IMG/VR virus record: IMGVR_UViG_3300009081_000011 | Strand: one strand, 5' to 3' | Source of the DNA: an uncultured virus (IMG/VR IMGVR_UViG_3300009081_000011) | Taxonomy: Duplodnaviria; Heunggongvirae; Uroviricota; Caudoviricetes | DNA: 64,000 nucleotides | Shown here: piece by piece, positions 1 to 64,000 of the stretch | Layout: each line of letters starts with the position of its first letter | How positions within the stretch are numbered: position 1 is the stretch's first letter | Position numbers and translations under genes: made by a program | The notes under the pieces: model-generated | Seen by the model: the letters and a program-made list of their open reading frames with translations, nothing else | The model's database searches: none | Told to the model about the DNA's origin: nothing

Positions 1-267
1 AGCAGCTCTGGCGTTGGTTGAAGAAAGAGCTCCCGGTGTGCGACGTCACCTTCGATGAACACGCTGTGCACGTGACCTGGAAGGTAGTCCCGTGAGCCGC
101 TCCAAGCGAGTTCGAAAGGTCAGGATGAAGGCGCGCCAAAAGCGGCGCTGCGAGGTGTTTCTCACGCTCGTGCGCAAGCGCATGGCCGAACGAGCAGAAT
201 CTGCCGGCGGGATACTCACAGGATTTACCGTAATTTTCGAAGGAGAAAAGAAGGGCGCAAGAGGACA

Positions 268-2055
268 ATGAGATCGTTTCGAATAGCTACTGGTTTGAAT
301 CTTCCACTCGACGCCGTCACGCAGAAAATCACGTGGCTAGGTCGAACAGGAAGCGGGAAGACCTTCGGTTGCAAACGCTTCGTCGAGCAGATGCTCCACG
401 CGAACGCGCAGGTCGTGATCCTCGACGGCTCCGGAGCATGGGCGGGTCTTCGGCTCGGAAAGAAGGCGTTCAAGATCCCCGTGTTCGGCGGACTCTACGG
501 CGACATTCCTCTCGAGCCGACGGGCGGTGCTCTCGTCGCCGATGTGATCGTCGACAAGCGAACGAGCGTGGTACTAGACGTGAGCCAGATGCGGGACGCC
601 GAGCGTACGCGGTTCGCAACGGCGTTCGCAGAGCGGTTCTTCTTTCGAAAGAAGAGCTCGCCGAGCGCTGTGCATCTGGTGCTCGAGGAATGTCAGGACT
701 TCGTCCCCGAGAATCAGCAACGCGGCGAAGAGCAGATGCTTCACGAGTTTCAGCGGCTCGCCAAGCAGGGGCGTCCTCACGGCATTGGGATGAGCTTCAT
801 CTCGCAACGTCCGCAAGAGATCTCGAAGAAGGCGTTGAACCAAGCCGAGTGTGTGTTTGCGTTTCAGATGAACGGACCGCATGAACGAAAAGCGCTCCAG
901 TACTGGCTCAATGACAAAGGGGCCGAAGAGAAGCTCGAGGATATCCTTCCGCGGCTCGAGGTAGGTGCGCCGCATGTGTGGAGTCCGCAATGGCTCAAGG
1001 TTTCGAAGGTTGTGCATATCCTACCGATCGAAAGCCTCGACACATCGAGGACGCCGAAGGTCGGAGAGAAGAAATTCAAACGGAAGGCGCTGAGGCCGAT
1101 CGATCTGAAAGGTCTCGAGAAGGAGATGGCTGCGACCATCGAGCGCTCGAAAGCTGAGGATCCGAAGGAACTCCGGAAAGCGATCGCCGAACGTGACCGG
1201 CGTATCCGTGAGCTAGAGAAAAGGAAGCCAGCGGTAGCGGCGACCGTTGTCACCAAAGGCATCGTGCTCAAGCCCTACGAGATGGTCTCCGATCGCCGAC
1301 ACATCGAAACGATTGTCGAGTCGGCGGAGTATCTCGAGGAAGGGCTCAACGTGTTTACGAAAGCACTCGAAGATGTTCGACGTCGAGCGAACGGAACGAT
1401 CGCACATGTGCGCCGATCTCGCGCTACCGGGCCCGCGGCGCTCACCAAGCGGCTAGAGAAAGCGCCGCCAATAAAAGCAACGGCATCGGGACCGCAGGGA
1501 AGCACAGATGCCGAGCGAGGCGAATTCATCACCCAGGCTAGGAACCAACCGAAAACGAACGGCATGGCGAATGGGGCCTCGAACGGCGCCGGAGCTACGA
1601 TAGGTGGCGGCCTTCGCCGCATGATGATCGCACTCGCGCAGAAGCCGGGACTCACAAACAAGCAACTCGGTGTGCGTGCCGGTCTTTCGTCGCGCTCGGG
1701 AACATTTTCGACGTACCTGTCGCGTGGGCGAACGGAAGGATGGATCTCATACGACGGTGACAGACGCAGTCTCACGGACGCTGGATTGCACGTACTCGGG
1801 AGCTACGATCCTCTTCCGGAGGGCGGTGACTTGCTTCGTTATTGGCTTGGAGAGCTCGGCGGAGGTGCTAACCGTATGCTCGAAGCTCTTTCTAAGGTGT
1901 ACCCTAGAAGTTTGACGAACGAAGAGCTTGGAGAGGCGGCGCAGATCAGCGCGAGAAGCGGAACGTTCTCGACGTACCTCTCGAGGCTTCGAACGTTGGA
2001 GCTCGTTGAAGGGCGTGGGGAGATTAAGCTTGCTGAGGAGCTCGTTGGGCCATGA
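268..2055 (+). CDS. HerA/FtsK-superfamily P-loop ATPase with coiled coil and two C-terminal winged-helix repeats
   Basis: Walker A GRTGSGKT, Walker B VHLVLEE, KQGRPHG and SQRPQ motifs; duplicated S(S/A)RSGTFSTYLSR segments at the C-terminus. Confidence 0.8.
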   Translation: MRSFRIATGLNLPLDAVTQKITWLGRTGSGKTFGCKRFVEQMLHANAQVVILDGSGAWAGLRLGKKAFKIPVFGGLYGDIPLEPTGGALVADVIVDKRTSVVLDVSQMRDAERTRFATAFAERFFFRKKSSPSAVHLVLEECQDFVPENQQRGEEQMLHEFQRLAKQGRPHGIGMSFISQRPQEISKKALNQAECVFAFQMNGPHERKALQYWLNDKGAEEKLEDILPRLEVGAPHVWSPQWLKVSKVVHILPIESLDTSRTPKVGEKKFKRKALRPIDLKGLEKEMAATIERSKAEDPKELRKAIAERDRRIRELEKRKPAVAATVVTKGIVLKPYEMVSDRRHIETIVESAEYLEEGLNVFTKALEDVRRRANGTIAHVRRSRATGPAALTKRLEKAPPIKATASGPQGSTDAERGEFITQARNQPKTNGMANGASNGAGATIGGGLRRMMIALAQKPGLTNKQLGVRAGLSSRSGTFSTYLSRGRTEGWISYDGDRRSLTDAGLHVLGSYDPLPEGGDLLRYWLGELGGGANRMLEALSKVYPRSLTNEELGEAAQISARSGTFSTYLSRLRTLELVEGRGEIKLAEELVGP

Positions 2056-2234
2056 GCACGTACAAACCGAAGTTGAGACGCCAATGCCTACACTGCGCAG
2101 CAAACGGCGTCCGAGCGTCTCTCCAAACAGTCACTACTGCACGCGGCGAGGTTCGGCGCTGTTGGCAGTGCGGCGGAGAGTACCAAGACGATGTGCGTGT
2201 TTGGCCGCCGCCGTGGATTGGTAGGTTGGCATGA
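2052..2234 (+). CDS. small zinc-ribbon protein
   Basis: CLHC...CWQC; ATGA overlaps with both neighbours. Confidence 0.55.
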   Translation: MSTYKPKLRRQCLHCAANGVRASLQTVTTARGEVRRCWQCGGEYQDDVRVWPPPWIGRLA

Positions 2235-2569
2235 GCAATACGATTCTGGATCTCCGCAAGGACACCGAGGCGCTCAAACAGCTCGCCGATCTCGAAGAGT
2301 TCGTTGACGTCCCGCCCGAACGTGGTGGCGTGTACTTCTCGGGGTGGGAGCGAAACTTCATCAAAGACGTGCGCCGGCAACACGACGACACGCTCGGGTT
2401 TACACCCGCGCAGCGCGCCAAGATCAAGGAAGTCTGGCAAGCGATCGATCTTCAGAAACGAGAGGGGCCCGACGAGAAGGCGCAGAACCTGTTCTCGAAT
2501 TTGCCTCCAAAACGACAGGAAGAGATGCGCGAGCGAGCGAAGAAGGTGAAGCTGCCGTGGGAACAGTAA
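2231..2569 (+). CDS. hypothetical protein
   Basis: 112-aa ORF coupled to the previous gene; FSGWERNFIKDV segment. Confidence 0.65.
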   Translation: MSNTILDLRKDTEALKQLADLEEFVDVPPERGGVYFSGWERNFIKDVRRQHDDTLGFTPAQRAKIKEVWQAIDLQKREGPDEKAQNLFSNLPPKRQEEMRERAKKVKLPWEQ

Positions 2570-2835
2570 AAGTTGGCGGCGATTGGGCGTACATCGATCA
2601 GCTTGATGGCATTTCGCTCAAGGACGGCGAACGCCTTCATGTGAAGTGGCCGGACGGCACAATCACCATAGAAACGTGCGCGATCGACAGGGATACGTTC
2701 ACGTACAACGAGATGGGCCACGAAGGCAAAGGCCCAAATCACAAGGCGTACTTAGCGATCTCGTACAAGGGTGTCGAGGTTCGATACTATCTCAGGCATA
2801 GCTCGTTGCTCGTGGGGCGCGTTGATTCCGAATGA
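2557..2835 (+). CDS. hypothetical protein
   Basis: 3' part of ORF 2344-2835; GTG at 2557 overlaps the end of the previous gene. Confidence 0.55.
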   Translation: MGTVKVGGDWAYIDQLDGISLKDGERLHVKWPDGTITIETCAIDRDTFTYNEMGHEGKGPNHKAYLAISYKGVEVRYYLRHSSLLVGRVDSE

Positions 2836-2836
2836 T

Positions 2837-4270
2837 TCAGGCGACCATCTTTGGGTAGGGCGCGTACGCGCCCCTGCGCGGCGCTGGCGCCGTCGCGATG
2901 GCGGTGGGAGGTTTCAAGGCCAGCTTCTTCTTGGGAACTGGAATCGACGCCACGTAGAGGATCTCAGCGTCTTTTGCCGCAGGGTACGCGCGAGCGACGG
3001 CGATCATGTTCGAGATCAGTTTCGGCGAGAGTCTGTTCGCGTGCGCTGCCAGTACGCTATCGCCGGTGACAGCGACGTAGAGCACCTCGGCGTCTGTCGC
3101 CTTGGGGTTCTTCCGTGCGACTGCGGCGAGATCCGCGACCAGGCGCGGGCTCGGCGTGAGCGGGGGCGGCGCCTTGAGCACCGGCGGGGGCCTTCTGACA
3201 GGCGGTGTCGATAGCTCCGTGTTCGATTCGATCGCGGCTTTCGCTGCGGCCACAGTGGCGGGATCCGATTTCAAGAGCTTCGCTGCTTCTGCAAGAGGCA
3301 ATTTGAGCAGCGCCGGGTTCTGGAATATGTCGGCGGCGACCTTCACCGCTGCTGGGGCAAGCGATGCCGTCGCGCGTACAAAAGCCTGCTGTACGCTTTG
3401 GCCTTGCACGACGGCGAGACCGACATCGAAAGCGCGTTTGGCCGCTTCGCTCGGTAGTGCCGCACGTGTTGCAGCAAGAGCCGCATCGCCGATGCTTTCC
3501 CCGTTTGCTATCGCCTTGCCCGCTGCGACCGCCGCGTCGAAAGCTGCCGCTGCAAGTGGGCCTCCCGGAAGCGCGTTCTTGACCCCCGCGGCCAAGGCGT
3601 CGGTGATGTTTTCTCCTCGAGCGAGTGCGCCGCCGGCAGCGATAGCGGCGTTGATCCCTTGTCCGATGACGGGCACGAACGAGATGACGACCTGAGCAAC
3701 GGCGAGCACGTCTCCGGCGACTTCGAGCACGTCTTCGAAGTCGAGACCTTTGCCGGGGCCGCCGTAATAACGAAACCCGTTTGTCTCACTAGACCAAAGT
3801 GCGCTGCCGCCGACGCCCCAGTAGATGACGAGGTTGCCGTCGTCTTGCGCCACGAGGTACGCACCCGGGTGCCCAGCAGTTTCCGAATTCCAAACGTCGC
3901 CTTCGTCTGGTTTGTAGAGAACGAAGTTGCCGTCCTTTTGCATTGCGGCCAGGTTTGTGCCGGGACGCACGCCGGTCCACCAAAGCGGCTGGCCGTCGCC
4001 GTAGAGAACGAAGTTACCGTCCGTTTGAAGGACCACCTTCACACGGCCGTTCTTCGATTGGATCCCTTGGTGCGTGGTTAGGTTTTGACCCGCTCCGAGC
4101 CTGTCACCGCGGTACGTGATCGGTGTAGGCGCTCCGAGACCGAACCCAACGACAGGCGAGTTGTTCAGAAGAACGATCGCCGCATGTCGAGGAGCAGCCG
4201 CGAGCCCAAGAGCTGGATACGGAGCGAGTCTCTTGCCGCGCAAAGGGGCACCGAGCCCGGCTTCGTACAT
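2837..4270 (-). CDS. bulb-type (B) mannose-binding lectin domain protein with Ala-rich helical region
   Basis: three QxDxNxVxY sites (QTDGNFVLY, QKDGNFVLY, QDDGNLVIY); start placed at MYEAGLG. Confidence 0.8.
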   Translation of the reverse strand: MYEAGLGAPLRGKRLAPYPALGLAAAPRHAAIVLLNNSPVVGFGLGAPTPITYRGDRLGAGQNLTTHQGIQSKNGRVKVVLQTDGNFVLYGDGQPLWWTGVRPGTNLAAMQKDGNFVLYKPDEGDVWNSETAGHPGAYLVAQDDGNLVIYWGVGGSALWSSETNGFRYYGGPGKGLDFEDVLEVAGDVLAVAQVVISFVPVIGQGINAAIAAGGALARGENITDALAAGVKNALPGGPLAAAAFDAAVAAGKAIANGESIGDAALAATRAALPSEAAKRAFDVGLAVVQGQSVQQAFVRATASLAPAAVKVAADIFQNPALLKLPLAEAAKLLKSDPATVAAAKAAIESNTELSTPPVRRPPPVLKAPPPLTPSPRLVADLAAVARKNPKATDAEVLYVAVTGDSVLAAHANRLSPKLISNMIAVARAYPAAKDAEILYVASIPVPKKKLALKPPTAIATAPAPRRGAYAPYPKMVA

Positions 4271-4338
4271 GACAAATGGAAGTGTACTCTCGATCGCCTC
4301 ACTCGAGGAAGCGCGAATTTGTTGAGATATTTCGAGCC

Positions 4339-4749
4339 TCAGCGTCCCATCGACACACCCGTCCATTCCTGGGCTTTTGCAAGCAACGTGACGCCATGGT
4401 GAAGCCCCCACGGTTTCACTGCTCCGCCGGGCTCATGATAGTGCTGCTCGATCCACGTTGCGTAAGTTTGACCGTTGGACGCTACAAACGGCGAGAGCGT
4501 TCCGTACTGCATCGATGTAAAGCCTGAAGTGTTTCGGAGCGCAACTGCGTGCGAAGTCAAGTCGGGTGCCGCTGCGATGTCGGCGTTTGTTACTCGTCTC
4601 CACCCGGAAGGGACGGGGAGTGAGACTCGGGTTTGTTCGCCGTATTGCGTGCTGATCGCTGGTGCGGAAGAACTGGCCTTCGCCTTTTTGGTGAGAATAA
4701 CTATCCCCACGGCAGCGGCGCCGGCAGCAACCCATGGTAGTGCGCTCAT
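4339..4749 (-). CDS. N-terminally anchored membrane protein with His/Trp motif
   Basis: N-terminal hydrophobic helix followed by KKAK; WIEQHYHEPGG..PWGLHHG. Confidence 0.6.
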   Translation of the reverse strand: MSALPWVAAGAAAVGIVILTKKAKASSSAPAISTQYGEQTRVSLPVPSGWRRVTNADIAAAPDLTSHAVALRNTSGFTSMQYGTLSPFVASNGQTYATWIEQHYHEPGGAVKPWGLHHGVTLLAKAQEWTGVSMGR

Positions 4750-5294
4750 CGGAAATCCAACGCCTTGTAGGCGCCGTAACCGGCAGCAGCGACGAGCGAC
4801 AAGAGCCCTATCGACGCGCCGACGACGTTGAGACGCGCGGATCCTGTCGGCGGAGAGACGCTCAGGCAGGACAACGCGTTATTTGCCAGTGAGATGCGTC
4901 TGTCGGTGTGGCACAACATCGGATCGCATCGTTCGAACTTGTTTTGAAATGCAACGGCCGCTTCCGACACGCTCGTTGCGCTCAAGAGATCTCTCAGACC
5001 GAGCTCTGGGTAGGCTTCGAGCTCGTACAAGAGAAACTCGAGCTGTATGTCGAGCGACCATGGGTCTCGTCCCGCGGCGAACGTGAGCAGGTTCTGCCAA
5101 CGCGGCGGCTGCCACATCGCGATGCCGCGACTGAGGCGCCCGTTTGTGTCCATCACCTCTAGCCGAGGGTTCAAGCTGGACTCGAACTGCAAGTTTCCGA
5201 TGATGCCGGCGGCTTGGGCGGAGTTGAGACCTCTACGAGTGAAAACGTCGTAGGCGCGCGACGCTTCTGACGAGCAGTCTTTGAGCTCAACCAC
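4746..5294 (-). CDS. phage tail-lysozyme-like muramidase with C-terminal TM anchor
   Basis: AAGIIGNLQFESSLNP, GIAMW, QLEFLLYEL, FQNKFER match the phage tail lysozyme family pattern; hydrophobic C-terminus; GTG at 5294 overlaps the upstream stop. Confidence 0.75.
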   Translation of the reverse strand: MVELKDCSSEASRAYDVFTRRGLNSAQAAGIIGNLQFESSLNPRLEVMDTNGRLSRGIAMWQPPRWQNLLTFAAGRDPWSLDIQLEFLLYELEAYPELGLRDLLSATSVSEAAVAFQNKFERCDPMLCHTDRRISLANNALSCLSVSPPTGSARLNVVGASIGLLSLVAAAGYGAYKALDFR

Positions 5295-5829
5295 GAAGCG
5301 CCTCGACGATCTGCTTCGCCCAAGGTTCGTAGTCTCGAGGGTGGAGGCCATCAGACGACAGCGGTGTCGTAGTTGCAGGTATCGTCTGAACCCCGAGCGT
5401 GGAGATCACGTCGCGCGATACCGTCTGCACGGCCGCGGGAGGTTCGATCCACACGGGTTTGGCGCCGATGGCCTGGATGCCGCGCACGATGCTCTGGTAG
5501 TACGTCGGATCCATCGTCGCACCGTCGTTGACGCCGAGCGATACGAGCACGACGTCGGGCTTGAACGCCGTAAGCCAGTCGCCGCACCGGTCGCACGCGG
5601 TGCGTACGCGGTTGGCCCATTGGCGCGTGGTGGTTCCGACGTGTCCTTCCCACTCGAAATCAGGCAACAGTTTCTCGAGCTCTTCCCCGAGCCCGATGGC
5701 GTAAGAGTCGCCGATGAGCGCGATGCGCTTCGCAGGCTTCGCCGAGCGCCCCTTGGACGCGATGAGGGCTACTGCGCCGAGCACAGCCCCGCCGATGGCG
5801 ACGGTTTTCCAAGGGAAAGGACGGGGCAC
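5287..5829 (-). CDS. SGNH/GDSL hydrolase with N-terminal TM
   Basis: IGDSY, SLGVND and DGLHP blocks. Confidence 0.8.
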   Translation of the reverse strand: MPRPFPWKTVAIGGAVLGAVALIASKGRSAKPAKRIALIGDSYAIGLGEELEKLLPDFEWEGHVGTTTRQWANRVRTACDRCGDWLTAFKPDVVLVSLGVNDGATMDPTYYQSIVRGIQAIGAKPVWIEPPAAVQTVSRDVISTLGVQTIPATTTPLSSDGLHPRDYEPWAKQIVEALRG

Positions 5830-5839
5830 GTCCTCGATT

Positions 5840-6379
5840 CTACACCACTCCGGACACGTTTTTGGTTGACAAATCCGTTTCGAGGAACGTTGTGGGTTTT
5901 CTGGCCTTTACGAGGATTCCTGGCGCCATCGGATCGTCGACGACTTCGAGCTCGTCCATGTCAGAAAAGATCTCGAGAGCGTCTTGTCGAGTGAATCTCC
6001 AGTAGTCGCCCGGGTGATCGTGTTGCGGGAATCCTGGTGAGCGTGTCGTGATGATCAGCAATCCGCCGGGGGCGAGCACGCGCTTCATGTTCGAGATTGC
6101 GCCTCTCCAGTCTTGGGCGTGCTCTAACATCTCGGTGCTCACGACGACGTCGAAGCTTTCGGAGCCGAAAGTGACAACGAGCTCAGAGGCGCCGCAGAGC
6201 TTGTCGACTTTTTTGCCAGGTCGTATGTCGACGCCGATGTAGCTCGCCGGCTTGAGCTCTTCCACTATTCCGCGCGTGGATCCATTCACGTCGAGTGAGC
6301 CGACCTCGAGTACTTTTCTACCTTCCACGTCTGCAATCGAGATGTGCGATTGAACGAAGTTGAACACCGATCCGTGCAT
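5840..6379 (-). CDS. class I SAM-dependent methyltransferase
   Basis: VLEVGSLDVNG, FDVVVSTEMLEH, LAPGG, HDHPGDYWRF. Confidence 0.85.
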   Translation of the reverse strand: MHGSVFNFVQSHISIADVEGRKVLEVGSLDVNGSTRGIVEELKPASYIGVDIRPGKKVDKLCGASELVVTFGSESFDVVVSTEMLEHAQDWRGAISNMKRVLAPGGLLIITTRSPGFPQHDHPGDYWRFTRQDALEIFSDMDELEVVDDPMAPGILVKARKPTTFLETDLSTKNVSGVV

Positions 6380-6939
6380 TAGGGCCTCCGAAACCAAAAA
6401 GACGGCCCCTCCCACCCGGGGCCGTAGACAGCGCTTGCTCTCGAGTACTCAGCCGTCGTTGCGTTGACGGTGATCCGTTTCTCCGCTGCGAATTCGTCGA
6501 CGGCCGACTTCACACCGCATCCGTCGTAGTAGTCGTGCCCGGCTATGATCCCTTTTCTCCTTAGCTTCGGGAACCAAGCGCGAAGATCTAGGGCCGCCGC
6601 ATCGTGACTGTGGTCGCCGTCGATGTAGATGAAATGAACGGAGCTGTCAGGCACCGATTCGGCAGCTACGTGCGAGTACTGCCTTACGATCTGCACGTTC
6701 TTGTGATTCGCGAATTTTGCCGAGACTTCTTTGAAACGCTGCTCTTGTTCGTCGTCCGTGATGTGGTTGCCTTCGAACGGCCCCCAGCAGTCAATGGCAA
6801 ATAGCTTCGGGCAATGGGGCCAAGTCGCAAGTATTTGCTCGGTGAAGTGCCCGCCGGCAACGCCGATTTCGACGACTGTGCCTCGTGGATTTTCTTTGGC
6901 CGCTAACTCTATGAGAGAAATGCGATCAGAGACGTTCAC
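6379..6939 (-). CDS. class I SAM methyltransferase (Methyltransf_24-like)
   Basis: VEIGVAGG, FIYIDGDHS, GIIAGHDY. Confidence 0.85.
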   Translation of the reverse strand: MNVSDRISLIELAAKENPRGTVVEIGVAGGHFTEQILATWPHCPKLFAIDCWGPFEGNHITDDEQEQRFKEVSAKFANHKNVQIVRQYSHVAAESVPDSSVHFIYIDGDHSHDAAALDLRAWFPKLRRKGIIAGHDYYDGCGVKSAVDEFAAEKRITVNATTAEYSRASAVYGPGWEGPSFWFRRP

Positions 6940-8032
6940 GTGTAATATCTCGCGTCTTCCCATGAGCATTTGAAAATCTCTACTTTCTCTTCGATTCGCT
7001 TTCCGTCCATGTCAGCGACGAGCGTGTTCAAGTTCCTTCCGATCTTGTACTCGGAAAGCACGAGCGACCTCGTGCGCGTGTGGTTGTGTAGATGCTCGCC
7101 TGGGGTGTTCCGGTAATAAGGGCCGCAGAGCAAGCACTCGCGGCACACCCACACGCCGTCGTTCTCACGAACGTCGATTTCCCCCACGTCTTTTCGTGCT
7201 TGCAAGTCGAATCTGTTCGGTTCGAGGACGTAGAGCGCAGCCGCGCAAGCGTTGCAAGGTTCGCGAAAGACGTAGTCTGGTAGTACGTTCGCTCGTCCCG
7301 AGTGTGCCCCGTACATGTGATGCAGTCGATACATCTTGTGGGCTACTCGACGCCCCCGAAGACCGGCGCGACGTGCACGGATGCAGAAGTCGATGTCCTC
7401 GTAGTGAACAGTGTTCGTGAACGTCTCCTCGCAACCGTTGAGGGACAGCCACTGGTCGCGAAAAATCATGACGTTGCCGTAGCAGTTCGAGGGCAGTAGC
7501 TGCTCCGGCTCGTCCACGTCGCTGTCCGGTCCCCATCTAGCGCCTGGAGTGTCGGATGAAAACGGCACGTTCTCCCATCGCACCTCGTCGCTGTCTGTGT
7601 TCCAAATCTGGGTGTTGTGATCAGTCTCGGCGTGAACGAATTCTGCTGACGGGGAGTCGCAGTTGTGGAACCTGAAGTCGACGTTGGTCGGGCTGTTCAA
7701 GCAAATTTCGGTGAAGTCAGGACGAACGAAGCGCCAACAAGACAAGCGAACTATCCGCGGCGATTCCGAGTAGCAGTAGCCGGCGTTGAAGACGGCGCAG
7801 TCTAGTTTTTTGGCGATGCGAAGGTTCGGTTGGTACGGAACGTGGATGATGTCGAGCCCGTAGTGCTCGGCGAGCTCTCTCGAGTACGCCTTGCGCTTGC
7901 TGTAGTGGCTGTCGACCAAGAGGACGTTAAAGTCTTTCGCTTTTTGCTCCGACAGACATCGAGCTGTGCTCGGAGCAGGTTGTCTCCCTCGTAGAAGAAC
8001 GAAGGTGTCATTGCGACGGTGAGAGGCTTCAT
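6936..8032 (-). pseudogene. GT-A glycosyltransferase (family 2-like) split by a single frameshift near 7958
   Basis: the N-terminus MKPLTVAM..LLRAQLD continues in another frame as CLSEQKAKDFNVLLVDSH; C-terminal NGCEE..YEDIDF motif. Confidence 0.65.
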
Positions 8033-8634
8033 AGTTTTCGAAACACCTTCCAGGTCTCGTGGTCTTCGATCATTTCGAATCCGCTTGCAGCGAGTATTTT
8101 TTGGGCTAGCAGGGTTGTAGGCCAGTCCGTATCGTCGAAGACCCAGTAGCCTCTAGATCGAATCTTCGGCACCCAAAGCTCGACCTCTTTGCACGAGATT
8201 TCCTCCGAGTGATTTGAATCCTGATGCAAGAGGTCGACCGTGCCGTCTTTGTAGTAATCGGCTACCTCGTGCGAGGCCATTCGAATCAAGTGCGCGTAGT
8301 GTACGAGATCTAGTTCGTAGAGTTTTTTCTGAGCGACTCGCGCGATAGATTCGTAGTCGAGTTTCGCCCACCACTCGTCGTTAGCGGGATCGTTGGTGCC
8401 CTCGAGCGCAGCGGCGGCCGTGAACGGATCGATACCGTCTACGCGGCCTATACCTTTCTCGCGCAGTCCGAGCGCTATTGCCACTAGCCCTCGTCCCCCG
8501 AACACTCCGAGCTCGATGCAAAGAGGGCTCTCGAACGCAAGCCGAGCCATCTTTTTGGCCTTCTCGGGCGTGCACCATCCCGGGATGTTCGGGATTTCGG
8601 CGTCTACGGTCGCGTCCAGCGCTTTCAAGTTCAT
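8029..8634 (-). CDS. class I SAM methyltransferase (Methyltransf_24-like)
   Basis: IELGVFGG, LLHQDSNH, GYWVFDD. Confidence 0.8.
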   Translation of the reverse strand: MNLKALDATVDAEIPNIPGWCTPEKAKKMARLAFESPLCIELGVFGGRGLVAIALGLREKGIGRVDGIDPFTAAAALEGTNDPANDEWWAKLDYESIARVAQKKLYELDLVHYAHLIRMASHEVADYYKDGTVDLLHQDSNHSEEISCKEVELWVPKIRSRGYWVFDDTDWPTTLLAQKILAASGFEMIEDHETWKVFRKL

Positions 8635-10598
8635 GACGTGATCCATCCCATCGCCTCGACTTCGGCTACGTCGACCTGCATGATCCACGCTTCCTGGTCT
8701 TTGAGGCCGTAGGAAATCAACAGTTGGTGGTCGTCGAGCGCCATGCCGGCGCAGAACTCGATCCCGTGGTGTGCAAATACCCACGCGGGAGAGACGGCCG
8801 TCACGATGAAACGCGCGTCTAGCCGCACGAATCGATGAAGATAGATGCGCCCTTCGTTCGTGTCGATGCTTTCGTGCATGATGCACAGGTATCCGTCCTT
8901 GAACGCGATTGCAGCACCGCCTCGGAGGTGTTCGAGCGCAAACGGGCAGCTTCGAAGAGGCCCAGGGAGGATTGCCGTCGGATCCAGCGAGTAGATCCAG
9001 GTGAACTCTCCGTTCACGGAGAGGGGTAGCCAGTTTTTTTCGTGTTGTTGGTTCGATGGTTGAACGTCGGCTTGAACGACATCGCCGTCGTCGTTCAGGT
9101 GCAATCGCGCCATGAGGCGTCTGTCCGGATCGCGATCACAGACAGTTGCTCCCGCAGCGAGCCCGCCGACCACTGAAACCAAACGCACGTCTTCGTAGCC
9201 GACGATTTTGGATTTCTTGCGTGGCGCTGTGTCCAGGTCGCGCATCAATTCGGCACCGATCAGTTCTACGTCAGGGCTCAACCTGCCGAGGTAGTTTTCC
9301 GTGCGTGTGATTCCGTCGGGATCGTCTACCTTGTACTTCTTGCCCGTTATCGTGTAGTTCACGGTTCGCACCACGCACCAGAGCTCTCCGTTGTGCCAAC
9401 AAATACTGGGATTCAGCGGGTGGAATCCGTTCGGAGGCTCGAACAGGATTTGTGAACTACGAGCGCTCGGACACGTGTTCGAGAGTGGAAGCGGCCGAAG
9501 CATTTCACGTGCGTCGTACCGGTTTGGCGTCAGTCGAGTTACGCCCATCCGATCCAGATCTCGGTCGTTCTTGGCGCCGAGCCTGGCGAGCTTGGCGGCG
9601 TTGTAGTCAGCGTCCGCTTTTGCTTGCTCGACCGGATCAGTCAGTGCGGATCGTAGTATGTCGTACGGGAGTTCGTAGAGCGCGGGCAGGAAGCGAAAAT
9701 GTAAACGATCGGGACCGCACCCTTTGTACCGCCCCACCGCCTCTGCAATGCGAGCCCACGCGACAGCAAAGTCGTTTCTTTTGAGGTGGCGTGCGGCTAC
9801 GGCAGCGATCCACGCGCACTCTGCGGATGTAGCGCTCGCTCCTATTCCCCGCGCTGCGGCTCGGATGGCGTCTTCGTAGAGTTTTAGCGCCACGAGTTGA
9901 TCGGCCTGCTTGTAGGCCGCCCAGGCCGCTTCGTCGCCGATTTTTCGGAGAGCGACGCAGTTGCCGTAGGCGATTACAGCCTTGTGGTGCTCACCAAGAC
10001 CCTCGTGCGACATGCCGAGGTAGTACCACCATCGACCGTCGTTTGGGTGTTTGGCCACGTATTCGGTGAGCAGCTCGACGTCGCGCTTGAACTTTTTGTT
10101 TAGCTGTTCTTCGGTTTTGGGGAGTTCGAAAAATGCGACACCGCTGAGTGTTGCGCGCGTTCCACCACGGAGTACCTCGTGCGTTGGACCGACGTAGCAA
10201 GCGCTCGATGACGCGCGTACAAACTTGTCCTTTATGTACGAATCGTAACTGTCGAATGATTCAATCCACACCGCGTCCGCGCGAATATTCGCGAGTACGG
10301 ATCGCAGATCAACCGAACCGAAACGGAAACGCTCATCCGAATCTAGAATTACGATCCAGTCGGCGCCCATTGCCTTGGCTGTGGCGAGCCCGACGTTGCG
10401 GGCGAAGGAGAAGTCATTGGCCCACGTGTGCTTGACGACCAAGAGCTTGCTACCTGCGACCTCTCTTGCACGTTCGATGGTGCCGTCGGTGATGCCGGTG
10501 TCGACGAGTAGAACGCGGTCTACATGATCGACTACGCTTTTGATGGCGTCACCGATCACTGACTCGCGATTGTCCGAAATGGTGACGCTGACGATCAC
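8631..10598 (-). CDS. GT2 glycosyltransferase-TPR protein fused to a beta-propeller glycosidase-like domain
   Basis: LVDTG.TDGT, DFSFARN, LDSDE, HE; TPR-like WYYLG..; NPSI, GYEDVRL, EKNW, GIEFCAG. Confidence 0.8.
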   Translation of the reverse strand: MIVSVTISDNRESVIGDAIKSVVDHVDRVLLVDTGITDGTIERAREVAGSKLLVVKHTWANDFSFARNVGLATAKAMGADWIVILDSDERFRFGSVDLRSVLANIRADAVWIESFDSYDSYIKDKFVRASSSACYVGPTHEVLRGGTRATLSGVAFFELPKTEEQLNKKFKRDVELLTEYVAKHPNDGRWWYYLGMSHEGLGEHHKAVIAYGNCVALRKIGDEAAWAAYKQADQLVALKLYEDAIRAAARGIGASATSAECAWIAAVAARHLKRNDFAVAWARIAEAVGRYKGCGPDRLHFRFLPALYELPYDILRSALTDPVEQAKADADYNAAKLARLGAKNDRDLDRMGVTRLTPNRYDAREMLRPLPLSNTCPSARSSQILFEPPNGFHPLNPSICWHNGELWCVVRTVNYTITGKKYKVDDPDGITRTENYLGRLSPDVELIGAELMRDLDTAPRKKSKIVGYEDVRLVSVVGGLAAGATVCDRDPDRRLMARLHLNDDGDVVQADVQPSNQQHEKNWLPLSVNGEFTWIYSLDPTAILPGPLRSCPFALEHLRGGAAIAFKDGYLCIMHESIDTNEGRIYLHRFVRLDARFIVTAVSPAWVFAHHGIEFCAGMALDDHQLLISYGLKDQEAWIMQVDVAEVEAMGWITS

Positions 10599-10783
10599 GG
10601 CATGGTGCCCTTGTGCCGCGCTCTCGTGATGGCTAGCATTCGAAGCCACGTCGAAACGCCACTGATGCCTGCGCGTTGAGCGGCTTTCTTGAACTCTTTC
10701 TTCTCGGTGGCGGAAACACGCACCACCACCGTTCCTTTTTTGCGGTCTTTTGCCTTGGGGCGTCCGCCGGTTGGGCCGCTCAT
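10595..10783 (-). CDS. ribbon-helix-helix DNA-binding protein
   Basis: GRPK then VVVRVSATEKKEFKKAA...VSTWLR. Confidence 0.7.
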   Translation of the reverse strand: MSGPTGGRPKAKDRKKGTVVVRVSATEKKEFKKAAQRAGISGVSTWLRMLAITRARHKGTMP

Positions 10784-10832
10784 GGGTTCGTATAATGTGC
10801 TAACGAAAAGCATACGTCAACGAAATCGCCTT

Positions 10833-10861
10833 TTGCGCGGGTTTTTGGCCTTTGCTACAGT
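10833..10861 (+). promoter_or_regulatory. sigma70-like promoter candidate
   Basis: TTGCGC-N17-TACAGT with a TG extension, 10 nt upstream of ATG 10872. Confidence 0.4.
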
Positions 10862-10871
10862 AGAGCTCTTC

Positions 10872-11339
10872 ATGAATCGCCGCTCGTTTCTCCAGGCGTT
10901 TGCCGTCACCGCATCTGGCTTGTTTTTGCCGGAGTCGAAGCGTGTCTACTCGTTCGCGCGAGATCTTCGAGTCCCGAGCATCGAATTCGACAGCGCGTGG
11001 CACAAGTTTTCGATCACGTGGGATGGCGTAACTGCTCGTGGGCTTATCGACGATCAAATCGTTGTTGAGGGGAATGATGTGCGTAGCGGCATGTATTTTG
11101 AACGAGATCTAGGTGGAGTGTGGCGCGGTCGGTTAGGTAACCCGTCGTTCGACTTGAGTAAGGGCAAGATCAGCGGCGGGCTCAGAGTAGAGCGCGGCGA
11201 AGTGCACGTCGATTGTATGTCCGGTCGTTTTCTAGGATCCCCGCTCCCGAGTTTCAGCGGGCGGATCGATTCGACAATGCGCATCGTGAGCCCGGACGCT
11301 TCCGTCCGACTTGGTTGGGGCGATCCTCGCGAAGCCTAG
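10872..11339 (+). CDS. protein with twin-arginine-like N-terminus
   Basis: MNRRSFLQAFAVTASGLFLP. Confidence 0.55.
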   Translation: MNRRSFLQAFAVTASGLFLPESKRVYSFARDLRVPSIEFDSAWHKFSITWDGVTARGLIDDQIVVEGNDVRSGMYFERDLGGVWRGRLGNPSFDLSKGKISGGLRVERGEVHVDCMSGRFLGSPLPSFSGRIDSTMRIVSPDASVRLGWGDPREA

Positions 11340-11575
11340 GGGAAGTACGCGAACATCTGCTGCCCTGCGCGTACGTAGAGTGCCTCAGCGCTTCGTGTGT
11401 CGTGCTCCCATTCGGATCCGGTCCACCGCCACCGGTGGAGCCGTCGCACTCCGGGTGTGCCCCGTTCGATATCGGTCTCGTACCGCCAAAGCGTTTCGTC
11501 GTTGAGCAGCACGTACCCGTGCCATTGACCGCCGTTGTCGCGTTCGACCCACCAAATGTAGTAGGCCCAGTTCAT
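11336..11575 (-). CDS. Trp-rich hypothetical protein
   Basis: 79-aa ORF with ATGA coupling to the upstream gene. Confidence 0.5.
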   Translation of the reverse strand: MNWAYYIWWVERDNGGQWHGYVLLNDETLWRYETDIERGTPGVRRLHRWRWTGSEWEHDTRSAEALYVRAGQQMFAYFP

Positions 11576-12243
11576 CCTATGATCATCACGGTGAGCGTGA
11601 GCCCCCTGATCAGCATGTTCGCGGAGTCCGTGACGACCTTGGACAACACGGGTTGGATCGTGTCCCCACTCGTGAGCGACATCCTTCGTTGAGCCGTGGC
11701 GGTCGATGGGCTAGTGATCCCCGGATACTCGAGTCCCTGTCCCGCGCCCGCTGCTGCGGCGACAGTGCCAAACGTAGCTTGTCCGATGAGATCGCCGTTT
11801 TGTGCGATGCCGATCGCATAGACACGATCGCCCGATGCGGCATCTGGAGAGACCGCTTGTGAGAGCCACGAGATAACCTCGACGTCGGGACCCGTGTACG
11901 TGAGAATGCATCCGGCAGCGGTTAGTGAGAAGCGGCCAGCGAGATCGGGAGACAGCACGAAGTCGGTTCCGGTAATTCCGATGTACTGATCGCCCGGGTA
12001 CGGCGCCGTGGTGGTGTACTGTGTGGTTTGATCGTCGGTGACTTGGGCGGTTGCTACGCCTGGCGTGCCGGCAGGGCCTTCCGGGCCTTCTGCTCCGTCG
12101 GCCCCATCTGCGCCTGTGGGTCCGGTTGGTCCCGTGTCGCCTGGTGGCCCCTCAGATCCTGTTGGTCCGGCCGAACCGCCGCCGCTACTTCGTTCAGGGT
12201 ACGTTTCTCGCGCGTAGCTACGGCGGCCGACGATGTAGGCCAT
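11572..12243 (-). CDS. collagen-like spike/fibre protein with shared N-terminal motif and beta-rich head
   Basis: MAYIVGRRSYARETYPER, about 12 Gly-X-Y triplets, beta-rich C-terminus. Confidence 0.7.
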   Translation of the reverse strand: MAYIVGRRSYARETYPERSSGGGSAGPTGSEGPPGDTGPTGPTGADGADGAEGPEGPAGTPGVATAQVTDDQTTQYTTTAPYPGDQYIGITGTDFVLSPDLAGRFSLTAAGCILTYTGPDVEVISWLSQAVSPDAASGDRVYAIGIAQNGDLIGQATFGTVAAAAGAGQGLEYPGITSPSTATAQRRMSLTSGDTIQPVLSKVVTDSANMLIRGLTLTVMIIG

Positions 12244-12246
12244 TTT

Positions 12247-13833
12247 TTATCGGGTGATCTCTTCTACGAACTCGTCGATCGCGATGAGACCCGTGTTCCG
12301 GGTGTACGCCAGCGTGTGAACCCCAGCGGCGAGAGGACCAGAATCGAAAAGGAGAACGTTCAACTGTGTCGTAGCGTCTGTTTGCGTGATGATCTGCGGT
12401 GCGCCTCCGTCTAGAACGAGCGAGCCGGTACCAACGCCAGCACCCTTTCGTCCTTTCAACATCAGTCGCGTGCAATTAGCTCCGCTCGTGAACGTTTTCG
12501 AGTTCGCGGCGGTACTCGTGCGGCTCTCTGCGTATTCGAAAGCGCCGTAGACGGTCGAGCCCTGCTGCAAGCTCCAACCGGCGCCGACGGTGGCTATGTG
12601 CGAGTTGAGCCAGTTCGGATGGTAGTGGTTTTCGTAGACAGGAGGCAGGTTGTCCGTTTTGACGTTGATGAGCGCAGCGAGCCACGGAGAGAGGCCCGCG
12701 TTGGGCGAGCGAACTATGGACTGCTCTGTCGGCAAGATGTCACCGCTCTCGTCGGGCTCTTCTGCCGGGTGAAACCAAATCGCCTGGAGTGGCGAATAAA
12801 CCTTCGCGAATTGGATCGCGTTGCTGACGTGCCCTTCGATCTGCTCGTAGGTCGGGCAATCGACCCAGTTTCCAGGGTCGCCGACGTCGATGCGGGGGCG
12901 GCCGTCGTTTTTCACGGTCACGGCCGGGATAGTTTCGTTCGCGCCGTTGAGCGTCCAGAACTCGATGTCCTTGGCGATTTGATCGCTGTACGGTCGATGG
13001 GCTACGCCGAACGAGGTTTGGTTGGGCCCATAGAAGAACACGCCGTCTAGCCCCAGCGTCGTGACCATCAAATTCGTGTTGCCGTAGATCACGCCTCGGT
13101 TGAAAAGCGCCGCACGCAATTCGTTAACGCGTGTCTGATCCCACGCCGGTCCCGCTGAATCGAACAAGAACATGATCGGGCGGCCGTCGCTGGTCTTCCA
13201 GTGCATCTCGTGTTGTGTGAACGGGATCCAATACGGAAGAAAAACACTGGTGAAATTCAACCAAGTGCCGCCGGTCGGGGCTAGCGGGGGCAATTTCACT
13301 AGCGTTGTGTTGACGTCGTATGCCGCTTGCCCGGAGATGTTGACGAAGCAGAACTTCGGTTTGTTCGGGACAGTACTCGCGATGTAGAGATCGAACGGTC
13401 GCGTCAGAAACTGCCGGTTGTCGAGCGCTCCGCTCACGAGCACCAGATCTGGGTTCATGTACCAGTCGAATGCGAGCACCGTAACGCCGCCGTCTCTGTA
13501 TTTCTCGAGGATGTAGTCCATGTTCGCTTGGTCGACGGCAGCGTTGCCGGAGTCCAAGTATCGAAACGGAACGTCTCCAGCTCCGAGTTTGTCTCGGTAG
13601 CTGTAGTCCTCTTGCGCATCCGGATCAGCATCGTCCTGGAGCAGCGGAGAGACCTGAAACTGCTGCGACATGCCGCGCACGAGCGCGCCGGGCCAGAAAA
13701 CGCTGACCACCTCCAGATCGTTCGAATCGAAAGATACGATTGCTTTGTTGCAGCCTAGCGCCCCGATGGCCGCGAGCAGGACGCCCGCTAAACCAAACCA
13801 CCGGGGCGCTAGGCCGCTCTTGGTGGATCCCAT
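12247..13833 (-). CDS. lipoprotein-like glycoside hydrolase candidate with C-terminal beta-sandwich
   Basis: lipobox-like GALGC; AFDWY and KFCF segments resemble GH99/GH71-like barrels; CBM-like tail. Confidence 0.5.
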   Translation of the reverse strand: MGSTKSGLAPRWFGLAGVLLAAIGALGCNKAIVSFDSNDLEVVSVFWPGALVRGMSQQFQVSPLLQDDADPDAQEDYSYRDKLGAGDVPFRYLDSGNAAVDQANMDYILEKYRDGGVTVLAFDWYMNPDLVLVSGALDNRQFLTRPFDLYIASTVPNKPKFCFVNISGQAAYDVNTTLVKLPPLAPTGGTWLNFTSVFLPYWIPFTQHEMHWKTSDGRPIMFLFDSAGPAWDQTRVNELRAALFNRGVIYGNTNLMVTTLGLDGVFFYGPNQTSFGVAHRPYSDQIAKDIEFWTLNGANETIPAVTVKNDGRPRIDVGDPGNWVDCPTYEQIEGHVSNAIQFAKVYSPLQAIWFHPAEEPDESGDILPTEQSIVRSPNAGLSPWLAALINVKTDNLPPVYENHYHPNWLNSHIATVGAGWSLQQGSTVYGAFEYAESRTSTAANSKTFTSGANCTRLMLKGRKGAGVGTGSLVLDGGAPQIITQTDATTQLNVLLFDSGPLAAGVHTLAYTRNTGLIAIDEFVEEITR

Positions 13834-14591
13834 CTGAAATCGACGTCGTGATAATCCACGAGCGTTAGCCGCTGCGCTGTGCCTGCGCTGCGGATCTTGC
13901 TGCCACCTTCGGCAATCGCATTTGTCGGTAGCGCCGCGAGAGCGACGTCGCCGATCGACACGCCGTTGACGAGAAACCGAGTAGTCTGGGCAGGGACGCC
14001 GTTCCATGCGACGCCGGTGCCGTTGTGTCGAATCTCGAGCTCGACGAACGAACCGGCTACGACCGGAATGCTCGTACCGCCGGACGTGAGTGTCGGCACC
14101 GATGCCTTCATCGCAACACCACGCCAGTTTCCGCCCGAGAGGTTATCCGAGTACTCGAAGTACACACCGTCTGTTGGAGCGGCAGCGAGGCTGTTGATGA
14201 GTCCGTGTCGATCTGCGAACCTATCGCCCGCCGTACTGAGCGTGACTATGTTGACTTTGATCCGTTCGTGCCACCGTTGCCCGGCCCCGATGATTCGATT
14301 TGGCGTGCTCGATGCGAATCTCGCGTAGGCGGCTATGGCGTTCGTGCTCGTTACGGTCTCGAGCTGCAAGACACCTTGAACCGTCGTCGACTGGCCCGTC
14401 GTTACGAACGAAAGAGTTCCGTTGTTCGCGAAACTACCACGCCACCCTTTGCTGAAAACTGTGTTGACGGCGATTGCGGCGACACCGGTGCCGGCGTTGC
14501 CGCCCCATGTGAAATCGTCTTCTTCTATGAACTGTTCACGGGTACCTCGACCCATGAAGCCGCCCACTTGATCCGGTTGAACTAGTACCAT
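13809..14591 (-). CDS. beta-sandwich (ConA/LamG-like) virion protein
   Basis: Thr/Gly-rich beta protein; DGVYFEY, VELEIR, RFLVNG, LVDY. Confidence 0.5.
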   Translation of the reverse strand: MVLVQPDQVGGFMGRGTREQFIEEDDFTWGGNAGTGVAAIAVNTVFSKGWRGSFANNGTLSFVTTGQSTTVQGVLQLETVTSTNAIAAYARFASSTPNRIIGAGQRWHERIKVNIVTLSTAGDRFADRHGLINSLAAAPTDGVYFEYSDNLSGGNWRGVAMKASVPTLTSGGTSIPVVAGSFVELEIRHNGTGVAWNGVPAQTTRFLVNGVSIGDVALAALPTNAIAEGGSKIRSAGTAQRLTLVDYHDVDFRWDPPRAA

Positions 14592-14598
14592 TTGAGCC

Positions 14599-14946
14599 TC
14601 ACGAAGATGGTTGGTAGAAGATGGTGACGCGCCATCCTTCTACGAGACTTGGGTCTTCACTCGTCCAGGTGATCACGTTCCCGGCGAGATCCCAAAAATT
14701 CGAATCGTAGAAGAGGCCGTTCGCGAAAAAGATGATCCCTTCTTCCGAGGCCGGCGTGTCTGCCAGAATGAACTCGTTGATGTCCTCCTCGGACGAGACT
14801 GTGAAGGTCTCCGAGGTGTAGCCGAGCGCTCCGCCGTCTGCTCCGGTGGGCCCCTCTGGGCCTGTCGGTCCTGCGCCGCCACTTCCTCCGCCTCGTTCGG
14901 GATAGGTTTCCCTTGCGTAGCTTCTTCTCCCGACGATGTAGGCCAT
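14599..14946 (-). CDS. short collagen-like protein with shared N-terminal motif
   Basis: first 18 aa identical to the 11572-12243 protein; GPTGPEGPTGAD; small acidic beta domain. Confidence 0.7.
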   Translation of the reverse strand: MAYIVGRRSYARETYPERGGGSGGAGPTGPEGPTGADGGALGYTSETFTVSSEEDINEFILADTPASEEGIIFFANGLFYDSNFWDLAGNVITWTSEDPSLVEGWRVTIFYQPSS

Positions 14947-14961
14947 TTTTGCTCCTTGGCC

Positions 14962-15888
14962 TTAGACTTCGTTGATCGTGTTACTGATGAGCGTGACCGC
15001 TGTCTGCGCGAGCGCTCGGCCGTTGAGAACTGCGCCGGCTTGCATAGCGATTCCGGTTGCGCCCAAAATCTCCCCGTTGACCGTCACGCCCGGGAAGATC
15101 GTTACTTGCCCGGACACAGCCCAGAAAACGTTCTCCGGGAGGATGCCACCGACGAGTAGGACATCCTGTTGGATGTCCAGTGCGCCTAGCACTTGAATAA
15201 TGATTCCGTCTCCGACGCCGCCGTTGATTGTAAGAGGCCCCGCCGTGATGACCGATGCGCCAGTGTACCGATGCACGAATCCGGCTGTGAGCGGCGAGTC
15301 GGCGCTGATATCTCCGCCGACTGAAGTGAAGTCGGGCACCCGTCCGATGGCGTTGTTGTATGCAGCGATCATGTCGGCGCTGGCCTGCACGACCTTTGCG
15401 GGCGTCGGTACTGCATAATCCGGTGCGAACACCTGTCCGAGCTGTGGCGGTGGGCCAGGATCCACTTGAGCGGAAGTAGAGAACTGACCTCCGCCATCGA
15501 GCACGAGCGCGAATCCGGTAATGCTGGCGGCTGCGGCCGGGTTGACGCCCATGTCGCCGTTGACGTCTGATCCGCCAGTCGTGGTGATGCCCGACTGCGC
15601 AAAAATAGCGAAGTCCTCGCCTGTGCCCAAAGCAACGAATTGCGTCGGTGGCGGTGTCGGCGGCTCAGCTGCGCTCGGTCCTGTGACTGCGTTGTTCCTC
15701 AAGCTGATTGCTTGATCTCGAGGACGCGAAGCCCAGCTCCAACCCCCGTACTCGCTGTCGAAGTTGGGCGTGACGCCGAGATTTGCACGGTGGCGCTCCC
15801 GGTACTGTGCTTCGTCGATCAACTGTCGAGGTGCACCGTTCTCCGAATGCCCGCTCTTGTGTTTCAGGTTCTTGAGTTTGCGCCTCAT
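14962..15888 (-). CDS. ice-binding protein (DUF3494/IBP-like beta-solenoid) with basic N-terminal leader
   Basis: FAIFAQSGIT, GDMGVNPAAAASITGF, DMIAAYNNA.GR, NVFWAV, LNGRALAQTAVTL. Confidence 0.85.
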   Translation of the reverse strand: MRRKLKNLKHKSGHSENGAPRQLIDEAQYRERHRANLGVTPNFDSEYGGWSWASRPRDQAISLRNNAVTGPSAAEPPTPPPTQFVALGTGEDFAIFAQSGITTTGGSDVNGDMGVNPAAAASITGFALVLDGGGQFSTSAQVDPGPPPQLGQVFAPDYAVPTPAKVVQASADMIAAYNNAIGRVPDFTSVGGDISADSPLTAGFVHRYTGASVITAGPLTINGGVGDGIIIQVLGALDIQQDVLLVGGILPENVFWAVSGQVTIFPGVTVNGEILGATGIAMQAGAVLNGRALAQTAVTLISNTINEV

Positions 15889-16175
15889 GGGCCGTTCCTC
15901 GTTTCGTGTGGATCACCGAGCAGTCTCAACATCACGGCGTCGGCGAGTAGAGAGCAAAAACTTGTTGCGGCACCGACGACGTACATGTCGAGGGCTTTGC
16001 CGCGACCTAGAGTCACGACACCGAAGACACTCGCCCCCATTCCGACCCACATTCCGACGCACATGCTGCAACCGAAGAACGTAGGCCACACACGTCGGAT
16101 CGGATCGAAAATGGCGCCGCGCACGACGATGAGCGTCGTACCGACGAGCGCGAGAAGAAAAAAGAGGTGGTTCAC
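15885..16175 (-). CDS. small membrane protein (DUF1360-like)
   Basis: hydrophobic helices, IFDPIR and CSMCVGMWVG. Confidence 0.65.
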   Translation of the reverse strand: MNHLFFLLALVGTTLIVVRGAIFDPIRRVWPTFFGCSMCVGMWVGMGASVFGVVTLGRGKALDMYVVGAATSFCSLLADAVMLRLLGDPHETRNGP

Positions 16176-16702
16176 GGGGATGTGGCTTGGAATCTGGCGA
16201 GTTGCCAGATGAACAGGTTGGTGCCTTCGGCAAGGATGTTACCGTTGCCGCCTCCGGTAACCTCGATGCCCGGAACGAACAACACAGGCAGTAAGTGTCC
16301 GGGAGCTGGTGTTTCGGAACCGAATCGAACGGCAGACATGGTGGCGTTGACGGCCTGTAGCGCGGCAACGTCGGAAGCCGTCGCGTCTTCCTCTGATCCG
16401 GATCCTATTTGCAGGGAAATCCCCAACACCGTTGGCTCGACGTCGATGGAGACTTGTAACGTCGCCAAATACACGCCGAACGGCGTGAAAAAAATGCTCG
16501 TTGCGGCTTCTATTTCGAAATCTCCGAACGAAGCCGATTCGTAGACGACTGTGTCGAATGGGATGAACCTTGCAACCCCGTCGACGTAAGGCACATTGCC
16601 AGAGAGCCCCAACTGAGCGAACGGTTGCGCCGCGCCAGGCGATCCTGCCGCTCCACGCGGGTACGCTTCGGATTTGTGACCTGTTCTGCCAATGAGGTGC
16701 AT
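16172..16702 (-). CDS. C1q/TNF-like head protein with N-terminal motif variant
   Basis: MHLIGRTGHKSEAYP; IPFD...F...GVY pattern. Confidence 0.55.
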   Translation of the reverse strand: MHLIGRTGHKSEAYPRGAAGSPGAAQPFAQLGLSGNVPYVDGVARFIPFDTVVYESASFGDFEIEAATSIFFTPFGVYLATLQVSIDVEPTVLGISLQIGSGSEEDATASDVAALQAVNATMSAVRFGSETPAPGHLLPVLFVPGIEVTGGGNGNILAEGTNLFIWQLARFQATSP

Positions 16703-16709
16703 CGGTTGT

Positions 16710-16895
16710 TTACTTTCGTGAGGATAGAATCTCGACGAGACGAGTTGCCGTTTCCGGCTTGAGCTTGATCGTGCCGACTGATCCGATCTCGGCGTCGTCG
16801 TCGCTGATTTCGACGGAACCGTCTTCGAACACCTTCACGGTCGGGCACTTCTTGTACCCGCAACACATTGTCTCCTGGTGAATCAGATTGGGCAT
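16710..16895 (-). CDS. small Cys-containing protein
   Basis: 61 aa with RBS GGAG; MCCGYKKCP. Confidence 0.6.
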   Translation of the reverse strand: MPNLIHQETMCCGYKKCPTVKVFEDGSVEISDDDAEIGSVGTIKLKPETATRLVEILSSRK

Positions 16896-16905
16896 GGCTG
16901 GCTCC

Positions 16906-17430
16906 TTACCCTGTTGCCGGCATCAGCTCGTGAACATCGAGCGATGATGCGCCTGGATCTATGCTCAAGACGTCTGGGTTGTTCGCCGTGAGAATTACTT
17001 GAACGGTGGCTGTCACGCCTAGCGGCAATACAGATCCGTTGGTGAATACATTCACTTCAGTGAGGATGGGGATCAAAATATACCCAGATGCCGACAGCGT
17101 CGGTTCTGGGTTGAATGGGATGAACAACAGTTCGCCGTTGACCGCGACATGCACTGTCAACAATTCTTGGATCCCAGAGGAGCTTTTGACGCCGATGACG
17201 CCGATGATGCGCACCACGCCGGTGACACGCGGAGTAATCGGCACAGTCACCCCTGCCACTCCGACGTCCAAGCTTTGCCACGGGACCGATGTGGGCGATG
17301 TGAGAATCGGAGTGACGTTTTCCGGGCCAAACGCCGCGTTGCGCGCCAGCATTCCTGCCGCCGCACCACGTGGCGTTTCTGGGTAGGAGTGGTAACGCGT
17401 GCCTATGGCGTGGTTGATGAATTCGCTCAC
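16906..17430 (-). CDS. beta-sandwich virion protein, paralog of 17684-18223
   Basis: IGTRYHSYPE motif; LARN..GP..VPW..VPIT.RVTG aligns with the paralog. Confidence 0.65.
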   Translation of the reverse strand: MSEFINHAIGTRYHSYPETPRGAAAGMLARNAAFGPENVTPILTSPTSVPWQSLDVGVAGVTVPITPRVTGVVRIIGVIGVKSSSGIQELLTVHVAVNGELLFIPFNPEPTLSASGYILIPILTEVNVFTNGSVLPLGVTATVQVILTANNPDVLSIDPGASSLDVHELMPATG

Positions 17431-17672
17431 TGCCGTTCTCTCATGTGCGCCGCACGCTTCGCCCCGGTCAGTTCTTCAGGCGTCATGGGCACCAATCTGT
17501 TGGCGACGAGGAAGCTCAACTGCACTGTGCCTCGTCGCGTAGACAAGAGGCGCTCGACCGTCTTCTCCCAGTCGGCGTACACGAGAGCTTCGCCGTTCCA
17601 CTCCGGAGAATCGAAGTAGTCTTTGCAAGCGTGAGCCGCTTCGAGCTGAGCCTTCGTGATGACGACTTGCAT
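17427..17672 (-). CDS. hypothetical protein
   Basis: 81-aa ORF coupled to the downstream gene. Confidence 0.55.
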   Translation of the reverse strand: MQVVITKAQLEAAHACKDYFDSPEWNGEALVYADWEKTVERLLSTRRGTVQLSFLVANRLVPMTPEELTGAKRAAHMRERQ

Positions 17673-17683
17673 GGATGCCCTTT

Positions 17684-18223
17684 TTACTGCGCGTTCGTAA
17701 TTTCCTGAATCTCGATCGTGCTCGAAGCCGCTACCAACTGCACCAAAGGCGTTGGTTCGTCGTCGGCGCTCACTAACACTTGAACGTTGAACGCAGTGCC
17801 GACGGGCACGCCCGGCGCTACCGCAACGACGATCGAGAAAGGGATCGCCATTGTGCTCACACCCTCTGCCACTGCTCCGTCGATCAACGATCTCAGGTCT
17901 GCAGGCACAGGAAGTGAAACGCCGTTGATCTGGATCTCCACCTGAACGTTGACCGGATCCGACGAGGTGTTCTCCAGGGCGACTACGCCCGAAATGAGAA
18001 GCTTTCCTGTAACGTGCGCCGTGACAGGTACGTCCGTGCTAGGGACGCCGGTGCTTTCGATCACGTTCCATGGAATTTGAACGCCAGCAATTGGAACGTC
18101 TGTGTCTGCCAGCGGTCCCGACGCGAAGTTTCGCGCGAACGCGGCTACGTTTGGGCCTCCGGCGCCTGCGCGGGCCTCTGGGTACGTTTCGGCCGCGAAT
18201 TTGCGACCCATTCTGTGTGCCAT
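17684..18223 (-). CDS. beta-sandwich virion protein with N-terminal ETYPE motif
   Basis: MAHRMGRKFAAETYPE; paralog of 16906-17430. Confidence 0.65.
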   Translation of the reverse strand: MAHRMGRKFAAETYPEARAGAGGPNVAAFARNFASGPLADTDVPIAGVQIPWNVIESTGVPSTDVPVTAHVTGKLLISGVVALENTSSDPVNVQVEIQINGVSLPVPADLRSLIDGAVAEGVSTMAIPFSIVVAVAPGVPVGTAFNVQVLVSADDEPTPLVQLVAASSTIEIQEITNAQ

Positions 18224-18226
18224 GGT

Positions 18227-19492
18227 TCAACGCCTCTTTCTGCTCGAACTTTTGCGACGTGTTGGCCCGCGCGAGCCGCGCTTGCCTCGAGAGCCGCGGG
18301 CGCCCCTCTTGCCGCCCGTCACTGCGACGGCGACGACGCCCACGAGCGCGAGCGCGCCAATGGCGCCGGCCACGATGGCGCCGGTCGAAATCTTCTTTTC
18401 GGATCCGACGACGATCGGCTGCCCGGGGGTTGGTGCAAATGGCGGAGTAACCGGCACCGTGACCGTCGGGGTCGGCTCCGGGGGCCTCGGCGGAGGCGTC
18501 GGGACTGTTGCGCCGCTTGGAGTGTTGCTCGACCCTGGCGGCGCCCACCATGCCGGGCGAGGGCTACACCCTGCCGGTGCGCTCGGGAGCAGTCTCCGAG
18601 CGGCAGTAGCGGTGTTGTCCCCGTACTTTCCGTCGGGGGAGACGCCGAGCGCCCGCTGGGCAGCGTAGACGATGTCGAGGCTCGACTGATCGCACGGATT
18701 GATCGTTGCGAGCGCCGCTACGGGCGCCGGCACCGTGACCTGCGTGACAGACGGCGTAGGCGCCGGCATTGACGAGGGCGGGGTGAATGAAGGTGGCGGC
18801 ACTGGAGATGCGCCGGGGCAGTTCGATTGCCCTGCCGGTTTCCACCACGACGGCCTAGGGCTGCACGGACCTGGGGCATTTGGATCCACACGGCGCGCAG
18901 CGGCGGCCGTATCTTTCCCGTACTTACCGTCGACGGTGACTCCGAGAGTGCGTTGCGCTTCGCAAATGTGTGCGACGTTCGTCGGATCGCATGGATCGAG
19001 AAACGACGAGCTCGAGGGTGCGGTTGTCGCAGTGACAGGTGCCGAAGCCGTTGGAGCGGCGCTGCCTGGGCATTTGTTCGATCCCTTCGGCGCCCACCAT
19101 GCAGGCGTGGGGCTACATCCGCTGGGCGCACTCGGCACGAGAGCGCGCAACGCCGCCGCGGTCACACTTCCGTACTTTCCGTCGACCGTCACGCCGAGAA
19201 TGCTTTGGATCTGACAGACGTAGCCGACGTTCGCTTGGAGGCACGGGCCGCCCGCGATCATGAGAAGGTTCACCACGTCGGCCGCTGGATCGCCTAGTCC
19301 GAACGAGGAGCCGATCGTGCCGCCGACCGGCACGTTGATCGCTTCAAGTGGCGTGAGGGATTTCCAAGTGCGCTGCCCCGCAACGACCCTCGTAGGCTTG
19401 TGCGGGTTGGCGTTGATGAGCGTGTTCATCGGGATGCCGTACGCGCGAGCGATGCGCGACGGGCTATCCCCTGGTTTTGTCTGGTACCGCAT
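18227..19492 (-). CDS. LysM protein with three Cys-rich peptidoglycan-binding-like repeats, TM anchor and basic tail
   Basis: YQTKPGDSPSRIA..LINANP; three LGV(T/S)(V/P)DGKYG..TA.A repeats; C-terminal hydrophobic helix followed by Arg/Lys. Confidence 0.8.
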   Translation of the reverse strand: MRYQTKPGDSPSRIARAYGIPMNTLINANPHKPTRVVAGQRTWKSLTPLEAINVPVGGTIGSSFGLGDPAADVVNLLMIAGGPCLQANVGYVCQIQSILGVTVDGKYGSVTAAALRALVPSAPSGCSPTPAWWAPKGSNKCPGSAAPTASAPVTATTAPSSSSFLDPCDPTNVAHICEAQRTLGVTVDGKYGKDTAAAARRVDPNAPGPCSPRPSWWKPAGQSNCPGASPVPPPSFTPPSSMPAPTPSVTQVTVPAPVAALATINPCDQSSLDIVYAAQRALGVSPDGKYGDNTATAARRLLPSAPAGCSPRPAWWAPPGSSNTPSGATVPTPPPRPPEPTPTVTVPVTPPFAPTPGQPIVVGSEKKISTGAIVAGAIGALALVGVVAVAVTGGKRGARGSRGKRGSRGPTRRKSSSRKRR

Positions 19493-19496
19493 GTTT

Positions 19497-20162
19497 TTAG
19501 CGCTTCTTTCTCGTGGCGATGTAGACGATGCCGCCGAGGACGACAGCGCCGCCGGCAGCGATTCCGACCATCGCGCCGGTCGAGAGTTTCTTCTTTTCTT
19601 CTTGCGCGGGCCCCGGGAGCGTCGTTCCGGGGAACGGCGCCGGGAAGTCTTTCGGATTCAGCGCCACAACGGTGCGAAGCGCGTCGAGGGTGTCCTGGTC
19701 GAACACACCATCGGTGCGAAGGATGAGTGGGGATCCGTCGCGCTTCGTCATTCCGAGCTTGGAAGCGTTGAACCAAGCTTGAAAACACCCGCTCGCACGA
19801 CCGATTTCCGGAGCCCACGTCGGACACGACGTGCCCGTCGTCGAAACGATGAGGCTGTTCAACTTGGCGAGAGTTTCGGACACCCAGACTTGCTCGTTGG
19901 GCTTGAGCTGCACCCAAGCATCTGGATCGCCGGGGCCACCGATTCCGAATCCGCGAGCGCGATAGCCGTTGAACGAAACGCCAGCAAGACCTTGTGACAT
20001 TGGACTAACTCCGTCTCCGCAATCGACGCACGAGGGGCGCGCCGGTAAAAAGTTTTTTACCCACAAACAGTCGTGCACGCGAATGCCCTCGTCGGTCGGG
20101 CCTTGAACCGGATGGTCGACGACGAAGTTCGGGTGACCTGAAGCTTGCGCCGGTGTCGTCAT
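19497..20162 (-). CDS. membrane-anchored protein with PG-binding-like motif
   Basis: FQAWFN..LRTDGVFDQDTLDAL; KKKLSTG-TM-TRKKR; ATGA coupling at 20162. Confidence 0.65.
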   Translation of the reverse strand: MTTPAQASGHPNFVVDHPVQGPTDEGIRVHDCLWVKNFLPARPSCVDCGDGVSPMSQGLAGVSFNGYRARGFGIGGPGDPDAWVQLKPNEQVWVSETLAKLNSLIVSTTGTSCPTWAPEIGRASGCFQAWFNASKLGMTKRDGSPLILRTDGVFDQDTLDALRTVVALNPKDFPAPFPGTTLPGPAQEEKKKLSTGAMVGIAAGGAVVLGGIVYIATRKKR

Positions 20163-20464
20163 GGGAACCCCACTGTTGGTGGTGTGGTTGTGGCCGCTTC
20201 GTTTTTGCCGTTTGTGGCGTTCTTGCCTGCGACCCACGCGAGGACGAACGCCTCGATAGCGCTCGCGGCGGCGATCGAGTTTCGCGCCAGGTGGTCACGT
20301 TGCCCGACGAGGTAGAGGCCGCCTCCGATGAGCGCGGCACGGAGAAGCGTGCTCGCGACGACACCGACAATGCCGCTCGCGATGTTACCGCGCACGAGAG
20401 TCACGGCCGCATCCGAGGACGGAAGCGTGATGCACTGGTCGCCGAGACCGAAAGACGGGTTCAT
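20159..20464 (-). CDS. small membrane protein
   Basis: MNPSFGLGD followed by hydrophobic helices. Confidence 0.6.
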   Translation of the reverse strand: MNPSFGLGDQCITLPSSDAAVTLVRGNIASGIVGVVASTLLRAALIGGGLYLVGQRDHLARNSIAAASAIEAFVLAWVAGKNATNGKNEAATTTPPTVGFP

Positions 20465-20697
20465 GGGAACCCCAACATTCGAAGAGGCGGCCCAGAGACG
20501 CCGATTTCTTTCTTTTCGTCGACCTTCGTCACGGTCACGCCGATGAACGTGGCGACCACAGCACCGACGGCGCCGCCAATCGCCCCCGCCGTCACGCGAT
20601 CACCTCTGATGTAGAAAGCGTCAGCGAAGACGTCGGCCGCGAGCACGCCCGCAGCGCCACCGAGACCAGCAAGCAGAATCGTTCCGCCCGCGCTCAT
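20461..20697 (-). CDS. small Gly-rich membrane protein
   Basis: two Gly/Ala-rich TM helices. Confidence 0.6.
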   Translation of the reverse strand: MSAGGTILLAGLGGAAGVLAADVFADAFYIRGDRVTAGAIGGAVGAVVATFIGVTVTKVDEKKEIGVSGPPLRMLGFP

Positions 20698-21593
20698 GGT
20701 ACCTCCGGTCCGAGGTTCTCATCGAACACGAGAGCGCCCGCGATGGTTCCGTACTGTGCGAACGTCGGATACGCGACGACGAATTGATCTTCGGGACCGA
20801 GCGCCGAAAACTGCTGCGTGAGATCCGTTCCTTCCAAGAGAGCTGGATTCAGTGCCGGATCATTCTGGCGAACGCTCGCGAAGAGCACGACGTCACACGG
20901 TGTAGGGATCGGAATATCGAGTGAGTACTCGGACCAATCAGATCGCCATGGGTATCGGAGCTCGTGGATGTTGCCCAAAGAGGCTCCGAGAGGTTCGCCC
21001 CAGGGGCGCCCACCGTTCGGCGGCACGTAAGGCCCGGTCGTTTGGTAGAGGAGTGCAGGAGACTTCGCGTCCTGGTAGACGATCCCGTCCGCGTTCGCCG
21101 GGTTTCGTGTGTCGCGCGTGACCGTGTTGATGATCATCACGTGCCAAGAGATGTTTCCGTCGAAGGGGTGCCAAAGCGGGCTCGTGATCTCTTTTCGGAA
21201 GGTGACGGTGCTGCCTGCGGGCGGCCCGCTCGCTTCCGGGTTCGAGAGCGGCGCCGTTCCGGCAGGGATCCGCGCAACGAGCTCGGCGTACTGCCTGATG
21301 CCGACGAGACGAACACCGCAGTGCTCCGGGCTCTGTTCACCGCTTCGGAAGCTCGCGCGAGCAAGAATGAAAAGGTAACGCGCGTTGTTGATCTCCGAGC
21401 TCGGAGTCGCCGGCACGACGAGGCCTGTGTACGCATTCGTGTTGTACGGGTCGCTCCCGACGAACACGAACTCGGTGTTTGGCCCATTCGTGACGATCTC
21501 GTACCGGCCTTGGTTGAACCTGTTCCGCAACGCTGCGCCCGCACCCGCCGGATGCGTTTGAAGGCGCAGGATGTTGTCGGAACGACGGGCCAT
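20694..21593 (-). CDS. putative virion structural protein
   Basis: about 300 aa, TGATG-coupled to the upstream gene, in the structural operon. Confidence 0.55.
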   Translation of the reverse strand: MARRSDNILRLQTHPAGAGAALRNRFNQGRYEIVTNGPNTEFVFVGSDPYNTNAYTGLVVPATPSSEINNARYLFILARASFRSGEQSPEHCGVRLVGIRQYAELVARIPAGTAPLSNPEASGPPAGSTVTFRKEITSPLWHPFDGNISWHVMIINTVTRDTRNPANADGIVYQDAKSPALLYQTTGPYVPPNGGRPWGEPLGASLGNIHELRYPWRSDWSEYSLDIPIPTPCDVVLFASVRQNDPALNPALLEGTDLTQQFSALGPEDQFVVAYPTFAQYGTIAGALVFDENLGPEVP

Positions 21594-22195
21594 CACTTCT
21601 TCAAGAGGACGGTGAGATCTGGAACTTCGAAGCCGAGCATTTTGAGACGTGCGCGGCAGTCGGAGTCCGAAAGATCGTCGAGATCCTTCGAGTTGAACTG
21701 CCATCCGAGAAAACTGATCGTCACGTTGAACGGAACGCTCACAGGTGTTTGCGTGAGGATCGCTGCGACCTTGACGTTCTCTTGTTTGTGAAGGAGCCAA
21801 CCTTCCGGCCACGTGACGGCGAACACGTCGGCGAAGTTTCCGAGATCGGTGAAGGTGTCGTTGATCGCGTATTTCGGCGAGCCGTAGACATCCATGCGGA
21901 TGCCGACGCCCGTCTGCCCGCTCTGCTTCAACTGATTGAAGTACGACGACTGGAACGGGCTCCCGGGGAAGCTGTTCTGCTGGAACAGGTTGTACGCGAC
22001 ACGTTCGATCCACGTGTCCTGAGCGGTGTTGTTCTCGAAGCTCGCGACGACGGGCGGCGCGTTCACGGTGCTTGACGAAAACTGGATCGGAATGTCGAGG
22101 ACGGTCGGCACGCGCGGAACACCGACCACCATGCCGTAGGCAATCTTCGGCGCGTAGAGCGCGATATTTTTCACATCATAGGACTTCGGCTGCAT
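21593..22195 (-). CDS. putative minor capsid/beta-sandwich protein
   Basis: 200-aa beta-rich protein directly after the capsid candidate; RBS GGAG. Confidence 0.5.
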   Translation of the reverse strand: MQPKSYDVKNIALYAPKIAYGMVVGVPRVPTVLDIPIQFSSSTVNAPPVVASFENNTAQDTWIERVAYNLFQQNSFPGSPFQSSYFNQLKQSGQTGVGIRMDVYGSPKYAINDTFTDLGNFADVFAVTWPEGWLLHKQENVKVAAILTQTPVSVPFNVTISFLGWQFNSKDLDDLSDSDCRARLKMLGFEVPDLTVLLKK

Positions 22196-22216
22196 TGGGG
22201 GTCTCCTGAAACGCAA

Positions 22217-22252
22217 CGAGCGGCGCGGCGCTTTTGGGCGTCACGCCGCTCG
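22217..22252 (-). terminator. hairpin downstream of the capsid candidate
   Basis: CGAGCGGCG/CGCCGCTCG 9-bp stem plus inner pairing, followed by TTGCGTTT on the minus strand. Confidence 0.5.
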
Positions 22253-22282
22253 GTGCTTAGCTGACGCTACTCGTTGTTCGGA

Positions 22283-23599
22283 TCAGCCCGCGGCCGTTGG
22301 CCCCATGATCTGGGGCAGGTTGGTCTGGCAGTACGCCTTCCAGCCTCCGGGCATTTCCCAGCCCTTGATCTTGATACCGATCTTCAAGATGCCGCCCTTG
22401 AAGATCTGACGGCAGGTGTCGACCTGTTGCTGCACGAGCACCGGCGTCGCGTCGAGCGTCTGTTCGAGCATGACGTTGTTGTTGGCGATCGGGAACGCCT
22501 GCGGCACACCGGCACCGGCGAGAGCGCCGACGATCGTTGCGCACGAGAGGTTCTCGTCGATCTCCACGTTGGTGCCGAGCGGCTCGTTGTCGATGGTGAG
22601 CGCTTGCATCATGAGCGCCTGGTGCACGGCGTCTTGCGACTGGAAGAGCATACCGACCGGGATGCCGCGCTCGATGAAGCACGGGCTTTCGATCGGGCGG
22701 TACATCTGGCCCTTGCAGCCGTAGCCCTGCCACCGGAGGCCGCCCCACGTCACCGGCGCGAGATCGAAATCGCGCGTCGGGTGGAACACGCCCACGTTCT
22801 GGGTGATGCTCGCGTTGTTGACGCTGCCCACGCGCCGGAAGTTCACGGGGAGGAAGATCGTTCCCGAGCCCTTCGAGCGGTAGATCGCGTTCGTCGCAGC
22901 AACGAACTCGATGATCGGGATCTCGCTCGTGCCTGCCGCTGCGGCGTCCGCGAAGGAGCCGAAGTACGAGACGTCCGCCGCGAGCTCGTTGAGCACGAGT
23001 TCACGTTGCGAGGTCTTCCAGACGAACTGGTAGGCGTTGATGAAGTTCCAGCCCGCGCGCCACACCGGCGCACCGAACTCGAACACGGCGGGCGTCAGAG
23101 AGACTCCGTCGCCCATCGCTTCTTGCGCCTCGTCGTTCGCGGTGAACACGTCGGGGCTCGGCGGGGGCGCCGTGGTCTCCGAAGGTGCCGTAAAGGCGTT
23201 GCCGATCGTCGAGAAGCTCATCGGCTCGCAGAAGATGTGCACGCCGATGCCTTGCGCGAGGATGTCGGTCTGGAGAATGCCGTTGATGAGGAACGTCGAG
23301 TCGATCGACGCCACACCGGGCACGCTCGAGGAACCCGAGAGCAGATTGACCGTGTCGCCGAACGTTGAGAGTGCTTCGTCGGCCGTGAGCGGAAGCGGGA
23401 TCGTCCACACGACCTCTTCGATCACGGGGATGTTGCCGAATCCGCATTTGATGCACTTGTCGACGGCGCCGAGAGTTCCGGGTGAGCCAGGCTCCACGCC
23501 GAGACCGAACTGAAGCCGACGCGGCTTGTCCTTCTCGAACTTGTAGACCTGCCTGCCGAGAATGCTCTTGCCCTTGGTGCCCTTGTCTTTCGATGCCAT
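22283..23599 (-). CDS. putative major capsid protein (no HK97 signature recognised; jelly-roll suspected)
   Basis: 438 aa, beta-rich, strongly C/G-ending codons, purine-rich leader, flanked by hairpins, centre of the structural operon. Confidence 0.5.
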   Translation of the reverse strand: MASKDKGTKGKSILGRQVYKFEKDKPRRLQFGLGVEPGSPGTLGAVDKCIKCGFGNIPVIEEVVWTIPLPLTADEALSTFGDTVNLLSGSSSVPGVASIDSTFLINGILQTDILAQGIGVHIFCEPMSFSTIGNAFTAPSETTAPPPSPDVFTANDEAQEAMGDGVSLTPAVFEFGAPVWRAGWNFINAYQFVWKTSQRELVLNELAADVSYFGSFADAAAAGTSEIPIIEFVAATNAIYRSKGSGTIFLPVNFRRVGSVNNASITQNVGVFHPTRDFDLAPVTWGGLRWQGYGCKGQMYRPIESPCFIERGIPVGMLFQSQDAVHQALMMQALTIDNEPLGTNVEIDENLSCATIVGALAGAGVPQAFPIANNNVMLEQTLDATPVLVQQQVDTCRQIFKGGILKIGIKIKGWEMPGGWKAYCQTNLPQIMGPTAAG

Positions 23600-23658
23600 T
23601 TTGATTTTTCCTTCTTTCCCCGCCGTTTCTTGTGCCGACGCGGGTCGAATCCTTCTGA

Positions 23659-23718
23659 CACCTCAACCCCGGGGTTCGAGACCTACCGGGGCTGAGGTGG
23701 GGGCTTTTTTCTCAGCCC
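23659..23718 (-). promoter_or_regulatory. structured RNA element in the leader of the capsid candidate
   Basis: 14-bp stem at 23659-23699 (one G-U) and a competing 8-bp stem at 23689-23718. Confidence 0.5.
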
Positions 23719-25364
23719 ATTTTCATGAGCGGTTCCTCGGAGCCGAGTCCGAGGAATGCGCTGTACTGATCGCCTTCACCGATGCATCCGCACGAGGCGC
23801 TATCCTCGCCCGGTATCGCTCGCGGCCCCGGGCCTTGTCCCGCGGGCGGACCTGGCTCGTAGCCCACGCCGGCCGCGCGCCGAAGCGCTTGGTCGACGTT
23901 CGCGTAGGGCGAATCACCGCTGACGCCGGCCGCGCGCCTGAGCGCATCGGAAGCGCTCGCGTACGGCGAGTCGCCACCGACGCCCGCCGCGCGCCGAAGC
24001 GCCTGAGCAGCGTCCGGATACGGCGAGTCACCCGAGAGTGCGAACGGGCCCACGTCGGGGTTACCGGAGAGAACACCGGCCGGGTTGTAAGGCCCGGGCA
24101 GCGTCTTACCGTCAGCGCCCTTCTGCGCGTCCATGTTGATCTTCGCCGCGACCTCGGCTGGGTACAGACGAGCGATGACGTTCTTCTGTAGTGCCGGCGC
24201 CGAGGTGTCCTTGCCGATGAGCATCGGCAGTAGGACGTTGTTCACGAGCAACTTGAACGCATTGACGCCTGCACCGAGAGCCATGCCCTCGAGCGCCCGC
24301 TTCGCTGTTCGGTTTCGGATGAACGACGAACCGACCGCGGGGACCGCGACCATGCCGACGCTCGCACCGGCGCGTACCCAGCCGGGCATGCGCGCGATGT
24401 TGAGCGTGTTGGCGAGTGTGCCGGCGCCGTCGGACGTGAACTTGTCCTTCGGTCGTTCGCCGGTCGAGCTCGGGTCGTAGGTCGCGAGGAAGCGATCGAG
24501 CCCGTCCGCGAGGACGAAACCTAGACCTCCCGCGAGCACCGCCGTACCGAGCTCCATCGCGCTGCCCATCACTGAGGCGCGCATGTAGCGACGCCGCGGA
24601 CGACTCGAGCGAACCACGCTCGTCGCGCGAACGTGACGACGGCGACGACGGCGACGCGGTGCCGCAACCTCTGCGACCGCGCGCACACGACGACGCCTGC
24701 GCTTGCTCGACCGGCGCTTCTTGCGCCACCCTTTGCGAGCGGCCTTTCGATGACCAGCGGAGTTGCCGCGCCATGCTTTGACCGGCGCGGCGCGCATCCG
24801 ACGACGCCGACGCCTGCGGCGAGGTGCCGCGACGGCGACCGGCGCACGACGACGGCGAGCCGCCTTCACTTCGACGCGCACCCGACGCCGACGACGGCGA
24901 GTTGCGACTGCACGAGCTTTGCGCGCTCGGCGCCTACGACGCTTCGGAGCGGGAGCTGACTTCCTGGAACGGCGCCGACGACGCTTGGCTGCAACTTTTG
25001 TTCTGGCCATTGTCCTATTTTCTCCTGAACTTTCTCGTGCAACGACGGCGCGGATCCCGCGTCCGAACGGAATGGTGCGACTTACCGCCGAACCTTTGGG
25101 GTTGAACTGACGAATGCGAACGTACTGTTCGGTGACGTCCGCCTTCCCGTGCTTGTAGCCGTGAGACTTCGCCCACTCCTTGGCCTTGCTCGGCGTCCAG
25201 CCGGCGCTGCGACTGAAGAGCAGCGACTGCGGGCGCATCGATTTGCGCGGTGTCTCGACGGGAGCGGGACGTCGCGCAAAAATCGATCGAAACATCGGCC
25301 GCCTCGCGCCACGACCGCGTCGTGATTCACTGAGGTCTGCCAACCGATCGTCATAAAGGCCCAT
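23712..25364 (-). CDS. Arg-rich (protamine-like) core protein with membrane segments and C-terminal repeats
   Basis: about 140-aa tract of poly-Arg runs, hydrophobic helices, three GDSPY repeats; start uncertain, with an RBS-preceded internal ATG at 25010. Confidence 0.7.
   Translation of the reverse strand: MGLYDDRLADLSESRRGRGARRPMFRSIFARRPAPVETPRKSMRPQSLLFSRSAGWTPSKAKEWAKSHGYKHGKADVTEQYVRIRQFNPKGSAVSRTIPFGRGIRAVVARESSGENRTMARTKVAAKRRRRRSRKSAPAPKRRRRRARKARAVATRRRRRRVRVEVKAARRRRAPVAVAAPRRRRRRRRMRAAPVKAWRGNSAGHRKAARKGWRKKRRSSKRRRRRVRAVAEVAAPRRRRRRRHVRATSVVRSSRPRRRYMRASVMGSAMELGTAVLAGGLGFVLADGLDRFLATYDPSSTGERPKDKFTSDGAGTLANTLNIARMPGWVRAGASVGMVAVPAVGSSFIRNRTAKRALEGMALGAGVNAFKLLVNNVLLPMLIGKDTSAPALQKNVIARLYPAEVAAKINMDAQKGADGKTLPGPYNPAGVLSGNPDVGPFALSGDSPYPDAAQALRRAAGVGGDSPYASASDALRRAAGVSGDSPYANVDQALRRAAGVGYEPGPPAGQGPGPRAIPGEDSASCGCIGEGDQYSAFLGLGSEEPLMKMG
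23862..24032 (-). repeat. three tandem 57-nt (19-aa) coding repeats
   Basis: GDSPYxxxxxALRRAAGV(G/S) three times. Confidence 0.85.
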
Positions 25365-25612
25365 GTCACGGCTAGGCAACAGGCTTTCAATACGTATTTG
25401 TCGAGTCAACAACGCCCGCGAAGCTTGCGCGTCCCCCGGGCGTGGTTACTGTCGAAGCGCTTCAACAGCCAAGAGACAATCGCCCGTAGAAACAACAACA
25501 CGAACGAACAGTTACGTGCGGTTCGGTTTGGCGTCCTGAACAAAAATGTGCGCGCGATTACCCGTCGACGCCGTTCTCGGATTCGTTTAACGCTCGGTGT
25601 ACGCGCGTTTTA

Positions 25613-26257
25613 CTATCGGATCCACGGATAGCGCAGATCGAGCGCCGCAGACGGGTTTCCGAGCGCTCCCGCCATGCCGACGAAGTCTCCTTCGCCGCTC
25701 ACTTTCGCTTGCTTGCCCGGTTCGACCCAAAACTCACGCATGCTCGGTGGCGCTTTGCCGATTGGAAGTTTCGTGGTGCCGTCCATGCGCACCCAATCTC
25801 CCAGATCATCTTCGAACGCCATGTAGACGTGCGACGGAACATCGAACGGTTGCTTGTGACTCGAGCCGATGATCATCGCCGGGATCCCGATCGACATCAT
25901 CGCTGCGGCGAGAGTGATCGAGTGCTCGTCGCAATCACCGCCGACGACGCACAAGCCGCCCTCATCGAGACACAGCACTTGATTCGGCGTTGCCATGAAC
26001 TCGCCCATCACAGGGTCAGCAATGTACGGAACCTTTTTTCGGAAAGCGTTGAGGACGCATTGCGCTTTCTGACGACGGCCGCCAGTAGACATGCCGCACT
26101 TGTCGAGCTCTTGCGTCACCCACGCACGAAGTCGCGGACTCATTCGTGCGACCCACGCACGGTCGGCTACTTCCTGGAGAGATAGACGGGCTCCTTTGCC
26201 GCCCGACGGGTGCGGGCGAGCAACGGTTTGAACTCCTGGAACCGGCTTGTCGATCAT
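25613..26257 (-). CDS. transglutaminase-like (papain-fold) Cys-His-Asp enzyme
   Basis: VPYIADP, GDCDEHSITLAA, SHVY, WVRMDGT. Confidence 0.8.
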   Translation of the reverse strand: MIDKPVPGVQTVARPHPSGGKGARLSLQEVADRAWVARMSPRLRAWVTQELDKCGMSTGGRRQKAQCVLNAFRKKVPYIADPVMGEFMATPNQVLCLDEGGLCVVGGDCDEHSITLAAAMMSIGIPAMIIGSSHKQPFDVPSHVYMAFEDDLGDWVRMDGTTKLPIGKAPPSMREFWVEPGKQAKVSGEGDFVGMAGALGNPSAALDLRYPWIR

Positions 26258-26946
26258 CTTCGTTTTCCTGTCGCTAGGTAGATAGCGCCGGCTACCGCGC
26301 CAGCGCCGACGAGCGCAACACCAACGACTTGACCTGCACTGATCCTTTTTTGGGCTGGCGGTAGGGCAATACGAGTAGGAACGCGCGGCGCTGTTGTCGT
26401 CGCAGTGCGCGGCGGACATGGCGCGTAAGCTTCCCCGAGTATGAGACGCATCGCCTCGGCGGTTTGCAGTTCGTAGTTACCGGTGTTGATAGGTACCGGA
26501 GGCGTCTGCTCCGCGTTCCATGCAACTTTGAAATCGTGCACGGCCGAGTTCACAGACGAACCGACTCGCGCCACTTGAGCGCAATCGTCGTCGAAACCGA
26601 GAACAGCGTCGGCGCGCTTCGCTGCGGCTATGAGAGCGTCGGAGTATGCCGCTGCGAGTCCAACGCCCGGCTTTTTACCGGGCGTGACACCGTCCGCGTA
26701 AGGAAGCGCTTCGAAGTAGGATTTCGGGAGTTCGTCGAACTCTTTCGACCACCACTTGTCTGGAAGGTTCAACTTCTCGCCGGCATCGAGCTCACGAAAC
26801 GTTACGTAGCCGTTCGGGTAGGTGAGTGTCGGCTTGTGCGGGTTCGCTCGAATCAAATCGATCGAACACTTGGGGCATCCCGCCATTTCGTCCTGAGAGG
26901 CGATGCTCGCAGGACTGTCGCCGGGCTGCACTTCGTAGACGCGCAC
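26254..26946 (-). CDS. LysM-domain membrane-anchored protein
   Basis: YEVQPGDSPASIA..LIRANPHKP, paralogous to the N-terminus of 18227-19492; ISAG-TM-TGKRR. Confidence 0.75.
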   Translation of the reverse strand: MRVYEVQPGDSPASIASQDEMAGCPKCSIDLIRANPHKPTLTYPNGYVTFRELDAGEKLNLPDKWWSKEFDELPKSYFEALPYADGVTPGKKPGVGLAAAYSDALIAAAKRADAVLGFDDDCAQVARVGSSVNSAVHDFKVAWNAEQTPPVPINTGNYELQTAEAMRLILGEAYAPCPPRTATTTAPRVPTRIALPPAQKRISAGQVVGVALVGAGAVAGAIYLATGKRR

Positions 26947-26956
26947 CCCAGAAAGA

Positions 26957-27145
26957 TTACACGAATTCGCGCTGTGGCTGGTGCACGATTGGCCCGTCGT
27001 CCCCAACCAGGCGGATCCCCTCGCTTTCGAGCTGCATTCGCAAGATAGGGTTCTTCAAGAGTTTCGAAAGCTTTTTAGCGTGCGCGTCAGCCTCTTGCTC
27101 GTTCTGCGCAAGAACCTCGATGCTCACCAGAATGCGGTATCTCAC
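26957..27145 (-). CDS. hypothetical protein
   Basis: short ORF with GTGA coupling. Confidence 0.5.
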   Translation of the reverse strand: MRYRILVSIEVLAQNEQEADAHAKKLSKLLKNPILRMQLESEGIRLVGDDGPIVHQPQREFV

Positions 27146-28704
27146 GGCTCTTCCCACCCTCGTTGGGGTGCCGGTTCATCTTCTATAGGCGGCGGTACGT
27201 GCGCGGGCGGCGGTGGAAGATCCTGCTCCCTCATCCGAGCCGTTTGTCGCATCGGCACAGCTACGAACCCTTGAGGGGGCTCATAACCTTCGACCACTCG
27301 AACGTAGCCCGGCGGAAGTTGTTGCTGTTCTGTCTGTTCGCGTCGTTGCCGTTCTGCGGCTGCTGTCTTGCTGATCTTGTCGACGTACTCGCCACCCTTT
27401 TTGAACATCTCGGGCAAATTGATGAGGAGCGTATCCCAGCCTCTGATGTTGCCGTCCTGGCGCCCGTAGATAATCTTACCGTTCCCCGTGTCGACGACTT
27501 CGATTGGGCTATCCGGATCTTGCGCAGCGGTCTCGTCGAACCGTTGTCCGCCGTTGTGTTGCCCGCCTCCAAGAAGCGAATCGAGTTCTTCTCTGAGCGC
27601 CATAGCTCTTCGAATGGTGCTCATCGACTCGCGCAAAGGATCGGGCGGTCCTTGGTTCGGACGGGCGTAGGGGTCTCGCTCTCGAGCATATTGATCGCGC
27701 TCGTGCGGTTCGCCTCGCGGCGCATAGTAAGGAGGACGCTCGCGCTGGTGGTCTCGAGACATCGGAGATCTTGGGTTGTTCACCGGTTCGAGTACGCAAC
27801 AGTTCGACTCGGGTAGCCATCGATACACGTAGCCGGGCGGAGCTGGCGTGTTCGGGAGATTCGGCACCGTCGGTGCGGCCGTCTGCGAATGGGCGACCGG
27901 CGCAGGCGCCGGTTGCGCTTGGCGCACGATCGCGAACATTTCCTGAAACCACTTCATCATCGAAGCAGGATCGGGATTCGTTGGTGGTGGCGGCATGGAT
28001 GGTTGGTGCGGTTGTTGAGCCCACACAGGTGCGGGTTGCGTCTGCGGTTGCACCGATTGAACCAACTCGAACATCTGGCGAAACATCGACATCGGATCGG
28101 GTCCGGGGGGTGGCGATCCTTGTTGAGGCGCTTGTGGCGACGGATACCCTTGGTGAGGCGTTCCGTTCAACGGTGACCAGTGCGGCGGCTGCCCTTGATA
28201 CGGCGCGCGTGTATCCTTCATCACAATTTTCCCTTTGCCGCGCCATTCTTTGGTGGTGGCGTCGAAGAACTCGACTTCGTAGGCAGCTTCGCCGCACTGC
28301 CCGTGTGCGGCTTTGATTTCTTCAAAGAGCTCGGTTGGTGAACGAGGGAAGCTCGTGATCACGTCCGTCGTTTCAGGGCCACCGCTCAGTCGTCGCACCT
28401 TGACGTGGATCGTGCTCGTAGGCCACGCTTCTAGAAGCCCTGCGTATTTTACGAGCGGATCGTTCGTGCTGAACGAAGCTTTTTCGCCTGCGCGTATCTT
28501 CGCAGCAACGGTGCTCGTTTGTCTTTTTTGCCTGACGGTTTCGGCGTCGATCGCGCCTATCTTGCGAATGTTCTCTATCGGGGCTTGAAGCTCGCCGTTT
28601 TCATCTGCCTCCGCACCGACCTCTTCCACGATGTCGGCTTCGGTATCTTGTGCAGGCACTCCGTGTGCCCGATTAACGGGTTGGCCGTCTTTTCGTGCTG
28701 CCAA
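27142..28704 (-). CDS. Pro/Gln-rich protein with folded N-terminal part
   Basis: 520 aa; two PDP..M..(W/M)F.(Q/E)MF amphipathic motifs within a low-complexity region. Confidence 0.7.
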   Translation of the reverse strand: MAARKDGQPVNRAHGVPAQDTEADIVEEVGAEADENGELQAPIENIRKIGAIDAETVRQKRQTSTVAAKIRAGEKASFSTNDPLVKYAGLLEAWPTSTIHVKVRRLSGGPETTDVITSFPRSPTELFEEIKAAHGQCGEAAYEVEFFDATTKEWRGKGKIVMKDTRAPYQGQPPHWSPLNGTPHQGYPSPQAPQQGSPPPGPDPMSMFRQMFELVQSVQPQTQPAPVWAQQPHQPSMPPPPTNPDPASMMKWFQEMFAIVRQAQPAPAPVAHSQTAAPTVPNLPNTPAPPGYVYRWLPESNCCVLEPVNNPRSPMSRDHQRERPPYYAPRGEPHERDQYARERDPYARPNQGPPDPLRESMSTIRRAMALREELDSLLGGGQHNGGQRFDETAAQDPDSPIEVVDTGNGKIIYGRQDGNIRGWDTLLINLPEMFKKGGEYVDKISKTAAAERQRREQTEQQQLPPGYVRVVEGYEPPQGFVAVPMRQTARMREQDLPPPPAHVPPPIEDEPAPQRGWEEP

Positions 28705-28736
28705 AATTCGCTCTCTAATCTCTCTCGATGAGGTTT

Positions 28737-29183
28737 TCAGGGCGACGGCTGCCCGTTTGGCGGCGCGTCCGCAGCCGGTGTCGAATCGGGCACCTCATCA
28801 CCGTCGTCGGGAACGTCGTCGTTGTCTTCGTCGTCGTAGACGTAAGGATCGTCACCCGCCGCGGAGGCGTTGATTTCTTCGGCCAAAACTTCGAGAGCCA
28901 TCTGCTCGTGTGCGAGCCGAACCCGACGCATCGGGATGGTGTCTCTTGCCCCTACCGCGTTGTTACGAGACGTCGAGTAGACGTACACCGCGACCGCGTT
29001 GCGACTGATGAACATGGCCTCTACATGCATGCTGGGCATGAAGGGATGCGGTTTGCCAACGACCCAGTTCACCGTAGGGCCCTTGCTGTTGCTGTTCTCG
29101 GGATCGAGATTGTCGGTAACGAGCAGCCTGAGCTCGGGCGGCGGCAGCTCTTCGGGATTTGTCGGCACGTTCGGCATCGTCAT
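28737..29183 (-). CDS. hypothetical protein with acidic tail
   Basis: 148 aa, coupled to the JAB gene. Confidence 0.6.
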   Translation of the reverse strand: MTMPNVPTNPEELPPPELRLLVTDNLDPENSNSKGPTVNWVVGKPHPFMPSMHVEAMFISRNAVAVYVYSTSRNNAVGARDTIPMRRVRLAHEQMALEVLAEEINASAAGDDPYVYDDEDNDDVPDDGDEVPDSTPAADAPPNGQPSP

Positions 29184-29809
29184 AGTTGGCCGTCCTCCAA
29201 GAACGAGTAGTAGCTGGGTCGTTTCGAATCGCCAGCTATGATGACGTGATCAAGAAAACGTATTCCAACGGCTTCGATCGCATCGGCGAACGCTTCGGTC
29301 GTCTCTTCGTCCGCTTGGCTTGGCTCGGCCTCGACGCCGGACGGATGACAGTGAAAAAGAATCGCGCCGCCGCCTCCGCTAACTACCGCGGCTCTGACCG
29401 TCGGCGTTACGGGCGCCATCACACTCGACGCCTCACCTCGGCCGGTCTCGGTGTACCCTTTCAAACGGCCGTGAATGTCGAGCGTCAAAACACCGAAGAC
29501 TTCTTCGTTCTCGTTACCGAGATAGTCGAAGAGGAACTCGGCGACCTTCTTCGGGTCGTTGAGCGGTCCGATCTTGTCGGCTAGCGCATTGCAGGCTGCG
29601 AAACGATGCTCGTCCTTCTCGACTCTCAAAAACGGGCGGCAGCCGCTACCGCTACCGCTATCGAGCTCGACTTCTTCGATGTCACGCGCGAGCCGAGGGC
29701 GCGGCGCACGTAGCGGCGTACGCACCCTAGGGCGCAAGAACGGATTCTGCCGCGCTCGCGGCGGCTCGCGACACTCACATGCCGAGCGATTCGAACGCAG
29801 ATGAAGCAT
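29180..29809 (-). CDS. radC: RadC-like JAB/MPN+ domain protein
   Basis: EVFGVLTLD, HCHPSG..PSQAD, FLDHVII. Confidence 0.85.
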   Translation of the reverse strand: MLHLRSNRSACECREPPRARQNPFLRPRVRTPLRAPRPRLARDIEEVELDSGSGSGCRPFLRVEKDEHRFAACNALADKIGPLNDPKKVAEFLFDYLGNENEEVFGVLTLDIHGRLKGYTETGRGEASSVMAPVTPTVRAAVVSGGGGAILFHCHPSGVEAEPSQADEETTEAFADAIEAVGIRFLDHVIIAGDSKRPSYYSFLEDGQL

Positions 29810-30211
29810 TCAGACCGGAGCTCCTGCGACGACGTTAGTGTTGCCGTTTGCCGTCTTCGGGGTCGCGCCGAGCGACTTTGCCGCGTCCGGCGAATCGAAC
29901 GAGACGAAGTCTTTACCGCTCGCAGTTTGGATCAATAGCTCATCGAGCGTCACGTCCGTCACGAAGAGAGCAATGTCTTTTTCTTCGGCCATGGGCAGGT
30001 AGACCATGCCAGCGTCGAGCACGATCTGCCTGAGCGTCGTCACGATCAACAGATCGCCGACCTTGACGCCTTTGGCCGCCGCATCGGGGCCAACAGCGTC
30101 TACGAGGACGAATTTCGTGACCTTCGATTCGTCGATCCGAATGATTTTCGATTCGGATCGACGAATGGTCATGCGGCCGATGATCTGACTGCCTCTGGGA
30201 GCAAATTTCAT
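29810..30211 (-). CDS. GroES-like co-chaperonin
   Basis: MKFAPRGSQII, SKII, AVGP..VKVGD, EKDIAL; about 45-aa C-terminal extension. Confidence 0.65.
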   Translation of the reverse strand: MKFAPRGSQIIGRMTIRRSESKIIRIDESKVTKFVLVDAVGPDAAAKGVKVGDLLIVTTLRQIVLDAGMVYLPMAEEKDIALFVTDVTLDELLIQTASGKDFVSFDSPDAAKSLGATPKTANGNTNVVAGAPV

Positions 30212-30711
30212 TGTGTTTTTTCCTCTAGCTGCGGTTCGGCAGTGGTGTGCACGAGACGCTTCGGTGTCAACTCGTCCGGCGGCGAAGGAACAACAACGCC
30301 TGCGCGCCGGAGTGCTTCACGTAACGCCTCGTTCTCCATTCGCGTCGTCTCGAGCTCTACGAGCACTTCACTGAAGTACTCGCGACTCGGGGCGAAGTAC
30401 GTTCCCTCTGCGGGCTTCCTCGCGTCCTCGGGGACGCGCGCCCTGGCTGTGTTCAGGATGACGAGCGCGCTCATGCGCACTTCGCGATCAGGGCAACTTC
30501 CGAGACACGGCTCCGTTTCGTTCTTCTCGCCAGCGCAACCCTCTGCGTGCTGACACCGTTCGAGGATTTCAACGGTCCCGTGTTTGACGATCTCCCACGA
30601 GACCTTGTTGCGCCAGAGCGCGAGCTTTAGGGCGTTCCAGTTTCGAACCGAAACGGGCACCTTTTGATCGCCGGGGTTCTCGAAACCCATCATCCCGCGT
30701 GGAGTCGTCAT
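30208..30711 (-). CDS. hypothetical protein with Cys cluster and coiled coil
   Basis: CQH..CAG..CLGSCPD. Confidence 0.6.
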   Translation of the reverse strand: MTTPRGMMGFENPGDQKVPVSVRNWNALKLALWRNKVSWEIVKHGTVEILERCQHAEGCAGEKNETEPCLGSCPDREVRMSALVILNTARARVPEDARKPAEGTYFAPSREYFSEVLVELETTRMENEALREALRRAGVVVPSPPDELTPKRLVHTTAEPQLEEKTQ

Positions 30712-30914
30712 GTGAGTGCCCCGTTCGGCTCGCGGATGCGAATTCGTGAATCGATAGGTGTCGGCTTTGGATGGTTGGCAACCTGAAGAAGCACCGTTCG
30801 CATCCACGCACTCGTGCTTACCTTGCAGCGTTCAGCGCGTTGTTCGATCATTCGGTACTGTTCAGGGGTGAATTTGAGGCCCACGAACTTCGTCTTGGAC
30901 GAACCGTTTACCAT
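30708..30914 (-). CDS. ribbon-helix-helix regulator
   Basis: FVGLKFTPEQYRMIEQRAE...STSAWMR. Confidence 0.65.
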   Translation of the reverse strand: MVNGSSKTKFVGLKFTPEQYRMIEQRAERCKVSTSAWMRTVLLQVANHPKPTPIDSRIRIREPNGALT

Positions 30915-30948
30915 TCGTTTAACCTAGGGTATCCTGCGCTCGCCGAAG

Positions 30949-30977
30949 TAGACCTGTCAAGACTTCAAGCGTAAACT
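30949..30977 (+). promoter_or_regulatory. sigma70-like promoter candidate
   Basis: TAGACC-N17-TAAACT, 9 nt upstream of ATG 30987, in a divergent gap. Confidence 0.4.
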
Positions 30978-30986
30978 GAACAGGCA

Positions 30987-31397
30987 ATGGCGCAATTCGG
31001 CGCTGGCCCAGAGCTTTCTGCGCAGTGTCCGACCGTACCGGCGCCGGACGGCTGGCAAGCGTGGACGGACGCTCACGGTCCCGTGCCGGAAGCGCTCGAT
31101 AAACGTGCCGCTGTGTTTGCTTCCGATCTGAGTGTTCCGCTTGGAAGTACCGAAAGTTACCCGCTACCGGGCGTCACGACGCTCATTCGCATCGAGCCGC
31201 GTGTTTGGAGCCGTGACGCGCAGGGAAATCTCGTGCAAGGTTGCTTTCGAAGCGTGGGCATCTATCTCCCCAGCGGAGACGACGTGACGCCCCCAGAAAA
31301 GGACGGGAGTGGATGGAACAAGGCCATCGCCGTCCTCACGGTCGCAAGTCTCGCCGTCGGAACGGCCGCAACCCTGTACTCTTGGGGGAAGCGATGA
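30987..31397 (+). CDS. C-terminally anchored membrane protein
   Basis: MAQFGAG start; C-terminal TM then GKR; region resembles the 4339-4749 protein (VP.P.GW). Confidence 0.65.
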   Translation: MAQFGAGPELSAQCPTVPAPDGWQAWTDAHGPVPEALDKRAAVFASDLSVPLGSTESYPLPGVTTLIRIEPRVWSRDAQGNLVQGCFRSVGIYLPSGDDVTPPEKDGSGWNKAIAVLTVASLAVGTAATLYSWGKR

Positions 31398-31600
31398 ACG
31401 AGCAGATTTTTCTGAACGGTGCGCCCGTCGTTGGGTTCGGGCTCCCTGAAAGAAACGCAGCCATTGGTGTCGGTACACCTGCCGTCGCAACAGCAGCCTT
31501 GCCTTGGGGTGAGATAGTAGCCTCGAGCATCGTCAGCGCCGCAGCAGGTTGGGCGCTCGACGAAGCCGTACGTGCGGCACGAAAGAAAAGACGCCGATGA
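31394..31600 (+). CDS. small membrane protein with basic tail
   Basis: MNEQIFLNGAPVVGFGL...RKKRRR; ATGA coupling on both sides. Confidence 0.6.
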   Translation: MNEQIFLNGAPVVGFGLPERNAAIGVGTPAVATAALPWGEIVASSIVSAAAGWALDEAVRAARKKRRR

Positions 31601-32382
31601 ACGAAATGATTTTTCTCGGCGGCTGCCCCGTCATCAAACCCGAAGGGATCTACCTCGACGGCCGGCGCGTCATCCGGTTCGGGCTCCAAGGTTTCGGGCT
31701 CGGCGACGTCGGTGATCTCCTCGCGTACCGTCAAATGTGGGAGCCGTTCGTCGGTACGCATCTGAATCTCTGGCGCAACATGAACGAGGTGCTCGAGAAC
31801 AACGCGATCGCAAAAGAGTGCACGCCTGATGTCCCGAGCTCGAACCCGTCCTTGCAATCGTTCTGCGCTGCGCTCACGCTCACGCGCATCTACACGAGCG
31901 CCACGCACCCGCTTGGCATTCTCACGCAGTGGAACGCTTGGAAGGATAAGTCGAGCGCCGACATCGTTGCGGGCGCCTCGTCGATGCTCGAGTCGCAACA
32001 GAACGTCGTCCTTCGTGTAGGTAACACGTACAAGGATGAGCTCGTCAAGATCGCGAAAACCTGGAACGTCGACCTCAAACTTCCGGACGTGCCGCCGTTC
32101 AGTTTGCAGCAAGAGATCCAGGCGCGCATCGCCGGAGCCTATGTCACTGCGAAGGGTGTCGTTCAGATCATCGGGTACGGCGCGGGTGAAGTACTTCTGA
32201 TGGCGACCGACACTGCACAGGCGACGGCCCAGGGGCTCAAAGAGACGGCGCAGGACATCCCGAAAACAACTCGTTGGGTCGCTATCGCAGCCGGCATCAC
32301 GGCCGTTGTCGTGGGCGGTGTGCTGATCGCCTACTACGTGCCGCGTCAAAGTACCCCAAAAGACCAAACGGCGTACCCGTAG
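31597..32382 (+). CDS. C-terminally anchored helical protein
   Basis: IYLDGRRVIRFGLQGFGLGD; TM near the C-terminus. Confidence 0.7.
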   Translation: MNEMIFLGGCPVIKPEGIYLDGRRVIRFGLQGFGLGDVGDLLAYRQMWEPFVGTHLNLWRNMNEVLENNAIAKECTPDVPSSNPSLQSFCAALTLTRIYTSATHPLGILTQWNAWKDKSSADIVAGASSMLESQQNVVLRVGNTYKDELVKIAKTWNVDLKLPDVPPFSLQQEIQARIAGAYVTAKGVVQIIGYGAGEVLLMATDTAQATAQGLKETAQDIPKTTRWVAIAAGITAVVVGGVLIAYYVPRQSTPKDQTAYP

Positions 32383-32419
32383 AGGTACCTCAACTCTGAT
32401 GAAGTCGTGAGGTAAGGTT

Positions 32420-32851
32420 GTGACGGCACATCTCGACGAAACCGAAGTAGATAGCCCAGAGATGACCGACGCGAACGGCTACGACAGACGCCTCTCATCG
32501 CTTGAGCGATGGCGCGACCTCATCGACGAAGAGCGCGGGAAGATCATGGGCGAGCTAGGTGAAATCAAGGGGCTCATGACGGGCGTCGGCGTCCAAATGA
32601 CGGGCATCACGAGCCAACTCGAGGGCATCAAAGAGCAGCTCGAGGAACGCCCTAGCCGCACGGAGTTCAAGGAAGCGGAACGTCAGATCCAGAGCATTCG
32701 CGCGAAGTCGACGACGGGGCTCCTCTCCAAGTTGGAGATACAAGGCCCCGGAAACATGTCGTTCAAACTCCTCGGCGTCTCTGGTGTCACGATCGTACTC
32801 ACACTCTTCCTGGTCGTTGTGATCGCCGCGCTCTGGTTCTTGAAGAAGTGA
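32420..32851 (+). CDS. coiled-coil protein with C-terminal TM
   Basis: heptad region followed by a hydrophobic helix ending in KK. Confidence 0.65.
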   Translation: MTAHLDETEVDSPEMTDANGYDRRLSSLERWRDLIDEERGKIMGELGEIKGLMTGVGVQMTGITSQLEGIKEQLEERPSRTEFKEAERQIQSIRAKSTTGLLSKLEIQGPGNMSFKLLGVSGVTIVLTLFLVVVIAALWFLKK

Positions 32852-32852
32852 T

Positions 32853-33011
32853 TCAAGGCCAGTAATGACCGGTTCCCGGAGGTGGCGGTGGGGGCGGTGG
32901 ACTTGGCTCCCTGTCTCTGTCGAGCGTCCACTTCGAGCGCGCGCCGGCCGCGAGCATGACGACCGCCGAAGCGGCGAGCGCGAACGGAAACCAACCCGGC
33001 ATCTTCTTCAT
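32853..33011 (-). CDS. small membrane peptide with poly-Pro
   Basis: MKKMPGWFPFALAASAVV..PPPPPPPP. Confidence 0.45.
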   Translation of the reverse strand: MKKMPGWFPFALAASAVVMLAAGARSKWTLDRDREPSPPPPPPPPGTGHYWP

Positions 33012-33247
33012 CGCGGAAGTTGTGGCGGCGGGTCCTCGCTGCCGATCGTGCCACCGACGAACGCACCGACCACTGCGCCGGTAGCGCCGCCGATCACCAT
33101 CGCGTCTTCGATTTGGCTGCCGCGATCGCGTACAGAGAACCGAACACGCGGTCGGTATCGCGCGGCAGCGTAACCGGCAGCGGCGCCTGCCGCGCCGCCT
33201 AACACCGCACCGAGCGCGGAAAGAAGTCCCGTCTTCGCGTTGCTCAT
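33008..33247 (-). CDS. glycine-zipper membrane protein
   Basis: GAVLGGAAGAAAG and GGATGAVVGAFVGG. Confidence 0.6.
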   Translation of the reverse strand: MSNAKTGLLSALGAVLGGAAGAAAGYAAARYRPRVRFSVRDRGSQIEDAMVIGGATGAVVGAFVGGTIGSEDPPPQLPR

Positions 33248-33654
33248 TGGAGGCTCCCAATCGCTGGCGCTTCCACGTGATCTCCGGTCTCGTAGGGCAC
33301 CGCGAAGATCACACAGATGATCGGCATGTCGGCTCCTTGCAAATCGACGACGAGCCACATCGCGTTCGCTTCGGCCGGCATTTTCACGACACTCTGCGCC
33401 GAGTGCGACCACATCTTGAACTCACTTGCGCGCTTGCCGAAAACGCTTTGAAGGTGCTCGGCATAGGCGAGGCGTGTGTAGTAGTAAATCTCCGGACCTT
33501 GATCCGACGCTGCGAGCACGATATCGCTCGTGTTGAACCTGCTTCTCGCTTCTCGGTAAGCGTCGAGCAAATTGGCGGGCTGAAACATCCGCAGGACGAC
33601 CCTTTTGCTGGCGTCGGTCGTACCGGGGGCAAACTCGAGTCCCGTCTTGAGCAT
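33244..33654 (-). CDS. hypothetical protein
   Basis: 136-aa ORF at the head of a short minus-strand operon. Confidence 0.6.
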   Translation of the reverse strand: MLKTGLEFAPGTTDASKRVVLRMFQPANLLDAYREARSRFNTSDIVLAASDQGPEIYYYTRLAYAEHLQSVFGKRASEFKMWSHSAQSVVKMPAEANAMWLVVDLQGADMPIICVIFAVPYETGDHVEAPAIGSLQ

Positions 33655-33682
33655 TGTCAAGCATTCTACTCGACTGTATAAC
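33654..33682 (+). promoter_or_regulatory. sigma70-like promoter for the amidase operon
   Basis: TTGTCA-N17-TATAAC. Confidence 0.5.
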
Positions 33683-33701
33683 GTAGAGGGAAGGATCTCG
33701 C

Positions 33702-33878
33702 GTGATCGGCCATATTTCCGCCGGAAGGAACGTCGCCCTGGCGCTCCTCTTGATCCTGACAGTCGTCGTTGTCGTTCTCACCATGGTGAGATGCGGTGAA
33801 GGTCGACCGCATCCTGCGATGCCGCCAATCGGTGCGGAACCCTCACCGCTCGCAGTACCGAGAAGTCTTCCGCAATGA
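33702..33878 (+). CDS. 58-aa single-TM protein (below the ORF-track cutoff), holin-like position
   Basis: GTG start, MIGHISAGRNVALALLLILTVVVVVLTMVRC..., ATGA overlap with the amidase. Confidence 0.55.
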   Translation: MIGHISAGRNVALALLLILTVVVVVLTMVRCGEGRPHPAMPPIGAEPSPLAVPRSLPQ

Positions 33879-34504
33879 GAATCGAAGGGCGTCACTGGCA
33901 CGTGTGGCGCGCTCGAGGGCCGCTCTATCAACGTCAGATCGATGCGAACCGCGCCGGGTGCGTTGCTGCTCTCGAACAACACCTGAACTCGACGACGGAC
34001 AAGAAGATCAACTACTCGACCGCGCTCATCGCCAAGAACGGCTCTGACAAGTCGAAGGTGTGGGGCCGTGACTACATCGCGCGAGTGTCCAAGGAATTCG
34101 GAACGAAGAACGCCGGCATCGTCGTTGGGCCTCCGCGGGGCGAGTACAATCTCAAGTTCTACCGATGCCCGGCGATCTTGCTCGAACCTGGCTTCATCTC
34201 GAACTACATGTTCGCCAACGTCGTTCAAGGAGGCGAAGGGATCGACGAGCTCGCCGAGTGCGCCGTCGACTCGATCTGCGAGATGTTTCCCGACGGCGGC
34301 CTCGTCTCACTGTCGGTCGGGCACCTCTACCGAGGAACACCGGACTCCGGCGCGCCGGTGAACGACGAGGACGACGAGGCCGATCCGAAGTTCGATACGG
34401 AAGGCGAGCTCAACGATATCATCGTCACTTCCATGGAAGAGATGCTCCTTCTGCGACAGGGACCGCACGACAGACCGACCGATCCGGCGCCTGCGAACAC
34501 ATGA
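33875..34504 (+). CDS. N-acetylmuramoyl-L-alanine amidase (Amidase_3), circularly permuted
   Basis: LYQRQIDAN, EQHLNS, PAILLEPGFISN, then VSLSVGH..DSGA..EGELN. Confidence 0.75.
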   Translation: MRIEGRHWHVWRARGPLYQRQIDANRAGCVAALEQHLNSTTDKKINYSTALIAKNGSDKSKVWGRDYIARVSKEFGTKNAGIVVGPPRGEYNLKFYRCPAILLEPGFISNYMFANVVQGGEGIDELAECAVDSICEMFPDGGLVSLSVGHLYRGTPDSGAPVNDEDDEADPKFDTEGELNDIIVTSMEEMLLLRQGPHDRPTDPAPANT

Positions 34505-34956
34505 TCCGCCGCGGCTTTTTGACGTTCGATCCGACGCTACTCGAGTGGGTGCTGCGCGAATCCGAATCGACGCGCTCAATCAAAATGAGTGCATCGGGAA
34601 AGGCGTGGCACCGACAAAACGTTAAAGACACGAAGTGCTCGACCGAGTTCTTGCGCGCCGCAGTAGCACTCACCGAAGAGGGCTCGTATCCGACCAAAGT
34701 TCGATGGTGGACCAACGTGCTACGAACTGGCGCGGAGTACAAACCGCACAGACACGACGGCAAGTGGGCGTTCGTCTACCACCTGACGGAAGGAGCCGCG
34801 ATCCATTTCGGTACTCCGGATGCGATCACGAGTTTCCAGGCGATGCCGGGGCAGCTTATCGTGTTCGTCTCACGCCTGCCGCATTGGACCGACAAGGTAG
34901 AAGGCGACGAACCGCGCGTATCGATCGCGGGGAACTTGTATTTCAAGCGCGGTTAG
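34501..34956 (+). CDS. 2OG-Fe(II) oxygenase-like protein
   Basis: WTNV, PHRHD, PGQLIVF, LPHW, RVSIAGN. Confidence 0.75.
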   Translation: MIRRGFLTFDPTLLEWVLRESESTRSIKMSASGKAWHRQNVKDTKCSTEFLRAAVALTEEGSYPTKVRWWTNVLRTGAEYKPHRHDGKWAFVYHLTEGAAIHFGTPDAITSFQAMPGQLIVFVSRLPHWTDKVEGDEPRVSIAGNLYFKRG

Positions 34957-35525
34957 TTCCAGGTCCGATCAACCGCACAGCTCATACCGACGTTGCCGGC
35001 ATGGTTTCCTGAGTACGTCCAGAAGTAATCGACCTCAGGGTACAACGTCGATCGAATCACATCGCCGAAAGAGGCCCCGCACCCGATAGCGACGGCGCAC
35101 GCTTTGGAATCGCCTGTAAACGCCTCGCAGGCCTTCATGGCCTGCTCCTGGTTGTAGGTCCCGAGCGGCACGCAATCTTGCCAAGTCTGTCCGATGCCGT
35201 TGTCGTGCGTTACGAGCGCGCACGCATCGACGAGCGGGGCGCCACCCGTGTTCGGAGCGCCACCAGTCTCGATGACCGCGCCCCCTGTCGAAGCAGCCCC
35301 GCCCGTCTCCGTGCTGCCCCCTGCTGCCATGCTCCCGCCCGTACTGAGGCGCCCGCCGGTCGACGCCCCACCGGCGCTCGAGGACGCGCCGCCCGTCGCC
35401 ACCGCGCCGCCTGTGCTCGGCGCCGAATCGGCCGCGTCTAGCTCCGCCCGGTTGAATGTCGTGAATTCTTCGCTGTTACAGCCGGGCGCGAACGCCAAAA
35501 GTACAACTAGAATGAAGCGATTCAT
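34953..35525 (-). CDS. lipoprotein with Gly/Thr/Ala linker and Cys-rich domain
   Basis: LLAFAPGC lipobox-like signal; repeated TGG units; 6 Cys in the C-terminal domain. Confidence 0.7.
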   Translation of the reverse strand: MNRFILVVLLAFAPGCNSEEFTTFNRAELDAADSAPSTGGAVATGGASSSAGGASTGGRLSTGGSMAAGGSTETGGAASTGGAVIETGGAPNTGGAPLVDACALVTHDNGIGQTWQDCVPLGTYNQEQAMKACEAFTGDSKACAVAIGCGASFGDVIRSTLYPEVDYFWTYSGNHAGNVGMSCAVDRTWN

Positions 35526-35562
35526 GTGCGGGTGTCCTTCCCTTCTTGTACGCGCCTGGAGC

Positions 35563-35844
35563 TCAAAATCTCCTTCGCTCTTTCTTCACTTTTCTGATCT
35601 GACGGCCCAGCCTCGTCGGCCGATACAAGTACGAGGGACGGCTATAGCCCCCTCTTACTTTGCGTTCGGCGAGTCCGTTTTTTACTAGCTTCGCGAGCGT
35701 CGCCGAGTGGTGCGAGCTGTCCGTTCCGCCGATCCATATTGGCGTCACCCAGCCGGTATCGTTCAAACTGACCGCGGCGATGAGTTCGTCGAGCACTTCC
35801 AGATCGCGTTGTGTTTCTAAGCAATCCAACCGTCGGCGAATCAT
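35563..35844 (-). CDS. winged-helix protein
   Basis: SATLAKLVKNGLAER..YRPTRLG. Confidence 0.6.
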   Translation of the reverse strand: MIRRRLDCLETQRDLEVLDELIAAVSLNDTGWVTPIWIGGTDSSHHSATLAKLVKNGLAERKVRGGYSRPSYLYRPTRLGRQIRKVKKERRRF

Positions 35845-36680
35845 TCGCCCCTCCCCGAGATGAGCAGCTCGCCGACGTTGCCGCGCTTGCCGCACTTCGA
35901 GTTGATCCGCCGTGGGGCCTCGACCTTCTCGATCTTGAAGCCCTTGTAGAGCTTCCGCACGAAAGGCGTGTCAGAGTTCGAGAGGAGCACGTGGACGCCG
36001 CGGTCGACGAGACGTTTCGCTACGTCGCGAAGGCGCATTTGATCGATCGGCCCGAAACCATCGGCAGAGTAGGCCGTGAAGTTCGACGTCGCCGAGACGG
36101 GCCAGTACGGAGGATCGAAGTAAACGGCGTCGCCGCGACGCGCTTCTTTGACGTGCTGAAAATCACAACTAGAAAAGTCGATCACTTTTTCGAGTGTCGT
36201 CGACACAGCACGAAGATTCTCTTCGTCGCAGATCGTCGGGTTCGTGTAGCGCCCAAACGGTACGTTGAACTGCCCGGATTTGTTCACGCGGTAGAGGCCA
36301 TTGAAGCAAGTGCGGTTCAAATAGATCATGCGCGCCGCACATTCCGCTGAGTGTTTTGCGCTCCACATAGCGGCGGACGTATCGATCGCACGCACTTTAT
36401 AATAGTATTTCTCCGAGTGCTTTTTCTCGTGCTGCTTGAGACATGAGATAACAGTATCGACTCCGCAAGCGATGGACACGTATGTGTCGATAAGCTCCTC
36501 GTTGATGTCCGTAAGAACGGCGCTCTTGAACCGCTTCTCCGCCGCGAGCGCGAAGAACACCGCCCCGCCGCCGACGAACGGCTCGTAGTAGGTTTTGATC
36601 TTCTTCGGGAGACGAGGAAGGATCTCATGAAGAAGAGCGGTCTTGCCGCCGGCCCACTTGAGGAACGGTCGCGCGGTCAT
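35841..36680 (-). CDS. dam: Dam-family DNA adenine methyltransferase
   Basis: FLKWAGGK, YYEPFVGGGAV, NRTCFNGLYRVN, DPPY, LSNS. Confidence 0.92.
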   Translation of the reverse strand: MTARPFLKWAGGKTALLHEILPRLPKKIKTYYEPFVGGGAVFFALAAEKRFKSAVLTDINEELIDTYVSIACGVDTVISCLKQHEKKHSEKYYYKVRAIDTSAAMWSAKHSAECAARMIYLNRTCFNGLYRVNKSGQFNVPFGRYTNPTICDEENLRAVSTTLEKVIDFSSCDFQHVKEARRGDAVYFDPPYWPVSATSNFTAYSADGFGPIDQMRLRDVAKRLVDRGVHVLLSNSDTPFVRKLYKGFKIEKVEAPRRINSKCGKRGNVGELLISGRGE

Positions 36681-36780
36681 GGCCCCTCTGACGTTCGACA
36701 TTGACCGCCGCATAACCTACATGTCCGTTGTCCTTGCCAAAGTTTGCACTTCGGGCAGTACCAAAGGATCGGCAAGGGTC

Positions 36781-37077
36781 TCATTTTCGCTTCCCAGTCC
36801 CGCCCACCAACTTGAGTACCCCGCTCGGAGATCGATCAAAGAGTCGCGCGACCTCGTTGAGGCCCTTGCCATTTTCCATGAGCCACTTGTAGACGGCACG
36901 ACGAGCGGCGACGATCGACGGCGCCTTGACCGGGCCTTCGTAGAGATCGGCCAATGTGACGTGCCACACTAGAGCGCGTCGGTTCACTTCGAAGAGGAGA
37001 CCGATTGCCTCGAGCCGCTCCGAAAACCTTTTGAACGACCGCCCGCCCTGTGGCTTGATTTGTTTTTTCTTCGGCAC
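36781..37077 (-). CDS. HTH protein resembling the DnaA C-terminal domain
   Basis: IVAARRAVYKWL..GLNEVARLFDRSPSGV. Confidence 0.55.
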   Translation of the reverse strand: MPKKKQIKPQGGRSFKRFSERLEAIGLLFEVNRRALVWHVTLADLYEGPVKAPSIVAARRAVYKWLMENGKGLNEVARLFDRSPSGVLKLVGGTGKRK

Positions 37078-37407
37078 CTAGTTCGCCTCTTGTCCTTCTT
37101 TGAAATCGACCATGAAGTCGCACGCACTCTCGGGCCTGAGCGTCCCTGGTGGCGGCGCCGTCGAGCACCGGTACATGACCCACACGCCAGGCATCTCAGA
37201 CGGGCCACCTTGGCGCATTCGATTCACGTACCTCACTGACGCCGCGCCGCACTTCGGGCACTTGCCTTCGAGGAGCGCCTTCGCCTCGCGAATGTCTCTT
37301 GCAATCGCTTCTGCAATCGTCGCTTCCTCGGCACCGGCTCGACGAGCCGCGTGACGAAACTCGTCGTAGAACTCCGGACGGGTGCGGGCGAGAAGAGAGC
37401 GGTTCAC
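37078..37407 (-). CDS. zinc-ribbon protein
   Basis: CPKCG and later Cys residues. Confidence 0.5.
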   Translation of the reverse strand: MNRSLLARTRPEFYDEFRHAARRAGAEEATIAEAIARDIREAKALLEGKCPKCGAASVRYVNRMRQGGPSEMPGVWVMYRCSTAPPPGTLRPESACDFMVDFKEGQEAN

Positions 37408-37673
37408 TTTTCTCCGATACACCCAGGAGGTGACAGCAGTTGCACCCAGTTCCGTTCGCCGTTTCGAACCCATACGGTCCCGTCACTACAAAGACAGTGA
37501 AGCTGACTATTCACCTCAGCCAGTTGAATGACCTTCCGCGACGGCTCGATCTCCGGAGCGAGCGTGGGCGTCCCGACGATCTTCTCGCGGTGAAGGCAGG
37601 TCGGACACAGATGGTGATCAGTCACACCGACCGTGCCGGACTCGGCGCCGCACGAAGGGCAGGTGGCAGCCAT
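37404..37673 (-). CDS. zinc-finger protein
   Basis: CPSCG..CPTC; LCSDGTVW. Confidence 0.5.
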   Translation of the reverse strand: MAATCPSCGAESGTVGVTDHHLCPTCLHREKIVGTPTLAPEIEPSRKVIQLAEVNSQLHCLCSDGTVWVRNGERNWVQLLSPPGCIGEK

Positions 37674-38002
37674 CAACCGCGCTCCACGATCTTGAGCCCC
37701 GGCACCATGCGCGGCCACAAGCGCTCGCGGTCATCCCACTCGAGCACGAATGGGATGAGCTCTCGCGCGATCCATCGGGTCGAGTCTTGCATCGCCGGCA
37801 AGAGCGCCCGTACCGCACTGAGCGCACCGAACCGCCCGTCGTGATCGCTACAGGCGTAGAGCTTCAAACACGCAACGAAAGCATCAAGCACGCGCACATC
37901 TTGCCCGGTGAGTGCTCCGAGCACCCCATTCCGAAGGCACGAAGGGCTCTCCGGATCTTTTTCAACGAGACGGGCCCACTGCTTCCAGGTTTGTTCTTTC
38001 AT
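37673..38002 (-). CDS. hypothetical protein
   Basis: 109-aa ORF with TGATG coupling. Confidence 0.55.
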   Translation of the reverse strand: MKEQTWKQWARLVEKDPESPSCLRNGVLGALTGQDVRVLDAFVACLKLYACSDHDGRFGALSAVRALLPAMQDSTRWIARELIPFVLEWDDRERLWPRMVPGLKIVERG

Positions 38003-38114
38003 GCGGGTAGGACGGCCGAGTTCGACGTTCTATTCACGTACTATACACCTTTTTCAGCCTCGAAAAAGAGACGCTTGACGACCGCCCCAAAACCACGGAA
38101 ACTGACCGTACAAG

Positions 38115-38513
38115 ATGAGTCTGCCCCCGCGTCGTCGCGTCGTCGCGGCTACCGCGCGTAAGCCGCAGGTGGAGCTCCGCGCCGTGCGCGTCGCCCGGGA
38201 CATCGATCCCGACGCGGACGCCTCGTACCTCGAGCAGGAGGGCTTTAAGAGCCGCCTCGCAGAGTACCGGCGCGGCAAGCTCCGCTTCTATGAGATGTGG
38301 ATCGAGGCCGACGTCGCTATCGAGGAAGGCGTGCAAGCGCTCGTCCGTAGCACCGGCGTGGGCGGCATCGAGAGCGACACGACAGAAGAGGAGCTCGACG
38401 AGCTCATCACCGAAGACTGGCGCACCTTGCGTGCGGCTTTGAAAACGATGGGCGTGCCCACGGAACAACTACCGCTCGAGGTCGATCGAGCTTGGATCGA
38501 ATGGAGGATGTGA
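38115..38513 (+). CDS. acidic hypothetical protein
   Basis: DPDADASYL, GVGGIESD; first gene of a plus-strand operon. Confidence 0.65.
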   Translation: MSLPPRRRVVAATARKPQVELRAVRVARDIDPDADASYLEQEGFKSRLAEYRRGKLRFYEMWIEADVAIEEGVQALVRSTGVGGIESDTTEEELDELITEDWRTLRAALKTMGVPTEQLPLEVDRAWIEWRM

Positions 38514-39619
38514 TGCGTTTCCCGAGTATCAACGACGTGTCGGCTGAACTTCGACAAATCAACAAGCAAACGCTCGAACCGGACGACGCCGACGAGGGAA
38601 TCGACGTTCGGTTGCAGGTCATGCCTGACAGTACCTGGACGGTGAACTGGGGCTCGTCTGACTACGATCAAGATCATCGCGGGTACTGGGGCTCGTCGAG
38701 TGTTCCAGGTGATAACCGACGATTCGACTCGAAAGAGGTCGCGCGAGATCTGATCGAGCAGGCGCGAGAGCACAAGGCGACGGGGGGCGACGTCGACGAG
38801 CGTTCAGCGCCTAGAAAAATGCAGAGCCGCAGACAACCAAGTCTCCCGGGCTTCCCTGACGTTCCGGGGGCGATCGGTGACATCGTCATCCCCGAAATGG
38901 CTTGGACCCAAATCAGCGGCGACATGGATCCAGGCGCTTACGGAGGTCTCATCGCGACAGCCGACGGAGATCACATCGAACTCCTCGAGATCCAACCGGT
39001 TGCAGAATACGTCGGCAAAGGAGAAGCGGCCGAGGTCGGCTTCCCGTTCTGGACGCGAGAAGCGTACTACGATCTCGACGATCTCGACCCGAAGAACGAA
39101 GAGGTCAAGAGAGCTTTGCGATCTTCTGGGTTCGACGAAGGCAATCAACGAGACTGGCTCGTAGAGGAGGCAACACCGGAACAACGCGCGCTCGTGATCG
39201 CCGAAGCGCTCATGCGTTACGGCACGGGCGTCGAGGAGGGGCCATCTGGCTGGTCCAAAGATCTTCCCGACCACAAGGTGAAGTGGAACAGCGGCAAGAT
39301 CGCAACCATCCCCGAATATATCGCGGACGAAGACGACGAGTTTCGTCGTGAAGTCCTCGGCGAAGAAGATGAAGACGAAGAGGAAGAAGACGAGGGGACC
39401 GTCACTTACTCGATGCCGATCTACTGGGCGTCGTACCTGATCAACGGCGACGCATCAGGAATGGAAGACGACGAAATCAAAGAAGCCGATGAGGCCATTG
39501 AAGCCATCGGTCTCGGATCGCCCGTCGACGTCGGCGAGTCCGAGTTTCGAAACCGTGGCGACTACGGGCACCTTGCCGGCGATTACGCCGACTACACGTT
39601 CATCGATAAGGGAGAATGA
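38513..39619 (+). CDS. very acidic multidomain protein
   Basis: three apparent modules (IDVRLQV..GYWG; GDMDPGAYGG; PIYWASYLINGDASG) with a poly-D/E linker. Confidence 0.7.
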   Translation: MRFPSINDVSAELRQINKQTLEPDDADEGIDVRLQVMPDSTWTVNWGSSDYDQDHRGYWGSSSVPGDNRRFDSKEVARDLIEQAREHKATGGDVDERSAPRKMQSRRQPSLPGFPDVPGAIGDIVIPEMAWTQISGDMDPGAYGGLIATADGDHIELLEIQPVAEYVGKGEAAEVGFPFWTREAYYDLDDLDPKNEEVKRALRSSGFDEGNQRDWLVEEATPEQRALVIAEALMRYGTGVEEGPSGWSKDLPDHKVKWNSGKIATIPEYIADEDDEFRREVLGEEDEDEEEEDEGTVTYSMPIYWASYLINGDASGMEDDEIKEADEAIEAIGLGSPVDVGESEFRNRGDYGHLAGDYADYTFIDKGE

Positions 39620-40668
39620 AGATGGCCGCCAAGAAACGAAGCCGCAAACAACCAGCCCACCGCGCTCCTGTAGACGAGCAAGCGGCAACCGAGCTCGTCA
39701 TGTACATCGAGAACACCTCGGACCTGTCGCCCGACGGTCCAAGCGGGCAAGGTCGAAGCGTACTCTTGAACGCGCTCCGCAAGTGGCGTAAAAAAACCTA
39801 TGACCCGGCGCTCGCGGTGCGTCTATTCGAGTATCTCACCGAAGCGGGCGCGAAGCGGTACGCAAAAGAATTCGGCTCTGCAAAAGAGTGGAGCACGATG
39901 TTCACCCCCGCGACGAGGCACGAAGCCGCGAAGCAGCTCGAGGCGAGTTTCCGAAGCTCGGTCGAGAACGGAGAGTACGATCATGTCGACACGCGCGTCG
40001 GCGTCGGGGAAGTCGTCGAGGAACACGTCGACGCTCGTGGAAAGACACGTCTCGACAAGTTACGCGCGGATCTACCGCCTGGCTACGCTATCTATACGTA
40101 CTCGCCAGGAGACGGCGTCACTCGGTATCGTTTCTTCAAGAACGCTTCACCGAAACAGGATTATTTCGGTCCGGCCAATGGCATCTACACGGCGCTCGGT
40201 TACGCGGAAGCCGAAGCGTTCGCTCAAGGACTGTTGAGCGAAGCTGGTGTCAACGAAGTCGGAGCGCGTCGCAAGCGTCCGCCGGAGCGACCTGCCGCAC
40301 AAGAACGAAAGCACTCGATGTCCTACGGCGTGCTCCCGCCATTCGAACAGTTCACACACGACGTCCACACGCGCATCGATCCGGACTACTCTGACGGACG
40401 CACGTACTGGCCCGCTGGTACGCTCTACCCAATGGAGCTCGTCAGTTCACACGAAATCGAGCTTGCACGGGACTTCGGCGGACTCGATGAGTTTCGTACC
40501 GAACGACACAAAAAAGGACAAAACACCCGCGCCATAGGATTCCGCGGCGACGAGCGTCAGATCTACGACTTCCTCGAGTACCTCGTCGAGCAAATGAACG
40601 ACGGAGACGACGAGGCCGGCGATCTCGCTTCGTCGATCATGACCACGCTCGGCTACGAGTGGATTTGA
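39616..40668 (+). CDS. multidomain protein with basic linkers
   Basis: modules ELVMYIEN, YSPGDGVTRYRFF and ASSIMTTLGYEWI. Confidence 0.7.
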   Translation: MKMAAKKRSRKQPAHRAPVDEQAATELVMYIENTSDLSPDGPSGQGRSVLLNALRKWRKKTYDPALAVRLFEYLTEAGAKRYAKEFGSAKEWSTMFTPATRHEAAKQLEASFRSSVENGEYDHVDTRVGVGEVVEEHVDARGKTRLDKLRADLPPGYAIYTYSPGDGVTRYRFFKNASPKQDYFGPANGIYTALGYAEAEAFAQGLLSEAGVNEVGARRKRPPERPAAQERKHSMSYGVLPPFEQFTHDVHTRIDPDYSDGRTYWPAGTLYPMELVSSHEIELARDFGGLDEFRTERHKKGQNTRAIGFRGDERQIYDFLEYLVEQMNDGDDEAGDLASSIMTTLGYEWI

Positions 40669-40679
40669 AGGAGCGCACG

Positions 40680-41342
40680 ATGAAAACACGAGCACATCAG
40701 GTCGGTAGAAAACTCGGTTTCAACCACGCGGCAGCCGAACCTCGCTTCAAACTCGGCGCACCGCGCCCCGGCACGAGCGTCCGCGACTACGAAGCCGTCG
40801 ACGGCCGCGACCGTCGCATCGCCGGCCCCTTCAAGAGCTACGGCGACGCGAAGCACGCGGCGGGACCCGGCGGACACGTCAAGTACGTGAGGCCGAGGGC
40901 TCGGGCAGAGGCGAAACGGGGCGGCGACGAAGCCCGCGGGCGTGAGTACGCGCAAGATCAGGTTCAGAGCGAGCACTTCAACAACTGGATCTGGGATCAA
41001 ATGATTGAAGCCGAGGAGCTTCGAAAGAGTGATCCGTCGCAGGTACGCCCTCTCAACACGGACGCCGACTTCAAACGAGTCGCCAAGGCTATGCTCCAAC
41101 AGCTCCGATGGGACATTGGACGATCTCGCGAACTGAACAACGAATCGGACGAATTCATCGAAGGGATCAGAAACGAACTCGAGAGCGAACACATGGTCGA
41201 CTGGCTCGTCGACGAGCTCAAGTCGATCGACGAACAAATGAAGGGTCCACGACACGAACAACTACCGCTCCCGCGAGTTTATGCGAAGAGGGCCCGCCCC
41301 CGCCCAAAAGCCAAGAGGTCGGCGCGCAAAAAGCGACGCTGA
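40680..41342 (+). CDS. hypothetical protein with basic C-terminal tail
   Basis: RBS GGAG; ends KRARPRPKAKRSARKKRR. Confidence 0.65.
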   Translation: MKTRAHQVGRKLGFNHAAAEPRFKLGAPRPGTSVRDYEAVDGRDRRIAGPFKSYGDAKHAAGPGGHVKYVRPRARAEAKRGGDEARGREYAQDQVQSEHFNNWIWDQMIEAEELRKSDPSQVRPLNTDADFKRVAKAMLQQLRWDIGRSRELNNESDEFIEGIRNELESEHMVDWLVDELKSIDEQMKGPRHEQLPLPRVYAKRARPRPKAKRSARKKRR

Positions 41343-41356
41343 CCGACCTGACCACG

Positions 41357-41932
41357 ATGGAGCAAAAGGTGCTCCTCGCCATCGCCAACAGCGAATATCA
41401 GAACGGTACAGGCGATGCCCTGATCGGCAACTACATTTGGAGCCAGTACGTCGCCGACGCCGCAGGGATCAACAAACGCAGCGCTGCTGGTGTTTTCTCT
41501 TCGCTCTCAAAGAAAGGGCTAGTGACGACGAGCTTCCACGACGAAGACGTCGTCGCACTCACGGCGGCCGGCGTCACAGCGCTCGAGACTATCGGCGCAC
41601 CTGCACCCCTCACTGATCTCGAGCGAAAAGTCCTCGGCCAATTCACCGAAGAAACCGGTGCGCCTGCCGGTCTCGCTGCGCAAAACCTCGACGTCTCCAC
41701 CGCGATGATCACGAAGACCGCCAAGAAGCTCCAGGCCGAAGGGCTACTCGAAGACACCGGCTACGCCATGAAGTACGTGAAACGTCTCGATCAATGGGAT
41801 TGGATCGACAAGCCGAAGACCGAAGGCGGCATGGTCTCGAAGCCGGGCGCTTCCACGGTGTGGCGCGCAACGCTGCGTGGACATGGGGCAATTGGCCACG
41901 AGCCGTCGCCGTACGTCACCTGGAAGCCGTGA
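41357..41932 (+). CDS. tandem winged-helix protein (start uncertain)
   Basis: SSLSKKGLV..LTAAG and KKLQAEGLL. Confidence 0.6.
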   Translation: MEQKVLLAIANSEYQNGTGDALIGNYIWSQYVADAAGINKRSAAGVFSSLSKKGLVTTSFHDEDVVALTAAGVTALETIGAPAPLTDLERKVLGQFTEETGAPAGLAAQNLDVSTAMITKTAKKLQAEGLLEDTGYAMKYVKRLDQWDWIDKPKTEGGMVSKPGASTVWRATLRGHGAIGHEPSPYVTWKP

Positions 41933-41938
41933 TACTCT

Positions 41939-42163
41939 GTGCGCATGACAAGCCTCGTAGGTCTCTTGTTTCTGATCCTCTTCCTCGCCGTACTCATCTG
42001 GGGCGGCGATCGCCTGCTCGCGTTGCTCCCGGGCAACGAAAAACTCAAGCAAGCCGTGCGCATCATCGCGATCGTGATAGTCGCCTTATGGGCGCTCAGC
42101 GTGGCCGCGTCGTTCTTCGGCGTCGCAATGCCGTGGAGTCCGACGTTACAGCGGCACCGCTAA
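41939..42163 (+). CDS. small two-TM membrane protein
   Basis: two hydrophobic helices. Confidence 0.6.
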   Translation: MRMTSLVGLLFLILFLAVLIWGGDRLLALLPGNEKLKQAVRIIAIVIVALWALSVAASFFGVAMPWSPTLQRHR

Positions 42164-42218
42164 GCTACCCCGCGGGGTAGCCCAATACGGCCTCTCGGCG
42201 TCGTGATAGCATTCCACG

Positions 42219-42599
42219 ATGCGGGAGAAGATGATCGACACGCTCATCGGAGCGACGATCAAGACGGTCGAAGAGATCGAAGCCCTCTTGTCGATGGTCA
42301 AGCACTACACGAGCGAGAACTCGAGTAGCGGCGCCATATCATCGTCACTTCGAAGGGTCGCTGATCTTTTCGACCGGCTCACGCTGCTCGAAAACGACCT
42401 CGTGGTCATCAAGCGGCGGCTTCGTAGCTCTCTTTCGAGCGATCCGGACAAGACCCCCCGCGCGGTCAGCGTACGCGACCTCACCGCCGTCGAGATCGAC
42501 ACTAGACTCGAGCCGGTCGAAGACCTGGAACGTCGAATTCATACTCGGCCGGGGATCGGAGTGTCGAAGCCGCCTCTACCGAAAAAGACGCCTTCTTAG
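42219..42599 (+). CDS. hypothetical protein
   Basis: 126-aa ORF with coiled coil. Confidence 0.5.
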   Translation: MREKMIDTLIGATIKTVEEIEALLSMVKHYTSENSSSGAISSSLRRVADLFDRLTLLENDLVVIKRRLRSSLSSDPDKTPRAVSVRDLTAVEIDTRLEPVEDLERRIHTRPGIGVSKPPLPKKTPS

Positions 42600-43325
42600 C
42601 CTTGGACGTCGGCGAGAGCGCCGTCGAGGCTGCCGGCGTTTCAAGAGCGCAATTGCGACGGCCGCGACCGCGACAATCGAGAAAACGATGGGGCCGATCG
42701 GTGTCGCGGTGATCTCCGGCGAACGAACAGCTTCTCCCGCAAAACTGACACCGATGGGGACCAGACGGACCAACCTGTATCGCGGGTGCTGGGCGGGAGC
42801 TTCTACGAAAACCGGTTGAGCCGGCTTGGGTCGACTCTCGGAAACACGGGGCGGTAACGCGGGCGCACCGGGTTTGGTGCGCCCAATACTCGCACCGCGT
42901 TGCACTCGCGCTCCGCTCTTGATCGACACCTCACCGACGTCCGCGTACCAGTATCGAGTACCGTCGTCTGCGGTAATCACGACGGACCGGCGCCCCTTCT
43001 CGTCTATGAACTCTTCCGCGATGCCTTCTGCTACAGCTTTGATGCTCGCAGAATCGGTGTGAATCAGAACGAGATCGGCGTTTCTTTCGATTTCTAGCGG
43101 AGGCGGCTTTACGAGGCGCGCCGCCGTCCGCAGTCCACCGCCGCTCCCGCTTCCGCCACTACGAGCGATAACAACAGAAGCTCTGCGCTTTCGTTTCTTG
43201 GTCGGCGGCTTGGGTTGAGGCTGGGGCTGCGGTTGAACTTGTACGATGTCGACAAGCCCATCCAGCGCGAACACCAGAGGGTTCGATCCGACGCCCTGCG
43301 TGGCGACGAGAATGGGAGAGATCAT
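42576..43325 (-). CDS. degenerate M23-peptidase-like protein with C-terminal TM and poly-Arg tail
   Basis: IKAVAEG, DGTRYWYADV, SGARVQRGASIG; ends RRRSRRRPRLRRRLFR. Confidence 0.55.
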   Translation of the reverse strand: MISPILVATQGVGSNPLVFALDGLVDIVQVQPQPQPQPKPPTKKRKRRASVVIARSGGSGSGGGLRTAARLVKPPPLEIERNADLVLIHTDSASIKAVAEGIAEEFIDEKGRRSVVITADDGTRYWYADVGEVSIKSGARVQRGASIGRTKPGAPALPPRVSESRPKPAQPVFVEAPAQHPRYRLVRLVPIGVSFAGEAVRSPEITATPIGPIVFSIVAVAAVAIALLKRRQPRRRSRRRPRLRRRLFR

Positions 43326-43918
43326 TGGCGCGTGACTGTCACGACACCTGCGTTGGTGTTGATCGTCTGATCTACATCAGGGCTTCCCGACGCGCCTACG
43401 TAGCGACGTGTTGGTGTTACGACCAGTGGTTTCGAAACGTCTAGCCCAAGCAGCGCGTACACCTTCGCAATCGCATCGCCGACGGTTCCATTTTGCAGAT
43501 GATCGACCGTCAGAGCGTCAAGCACAGCCCCACCGACGTTCGGGTTGACCAAACCCGCGCTCAGAACCACCACCAGCGACACTTGGTTGGTGATTTTCAC
43601 GTCCAAAATGTTGTGATTCGCGCCGACCGCGCGCACGCTGTACTGCCCGTCTTCGAATTCGACGCGATACGGCGACAGGATTTCCACCTGTCTCGCGAAT
43701 ATCGTCCCCGCGATTACGGTTTCTGTTTGGTGCCTGTGTGTATCGGGCCACGGAGCGCCTGGAGTCGCCGCCTCGAGCCCTCGCAAGTCTCTGCGAAACT
43801 GATCTACGTCTAGCTCTCGAATCTCTGGCGACACCTGCACGATCGGCATGTCCGCACGAGGGATCAGAATCCGATACGGATTCGTGGCAGTTCCGGCCCA
43901 ATCGACGTCCAAAGCCAT
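43322..43918 (-). CDS. putative structural protein
   Basis: 198 aa following two large beta-rich proteins. Confidence 0.55.
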   Translation of the reverse strand: MALDVDWAGTATNPYRILIPRADMPIVQVSPEIRELDVDQFRRDLRGLEAATPGAPWPDTHRHQTETVIAGTIFARQVEILSPYRVEFEDGQYSVRAVGANHNILDVKITNQVSLVVVLSAGLVNPNVGGAVLDALTVDHLQNGTVGDAIAKVYALLGLDVSKPLVVTPTRRYVGASGSPDVDQTINTNAGVVTVTRQ

Positions 43919-43921
43919 TTT

Positions 43922-45724
43922 TCACGCATCCGAAACTAAAGGCGCAGTCACGGTTGCCCCGGTGGTGTTGTCAATAGTACCCGAAATCGGCTGAGATTTG
44001 TAGGCCGGCGCCGTAGTTCCCCGGCGAACACGACCAACGAACGGCTGATCGATGCTCCAGGACCGCGTGTCGGAAACCTGCCCGCTCGAGTTGGTAATCG
44101 CGTCGATGATCACGAGCGCGGAAACGATGGTTCCGGTTGCCGGAGTAGCTGGGGTGCCGGTCACTGTGTACGTGTAGTTATCGGATCCTGTCACAGTGAT
44201 CGTGAAAACGCCGTTGTACTCCGACTGATCGGCACCTCGAATTCGCACTACGTTCCCGGTCGAGAAGCCGTGTCCCGTGTGCGTGACGGTCGCAGTCGAT
44301 CCAGAGCGTGCAATGGAGATCGAAGAGCCGCCGGTGAAGTTCGTGCCGGCAACCACCAGCACCTGCGCGCCTTGAATCGCGTTCGCCGTCGTCGAATCGA
44401 TAGCAGTGATCGTCAGCGTGACCGGATCGACGACAACCGTTACGGCCGCGCCGTCGGTTCTGTAACTGAAGTTGCCAGAACACCCAACGAGATTGATCGT
44501 GACGGTCCCGCTCGTTCGTTTGACATGCACCGTAGAGTCGTTTTGCCCGTTAGAAGCGTTGTACCCGCTGAACGTGACTCCTTGGAACGTGAGACTTGTC
44601 GGACTGCTCGTGCCGAGCTCGACCGCGTGCGTTGCCACGGTCCCTTTGGTGAAAGAACAATTGTCGAGTTTTCCGTCGACGTCGGTGTTCACGTTCCAAA
44701 CTACGGCGCTCGTGTCCGCGGTCCCTTCGTAGCCGCTTACCGACGTCGCGTTGAGCGTGGCCCCATCGGCCGTGATCTGCCCGCACTCTACGAACGATGA
44801 GCTAGTGACGGAACAACTGGCGTTCAACGTGACAACACGAAGCGCTCCGAACGCCATCCCGCTCGCGACGAAGACCCCACTAGATCCGGAAACAACCAGA
44901 TCTCCTTTTTTCGCTCCAACAGAGCGGACCACGCCGTTCGCCCAAGTGATCGAAGTCGAAGCGTGCTGCAGATCGACGTTGATCCCCATCCACGTGTCGC
45001 TGACGATCCCTTGTTGCGGAAAAATGACCACGAAATTCGAATCGCTAAACACGAGAGAACTCGAGCCGCCGAGCTCGATACGCGCTCGACACAAGTTCAC
45101 GCCGTTCGCCAGACGAAATACTCCGTACTGATTCGTCGTGTTCTGGTCCGAGGTGGACAGATCGCTCCAAAGTCCGCTCGTTCCCGTGAGCCTCAAAGCC
45201 GGACCTGTCACGTAGTCGGCCGCGTCGAGAATCAAGTTCGCCGCGTTTCCGCCGGGCGTGCCGGTGAACGAGCACTGCACGCCGTAGCAACGCACTTGAG
45301 ATTCGGTGAGCCCAGCTCCGGCCGTTGCGTCCGGAGTCCGGTTGACGTGCACCCAAACACGAACCCAACCTCCGAGGTTCGGATATTCGGTAAGCGGTAC
45401 GTTGTGCTGATCGTAGTTGGTCGAAGGCGTCGTTCCTGTGCTGAGTGAAACTGCGAGAGTTTGAAGGATCCCGTAGTGCGTCACCCAGATCCACATTCCG
45501 ACGTGCGTGCCGCTCGCCGAGCAGTCGTTGTCTGCCGCATCGACTAACGCGAAGCCGGCCGGAGTCGCCCCCGTCGTCGTCTGCCGCCTTCCGAGCGATT
45601 GACTGGCCTGAAGAAAAATATCTGTGTTGGCTGCCGCGCTGGCGCCTCCGGCTGGGATGTTGCCGGTTGTGAGCGACCCCTCAGCATCGTGGATGCGTGT
45701 CAGGAGGCTCGTAACAGTAGCCAC
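43922..45724 (-). CDS. large Thr/Ser/Gly-rich fibre or spike-like protein
   Basis: 600 aa, beta-helix-like middle; ATVTHTGHGFSTGNVVRIRGA..YNG small beta module. Confidence 0.6.
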   Translation of the reverse strand: MATVTSLLTRIHDAEGSLTTGNIPAGGASAAANTDIFLQASQSLGRRQTTTGATPAGFALVDAADNDCSASGTHVGMWIWVTHYGILQTLAVSLSTGTTPSTNYDQHNVPLTEYPNLGGWVRVWVHVNRTPDATAGAGLTESQVRCYGVQCSFTGTPGGNAANLILDAADYVTGPALRLTGTSGLWSDLSTSDQNTTNQYGVFRLANGVNLCRARIELGGSSSLVFSDSNFVVIFPQQGIVSDTWMGINVDLQHASTSITWANGVVRSVGAKKGDLVVSGSSGVFVASGMAFGALRVVTLNASCSVTSSSFVECGQITADGATLNATSVSGYEGTADTSAVVWNVNTDVDGKLDNCSFTKGTVATHAVELGTSSPTSLTFQGVTFSGYNASNGQNDSTVHVKRTSGTVTINLVGCSGNFSYRTDGAAVTVVVDPVTLTITAIDSTTANAIQGAQVLVVAGTNFTGGSSISIARSGSTATVTHTGHGFSTGNVVRIRGADQSEYNGVFTITVTGSDNYTYTVTGTPATPATGTIVSALVIIDAITNSSGQVSDTRSWSIDQPFVGRVRRGTTAPAYKSQPISGTIDNTTGATVTAPLVSDA

Positions 45725-45736
45725 ACTTCAAGGTCC

Positions 45737-48154
45737 TCACGCATCACTGATGCGTTGAACCGCCGCGGTGAATCCGGCCGTGCCAAATGTTGCCGTGCCA
45801 TGGCTTGGCTTGATCGGATTCACCCCGCCTCGTTTCAGCGTGATGGTTACCTGATTCGTGCTGACCTGAACAGCGGTGTATGCCTCGGGGACACCGGTTG
45901 TCGCCCACACCTTGTCGATCAGAGCCCGCATGACGTCGTTTCCAATCCCTGCAGCACTTGGAGCCGTAGGAGTAGCGCCACCGAGCGTGTAGGTGCTTCC
46001 AGACCAAGACACATACTGGAGCAGATCGAGCTCGCTATCCGAGTCGCGTTCAATACGCAAAAATCCAGCCGCGGGAGTGTTCGCGGGGATCGAAGTCACA
46101 ACGACAGTGGTAGACACGCCGGCAACGAGCGCCGTGGTGAGTGTCGCCTCATTGAAGTCTGGTTGCGCGAAGCCGTTGACGTCGAAGCTAGAACCATCCC
46201 ACGGGTAGACTGTCAGGTAATCCCCAGCGAATCCGCCAGTGACTTGCCCTTGCTGGTTGTTCGGCGGAGCTTGCTGCACACCGAGCAAGTTCGTGAGACG
46301 GTCGCCAGCGGTAGCGTCGCTCGGATCGAGCGCGATGCCGAAGTTGGTCTGAAAATCGGAACCCGTGAAGACGCCTACGTATTGGTTGTTGATGACGCGC
46401 GTCTCGGGTGTCCCGTTGACGTCGCATCTCGCCAAAGACGTAGCTCCGAATATCCTCTGGTTGTCGGCCGGTACGAGTCCGATCAAGGACTGCAAGTACA
46501 AGTTGCCTGCCGTACCCGTATCGTTGAGCGCCATGAGCAAGGCGCGTCCGAAGTTTGCGTTCGTGACGACAGTCCCGGTCGTGGCCGTCGCGCTACTAGA
46601 CTGGCCTGTAATCGTCTCCGTGTTGCTGAACGCCGTTGTTCCCGCGTCCTGTGCGACGATGATCGTTCCTGTCGTGCCTTGATCGTCGAGATAGATGATT
46701 CGGCCCCTGGCGCCGCTCGTTCCACCTAGCACGACCTCGCCGACAGTAAACGGTCCGCCCGACTCACCGGTGTACGGAAGCTGAGTGCCCCAAGCAACGA
46801 TCTCGTTTTCTTGAAACGGGCCGCCTGTCTCTCCGTCATAAGCAAAGTTCAACGTGACACCGGTGACGAGTTGCGCATTGCGCCCGAAGAGTGACTCGCT
46901 CGTGCCTTGACGTTGGATGTACTTCCACCTCTCGTAAGCCTGAGCTTTCGTCGCCGAGCCGAGATCGAAACTCATGGCGTATGGCGTCGCGCCGTTGCCG
47001 TTGTTGAAATCGATCGTTGCGTACCCGTCAGTCAGAATGATCGTGTTGTACGGCGCTCCCGCAACGGTCCCCGACGCTGTCTGGTTGTTCGTATCGACGC
47101 TCGTGAAGAGCGTGAGTGCGGTCGTTGCAGTGCCTAGCGTCGTCGAACCCTCGAAGTACGCAAACCCGTAACGGAGTAGCTTTCCTTTGACGCGCTTACC
47201 GTCTATGTCGACGCCGTCGGAGCGCGTCTTGATCATGATTCTGACTCGACCCGCGATCGAATCGGGGTTGTAGGAGTTCTCCCAGTAGTCCGTGATGATC
47301 GCGTCGTTCTGGATCAAGACGGGCGCGGTCTCCCCGTCCGGATCGACGATCTGAACGTTCCAACCGGAGTAAAGCGTGAGGCCGTTGCTTTGTGAAATCG
47401 AACCGCCGTACATGTGCTGCGCGACGGTGTCGTTGATAGACACGTTCAAGAGACGAACGATTTGATCCGTGTCCTTGACCGAAGCGTCAGGATCGTAAAC
47501 AGCGAGGAAGTCATCGCCTGCTGGAATGCGATCGTCGTTCAAATCGCTGTAGAGACGGTGCAAATGGAGCGGCGTGTAGGCGCGCTCGTGCACCAAACCG
47601 TTGAGCGTTCCGTTTCCGCCGAGGTTGCCCGTGAAGGTGTCGTTGTCGTCAGGGAACCTGAACGTGTCGATGAACGTGATCCATCGCACCGATAGCTCGC
47701 CAGCCGCGCCTGTGTCGCTCTCTACGGTGACGACTTCGCACTTCTGACCGTCCACGAACGTCAGAATCTCACCTGCGACGACGTTCGTGGTCTGTCCGTC
47801 AAAAAAGAAGCTGTGCGTCGCTCCTAGTGCCGGTCCCGACCACGTCGTTGCTCCGTTCTGCGCCACCGCCACATCCTTGCGGAAATACGCAGGGTAGAGC
47901 ATGAGCTCGGAGTTCCCGTTCGAAGCGGGGCCGTTCGTGTCCGCTGTCGTCGAACCCTGAGTGAGCTGTTGGTTATTTGTGGGGATGACGCCAGAAACGA
48001 GTGCGCACTGGAGCTTGCCGACGGTCCCGTTGTCGATAACGGTCACGATGAAGCCGGTACCACCCGACCAAGTCAGTAGGGCGCCTTCTTCCGCAAATGG
48101 ACCGCTTGCCTCGTTGTCGTACTCGACCACAAAATACTGAGTTGTTCCGGCCAT
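45737..48154 (-). CDS. large beta-rich virion protein with internal repeats
   Basis: 805 aa; recurring YDxExGGPF..E and DxGxxGxL modules. Confidence 0.6.
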   Translation of the reverse strand: MAGTTQYFVVEYDNEASGPFAEEGALLTWSGGTGFIVTVIDNGTVGKLQCALVSGVIPTNNQQLTQGSTTADTNGPASNGNSELMLYPAYFRKDVAVAQNGATTWSGPALGATHSFFFDGQTTNVVAGEILTFVDGQKCEVVTVESDTGAAGELSVRWITFIDTFRFPDDNDTFTGNLGGNGTLNGLVHERAYTPLHLHRLYSDLNDDRIPAGDDFLAVYDPDASVKDTDQIVRLLNVSINDTVAQHMYGGSISQSNGLTLYSGWNVQIVDPDGETAPVLIQNDAIITDYWENSYNPDSIAGRVRIMIKTRSDGVDIDGKRVKGKLLRYGFAYFEGSTTLGTATTALTLFTSVDTNNQTASGTVAGAPYNTIILTDGYATIDFNNGNGATPYAMSFDLGSATKAQAYERWKYIQRQGTSESLFGRNAQLVTGVTLNFAYDGETGGPFQENEIVAWGTQLPYTGESGGPFTVGEVVLGGTSGARGRIIYLDDQGTTGTIIVAQDAGTTAFSNTETITGQSSSATATTGTVVTNANFGRALLMALNDTGTAGNLYLQSLIGLVPADNQRIFGATSLARCDVNGTPETRVINNQYVGVFTGSDFQTNFGIALDPSDATAGDRLTNLLGVQQAPPNNQQGQVTGGFAGDYLTVYPWDGSSFDVNGFAQPDFNEATLTTALVAGVSTTVVVTSIPANTPAAGFLRIERDSDSELDLLQYVSWSGSTYTLGGATPTAPSAAGIGNDVMRALIDKVWATTGVPEAYTAVQVSTNQVTITLKRGGVNPIKPSHGTATFGTAGFTAAVQRISDA

Positions 48155-48456
48155 TTTTCTACATCGTACCTGTGACCGAAGAGGCGAGGCAAGGCCCAGC
48201 CGAAACTACCTGGAAAGACTCTGACTTCGCATCCCTAGCCCGCTCGTTTCGAAGCATGATGATGTCGAGCTCGACGTCGGGATAGAGCTCGTTGATGCTC
48301 ATGCCCTTGTGCGGGCGAACGCGGAGCCAGCAAGGAAGCACGACGAGGACGGTCATCTTCGTTTTCGTTCGGTGCCTGCTTCGTGCCCCACGTAGTACCC
48401 GCTGCCGAACGCAATGCAGTACGCCAAGGTCAGCAGAAAAACGACCGACAACATCG

Positions 48457-49062
48457 CTACCCGCCCCCGCTCGGAAGCAGGAGCTTCCGGTATACCGCCG
48501 CGTACGTCATCCCTCGGTGCGAGTGCATCGGAAGCACGATAGATTTGCAGTCGTTCGACGGCAGGTGGTATTCAGCCGCGAGCCGCGCCCCCATCCACCA
48601 CGAGTCACCGGCGAACGTGATCGGGCATCGGCTCGCGTGGTACATCAGGATCTTGGCTCCTGCGAACGCGCACCTGTACGTCGCTTCCGCATCGAGCCCA
48701 GGGAGGCTCTGCCACTCGTCTTCCGTGATCTGATAGTCCGGGTTTCGAATCGCTCCCTGGAGCGTCACCCGGTGGTTGATTTGCGTGAGACAGAGCTCGC
48801 CACCGGGGCCCTTCTTCTCCCCCGCATGGACGCCGCGCTCGAGGCCGCTCTCCCACTGCTCGACCATCGTGAGCGCCGCGAGACAGCCGGCGAATGTCCA
48901 ACCGCGAGCGAGCTTGACATCACGGCAGGCGCGGACGTCCGCGTCGGCGATTCGAGCGATTCGACCTTTGCGCTCGTCGCCGGTCTCACCCCAGTAGCGC
49001 TCGTGCACGCGGGTCGTGTGGTACTTCAAGAGCAAGGCAGCAAGAGCGGTTACTACGTCCAT
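48457..49062 (-). CDS. lysozyme/transglycosylase-like protein
   Basis: WESGL followed by ELCLTQI. Confidence 0.4.
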   Translation of the reverse strand: MDVVTALAALLLKYHTTRVHERYWGETGDERKGRIARIADADVRACRDVKLARGWTFAGCLAALTMVEQWESGLERGVHAGEKKGPGGELCLTQINHRVTLQGAIRNPDYQITEDEWQSLPGLDAEATYRCAFAGAKILMYHASRCPITFAGDSWWMGARLAAEYHLPSNDCKSIVLPMHSHRGMTYAAVYRKLLLPSGGG

Positions 49063-49074
49063 GGTCTCACTCTA

Positions 49075-49269
49075 TCACGGGATGTCGCTTCCCTGCCGAA
49101 GCGCGTCCTCGAGCTCTTTCATCCTAGGCGGCGACTTTCGTAAAGCTCTGACAGCAGAGTCGGCCGTTCTAGCAGCAATGTCGTAGCCGATAGAGTACAT
49201 ACTCTCGCTGTTCGCTTGGTACGTCGCTGCGAAGACGGCGATCCACACGTGGGCTTCGGCCGGCGTCAT
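49075..49269 (-). CDS. hypothetical protein
   Basis: coupled small ORF. Confidence 0.45.
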   Translation of the reverse strand: MTPAEAHVWIAVFAATYQANSESMYSIGYDIAARTADSAVRALRKSPPRMKELEDALRQGSDIP

Positions 49270-49439
49270 CGAATCATCTCCTGTTCGTGCTTTCGAACAA
49301 ACTTGCCGCACCTTTTAGAAGACTGGCAAGCGTAACATTTTCCCGATCCGGCATGATGCGCCTCCGACGAGTGGCCGCAGTTCGCGCAATTGTCGTCGAT
49401 GAAACACTGTTCTTTCGTTTCATTGTTGTTGCTGCTCAT
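49266..49439 (-). CDS. small Cys/His-rich protein
   Basis: CANCGH..HH..CYAC..C. Confidence 0.5.
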   Translation of the reverse strand: MSSNNNETKEQCFIDDNCANCGHSSEAHHAGSGKCYACQSSKRCGKFVRKHEQEMIR

Positions 49440-49591
49440 GGAAGTTCTCCAGTGATGACCTTCGCCACGTACTCGGTCCACGACGTGCCCGGCGGCAGCT
49501 TGCGCAGTTCGTTGAGCGCGGCCGTGTACGCGCACCCGCGAAACTCCGCGAGCTGACGGACGAGGCGTTTCTGATTTTTGTTTTGTGTCAT
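49436..49591 (-). CDS. 51-aa protein (below the ORF-track cutoff)
   Basis: MTQNKNQKRLVRQLAEFRGCAYTAAL..; ATGA overlaps on both sides. Confidence 0.5.
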   Translation of the reverse strand: MTQNKNQKRLVRQLAEFRGCAYTAALNELRKLPPGTSWTEYVAKVITGELP

Positions 49592-49893
49592 GGGCGCACT
49601 CTACGCATCGCACTTGGGCGAGTGACTAGCTCTAGGCGGTCGAGGGTTGCGACAAGCGAGGGCGCGTCCTTCGAGAAGCCGACGGCCCACAAGGGGCGCT
49701 TAGCGCGCTTGTCCGCCCACGCATCCGCGACGTCGCACGCGAGCTCCGACGCCTGAAGATCCATCACCTCGACCTCGTCTTCGAAGCGTGCCGCGAGCAT
49801 CGCCGCGCGTGTTTCGTCGGCTCGAGGGTCACCGTCGAATGGTCGTTTTTTGGCTCTTCTCAACCTACCGGCGAGTTTAGCGCTCGTTTTCAT
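49588..49893 (-). CDS. hypothetical protein
   Basis: coupled 101-aa ORF. Confidence 0.5.
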   Translation of the reverse strand: MKTSAKLAGRLRRAKKRPFDGDPRADETRAAMLAARFEDEVEVMDLQASELACDVADAWADKRAKRPLWAVGFSKDAPSLVATLDRLELVTRPSAMRRVRP

Positions 49894-50075
49894 CGCTTCT
49901 TCTTTTCTGCCTCGAGCTGCTCGACGCCTCGGAACACGGCGAGCCGAAGTATGTCTGCGCGTGTGAGTTGCAGGCCCGGCTCGCTCATGCGCTCGACGAG
50001 CTTATCGATTCGACCGAGCAACGAATCTGAAAGTCGGATGCCGGTCTGGATTTGTGCTTCTTGCTTTTCACTCAT
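49890..50075 (-). CDS. ribbon-helix-helix protein
   Basis: QTGIRLSDSLLGRIDKL..TRADILR. Confidence 0.7.
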   Translation of the reverse strand: MSEKQEAQIQTGIRLSDSLLGRIDKLVERMSEPGLQLTRADILRLAVFRGVEQLEAEKKKR

Positions 50076-50353
50076 CTTGGTTTCCTTTCAAGAGTCTTCA
50101 TCGCCGCTCTGGCGTACATCCTGGCGGCTTTGAACCGCTCTCTCGCCGGGCTCTGAGGCCGAACCGATTCGATGGTTCTCCCGGAGAGCTGTCGGTCAGC
50201 GGCCTCGAGCGCTGTCGTCTTCTCGGCGTCGGAGCCGAACAAGAGAGTATGCTTGGTCTCTGTGTTCAAGCGATTGAGACAGCGACGGCAGAAGTGCTGC
50301 CGAATCGGAATCGCTTGTCCGCAACCGACGGCGCGACATACCTTGTACGTCAC
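50072..50353 (-). CDS. zinc-binding protein
   Basis: CRAVGC..FCRRC. Confidence 0.5.
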   Translation of the reverse strand: MTYKVCRAVGCGQAIPIRQHFCRRCLNRLNTETKHTLLFGSDAEKTTALEAADRQLSGRTIESVRPQSPARERFKAARMYARAAMKTLERKPR

Positions 50354-50532
50354 GTCGACGCGCCTCGGGCTTGTGAGAGAAGTCGCTTGGCCCTACGCAC
50401 ACTGATAATCTCGTCGCCCTTGTCCGTGTTGACGAGCGTCGCGACACCGTCGGACCAGATGCAAACCTGATCACCGTTCGAGAGGAACATCGAATCGACG
50501 AGTTTCGGTTCTTCTTTTTTCGCGGCGCTCAT
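50350..50532 (-). CDS. hypothetical protein
   Basis: coupled 60-aa ORF. Confidence 0.45.
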   Translation of the reverse strand: MSAAKKEEPKLVDSMFLSNGDQVCIWSDGVATLVNTDKGDEIISVRRAKRLLSQARGAST

Positions 50533-50765
50533 CGACTTGCTCCAAAAATGAAGACAACGGTTTTGCGGAGTTGTTCGAGCGCGGCTCGCGTCTCGTCACA
50601 CGTGTCGGGGTCGAGGGATCCTGCCATTCCTTTCGCCTCGTCGATTGCGTCGAAGATCCCTTGAACCAGTTCTTCGATGTCGATGAATCGAAGCCGTTTT
50701 GCGATCTCTTCGACGTCGAACTTCGGCGGGGACGGCTCAACCTTGGGCTTGCTCTTCTTTGCCAT
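50529..50765 (-). CDS. hypothetical protein
   Basis: RBS GGAG before MAKKSK. Confidence 0.5.
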   Translation of the reverse strand: MAKKSKPKVEPSPPKFDVEEIAKRLRFIDIEELVQGIFDAIDEAKGMAGSLDPDTCDETRAALEQLRKTVVFIFGASR

Positions 50766-51171
50766 CGGATTCTCCTTCGAAAGAAATGGTCTGCGCCGCC
50801 TGCGCGTACGCATCTTGGACCGTCCCTCCCTGAAAAAACGCCTTCACCTCTCCGGTCTCTCGCATGACGATCTCGAACTTCCCGGACGAGTCGAAGCGCG
50901 TGATGAAGTGCCGCTCGGGATGTCCTTGCAGCCAACCGGTGAAGATGTCGAAGATCCGCTGCGCCGCGCTCCCTCGCGTGCTCTCCATCTGCTCGGCCGC
51001 GCTCGGGACCGCTGCGATCGTGATCGCCTTTCTCTGGAGCTTGAGCACTAGCCGCGCGGCGAGGTCTACAAATTCCTCTTCCGGGTTCGCTCTGAGATGC
51101 GTCTCGTCGAGGTTTCGAATCACGTCTTGGAGCTCGGTCGCGAGCTCGCGGATCAGAGTGTCGGGACTCAT
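50737..51171 (-). CDS. hypothetical protein
   Basis: ATGA coupling at 51171. Confidence 0.55.
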   Translation of the reverse strand: MSPDTLIRELATELQDVIRNLDETHLRANPEEEFVDLAARLVLKLQRKAITIAAVPSAAEQMESTRGSAAQRIFDIFTGWLQGHPERHFITRFDSSGKFEIVMRETGEVKAFFQGGTVQDAYAQAAQTISFEGESDGKEEQAQG

Positions 51172-51389
51172 TTGTCTTTCCAATTCCTTTGGTATTCGAG
51201 CCAATCTGCTTCGGTTCGAAAGAGCTTGTACGTCCGCGCGCCGAACTTCATGCCGGGCCGCGTGTCCTGCCCGACGCACAACGTTTTGAACCACGGACCA
51301 CCGAAGAAGTCGCGTGCACCTTGCGCCGACATGGCCGTCACGAGCAAGTACGGGAACCGTTCGAATTCGATCTTCGGTGCGGCCATCAC
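51168..51389 (-). CDS. hypothetical protein
   Basis: coupled 73-aa ORF. Confidence 0.5.
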   Translation of the reverse strand: MMAAPKIEFERFPYLLVTAMSAQGARDFFGGPWFKTLCVGQDTRPGMKFGARTYKLFRTEADWLEYQRNWKDK

Positions 51390-51592
51390 GCCACCTCGAA
51401 CCCGATACCGCGAAGCCGCCGCGGAATGTCGTTGATCGCCTCTTTGTAAGCTACCGCCTCGTCCTTCGTATCAGCGTAAGCGAGGATCGCGCCGTTGCTC
51501 GGGTGCACTAGAGCCCAGTAGATCTCACCTGTTTTTGCGTCTTGTACGCCACACTGCTTAACGTATGCGTCTTCGATCATAGATTTCAACAT
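51386..51592 (-). CDS. hypothetical protein
   Basis: RBS AAGGA before MLKSMIED. Confidence 0.5.
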   Translation of the reverse strand: MLKSMIEDAYVKQCGVQDAKTGEIYWALVHPSNGAILAYADTKDEAVAYKEAINDIPRRLRGIGFEVA

Positions 51593-51603
51593 CAACGTTC
51601 CTT

Positions 51604-51801
51604 TCAATCGTGTCCAACCAAGTGCCAACGGAAGGCGCTTCCGTGCTCGAACTCCTCGCCGCAGATCGGACAAGGGATCGCGAAGGGCTTCTCCTCGATA
51701 CGTCGAAGATGTGCGCGAACCGCCGGAGGCAGTCTTTGCTCTTGCCGGCGACGGCGGATCTCCCATGCGAGAAAACGGAAGGTGCGGATGATGATGTTCA
51801 T
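51604..51801 (-). CDS. C2H2 zinc-finger protein
   Basis: CPICGEEF....FRWHLVGH. Confidence 0.55.
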   Translation of the reverse strand: MNIIIRTFRFLAWEIRRRRQEQRLPPAVRAHLRRIEEKPFAIPCPICGEEFEHGSAFRWHLVGHD

Positions 51802-51807
51802 GGTTTT

Positions 51808-52011
51808 CTACCTCACGTTCCACCAAGTAGACCCGGGCTCACTGAAAGCGGGCTTCTTGTGCGGCCCCTCGTGCCCTTCTTCCAACACGCAACGGTGATC
51901 CCAAACAGGTTGAAGCGCTGGGCAACGGTCCCTCCCGAACGTCTCGCCGTAGAGCCTGAGCGCATAGCCCAGAACCAACCCGACGCCGCTTGCGACTGCT
52001 AATGTGATCAT
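51808..52011 (-). CDS. small TM protein with C..GHxGxH motif
   Basis: RCVLEEGHEGPH. Confidence 0.45.
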   Translation of the reverse strand: MITLAVASGVGLVLGYALRLYGETFGRDRCPALQPVWDHRCVLEEGHEGPHKKPAFSEPGSTWWNVR

Positions 52012-52421
52012 CCGTACCGAATCTCCCCGAGAAGCGCGAGCTGCACGACGACGTCTTCGCGCGTCGAGTCCGTCTCCTCGTACCAGTCGACGCCCCAGCG
52101 CTTGACACCTTCTTCCCAAGCGCGAATCGCGGCGGCGCGATCGAGACGGAACCAGTGCTCGGGGAGCGGATTACCGAGCTTCCACTCGTAGATCGCCATT
52201 TCGCGATTCGGCTCTTCGCCGTGACGACACTTTTCGTCGTCTTCCCAGCAGAGCCAACCCTTGCCGTCATCGGCGTCGTCGTGCTCGACGCCTCGAAGCC
52301 AATAACCGGCGTAGCTCCCGCCGAAAATGTCGTTGTGCTGCGTGAGGTAGTCGACCCAGTTTTTGTCGATCTCGACGGTTAGCTGGAAGGTGTGTTTCAA
52401 GGGCGCTGGAATTTCGGCCAT
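52008..52421 (-). CDS. acidic hypothetical protein, first gene of the leftward operon
   Basis: YAGYW; DVVVQLALLGEIRYG. Confidence 0.6.
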   Translation of the reverse strand: MAEIPAPLKHTFQLTVEIDKNWVDYLTQHNDIFGGSYAGYWLRGVEHDDADDGKGWLCWEDDEKCRHGEEPNREMAIYEWKLGNPLPEHWFRLDRAAAIRAWEEGVKRWGVDWYEETDSTREDVVVQLALLGEIRYG

Positions 52422-52443
52422 GTGGGGATTGACGAAGTGTACC

Positions 52444-52490
52444 CGTTTGGTATTCAATGTCTACCAAACGACCCCATTGAATATTGACAA
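52444..52490. promoter_or_regulatory. divergent control region with two interlocked inverted repeats
   Basis: CGTTTGGTA/TACCAAACG and TATTCAATG/CATTGAATA; TTGACA at 52484; AT-rich island. Confidence 0.55.
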
Positions 52491-52511
52491 CCCCCACCCC
52501 GTCTCACCGGT

Positions 52512-53069
52512 ATGGCCCGAGAAACCGCCCCTTTTACAGCCCTGCTGGCCCTCGCCCTGATCGCCGCGTACGGCCTCGAGCTCGCCCTGGGCGGCATGCC
52601 CATCTGTGAAGCCTACGGCCTCGTGCCAGCCCGCCCGAGCCTGGAATCGGCCCTCTCGGCCATGTTCCTCCACGACCCCGAGGGGGTTTTTCACGTAGGC
52701 GGAAACGTCGTTTTCCTGGTCGTTTTTGGGGGCATCGTAGAGAGGGCGCTCGGGAGCTTCCGGTTCCTAGGCCTCTACCTGGCCGCTGGCCTCGCTGGCG
52801 CGGCTTTCCACTGCCTCGTCGCCCCGAGCTCGACGGACCCCTTGGTGGGCGCCTCGGGGGCCCTCTTCGGCCTCTTGGCGGTCGCCGCCGTCATCCGCCC
52901 GCGCCTCGCCGGGTTCGCGGTCGCGTTCGTCGGGCTCAACATCTGGTACGCCTTCATGGGCGGCGCGGGCGACGTCTCGTTCGGCTGCCACATCGGTGGC
53001 TTCTTCGCCGGCTTCGTGGTCGTCGCGTACATGTGGGCGACGCGCAGCGAAGCGCTCGAGGTCGCATGA
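52512..53069 (+). CDS. rhomboid intramembrane serine protease
   Basis: MFLH..HVGGN, ERALG, VGASG (Ser), HIGG (His). Confidence 0.9.
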   Translation: MARETAPFTALLALALIAAYGLELALGGMPICEAYGLVPARPSLESALSAMFLHDPEGVFHVGGNVVFLVVFGGIVERALGSFRFLGLYLAAGLAGAAFHCLVAPSSTDPLVGASGALFGLLAVAAVIRPRLAGFAVAFVGLNIWYAFMGGAGDVSFGCHIGGFFAGFVVVAYMWATRSEALEVA

Positions 53070-53302
53070 CTGAACCTACCTTTCGATACTGGTGGACGAA
53101 AGAGGAATGGTCGCACGACAAATCGACAGGCGCGTATGCGCGGATCATCTCGTCAAAAAGCGACTGGCAGTGGGCTGTCGGACACAAAAACACCGGAGCT
53201 ATTCAAAGAGGTACGAGCACAACCCAAAAAGGCGCTCGGGCAGCGTGTCGCCGGGCAGTCAAAAAAATTTTCTCTAATCCTCGCGCGACCCCTCGTTCTT
53301 GA
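53066..53302 (+). CDS. hypothetical protein
   Basis: ATGA-coupled to the rhomboid gene. Confidence 0.5.
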   Translation: MTEPTFRYWWTKEEWSHDKSTGAYARIISSKSDWQWAVGHKNTGAIQRGTSTTQKGARAACRRAVKKIFSNPRATPRS

Positions 53303-53561
53303 GCCACGGCGCCGTCGTCTCGATCTCGAACGGCGACGAGCGCTGCGAGAGGTATGTCACCTTCGCCGCCTTCGGTCGCCCCATCTTCTTCGGCGCCATC
53401 ATCGCCTCGAGCGCCAGCGACGACCGGAGCCCCTCGCACACCTGCCTGAGCTTCACGAGCTTCGCCCCGCCGCGAACGTTCTCGAGCTCGTCGAGGAGCA
53501 CCATGGCTTCGGCGCTCGAGAGGTCGATGTGGATGTAGCCGGTGGAGCGGTGGACTTTCAT
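53274..53561 (-). CDS. hypothetical protein
   Basis: MKVHRSTG start, host-like codon use. Confidence 0.45.
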   Translation of the reverse strand: MKVHRSTGYIHIDLSSAEAMVLLDELENVRGGAKLVKLRQVCEGLRSSLALEAMMAPKKMGRPKAAKVTYLSQRSSPFEIETTAPWLKNEGSRED

Positions 53562-53718
53562 CGCTTGATCTTGGCGTCTAGACGGGCTTTGCACGCATCG
53601 CACAGTCGCATGAAGAAGTGAACCAGGATCGGGTACCGCACTGCGCCAGAGGCACCGCAACGATCACAACGTTCCGAGTCTCCGCCGGACTCTCGAAAAC
53701 AAAACGCGCGATTAGTCA

Positions 53719-53973
53719 TCACTTTACCGGAACGATCCTAGGTCTTTTCGGCTTCGGTTTCGACGGCACCATCGCGCTCCGCTCGAGAAAGGCCGCGTAC
53801 TCTTCTTCGGCCCACTGGCGCATCTCTTCCGGAGTAGTGAACATCACGCCAGTGCGGAAGAATCGAATGAACGCCCACGCCGTGTCTACTCGAATCGCAA
53901 GGCAACTGTCACCGTGGATGTAGAGTACGCCCTTTGCTTTTTCACGCCACTGCTTGTCGGTGGGAAGGTTCAT
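53719..53973 (-). CDS. hypothetical protein
   Basis: ATGA-coupled to dcd. Confidence 0.5.
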   Translation of the reverse strand: MNLPTDKQWREKAKGVLYIHGDSCLAIRVDTAWAFIRFFRTGVMFTTPEEMRQWAEEEYAAFLERSAMVPSKPKPKRPRIVPVK

Positions 53974-54533
53974 TTTTCGAACTGCTTCCACGAACGCGAC
54001 GGCACGGGGCCCATCGACGCCTCGCCGGTGTAGTTGCCGTTGTAAAGCGTCGGGACAAATTCGTCGATCGCTCGCCAAATCGTGTGAAAGCGCATCTGAC
54101 AGAACCGCATCCCGGCGTAGACGCGCGTCTGGTAGACGGCCGTCACCTCGAGCGTGTACTGCCCGTCGAAGCCCGGGTCGCCGTAGCCGGCGGTCATGTG
54201 CACCTGCACACCGAGACGACCGAGGCTGCTCTTGCCGTCGAGCACCGGAACATACTTGTCGGTGCGCACGCGCTCGGCCGTGTGCATGAGGTAGAGATGA
54301 CCGGGCAAAAGTACGAACGTGCCACGCTCGTGATCCATCTCAGCCAAATCCGTCGGGTTGTTTACCTTGCAATCCAAAACGTCGGTCCACGCCGCCGCTC
54401 GATACGTTCGTATTTTCGTCCCGAGCGTGAGGTCGACGCTAGCCGGATTCACACGCTTCGCGTCGAACGGGTCGATGACGATGTCGCCGCGGTCGACGGC
54501 GCTGCGGATGGCGGAGCCGCTGAGGATACTCAT
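53970..54533 (-). CDS. dcd: dCTP deaminase
   Basis: NPASVDLTLG, GKSSLGRLG, TAGYGDPGFDGQYTLE, FCQMRF. Confidence 0.92.
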   Translation of the reverse strand: MSILSGSAIRSAVDRGDIVIDPFDAKRVNPASVDLTLGTKIRTYRAAAWTDVLDCKVNNPTDLAEMDHERGTFVLLPGHLYLMHTAERVRTDKYVPVLDGKSSLGRLGVQVHMTAGYGDPGFDGQYTLEVTAVYQTRVYAGMRFCQMRFHTIWRAIDEFVPTLYNGNYTGEASMGPVPSRSWKQFEK

Positions 54534-54739
54534 GCTTCCGCCGCTCCCGGGATCCCTCGCCCCGCAAATACCTTGAAGGCCGACGTGAGAAGCGGCTCCT
54601 CCATGTGCTTAGGTACCTCGATACCGAGCTCGCGCGAAGCTCGGCTCATCGCCGCACCGAAGGTCATGTTCTCCTTGGAGAGAATGTCGACCATGCGCTC
54701 CAAGATGGGCGCGTACTTTCGAGCTTCGTCGAGTTTCAC
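54530..54739 (-). CDS. hypothetical protein
   Basis: coupled 69-aa ORF. Confidence 0.5.
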   Translation of the reverse strand: MKLDEARKYAPILERMVDILSKENMTFGAAMSRASRELGIEVPKHMEEPLLTSAFKVFAGRGIPGAAEA

Positions 54740-55017
54740 CGCCGCCTCCGCTTGGCCTCGTCAATGAGCTTCTTCACGTTGCTCGCGAGGTCCGAGCTCG
54801 TGAGCGTCTCGGCGATGTTCATCCCTGCCTGGATGATCTCGTTGCCCTCGAACGGGCGAGAGAGGAGATCATTTCGGTCGATGAACTTCACGGCCTGCAT
54901 AGCGGCAGTGCGGCGCTCTTCGGTCGTAGCACCTTCGTCGAGGGCTAGGTCGATGAGGTGCTGCGCGGTTTGGCGCGGATCGTCGGAGCTCGACCTTCTT
55001 CGTCTTCGGCGGGTCAT
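54736..55017 (-). CDS. hypothetical protein
   Basis: LALDEGATTEERRTAA. Confidence 0.5.
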   Translation of the reverse strand: MTRRRRRRSSSDDPRQTAQHLIDLALDEGATTEERRTAAMQAVKFIDRNDLLSRPFEGNEIIQAGMNIAETLTSSDLASNVKKLIDEAKRRRR

Positions 55018-55244
55018 TCGTCGTCCCCTGCGCTCTTCTTCCGTCGCCGGCCGCCGCTTCGCCCACTTGCCCCGAACCGTTCTTCGTACTCGTCGAGCAT
55101 CGAGTCAGCGTACTTGGTCGAGATCTCGACCATGTCGTCGGCTAGCTCGTCGGAGTCCTCGACGTCTTCGGCGGGAGTGAAGTTCTGGAGCGCGGCTTTT
55201 GCGAAGCCTGCCCACAGTTCGCTTAGTTCTTTTTTGTCAGCCAT
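55014..55244 (-). CDS. small acidic protein with basic tail
   Basis: RBS AAGGA before MADKKE. Confidence 0.55.
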   Translation of the reverse strand: MADKKELSELWAGFAKAALQNFTPAEDVEDSDELADDMVEISTKYADSMLDEYEERFGASGRSGGRRRKKSAGDDE

Positions 55245-55254
55245 GTTTTTCCTT

Positions 55255-55440
55255 TCAGAAGGGTTGCCCGAACCGATCTCGACGAAGGCATCCGTCTTCA
55301 TCGACGTAGGCGCGTTTCATACGATCGTAAACGAGACGCGCAGCACGTGCGGCGTCTTTGTTCTGCTCGTTCTCCGGACTGAGATCGGGATCGAATTCCG
55401 GCTGTTCGTTTTTCATAGCTACTTCCCGTGACACCCGCAC
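55255..55440 (-). CDS. hypothetical protein
   Basis: fits the operon packing. Confidence 0.4.
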   Translation of the reverse strand: MRVSREVAMKNEQPEFDPDLSPENEQNKDAARAARLVYDRMKRAYVDEDGCLRRDRFGQPF

Positions 55441-55631
55441 TCAACCACGCCAAGTGCCTTGACGGCGTAGGCTTGACCTCGACAGAGTGTGACGTTGTTC
55501 GGATCTAGCGCTCGTTCACGACACTCGTCGTCGGCGCACGACTGAACGAGCATGCCGCCTGTCGATGCGGTCATGACGACGACAGCCAGCAGCGCGAAAG
55601 CGTCGAACCGACGTTGCGACATCCTCTTCAT
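55419..55631 (-). CDS. small secreted Cys-rich protein
   Basis: hydrophobic N-terminus followed by 5 Cys. Confidence 0.45.
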   Translation of the reverse strand: MKRMSQRRFDAFALLAVVVMTASTGGMLVQSCADDECRERALDPNNVTLCRGQAYAVKALGVVECGCHGK

Positions 55632-55915
55632 GCGAGCCCCACCTTCTGTTTCCCGAAAATCCGATCATAGCCGTCCCTATACGCCGGTGTCGCAATCTGC
55701 GGCGGCCCACTCAAGCTCTCATGCCGGTAAAGCGTCTCGACGTCGTGCCACTCGTCCTCACCGGGAGTGATCTTCACGAGCTCCGAGCCTTCGGGGATCG
55801 GCTGACCCTCTCGCAAAGGCATCAGAGTTCCGACGCCGTTACGCTCGCCTCGACGTTCGACGAGGCGCGTGTTCGGGGCGATCTCGGCGCCGATACGGAG
55901 TTGATCTTTTTTCAT
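55628..55915 (-). CDS. hypothetical protein
   Basis: GPPQIATPAYRDGYDRIFG. Confidence 0.55.
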   Translation of the reverse strand: MKKDQLRIGAEIAPNTRLVERRGERNGVGTLMPLREGQPIPEGSELVKITPGEDEWHDVETLYRHESLSGPPQIATPAYRDGYDRIFGKQKVGLA

Positions 55916-56310
55916 GGCGTGCCAACTGCGGTGCGGGCTTTTTCGACCACGCCAACCATCTCGCGCGCAATGTCGCGCACAATCCCTATACCTTCGTACC
56001 CATGCACGTCGCATGAGTGATAGTTCAACAAGTGATCCGCGGCATCGGCGAGCTGCGCGAGCACGTCGGTCAATGGGTACGGCTTGTCGTCGGCAAGTAG
56101 CTCCCGCACGATCGCGCGGAGTTCATCGCGTTCCACTTCGCCTGCACGTTTTCCTAGCTCAAACGCTGCGTGAGCTCCTCGCCACTCAAGCCACGAAGCG
56201 TAGCACCCAGAACAGCCACAGCCTTCGGCGTGCGACGGATAATCCGGAGACCCTTTCGAGTACTTCGCAACGATCTGCTCTTTCGAGAGCGCCATATCGG
56301 CTTCGGTCAC
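55912..56310 (-). CDS. hypothetical protein
   Basis: coupled 132-aa ORF. Confidence 0.5.
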   Translation of the reverse strand: MTEADMALSKEQIVAKYSKGSPDYPSHAEGCGCSGCYASWLEWRGAHAAFELGKRAGEVERDELRAIVRELLADDKPYPLTDVLAQLADAADHLLNYHSCDVHGYEGIGIVRDIAREMVGVVEKARTAVGTP

Positions 56311-56648
56311 GGTTCATCCTTCGGTGTCATGTTCTCCGCCGCCCACCGCGCGTACGGATTCTTGACCGACGCCTTCTGCTGCACGTCAGTGCGCCTCGAG
56401 TTGTACTCCGCGACGTAGGCACGGACGAGTTTCATCTGCTCGGCGTCGGCGAAGATGCGCGCGTAGACCTCGCGATCGACGAGCGCGACCTTGCCGGCAA
56501 GCGCCATCACGAGCTCGTCGGCAATGCGGCGCCAGGTGCGATCGTCGCACCAGACCTCGCCGAGATTACTTTGTTTGAGTTCGCCGCCGACGACGGCGCG
56601 GAGGGCCTTGGCGAGGTTTTCGTTCAGGGAGTGGATGCGGGGTTTCAT
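56307..56648 (-). CDS. hypothetical protein
   Basis: coupled ORF. Confidence 0.5.
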   Translation of the reverse strand: MKPRIHSLNENLAKALRAVVGGELKQSNLGEVWCDDRTWRRIADELVMALAGKVALVDREVYARIFADAEQMKLVRAYVAEYNSRRTDVQQKASVKNPYARWAAENMTPKDEP

Positions 56649-56842
56649 GATCCACGCTCTCGATCGAAAAAAAGATAGAAAGAGACCGATGCGGCGAACT
56701 GCACTACCGCCTGTGCCGGCAGAACGAGAAGACACCAAGGCCAAAACGGAAGTCGAAACCCGAGCGCCATACCGAGTGCGAAGATAACGCCTACGATGAA
56801 ACCGAAAAACGCCGCCGTTGTCTCTGTCGCTGGCTGTTTCAT
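56645..56842 (-). CDS. small membrane protein
   Basis: two hydrophobic helices. Confidence 0.5.
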   Translation of the reverse strand: MKQPATETTAAFFGFIVGVIFALGMALGFRLPFWPWCLLVLPAQAVVQFAASVSFYLFFDRERGS

Positions 56843-57030
56843 CGCTGCGCCCTGAGCCCGTTCTCGATAAGCATGCGCACGGTCGACGAGAAGTTGCTCT
56901 CGATACCGAACCTCTCGCGGAGCTCCTTCTGGTGCAGACGAATACGCGCCTCGAGATCTTTGCTCATTCGAAGCTGGCGAGCGGGGCCCATGCCGTTCGA
57001 GCCTCGTAGTTTTGCTTTCTTCGACGCCAT
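56839..57030 (-). CDS. ribbon-helix-helix-like regulator
   Basis: RQLRMSKDLEARI..NFSSTVRMLIENGL; upstream TTGGAT-N18-TATCCT. Confidence 0.6.
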   Translation of the reverse strand: MASKKAKLRGSNGMGPARQLRMSKDLEARIRLHQKELRERFGIESNFSSTVRMLIENGLRAQR

Positions 57031-57217
57031 ATGCGCCAGGATACAACAAGCCACGACGTAGATCCAACAAAAGGCGAAAGCCGAGAAGTTTTTCGTTCTT
57101 CTCGGCTCTCAAGCCCCTTTTGGCCCTAGCGCTACTTCTTCACGGCGCCCTCTTTTTTGCTGCCATGCGATCCTCCATGTCAGACAACCGAACAGTACCA
57201 AAGTGTAGCCTCGCCGC

Positions 57218-57289
57218 CTACCCCGTGAGCCGGTCTAATGAATAACGAGCCCCAACAAAAAGCCCGGTCGGTTTCGGCTCACGGGGTAG
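57218..57289. repeat. 15-bp perfect inverted repeat in an intergenic region
   Basis: CTACCCCGTGAGCCG at 57218 and CGGCTCACGGGGTAG at 57275. Confidence 0.85.
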
Positions 57290-57431
57290 AGGAGCGAGCT
57301 CGGTCTTGCTGAGACCGTCACAGGCTTACCCTTCCCGCAACTGTCTCGACCACTTCCGCTCCTTGATTGGTAGAACAGGAGTCCCGACGTCCTGACGCCC
57401 CGGTTGAAGGGCGACCGATCTGCGGACGGAA

Positions 57432-57902
57432 TCATTGCGCCGTTTTTTCCCGATTCCCCTCGATCTTCAGAGCGAACCGCGAAGACCCTAGCCGTGACTG
57501 ATGATCGCTAGAACCTTGGTACGCGACGATCTTCTCAAGCTCTGTGAGTGTCACCGGAACACCATCTCTCCACTCGAGGGCTCCGGGTAGTTCGAAACCT
57601 TTGTACGTGAAGTCGACGATGACCTTCGCGGCGCCGGCCTCGCGGAGCATGCCGCCGGAGATGCGCGGGCCGCAGAGCACCATGACGTCGCAGCGGCGGA
57701 CCTGCTCGCAGTCGGAGCGAAGACCGAGCTCGCGGTTCTCGGGAGTCTCCTCGAGCTCGCCAGTGCAGACGATCCATGAGCACTCGACGGAGAAGCCTTG
57801 CTTCCAAAGCCAGGCGGCCCACCTGGCGGCGTTGCGACGGTTCTGCTCGATGCCCTCGGATGTGTCGGCAGTGAGCGGATGTCCGAGGTAAACGGCGATC
57901 AT
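57432..57902 (-). CDS. nucleoside deoxyribosyltransferase-like (DUF4406-type) protein
   Basis: VYLGHP, RRCDVMVLCG.RISGGM..E. Confidence 0.6.
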   Translation of the reverse strand: MIAVYLGHPLTADTSEGIEQNRRNAARWAAWLWKQGFSVECSWIVCTGELEETPENRELGLRSDCEQVRRCDVMVLCGPRISGGMLREAGAAKVIVDFTYKGFELPGALEWRDGVPVTLTELEKIVAYQGSSDHQSRLGSSRFALKIEGNREKTAQ

Positions 57903-58246
57903 ATAAGGGCTCCTTCCAATCGTCGAAGCTTCTCTCGAAGCTCTTCGTTCTCTCGTTGTAGTTCACGTTCGCGCCACGAAAGCGAAGGGCGCTTGAAAGC
58001 GTCCGGATAGTGCTCGAAGCTCTTCTCCGGGTCTGTGTCGACGAGTTTGAAACCTGTGCCGGTCAAAACGTCGTTCGTCTCGTTCACGATCGACCAACGC
58101 GCGAACCGCCATCCGCGATGTCCGACACGAGCACGCATGACGGCTTTCGCGTACTTCGCCGCCGCTTCCTTGAGGTCGAAGGCTGCCGTCCAGAAGCCGT
58201 TGTAGAGATTATCGGACGCACGTGCGTCGCTCATACCGTCGCTCAC
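57899..58246 (-). CDS. hypothetical protein
   Basis: C-terminal coiled coil. Confidence 0.5.
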   Translation of the reverse strand: MSDGMSDARASDNLYNGFWTAAFDLKEAAAKYAKAVMRARVGHRGWRFARWSIVNETNDVLTGTGFKLVDTDPEKSFEHYPDAFKRPSLSWRERELQRENEELREKLRRLEGALI

Positions 58247-58551
58247 GATCTGTCCCTTTCATCAGTCACGCCGCAATGGACGCAGCACCGAACTCCGTCT
58301 TCGTCGGCCTCCCAAGAGTGGTGACAAACTTCTCCGACGAGAACGTGGTGCTCCGGGCACTTGGCTGTTTGCGTTAGTTCGTCGAAATGCCACCCAACAG
58401 CTCGTGTGGAATACCCCTCGACCGGATCAGGACCCGCAAAGAAATTGACATTGTAGAAACCGTTAAAGTGCCGTGCACTCGCGAAAGCCTCGTGCACTTG
58501 GCAGCACCCATCCGCGTCGCAACCGATAACAACTTTGAGCCGTACGGTCAT
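58243..58551 (-). CDS. Cys/His-rich protein
   Basis: CDADGC, CPEH, CVHCG. Confidence 0.5.
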   Translation of the reverse strand: MTVRLKVVIGCDADGCCQVHEAFASARHFNGFYNVNFFAGPDPVEGYSTRAVGWHFDELTQTAKCPEHHVLVGEVCHHSWEADEDGVRCCVHCGVTDERDRS

Positions 58552-58552
58552 C

Positions 58553-58963
58553 TCACGCCTTCCCGGCCACCACGGCCCTGAGCTTGCCGTCCGATTCGAC
58601 GGTCGCGTACCCGAGCTTCTTCAATGCGTTCATCTCTTTCACGAGTACCGGTTCGTCGTCGAGCGCCGCGACATAGCCGATCGCCGCGTCGGCCGCTTCG
58701 TGCCAGGCAATGCTCGGGTTTCGATCGTCGCACTGGCCGCGACGGTAGGCGGCCCAGACGGCGCGTTGGATTTTTGCTGGGACGCGGAACCAATGTGCCC
58801 TACACATTAAAAGCTCTGGTTTGATTTTCATCGAGCAGCCGCGCGCATGGCACCGATGAGCGTCGGGGAGCTTGTGGCCGCCTTCGTGACCGGCGTCGAG
58901 GATGCAACGTTCGCCGTTCGGATGCACCTGCGGACACTGCTTGAGCTTTACGACTTTCCCCAT
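58553..58963 (-). CDS. zinc-binding protein
   Basis: RCILDAGHEGGH; CHARGC..MCRAHW. Confidence 0.55.
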   Translation of the reverse strand: MGKVVKLKQCPQVHPNGERCILDAGHEGGHKLPDAHRCHARGCSMKIKPELLMCRAHWFRVPAKIQRAVWAAYRRGQCDDRNPSIAWHEAADAAIGYVAALDDEPVLVKEMNALKKLGYATVESDGKLRAVVAGKA

Positions 58964-59566
58964 TTACGACCCTACCGCCACGCCTTCCTTTTGAAAAAAA
59001 CGAACACCCGGCACCTGGATCTGTCCCTTGGTCGCCACACAGACTTTCCGAAGCGCCGCCGTGTCGATGAGCAAGTACTCCCGAGGCACGAGATTCGGAT
59101 CCGTGATCTCAACCTCCCACGTTTTTCGAAACGTAATCGCCGTCGGCGTCGGAGGAACGGCGAGCGCCGTAAGCTGCGCCATGGCCGATGGCGTCGGAGC
59201 CTGCCCGGCCGCGACGATAGCCGCGTGCTTCTCTTGACGAAGCGTCTCCTGATACCCGGCGACACGCTCTTTCAAAACACTCTCGATCATCTGATACGTC
59301 TCGATCGGAGCTCGGAACCACTCCCGCGCCGCGCGCTCGGCTTCGCGAAGCGGAACGAGCACAGTTTCGCGTTGCGCGATCAAGTTCTTCACGCGAGCCT
59401 TGACCTCGATGAGAGCCTCGCAAATCCCCGGGTACGTCACGGAAGTGCATGGAAGATCTTGAAGCGACGTAGAGAGCTCCGCGAGCGCTTCCGTGCTTTC
59501 CAAATCGTTCGGACGCCGGAGCCAAACACTGTCCGCCACCGCGACGGGTTCAATGACGGTCGTCAT
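58964..59566 (-). CDS. coiled-coil phage protein (Gp157/Gam-like)
   Basis: RKTWEVEITDPNLVPREYL..IQVPGVRFF. Confidence 0.6.
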   Translation of the reverse strand: MTTVIEPVAVADSVWLRRPNDLESTEALAELSTSLQDLPCTSVTYPGICEALIEVKARVKNLIAQRETVLVPLREAERAAREWFRAPIETYQMIESVLKERVAGYQETLRQEKHAAIVAAGQAPTPSAMAQLTALAVPPTPTAITFRKTWEVEITDPNLVPREYLLIDTAALRKVCVATKGQIQVPGVRFFQKEGVAVGS

Positions 59567-59802
59567 GTTTCCACAATTTCCGTGAGCGGAACCTTGCCGT
59601 CGGTCAAATCCGCGAGCGCCTTGCCCTTCGCGTAGCTCACGAGCTTCTGACCCTTGAGCGTATTCAAGAGCGTCGACATGCCGATCTTGCCATCCGCCCG
59701 ATCTGCGAGCTCCTTAGCGTACGCTGTCTTCGTCATGCCTTGAGGAAGAGTGCTTTCGAACCACTCCTTGAATGACATGACCTTCCGTTTCTTGGTTGCC
59801 AC
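59563..59802 (-). CDS. Cro-like HTH protein
   Basis: RBS GGAG; TAYAKELA..MSTLLNTLKG..LTDGKV. Confidence 0.5.
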   Translation of the reverse strand: MATKKRKVMSFKEWFESTLPQGMTKTAYAKELADRADGKIGMSTLLNTLKGQKLVSYAKGKALADLTDGKVPLTEIVET

Positions 59803-59806
59803 TTTT

Positions 59807-60265
59807 CTATCTCCACCTTTTTTGGAACCACGTCCCGAGCCCGATCGCGTCATGCATGTTGTGCGCACGAGACTTTGAAAATTTCTCGATATTGTCGAGC
59901 TCGAAAGACGTGAGCGTTTCACGCACCCGACGCCAACACACGTCCTTAGGAAGTTGCCCTTTCCATTCACGTGGCTTGACAAGCTTGACGCGAAAACCAC
60001 AAGCCGTTGCACGATCGGCGTATCGACCGACCATGACGGCCAACTTGATCAAGTCGTTCTGATCGCCCTTCTGTTGCTGCCCTAGATAGGCCTGCGGGAT
60101 CTCGATGATGCAATCACCAGCCGGTTTCCCTTGTCTGACAGGCGCCGCATTCTCAATGAGCAAGAGACATTCCTCTTCGGTGCAAACCGTAGCGTGAGTT
60201 AGTACCGGAGCGCTGAACTCTGCGAATCCCGTTACCTTGCCCGGATCAATTGCTATGAGGGCCAC
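59807..60265 (-). CDS. RuvC-like Holliday junction resolvase
   Basis: IAIDPG, IIEIP, PREWKG, DAIGLG. Confidence 0.8.
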   Translation of the reverse strand: MALIAIDPGKVTGFAEFSAPVLTHATVCTEEECLLLIENAAPVRQGKPAGDCIIEIPQAYLGQQQKGDQNDLIKLAVMVGRYADRATACGFRVKLVKPREWKGQLPKDVCWRRVRETLTSFELDNIEKFSKSRAHNMHDAIGLGTWFQKRWR

Positions 60266-62115
60266 GGCACGAGCCTCCCATCCTTGTAAAGAGCCTTCGC
60301 TTCCTTGCTCCAATATCGGCACAAGAGCGGCTCAACCTTCGGCGTCACATCCGGAATCGCCCGCTTCGCAGCAGCGACCATGATATCGGCGACGGCCATC
60401 GCGCGATCGTGCGCCAGTTCGTCGTCACGCACCTCGACCAAGTATTGGTCATGAATGAAGTTCACGGGCCTCGAGCCGAAGAGCACGTGGTCCTTTTGGT
60501 AGTAGCAAGCCCGAGCAAGATCGTAGCCGGCCCAGGTCGCCGCCGTCGCCCCTAAGCTCTGGAACGGATCGTTACACGCGACCGTGTACCGCATGCCCGA
60601 GCGCCACGAGCCCGTCACGAAACGTTGAAGAGAAATCGTGCCGTTCTGTTGTTCCTTGCTCGCAATCCAATTGAAGTACGGCCCTGCTTCCGGCCACTGC
60701 GTGAGCCAGAATTGCTTCAGCTCTTTGGCTTTTTCTTCTGTAATCGTCACCTTGTACGAGCTCGCGGCGTAGGCAACGAAGCTCTCAGCGCCGAGGCCTC
60801 CCGGGAACCCGAAGTTTCCGACCTTCGCGACTAGTCGTTTCGCGTCGACTTCCTTGTCACCTTCTTTTCGTCGTGCTTTCGCTTCCGCGTAAGTGGTGTT
60901 CAAAATCTGCGCTGCGAAAGCGAGATGCGGATCGTTTTCGTGTTCGGAATTCAAAACCTCAGCCATCCGCGAACGTCCGAGTGCCCAGAGGCATGTCTGC
61001 GCCCATGTACAGAGCTCAAGCATCGCGTAGTCCGCATCGACGAAAATGTATCCTAGACGCGGTCTGAAACACTCACGCATCCCGACGAGGCGTTTGATGT
61101 TCTGAATGTTCGGCGCGCTCGACGATGTACGACCGGTCTCTTGAAGCGGCTCGAAGCGCGTCTGGATCGGCGTCTTGACACCTTTCAAAAGGATCGGGAT
61201 GTCCGTCGACACGACTTTCGCCAAACTCGAGAAGTTCGCGTACGCACAGAGCACCGGATCTCCGGTCTTCTTACACGTCGCGTCGTCTAGCGCGACGTCG
61301 TCGCCGTCTGTCTTCATGAGCTCGAGGCCCTTCTCTTGGCAAATCTGAACCATGCGCGCCTTCGCGACCTTGGTGTCTCGTGTGCCGCTCTGACGGACAA
61401 GTCCGTGACTCACGAGAAGCCCCTTGATTTCCTCGATGCTCTTTTCCGTGGTCTCGACGAACGCCCGGACGGCTTCCGGATCCGTCTTGATCCCGTAGCA
61501 AGACATGAGATGGAGCATCCACGCCGTGCGGCACCGTGCGGGCTCGTCGAAAAGTAACGCTGCGTCCGACTCTTGCGCTTGGTAGACGGCCATTGTCGCC
61601 GCCGCGTCGTCTTCGGCATACTGGCGCGCTTCTTTGGGCCAGTCGTACAGAGGAACCTCGTAGAGCTCGGAGTACCGAAGACGCCAAGTCTCCGCGCCCT
61701 TGTCGAGCTCGTGACCGAGGTGCCGCTTCGTAAGATCGGCCAGGCTATAGCCGATCTTGAACACCTTGCCGTCTTCGCCTCGACGAAACCCGCCGTAACA
61801 ACCCATCGCGATGTCGATCATCTTCTGGCGCATGATCACGTCGCGCACGAGCCCTTTATCGTAGAGCGTCCAGATCCGTTCACTGAGCCTCGGATCGTGC
61901 ACGAGCATCACGGCCATGTCGTAGGCGGTGTTCGCGCCGATCACCGGCGTATTGTTCCAGATGGCTAAATCCGCCATCGCACGGAACGTCGGAGAGCCGT
62001 CGAGCGCGTGAAAAACCCGGGCGCTGCAATCGGGCTGCGCGTACGAAACACAAACCAAATCCGGGGCAAGGTTGCCCTCTGTAATGAGGAAGGTCTCGCA
62101 ATCGAACGCTTGCAT
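60253..62115 (-). CDS. polA: family A DNA polymerase with 3'-5' exonuclease
   Basis: FDCET, ANTAYD, YAEDD; TGRTSS.PNIQN, DADYAMLE, KVGNFGFPGG, IHDQY. Confidence 0.93.
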   Translation of the reverse strand: MQAFDCETFLITEGNLAPDLVCVSYAQPDCSARVFHALDGSPTFRAMADLAIWNNTPVIGANTAYDMAVMLVHDPRLSERIWTLYDKGLVRDVIMRQKMIDIAMGCYGGFRRGEDGKVFKIGYSLADLTKRHLGHELDKGAETWRLRYSELYEVPLYDWPKEARQYAEDDAAATMAVYQAQESDAALLFDEPARCRTAWMLHLMSCYGIKTDPEAVRAFVETTEKSIEEIKGLLVSHGLVRQSGTRDTKVAKARMVQICQEKGLELMKTDGDDVALDDATCKKTGDPVLCAYANFSSLAKVVSTDIPILLKGVKTPIQTRFEPLQETGRTSSSAPNIQNIKRLVGMRECFRPRLGYIFVDADYAMLELCTWAQTCLWALGRSRMAEVLNSEHENDPHLAFAAQILNTTYAEAKARRKEGDKEVDAKRLVAKVGNFGFPGGLGAESFVAYAASSYKVTITEEKAKELKQFWLTQWPEAGPYFNWIASKEQQNGTISLQRFVTGSWRSGMRYTVACNDPFQSLGATAATWAGYDLARACYYQKDHVLFGSRPVNFIHDQYLVEVRDDELAHDRAMAVADIMVAAAKRAIPDVTPKVEPLLCRYWSKEAKALYKDGRLVPWPS

Positions 62116-62123
62116 TGAATCTC

Positions 62124-62154
62124 GCCCCGCTCCGGCCGCGCACCGGAGCGGGGC
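62124..62154. terminator. 12-bp perfect hairpin between the SSB-like gene and the polymerase
   Basis: GCCCCGCTCCGG/CCGGAGCGGGGC; a U-rich tail is present only on the + strand. Confidence 0.45.
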
Positions 62155-62163
62155 TTTCCTTCT

Positions 62164-62898
62164 TCAGTTCGCCCTAGGAGGCCAACCAGGGGCCGGCACG
62201 CCCACACCAGCCTGAGGCATGGCAGGTTGTCCGTAGGCGGCCTGAGGCGCCGCCTGTGGGGCTGGCTGTTGCTGTGGCCACGCCGGAGCAGGCGCGGCCT
62301 GCGGCAACGCCGCCGGAGCGAACCCCGGTGGCGCATACGCGGGCGGATACCCCTGAGCCGCGGGTTGCGCCGCTGACCTCTGAGGCATCTGCGCTACTGC
62401 TGGCGTCGGAGCGGGCTGCCAACCCGGCGGAGGTGTCCACGGCGCCCACGTGTGAAGCGTGAACTCCGTACCTCGCTGAGTCAGCTTGATCCGACACTCG
62501 ACCGAAACGGTCTCGCGTCCGCCGAGCACGGCCGTGCCCTGCGTCTCGAGCGCCGTCATGAGCCCCGCGAGTTGCGGCCTCAGTTGTTGATCGATCTGTG
62601 CAACGTGATCCTTGTTCGTGATGTCGAATCCGAGAAGCGCCGCCATCATCTCGAGGATGTTGGAAAACGCTTGCTGCTGTTGCTGCATCTTGACGAAGTA
62701 CGTCCCTTTGCTCCCGATCTGGTGCGCAGGGTTGTCACTCTCCAAGACCTCGAACTCGGCGATGAACGCCGTTCCGGACTTTTGCGTCTGCTTGCTCAGA
62801 CACCGGAGCAAGCGGAGCTTGTACCTTCCTGGGTTGAAGTAGTTTCCACGTTCGAAAATCGGTGCTTGTCCAATTGCGGACCAATCGATAGGGGGCAT
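62164..62898 (-). CDS. ssDNA-binding-like OB-fold protein with Pro/Ala/Gln tail
   Basis: position between helicase and polymerase; PGRYKLRL..FIAEFEVLES; RBS AAGGA. Confidence 0.55.
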   Translation of the reverse strand: MPPIDWSAIGQAPIFERGNYFNPGRYKLRLLRCLSKQTQKSGTAFIAEFEVLESDNPAHQIGSKGTYFVKMQQQQQAFSNILEMMAALLGFDITNKDHVAQIDQQLRPQLAGLMTALETQGTAVLGGRETVSVECRIKLTQRGTEFTLHTWAPWTPPPGWQPAPTPAVAQMPQRSAAQPAAQGYPPAYAPPGFAPAALPQAAPAPAWPQQQPAPQAAPQAAYGQPAMPQAGVGVPAPGWPPRAN

Positions 62899-62931
62899 TT
62901 AATATCCTTCTTCAGAGACGGGAAAAATTCC

Positions 62932-63000
62932 CGCGAGCTACACACGACACGTCTGGTGTCCCGGGGGGAGGGATGCCGTCCCGTTCGTGTGTAGCTCGCG
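62932..63000. repeat. 16-bp perfect inverted repeat in the leader of the SSB-like gene
   Basis: CGCGAGCTACACACGA/TCGTGTGTAGCTCGCG around 37 nt. Confidence 0.85.
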
Positions 63001-63007
63001 AGCGTCT

Positions 63008-64000
63008 TTACCAACCGTCATCTTTGTACTCCTTGTTCCAAACCGAACTCCTCAAATGAAACGTGTGCGGCACGACGATATCCGCGAGCAAAAGTTTCTG
63101 GTGATCTCCGGTGATGTCCTCCTGGTAGCGCGCATCGCTCTGCATGATGTGCATCGCCTCGACGTGCTCGGCGCACGAGACTACGATGTCGCAAATCACT
63201 TCATCGGCTTCTTGCCCGTCACGATGCGTACGCGCAAGAAGCTGCTGCATTCGGTCGCCTTGTTGCGGTACCGAACTCACGAGATTCCTCGAAAACCGTT
63301 GAAGGTTTCGGCCCTCCCGATTCGCCTCGATCGAAAGAATCGCCGTCGTACCGTCGTAGGTCTCGATCGAATTTCCGTGCGCGTCGAGACCCTCACCGGC
63401 GAAATACGGAATGCCTGTCATGGATGAGAGCCGGTTCGCAAAATCAACGTGCTCGCACCAGATGAGTCCGCCATGCTTGGACCACTCTTGGCAATACTCC
63501 AGAACCGAGTCGTCGAACGACACCGCGACGGTCTTCGGTTTGAACGTGTCACGAATCGCAACCCACGCCTTGTACTCTTGGTCACCGTACCATTCAGGAT
63601 GATCCTTGCACGCGAGCGCGACCTGCATCTCGGAATCTAACCGGCGCTGATTACTTCCAAGAACTTTCCGACAAAACGCCGACCAGGCTTTCCGTGCCTC
63701 GAGCCATTCGTCGGGTGGTCTAACTTCCCATCGATAATAAAATCCTAAAGCGAGCTCGCGTGCGTGTCGCCAAATCGCAAACCCGTCAGAGAGCGGCCAA
63801 CCGTCGGGCGTTTCCCATTTCGAACGAAGTCGGTCGAACGCTTCCTCCGTCACTTCCAACGTCTCGACGATATGCCCTTGTACCCGAAGACTCACATCAC
63901 AACCCGGACCGGAAGCCGTCACGACACCGGGCGTGCCATTGATCCGTCGACGAACGGCCTTGCGCGCCCGCTCTGTCGCGCCACCGGTGTCTTCTTCGGT
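63008..64000 (-). CDS. SF2 (SNF2-like) helicase, C-terminal part, truncated by the window edge
   Basis: frame open to 64000; LIWCEH, EGRNLQ, QQLLARTHRDGQ. Confidence 0.75.
   Translation of the reverse strand, partial: TEEDTGGATERARKAVRRRINGTPGVVTASGPGCDVSLRVQGHIVETLEVTEEAFDRLRSKWETPDGWPLSDGFAIWRHARELALGFYYRWEVRPPDEWLEARKAWSAFCRKVLGSNQRRLDSEMQVALACKDHPEWYGDQEYKAWVAIRDTFKPKTVAVSFDDSVLEYCQEWSKHGGLIWCEHVDFANRLSSMTGIPYFAGEGLDAHGNSIETYDGTTAILSIEANREGRNLQRFSRNLVSSVPQQGDRMQQLLARTHRDGQEADEVICDIVVSCAEHVEAMHIMQSDARYQEDITGDHQKLLLADIVVPHTFHLRSSVWNKEYKDDGW

Follow-up and report, generated by a model that had tools for sequence, protein, structure and literature searches.

A fixed anchor joined to an exchangeable head is a design for host recognition found in both adenoviruses and tailed phages. 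In the latter, receptor-binding proteins are often modular, a conserved N-terminal anchor being followed by an exchangeable C-terminal depolymerase or fibre. In adenoviruses the anchor is a short peptide: passages of PMC8156859 on the fibre describe its N-terminal tail (FNPVYPY) as binding in the cleft between penton-base monomers. In the tail-less, internal-membrane bacterial viruses PRD1 and PR772, according to the parts of PMC6750898 that deal with the spike, P5 enters the penton through an N-terminal domain of ~124 residues that is homologous to P31, and the spike, which has a collagen-like motif, recognises the host through a head at its far end.

We consider here a stretch of 64,000 nucleotides (the window) from an uncultured virus belonging to an undescribed group of apparently tail-less bacterial viruses, in which this design seems to have shrunk to a peptide of 17 residues. 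The arrangement resembles that of the trimeric adenovirus fibre, in that a short peptide conserved at the very N-terminus precedes a shaft and a head that can be exchanged, and a Y-P pair occurs in both. The first-pass annotation had drawn this parallel, but apart from Y-P the rest of FNPVYPY is not present (the consensus here is IIGRGRYARETYP), so the likeness is one of analogy. There are further differences: the shaft is a beta-spiral in adenoviruses but a collagen or Gly-rich linker here, the peptide recurs on at least four to six different proteins in each genome, and no penton-base homologue was recognised, the docking itself being a prediction. PRD1 P5 had also been named for comparison. 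Its mechanism has to be set aside, since the P5 domain described in those passages is a whole one, homologous to the penton protein, whereas here no N-terminal jelly-roll domain is shared, the common part being ~17 aa with unalignable remainders; the PRD1 genome, moreover, is of 15 kb, compared with contigs and genomes of 53-125 kb in the group described here. With tailed-phage receptor-binding proteins the likeness lies in the evolutionary logic, in which the anchor stays the same and heads are shuffled, in the presence of several paralogues in each genome, and in the use of modules of collagen and beta-helix type; the differences are that the anchor is a peptide and not a domain, and that the searches described below gave no match to a tail, portal or terminase.

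Five tag-bearing genes in the window

Five closely packed minus-strand genes lie between positions 11572 and 18223, with products that start M-x-x-[IV]-[IV]-G-R-x-x-x-x-x-E-T-Y-P (one of them in degenerate form); E values are those of a motif HMM run on 7,187 stop-to-stop frames from the window and 32 loci.

11572..12243, minus strand: 223-aa tag protein, MAYIVGRRSYARETYPE, then ~13 Gly-X-Y triplets and a head of unassigned family (E 1.3e-8)
14599..14946, minus strand: 115-aa tag protein, 18 residues identical to the 223-aa protein, then a short Gly-X-Y stretch and a small head (E 7.8e-8)
16172..16702, minus strand: 176-aa tag protein, MHLIGRTGHKSEAYPRG, then a Gly/Ala linker (E 1.2e-5)
16906..17430, minus strand: 174-aa protein with a GTG start and a degenerate tag, ..NHAIGTRYHSYPETPRG (E 1.3)
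17684..18223, minus strand: 179-aa tag protein, MAHRMGRKFAAETYPEAR, then a Gly/Ala linker, an ARNFAxGP box and a knob-like head (E 1.0e-6)

A start motif common to all five had been proposed from inspection. Four of them match it strongly (E 1.3e-8 to 1.2e-5), but the 174-aa protein does not: its orthologues begin MSEFVGRTG..YSYPE, and the window copy has N-H where G-R stood and retains only the Y-P-E end, so that the earlier alignment of its 'GT' to 'GR' was out of register. A six-frame search of the window with a loose pattern gave seven matches, five of them these N-termini and the other two (38706 and 40076) off credible gene starts. The start of the 176-aa protein recurs unchanged in a close homologue (P0355) from a protein collection, and the 179-aa protein has homologues in 12 loci.

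Comparison of the 223-aa and 115-aa genes confirms the earlier contention that the peptide rather than the DNA is conserved: counted on the alignment, 8 of the first 18 codons differ, by 11 bases, and every change is synonymous. The proteins themselves show 70% identity, limited to their first 47 residues. Linkers that are Gly/Ala-rich or made of Gly-X-Y repeats, as first reported, can be read behind the motif in the translations; in the 223-aa protein Pfam Collagen (PF01391) scores 27.5 bits, above the cut-off of 27.2, and in the 115-aa protein the Gly-X-Y repeats are visible in the translation.

The five heads do not amount to five independent kinds: the 174-aa and 179-aa proteins are paralogous along their whole length (27% identity over 177 aa, E 2.7e-16), and both bear a weak similarity to the 176-aa protein. 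In the ESM Atlas's own model of the 179-aa protein (of low confidence, pTM 0.62) the head looks like viral knob proteins, a cluster of C1q domains among them (TM 0.62-0.71); we take a knob-like or C1q-like fold, and with it the beta-rich nature first ascribed to the heads, as a lead only.

The tag and its partners across the virus family

The suggestion that related genomes be scanned with an HMM proved fruitful: the tag stands at protein starts in 20 of 32 related viral contigs, giving with the window 61 tag proteins of 77-1870 aa. All 61 matches are at gene starts, on the strand of the capsid gene and downstream of it (by ~2.7-11 kb in those cases in which the capsid gene has been located). 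In a collection of 5.8 billion proteins, from which 8,000 candidates were scored, 85 of 86 matches have the tag beginning within residues 1-3 of genes that had been called independently, and metagenome loci gave 32 further credible matches (in 16 of 62 non-duplicate loci). The tag thus serves as a sequence handle for listing the presumed host-recognition proteins of a widespread family of uncultured viruses, of which 21 genome pieces yield 61 and the protein collection 86. Its consensus over ~17 residues is M-x-x-I-I-G-R-G-R-Y-A-R-E-T-Y-P; among 51 N-termini with otherwise unalignable remainders, Y15 never varies, and at least 90% have kept G6 and, likewise, P16.

What follows the tag is diverse. 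When 51 tag proteins from the loci were searched against Pfam, nine matched Collagen, one Ice_binding and one a pectate-lyase-like beta-helix, one gave a sub-threshold match to CBM5/12, and 39 matched nothing. Collagen stalks, ice-binding-like and pectate-lyase-like beta-helices and knob-like heads are all found as partners, and heads and anchors have been shuffled, as is well illustrated by a neighbour of the tag genes in the window:

14962..15888, minus strand: 308-aa protein, an N-module (the first ~65-80 residues) followed by an ice-binding-like beta-helix (PF11999, E 4e-45)

The ice-binding head of this protein is 71% identical over 227 aa to a protein of locus L007 that also matches PF11999, but there stands behind a GRGRYA tag, and the N-module occurs as a separate small ORF in 15 loci. 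Likewise, a head of ~410 aa is also found at the end of a collagen fibre of 1870 aa, and in a tag-less clade a fibre that is ~50% identical has a different N-terminal domain. The earlier idea of interchangeable heads therefore survives at the level of the family, in which an N-terminal tag and a flexible or collagen linker are combined with many unrelated heads, if not as five separate kinds in the window. Such an architecture is what would be expected of a plug-in anchor, and supports our preferred reading, which we think somewhat better than an even bet, that the tag is a virion-attachment peptide by which exchangeable fibres are plugged into one common site on the particle.

A peptide that is short, strictly N-terminal and common to unrelated cargo might instead be an address or leader signal, directing proteins to an assembly site or to the viral membrane, or marking them for a viral protease, and perhaps absent from the mature protein. 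The internal proteins of T4, with their N-terminal capsid-targeting sequence, provide an analogy. Two features of the family would suit such a role: a second N-terminal peptide (..GFGLG..) is shared by membrane proteins, a lectin-like protein and the 438-aa protein discussed below, which begins with it, and a conserved protein with a transglutaminase core (papain-like) adjoins the capsid genes and is kept in 27 of 32 loci. On the other hand, the 51 N-termini have no cleavage-site consensus after the tag, only variable Gly/Ser/Pro linkers, and the cargoes, of fibre, collagen and beta-helix types and up to 1870 aa long, would be better suited to external appendages than to packaged internal proteins. 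We therefore regard an address signal as improbable, while noting that address and anchor roles are compatible and not mutually exclusive.

In distant clades, fibre-like genes start with other short N-terminal peptides followed by poly-Gly, which fits the idea of clade-specific anchors. Counting against an anchor, nested clades have replaced the tag with no obvious matching change in the capsid proteins, and one protein of the window itself (that of 174 aa) has let its tag degenerate.

The particle module and the kind of virus

Upstream of the tag genes lie three conserved genes of what is presumably the particle module:

20694..21593, minus strand: 299-aa particle-module protein, conserved, its start set at MARRSDN because relatives align from that point
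21593..22195, minus strand: 200-aa particle-module protein, conserved, candidate docking partner (a weak lead)
22283..23599, minus strand: 438-aa protein, the most conserved particle protein, presumed major capsid protein of jelly-roll type and candidate docking surface

The 438-aa protein was modelled from 79 diverse sequences (22 close sequences gave an unusable pLDDT of 50.4) as a jelly-roll and not an HK97 fold, its best, though weak, fold matches being to P3 of PR772 and PRD1. Against PDB sequences, profiles of the 438-, 200- and 299-aa families found nothing meaningful; only one of 79 members of the 438-aa family matched PHROGs (E 0.0093), and distant capsid representatives used as queries found no more viral loci. 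The 200-aa protein is present in 32 of 32 loci and has 659 relatives, none with a name. The sequences lend no support to the idea that the 200-aa and 299-aa proteins correspond to the single-jelly-roll capsid pair of a P23-77-like virus: hhalign comparisons of the 200-aa family with P23-77 VP16, of the 299-aa family with VP17, and of the two families with each other all gave probabilities of less than 1%.

Could the tag proteins nevertheless be tail fibres or tailspikes of the ordinary sort, made by a tailed phage, the peptide being the usual N-terminal anchor to a baseplate or adaptor? The 223-aa protein does match tail-fibre PHROGs (best E 1.2e-9), solely through its collagen stretch, and the Atlas neighbours of the 179-aa head carry the label Uroviricota. 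Against this, the 72 ORFs scanned in the window include no match to a terminase, a portal or a structural tail family (tube, sheath or baseplate), the only tail-named match being to Phage_lysozyme2 ('Phage tail lysozyme'), which is an enzyme domain; Terminase_6N and Phage_portal, the two families searched for in five related records (four of them estimated to be complete), were found in none. Taken with the jelly-roll model of the 438-aa protein and a tag of ~17 residues with no anchor domain, this makes a tailed phage very hard to credit.

Pox_A32 was likewise found in none of the five related records. A HerA-like ATPase encoded at 268-2055 was considered as the packaging ATPase and rejected as a core function, being present in just two of these records; its best named relative is a HerA helicase encoded by a tailed phage alongside a terminase of its own. 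A literature search found no description of this virus group, which does not prove that none exists. Binning gives only a loose pointer to the host, towards MAGs of Polyangiaceae, Binatia and Streptosporangiaceae. It is tempting to go further and envisage these large (53-125 kb), tail-less bacterial viruses as an undescribed lineage at the level of a realm, with an internal membrane, a divergent jelly-roll shell and adenovirus-like features (a fibre-tail peptide, a protamine-like arginine core protein, a capsid-linked cysteine protease and Gly-Gly-type tags), in which the tag would dock on abundant capsomers and not only at the 12 vertices, so that four to six different adhesins and enzymes would be mixed on the surface of each particle. 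We consider this scheme as a whole to be speculative and rather unlikely, but the tag does bear on the question of whether the vertex and fibre logic of adenoviruses predates, and extends beyond, the known Varidnaviria.

Where the tag may dock

If the tag is an anchor, as we prefer to think, it would be a short peptide, probably in an extended state, docking without a covalent bond at one common site on an apparently tail-less, probably membrane-containing particle with a jelly-roll capsid. The Gly-rich or collagen linker (the latter presumably trimerising) would then present a swappable head, whether knob, collagen-tipped fibre, beta-helix adhesin or enzyme, that may recognise or degrade structures of the host surface. 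The four to six or more tag proteins of one genome would compete for a single site, so either many sites or mosaic particles would be needed.

The motif HMM had no match inside the 200-, 299- or 438-aa proteins. Residue columns that track the presence of the tag number none of 438, three of 200 and one of 299 in these proteins (4 of 937 in all), those of the 200-aa protein being N45, R65 and Q91, figures that are confounded by phylogeny and by tag-less calls that may have missed variants; from these alignments the 200-aa protein is at best a weak lead as tag partner. Folding the tag (40 aa, from a 51-row alignment) with monomers of the 438-, 200- and 299-aa proteins gave a score of 0.00 twice, which, coming without controls, has no bearing either way.

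The tag might alternatively bind not the capsid shell but a small adaptor protein seated on the particle, for which there are three candidates:

16710-16895: 61-aa Cys-rich protein, in 21 loci
17427-17672: 81-aa protein, in 11 loci
14962-15888, at its start: module of ~70 aa (the N-module of the 308-aa protein), in 15 loci

All three are conserved and interleaved with tag genes. The 61-aa gene is present in 19 of 20 tag-bearing loci and, among the other loci, only in L006 and L015; the ~70-aa module, which carries its own head in the window, immediately precedes a tag protein of the collagen type both there and in at least five loci (L001, L002, L003, L012 and L026). However, the co-occurrence of these genes with the tag tracks phylogeny, and L006 has the small genes but no detectable tag proteins, and we regard an adaptor of this sort as improbable too.

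Whatever its partner may be, tag and partner would lend themselves to a direct binding test that would show the building plan of the particle, and the tag might even be put to use as a minimal display tag. That the tag proteins are virion-associated is suggested by the context of their genes, which form with the 438-, 200- and 299-aa particle module and the genes for membrane proteins a tightly packed, co-directional array running on from the capsid module; in one locus (L023) a tag gene is located between the 200-aa and 299-aa genes themselves.

The tag peptide and its distribution

Between 18223 and 11572 on the minus strand lies a run of co-directional genes, packed so tightly that gaps and overlaps are of a few bases. 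Five of them (encoding proteins of 223, 115, 176, 174 and 179 aa) begin with a tag peptide of about 17 residues, which includes the GRGRYA and ETYP parts of its consensus.

11572-18223, minus strand: gene run with the five tag genes
14962-15888, minus strand: 308-aa protein with an ice-binding-like head
20694-21593, minus strand: 299-aa particle protein
21593-22195, minus strand: 200-aa particle protein
22283-23599, minus strand: 438-aa particle protein, presumed capsid protein
23712-25412, minus strand: 566-aa protein with poly-arginine tracts

A loose six-frame pattern search of the 64 kb gave seven matches, five being the gene starts of the tag proteins and two lying elsewhere, without credible starts. 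The first-pass annotation had proposed a peptide common to these five genes, and this stands in the ORFs and, for four of the five, in a motif HMM search of 7,187 stop-to-stop frames from the window and 32 related loci (E 1e-8 to 1e-5); the 174-aa copy is degenerate (E 1.3 only), with N-H replacing the G-R of its orthologues (MSEFVGRTG..YSYPE). The 174- and 179-aa proteins are full-length paralogues (27% identity, E 2.7e-16), and on sequence comparison the heads of the five proteins are not five independent kinds. The 223- and 115-aa proteins have only their first 47 residues in common; alignment bore out the earlier reading that their identical first 18 residues are encoded with synonymous differences at 8 codons (11 bases), with no other changes.

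The gene 4 kb upstream encodes the 438-aa protein, whose relatives (45-77% identity) lie on 32 IMG/VR contigs, 4-125 kb long; 50,697 cultured-phage records contain none. The scan of related genomes that the annotation had proposed found the tag in 20 of these 32 loci, giving, with the window, 61 tag genes (55 distinct), at 1-6 per tag-bearing locus and encoding proteins of 77-1870 aa. In all 61 the tag is at the gene start, on the same strand as the capsid gene and downstream of it (by about 2.7-11 kb where the position of the latter is known). Of the loci without a match, most are short or come from particular clades. The tag label requires 2-5 changes on a quick tree built from the 438-aa protein (omitting duplicate loci L011, L021, L024 and L029 and truncated L004, L028 and L033). 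In an alignment of 51 N-termini Y15 never varies, and G6 and P16 occur in at least 90%; past residue 17 or so there is an unalignable linker rich in Gly, Ser, Pro and Ala. In one locus (L023, 12669-13151), a member of the 179-aa tag-protein family is encoded between the particle genes for the 200-aa and 299-aa proteins.

A profile search with 40-residue N-termini against 5.8 billion proteins (8,000 candidates scored) gave at least 86 matches at E<=0.001, all to proteins without a name. In 85 of the 86 the tag starts at residue 1, 2 or 3 of a gene that had been called independently, and in the remaining one at residue 35, the start being apparently over-extended. Among 62 non-duplicate metagenome loci, 16 held 32 further credible matches; the motif HMM undercounts, since two long loci scoring zero carry variants such as GWGRY..YP. 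From its sequence distribution, then, the tag is a family-wide module.

Heads, linkers and other N-terminal modules

Pfam matches behind the tag in 51 tag proteins of related loci
Collagen: 9/51
Ice-binding-like beta-helix: 1/51
Pectate-lyase-like beta-helix: 1/51
CBM5/12 (sub-threshold): 1/51
No Pfam match: 39/51

In the window, the 223-aa protein has a Collagen match above cut-off. For the 179-aa protein, the ESM Atlas has a model (pTM 0.62) that is similar to knob proteins of viruses (TM 0.62-0.71); one cluster of these is C1q-like, and some terminate collagen proteins. A knob-like or C1q-like head is a lead from modelling.

Comparison of sequences indicates that the modules of tag proteins are shuffled. 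The ice-binding head of the 308-aa protein is 71% identical to one that follows a GRGRYA tag in locus L007, and is here fused to another N-module of about 65-80 residues (MRRKLKNLKxKSGHSENG...SRPRDQAISLR). A head of about 410 aa immediately follows the tag in seven loci, besides terminating a collagen fibre of 1870 aa, and a tag-less clade has a fibre about 50% identical with a different N-terminal domain of about 150 residues. The N-module of the 308-aa protein (about 70 residues) is a stand-alone small ORF in 15 related loci, in at least five of which (L001, L002, L003, L012, L026) it directly precedes a collagen-type tag gene, as the 308-aa gene likewise does; given its fusion to the beta-helix in the window, it may serve as an adaptor or as another type of anchor.

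In distant clades (capsid identity 40-47%), fibre-like genes start with other short peptides followed by poly-Gly. Loci L036-L040, L031 and L006 have no ETYP tag, and instead show, for example, ..AxEALYR.. before 7-9 Gly, or ITQLTGDVTAGPG. These peptides suggest clade-specific anchors of the same design.

A second peptide, ..G-F-G-L-G-(D/E/A).., recurs at four places in the window (23486-23521, 20159-20464, 18227-19492 and 2837-4411). The first is the N-terminal arm of the 438-aa protein (family consensus RVPFGLGxxPG), and the other carriers are a small membrane protein (at its start), a LysM/peptidoglycan-binding membrane protein and a B-lectin-like protein. In a clade lacking the ETYP tag (L017-L022), several genes downstream of the capsid module begin xSRGGRPVxGFGLGD. 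This peptide may serve as an address or mark a protease site.

The tag as a proposed anchor, and rival readings

The best-supported reading is that the tag is a plug-in anchor of fibre heads: a short peptide would fasten exchangeable, linker-borne heads to one putative site on the particle. We liken this to the adenovirus fibre tail, which binds the penton base (PMC8156859). The domain-type attachment of PRD1/PR772, in which a whole N-terminal domain is homologous to the penton protein (PMC6750898), does not suit a 17-residue tag. The fixed-anchor principle is already known; the peptide and the virus family are undescribed, the literature searched having yielded no description of this group.

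As rivals, the tag could be an address or leader signal, possibly cleaved, or could bind one of the small conserved proteins interleaved among the tag genes. In a crude comparison, 19 rows that carry the tag (the window plus 18 loci) were set against 11 loci that lack it (L006, L015 and L034 being omitted as uncertain); 0/438, 3/200 and 1/299 columns of the three particle proteins tracked the tag. For the anchor reading, the 200-aa protein is a candidate docking partner, although as a weak lead confounded by phylogeny.

That the tag proteins are ordinary tail fibres is much less likely. Among the 72 window ORFs Pfam gave no match to a terminase, a portal or any structural tail family, the sole tail-named match (Phage_lysozyme2, 'Phage tail lysozyme') being an enzyme domain, and Terminase_6N, Phage_portal and Pox_A32 had no match in any of five related records (four estimated complete). 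Pfam matches in the window ORFs include LysM and peptidoglycan-binding membrane proteins, the Phage_lysozyme2 lysozyme, an M23 peptidase, a transglutaminase-core protein, methyltransferases, glycosyltransferases, RadC, Dam and a family A polymerase.

The presumed shell protein and neighbouring genes

The 438-aa family has 218 representative clusters. A confident model (pLDDT 87.2, pTM 0.84) was obtained from 79 diverse members, where 22 close sequences had given pLDDT 50.4. Fold searches with this model returned weak matches only, the viral ones nearly all jelly-roll capsid proteins (papillomavirus L1 at the top in Foldseek, none at E<=0.001), and we read the modelled protein as a shell protein of jelly-roll type that has no close relative among solved structures. 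An internal membrane is suggested by the genes that follow the capsid genes, which encode small membrane proteins and tail-anchored peptidoglycan-binding proteins. No packaging enzyme is recognisable in the family: a HerA/FtsK-like ATPase (268-2055, plus strand) was rejected as the core packaging ATPase, being present in only two of five related records. Along 97% of its length it is 29% identical to the 'HerA helicase' of a tailed phage, and that phage encodes a terminase of its own.

Just upstream of the 438-aa gene, the 566-aa protein (relatives 442-1205 aa) has long poly-arginine tracts (RRRRRR runs) followed by hydrophobic segments, and looks like a membrane-tied, protamine-like DNA-condensing core protein. 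A 586-aa ORF (12247-14007, minus strand) probably starts at an internal Met, giving a lipoprotein-type signal (..LAAIGALGC..), and the translation of a 216-aa ORF (10689-11339, plus strand) appears to contain a twin-arginine-type signal, MNRRSFLQAFAVTASG. Weak and inconsistent hints of a host come from short contigs assigned by binning to MAGs of Candidatus Binatia, Polyangiaceae and Streptosporangiaceae; these contigs carry relatives of either the capsid gene or a tag protein (L033, L034 and the collection protein P0298). Adjoining the fibre genes (5840-10649, minus strand) are three methyltransferase-domain genes, a GT7C-like glycosyltransferase and a 672-aa GT2/TPR protein; this cluster could modify fibres or capsid, as such enzymes do in chloroviruses and mimiviruses.
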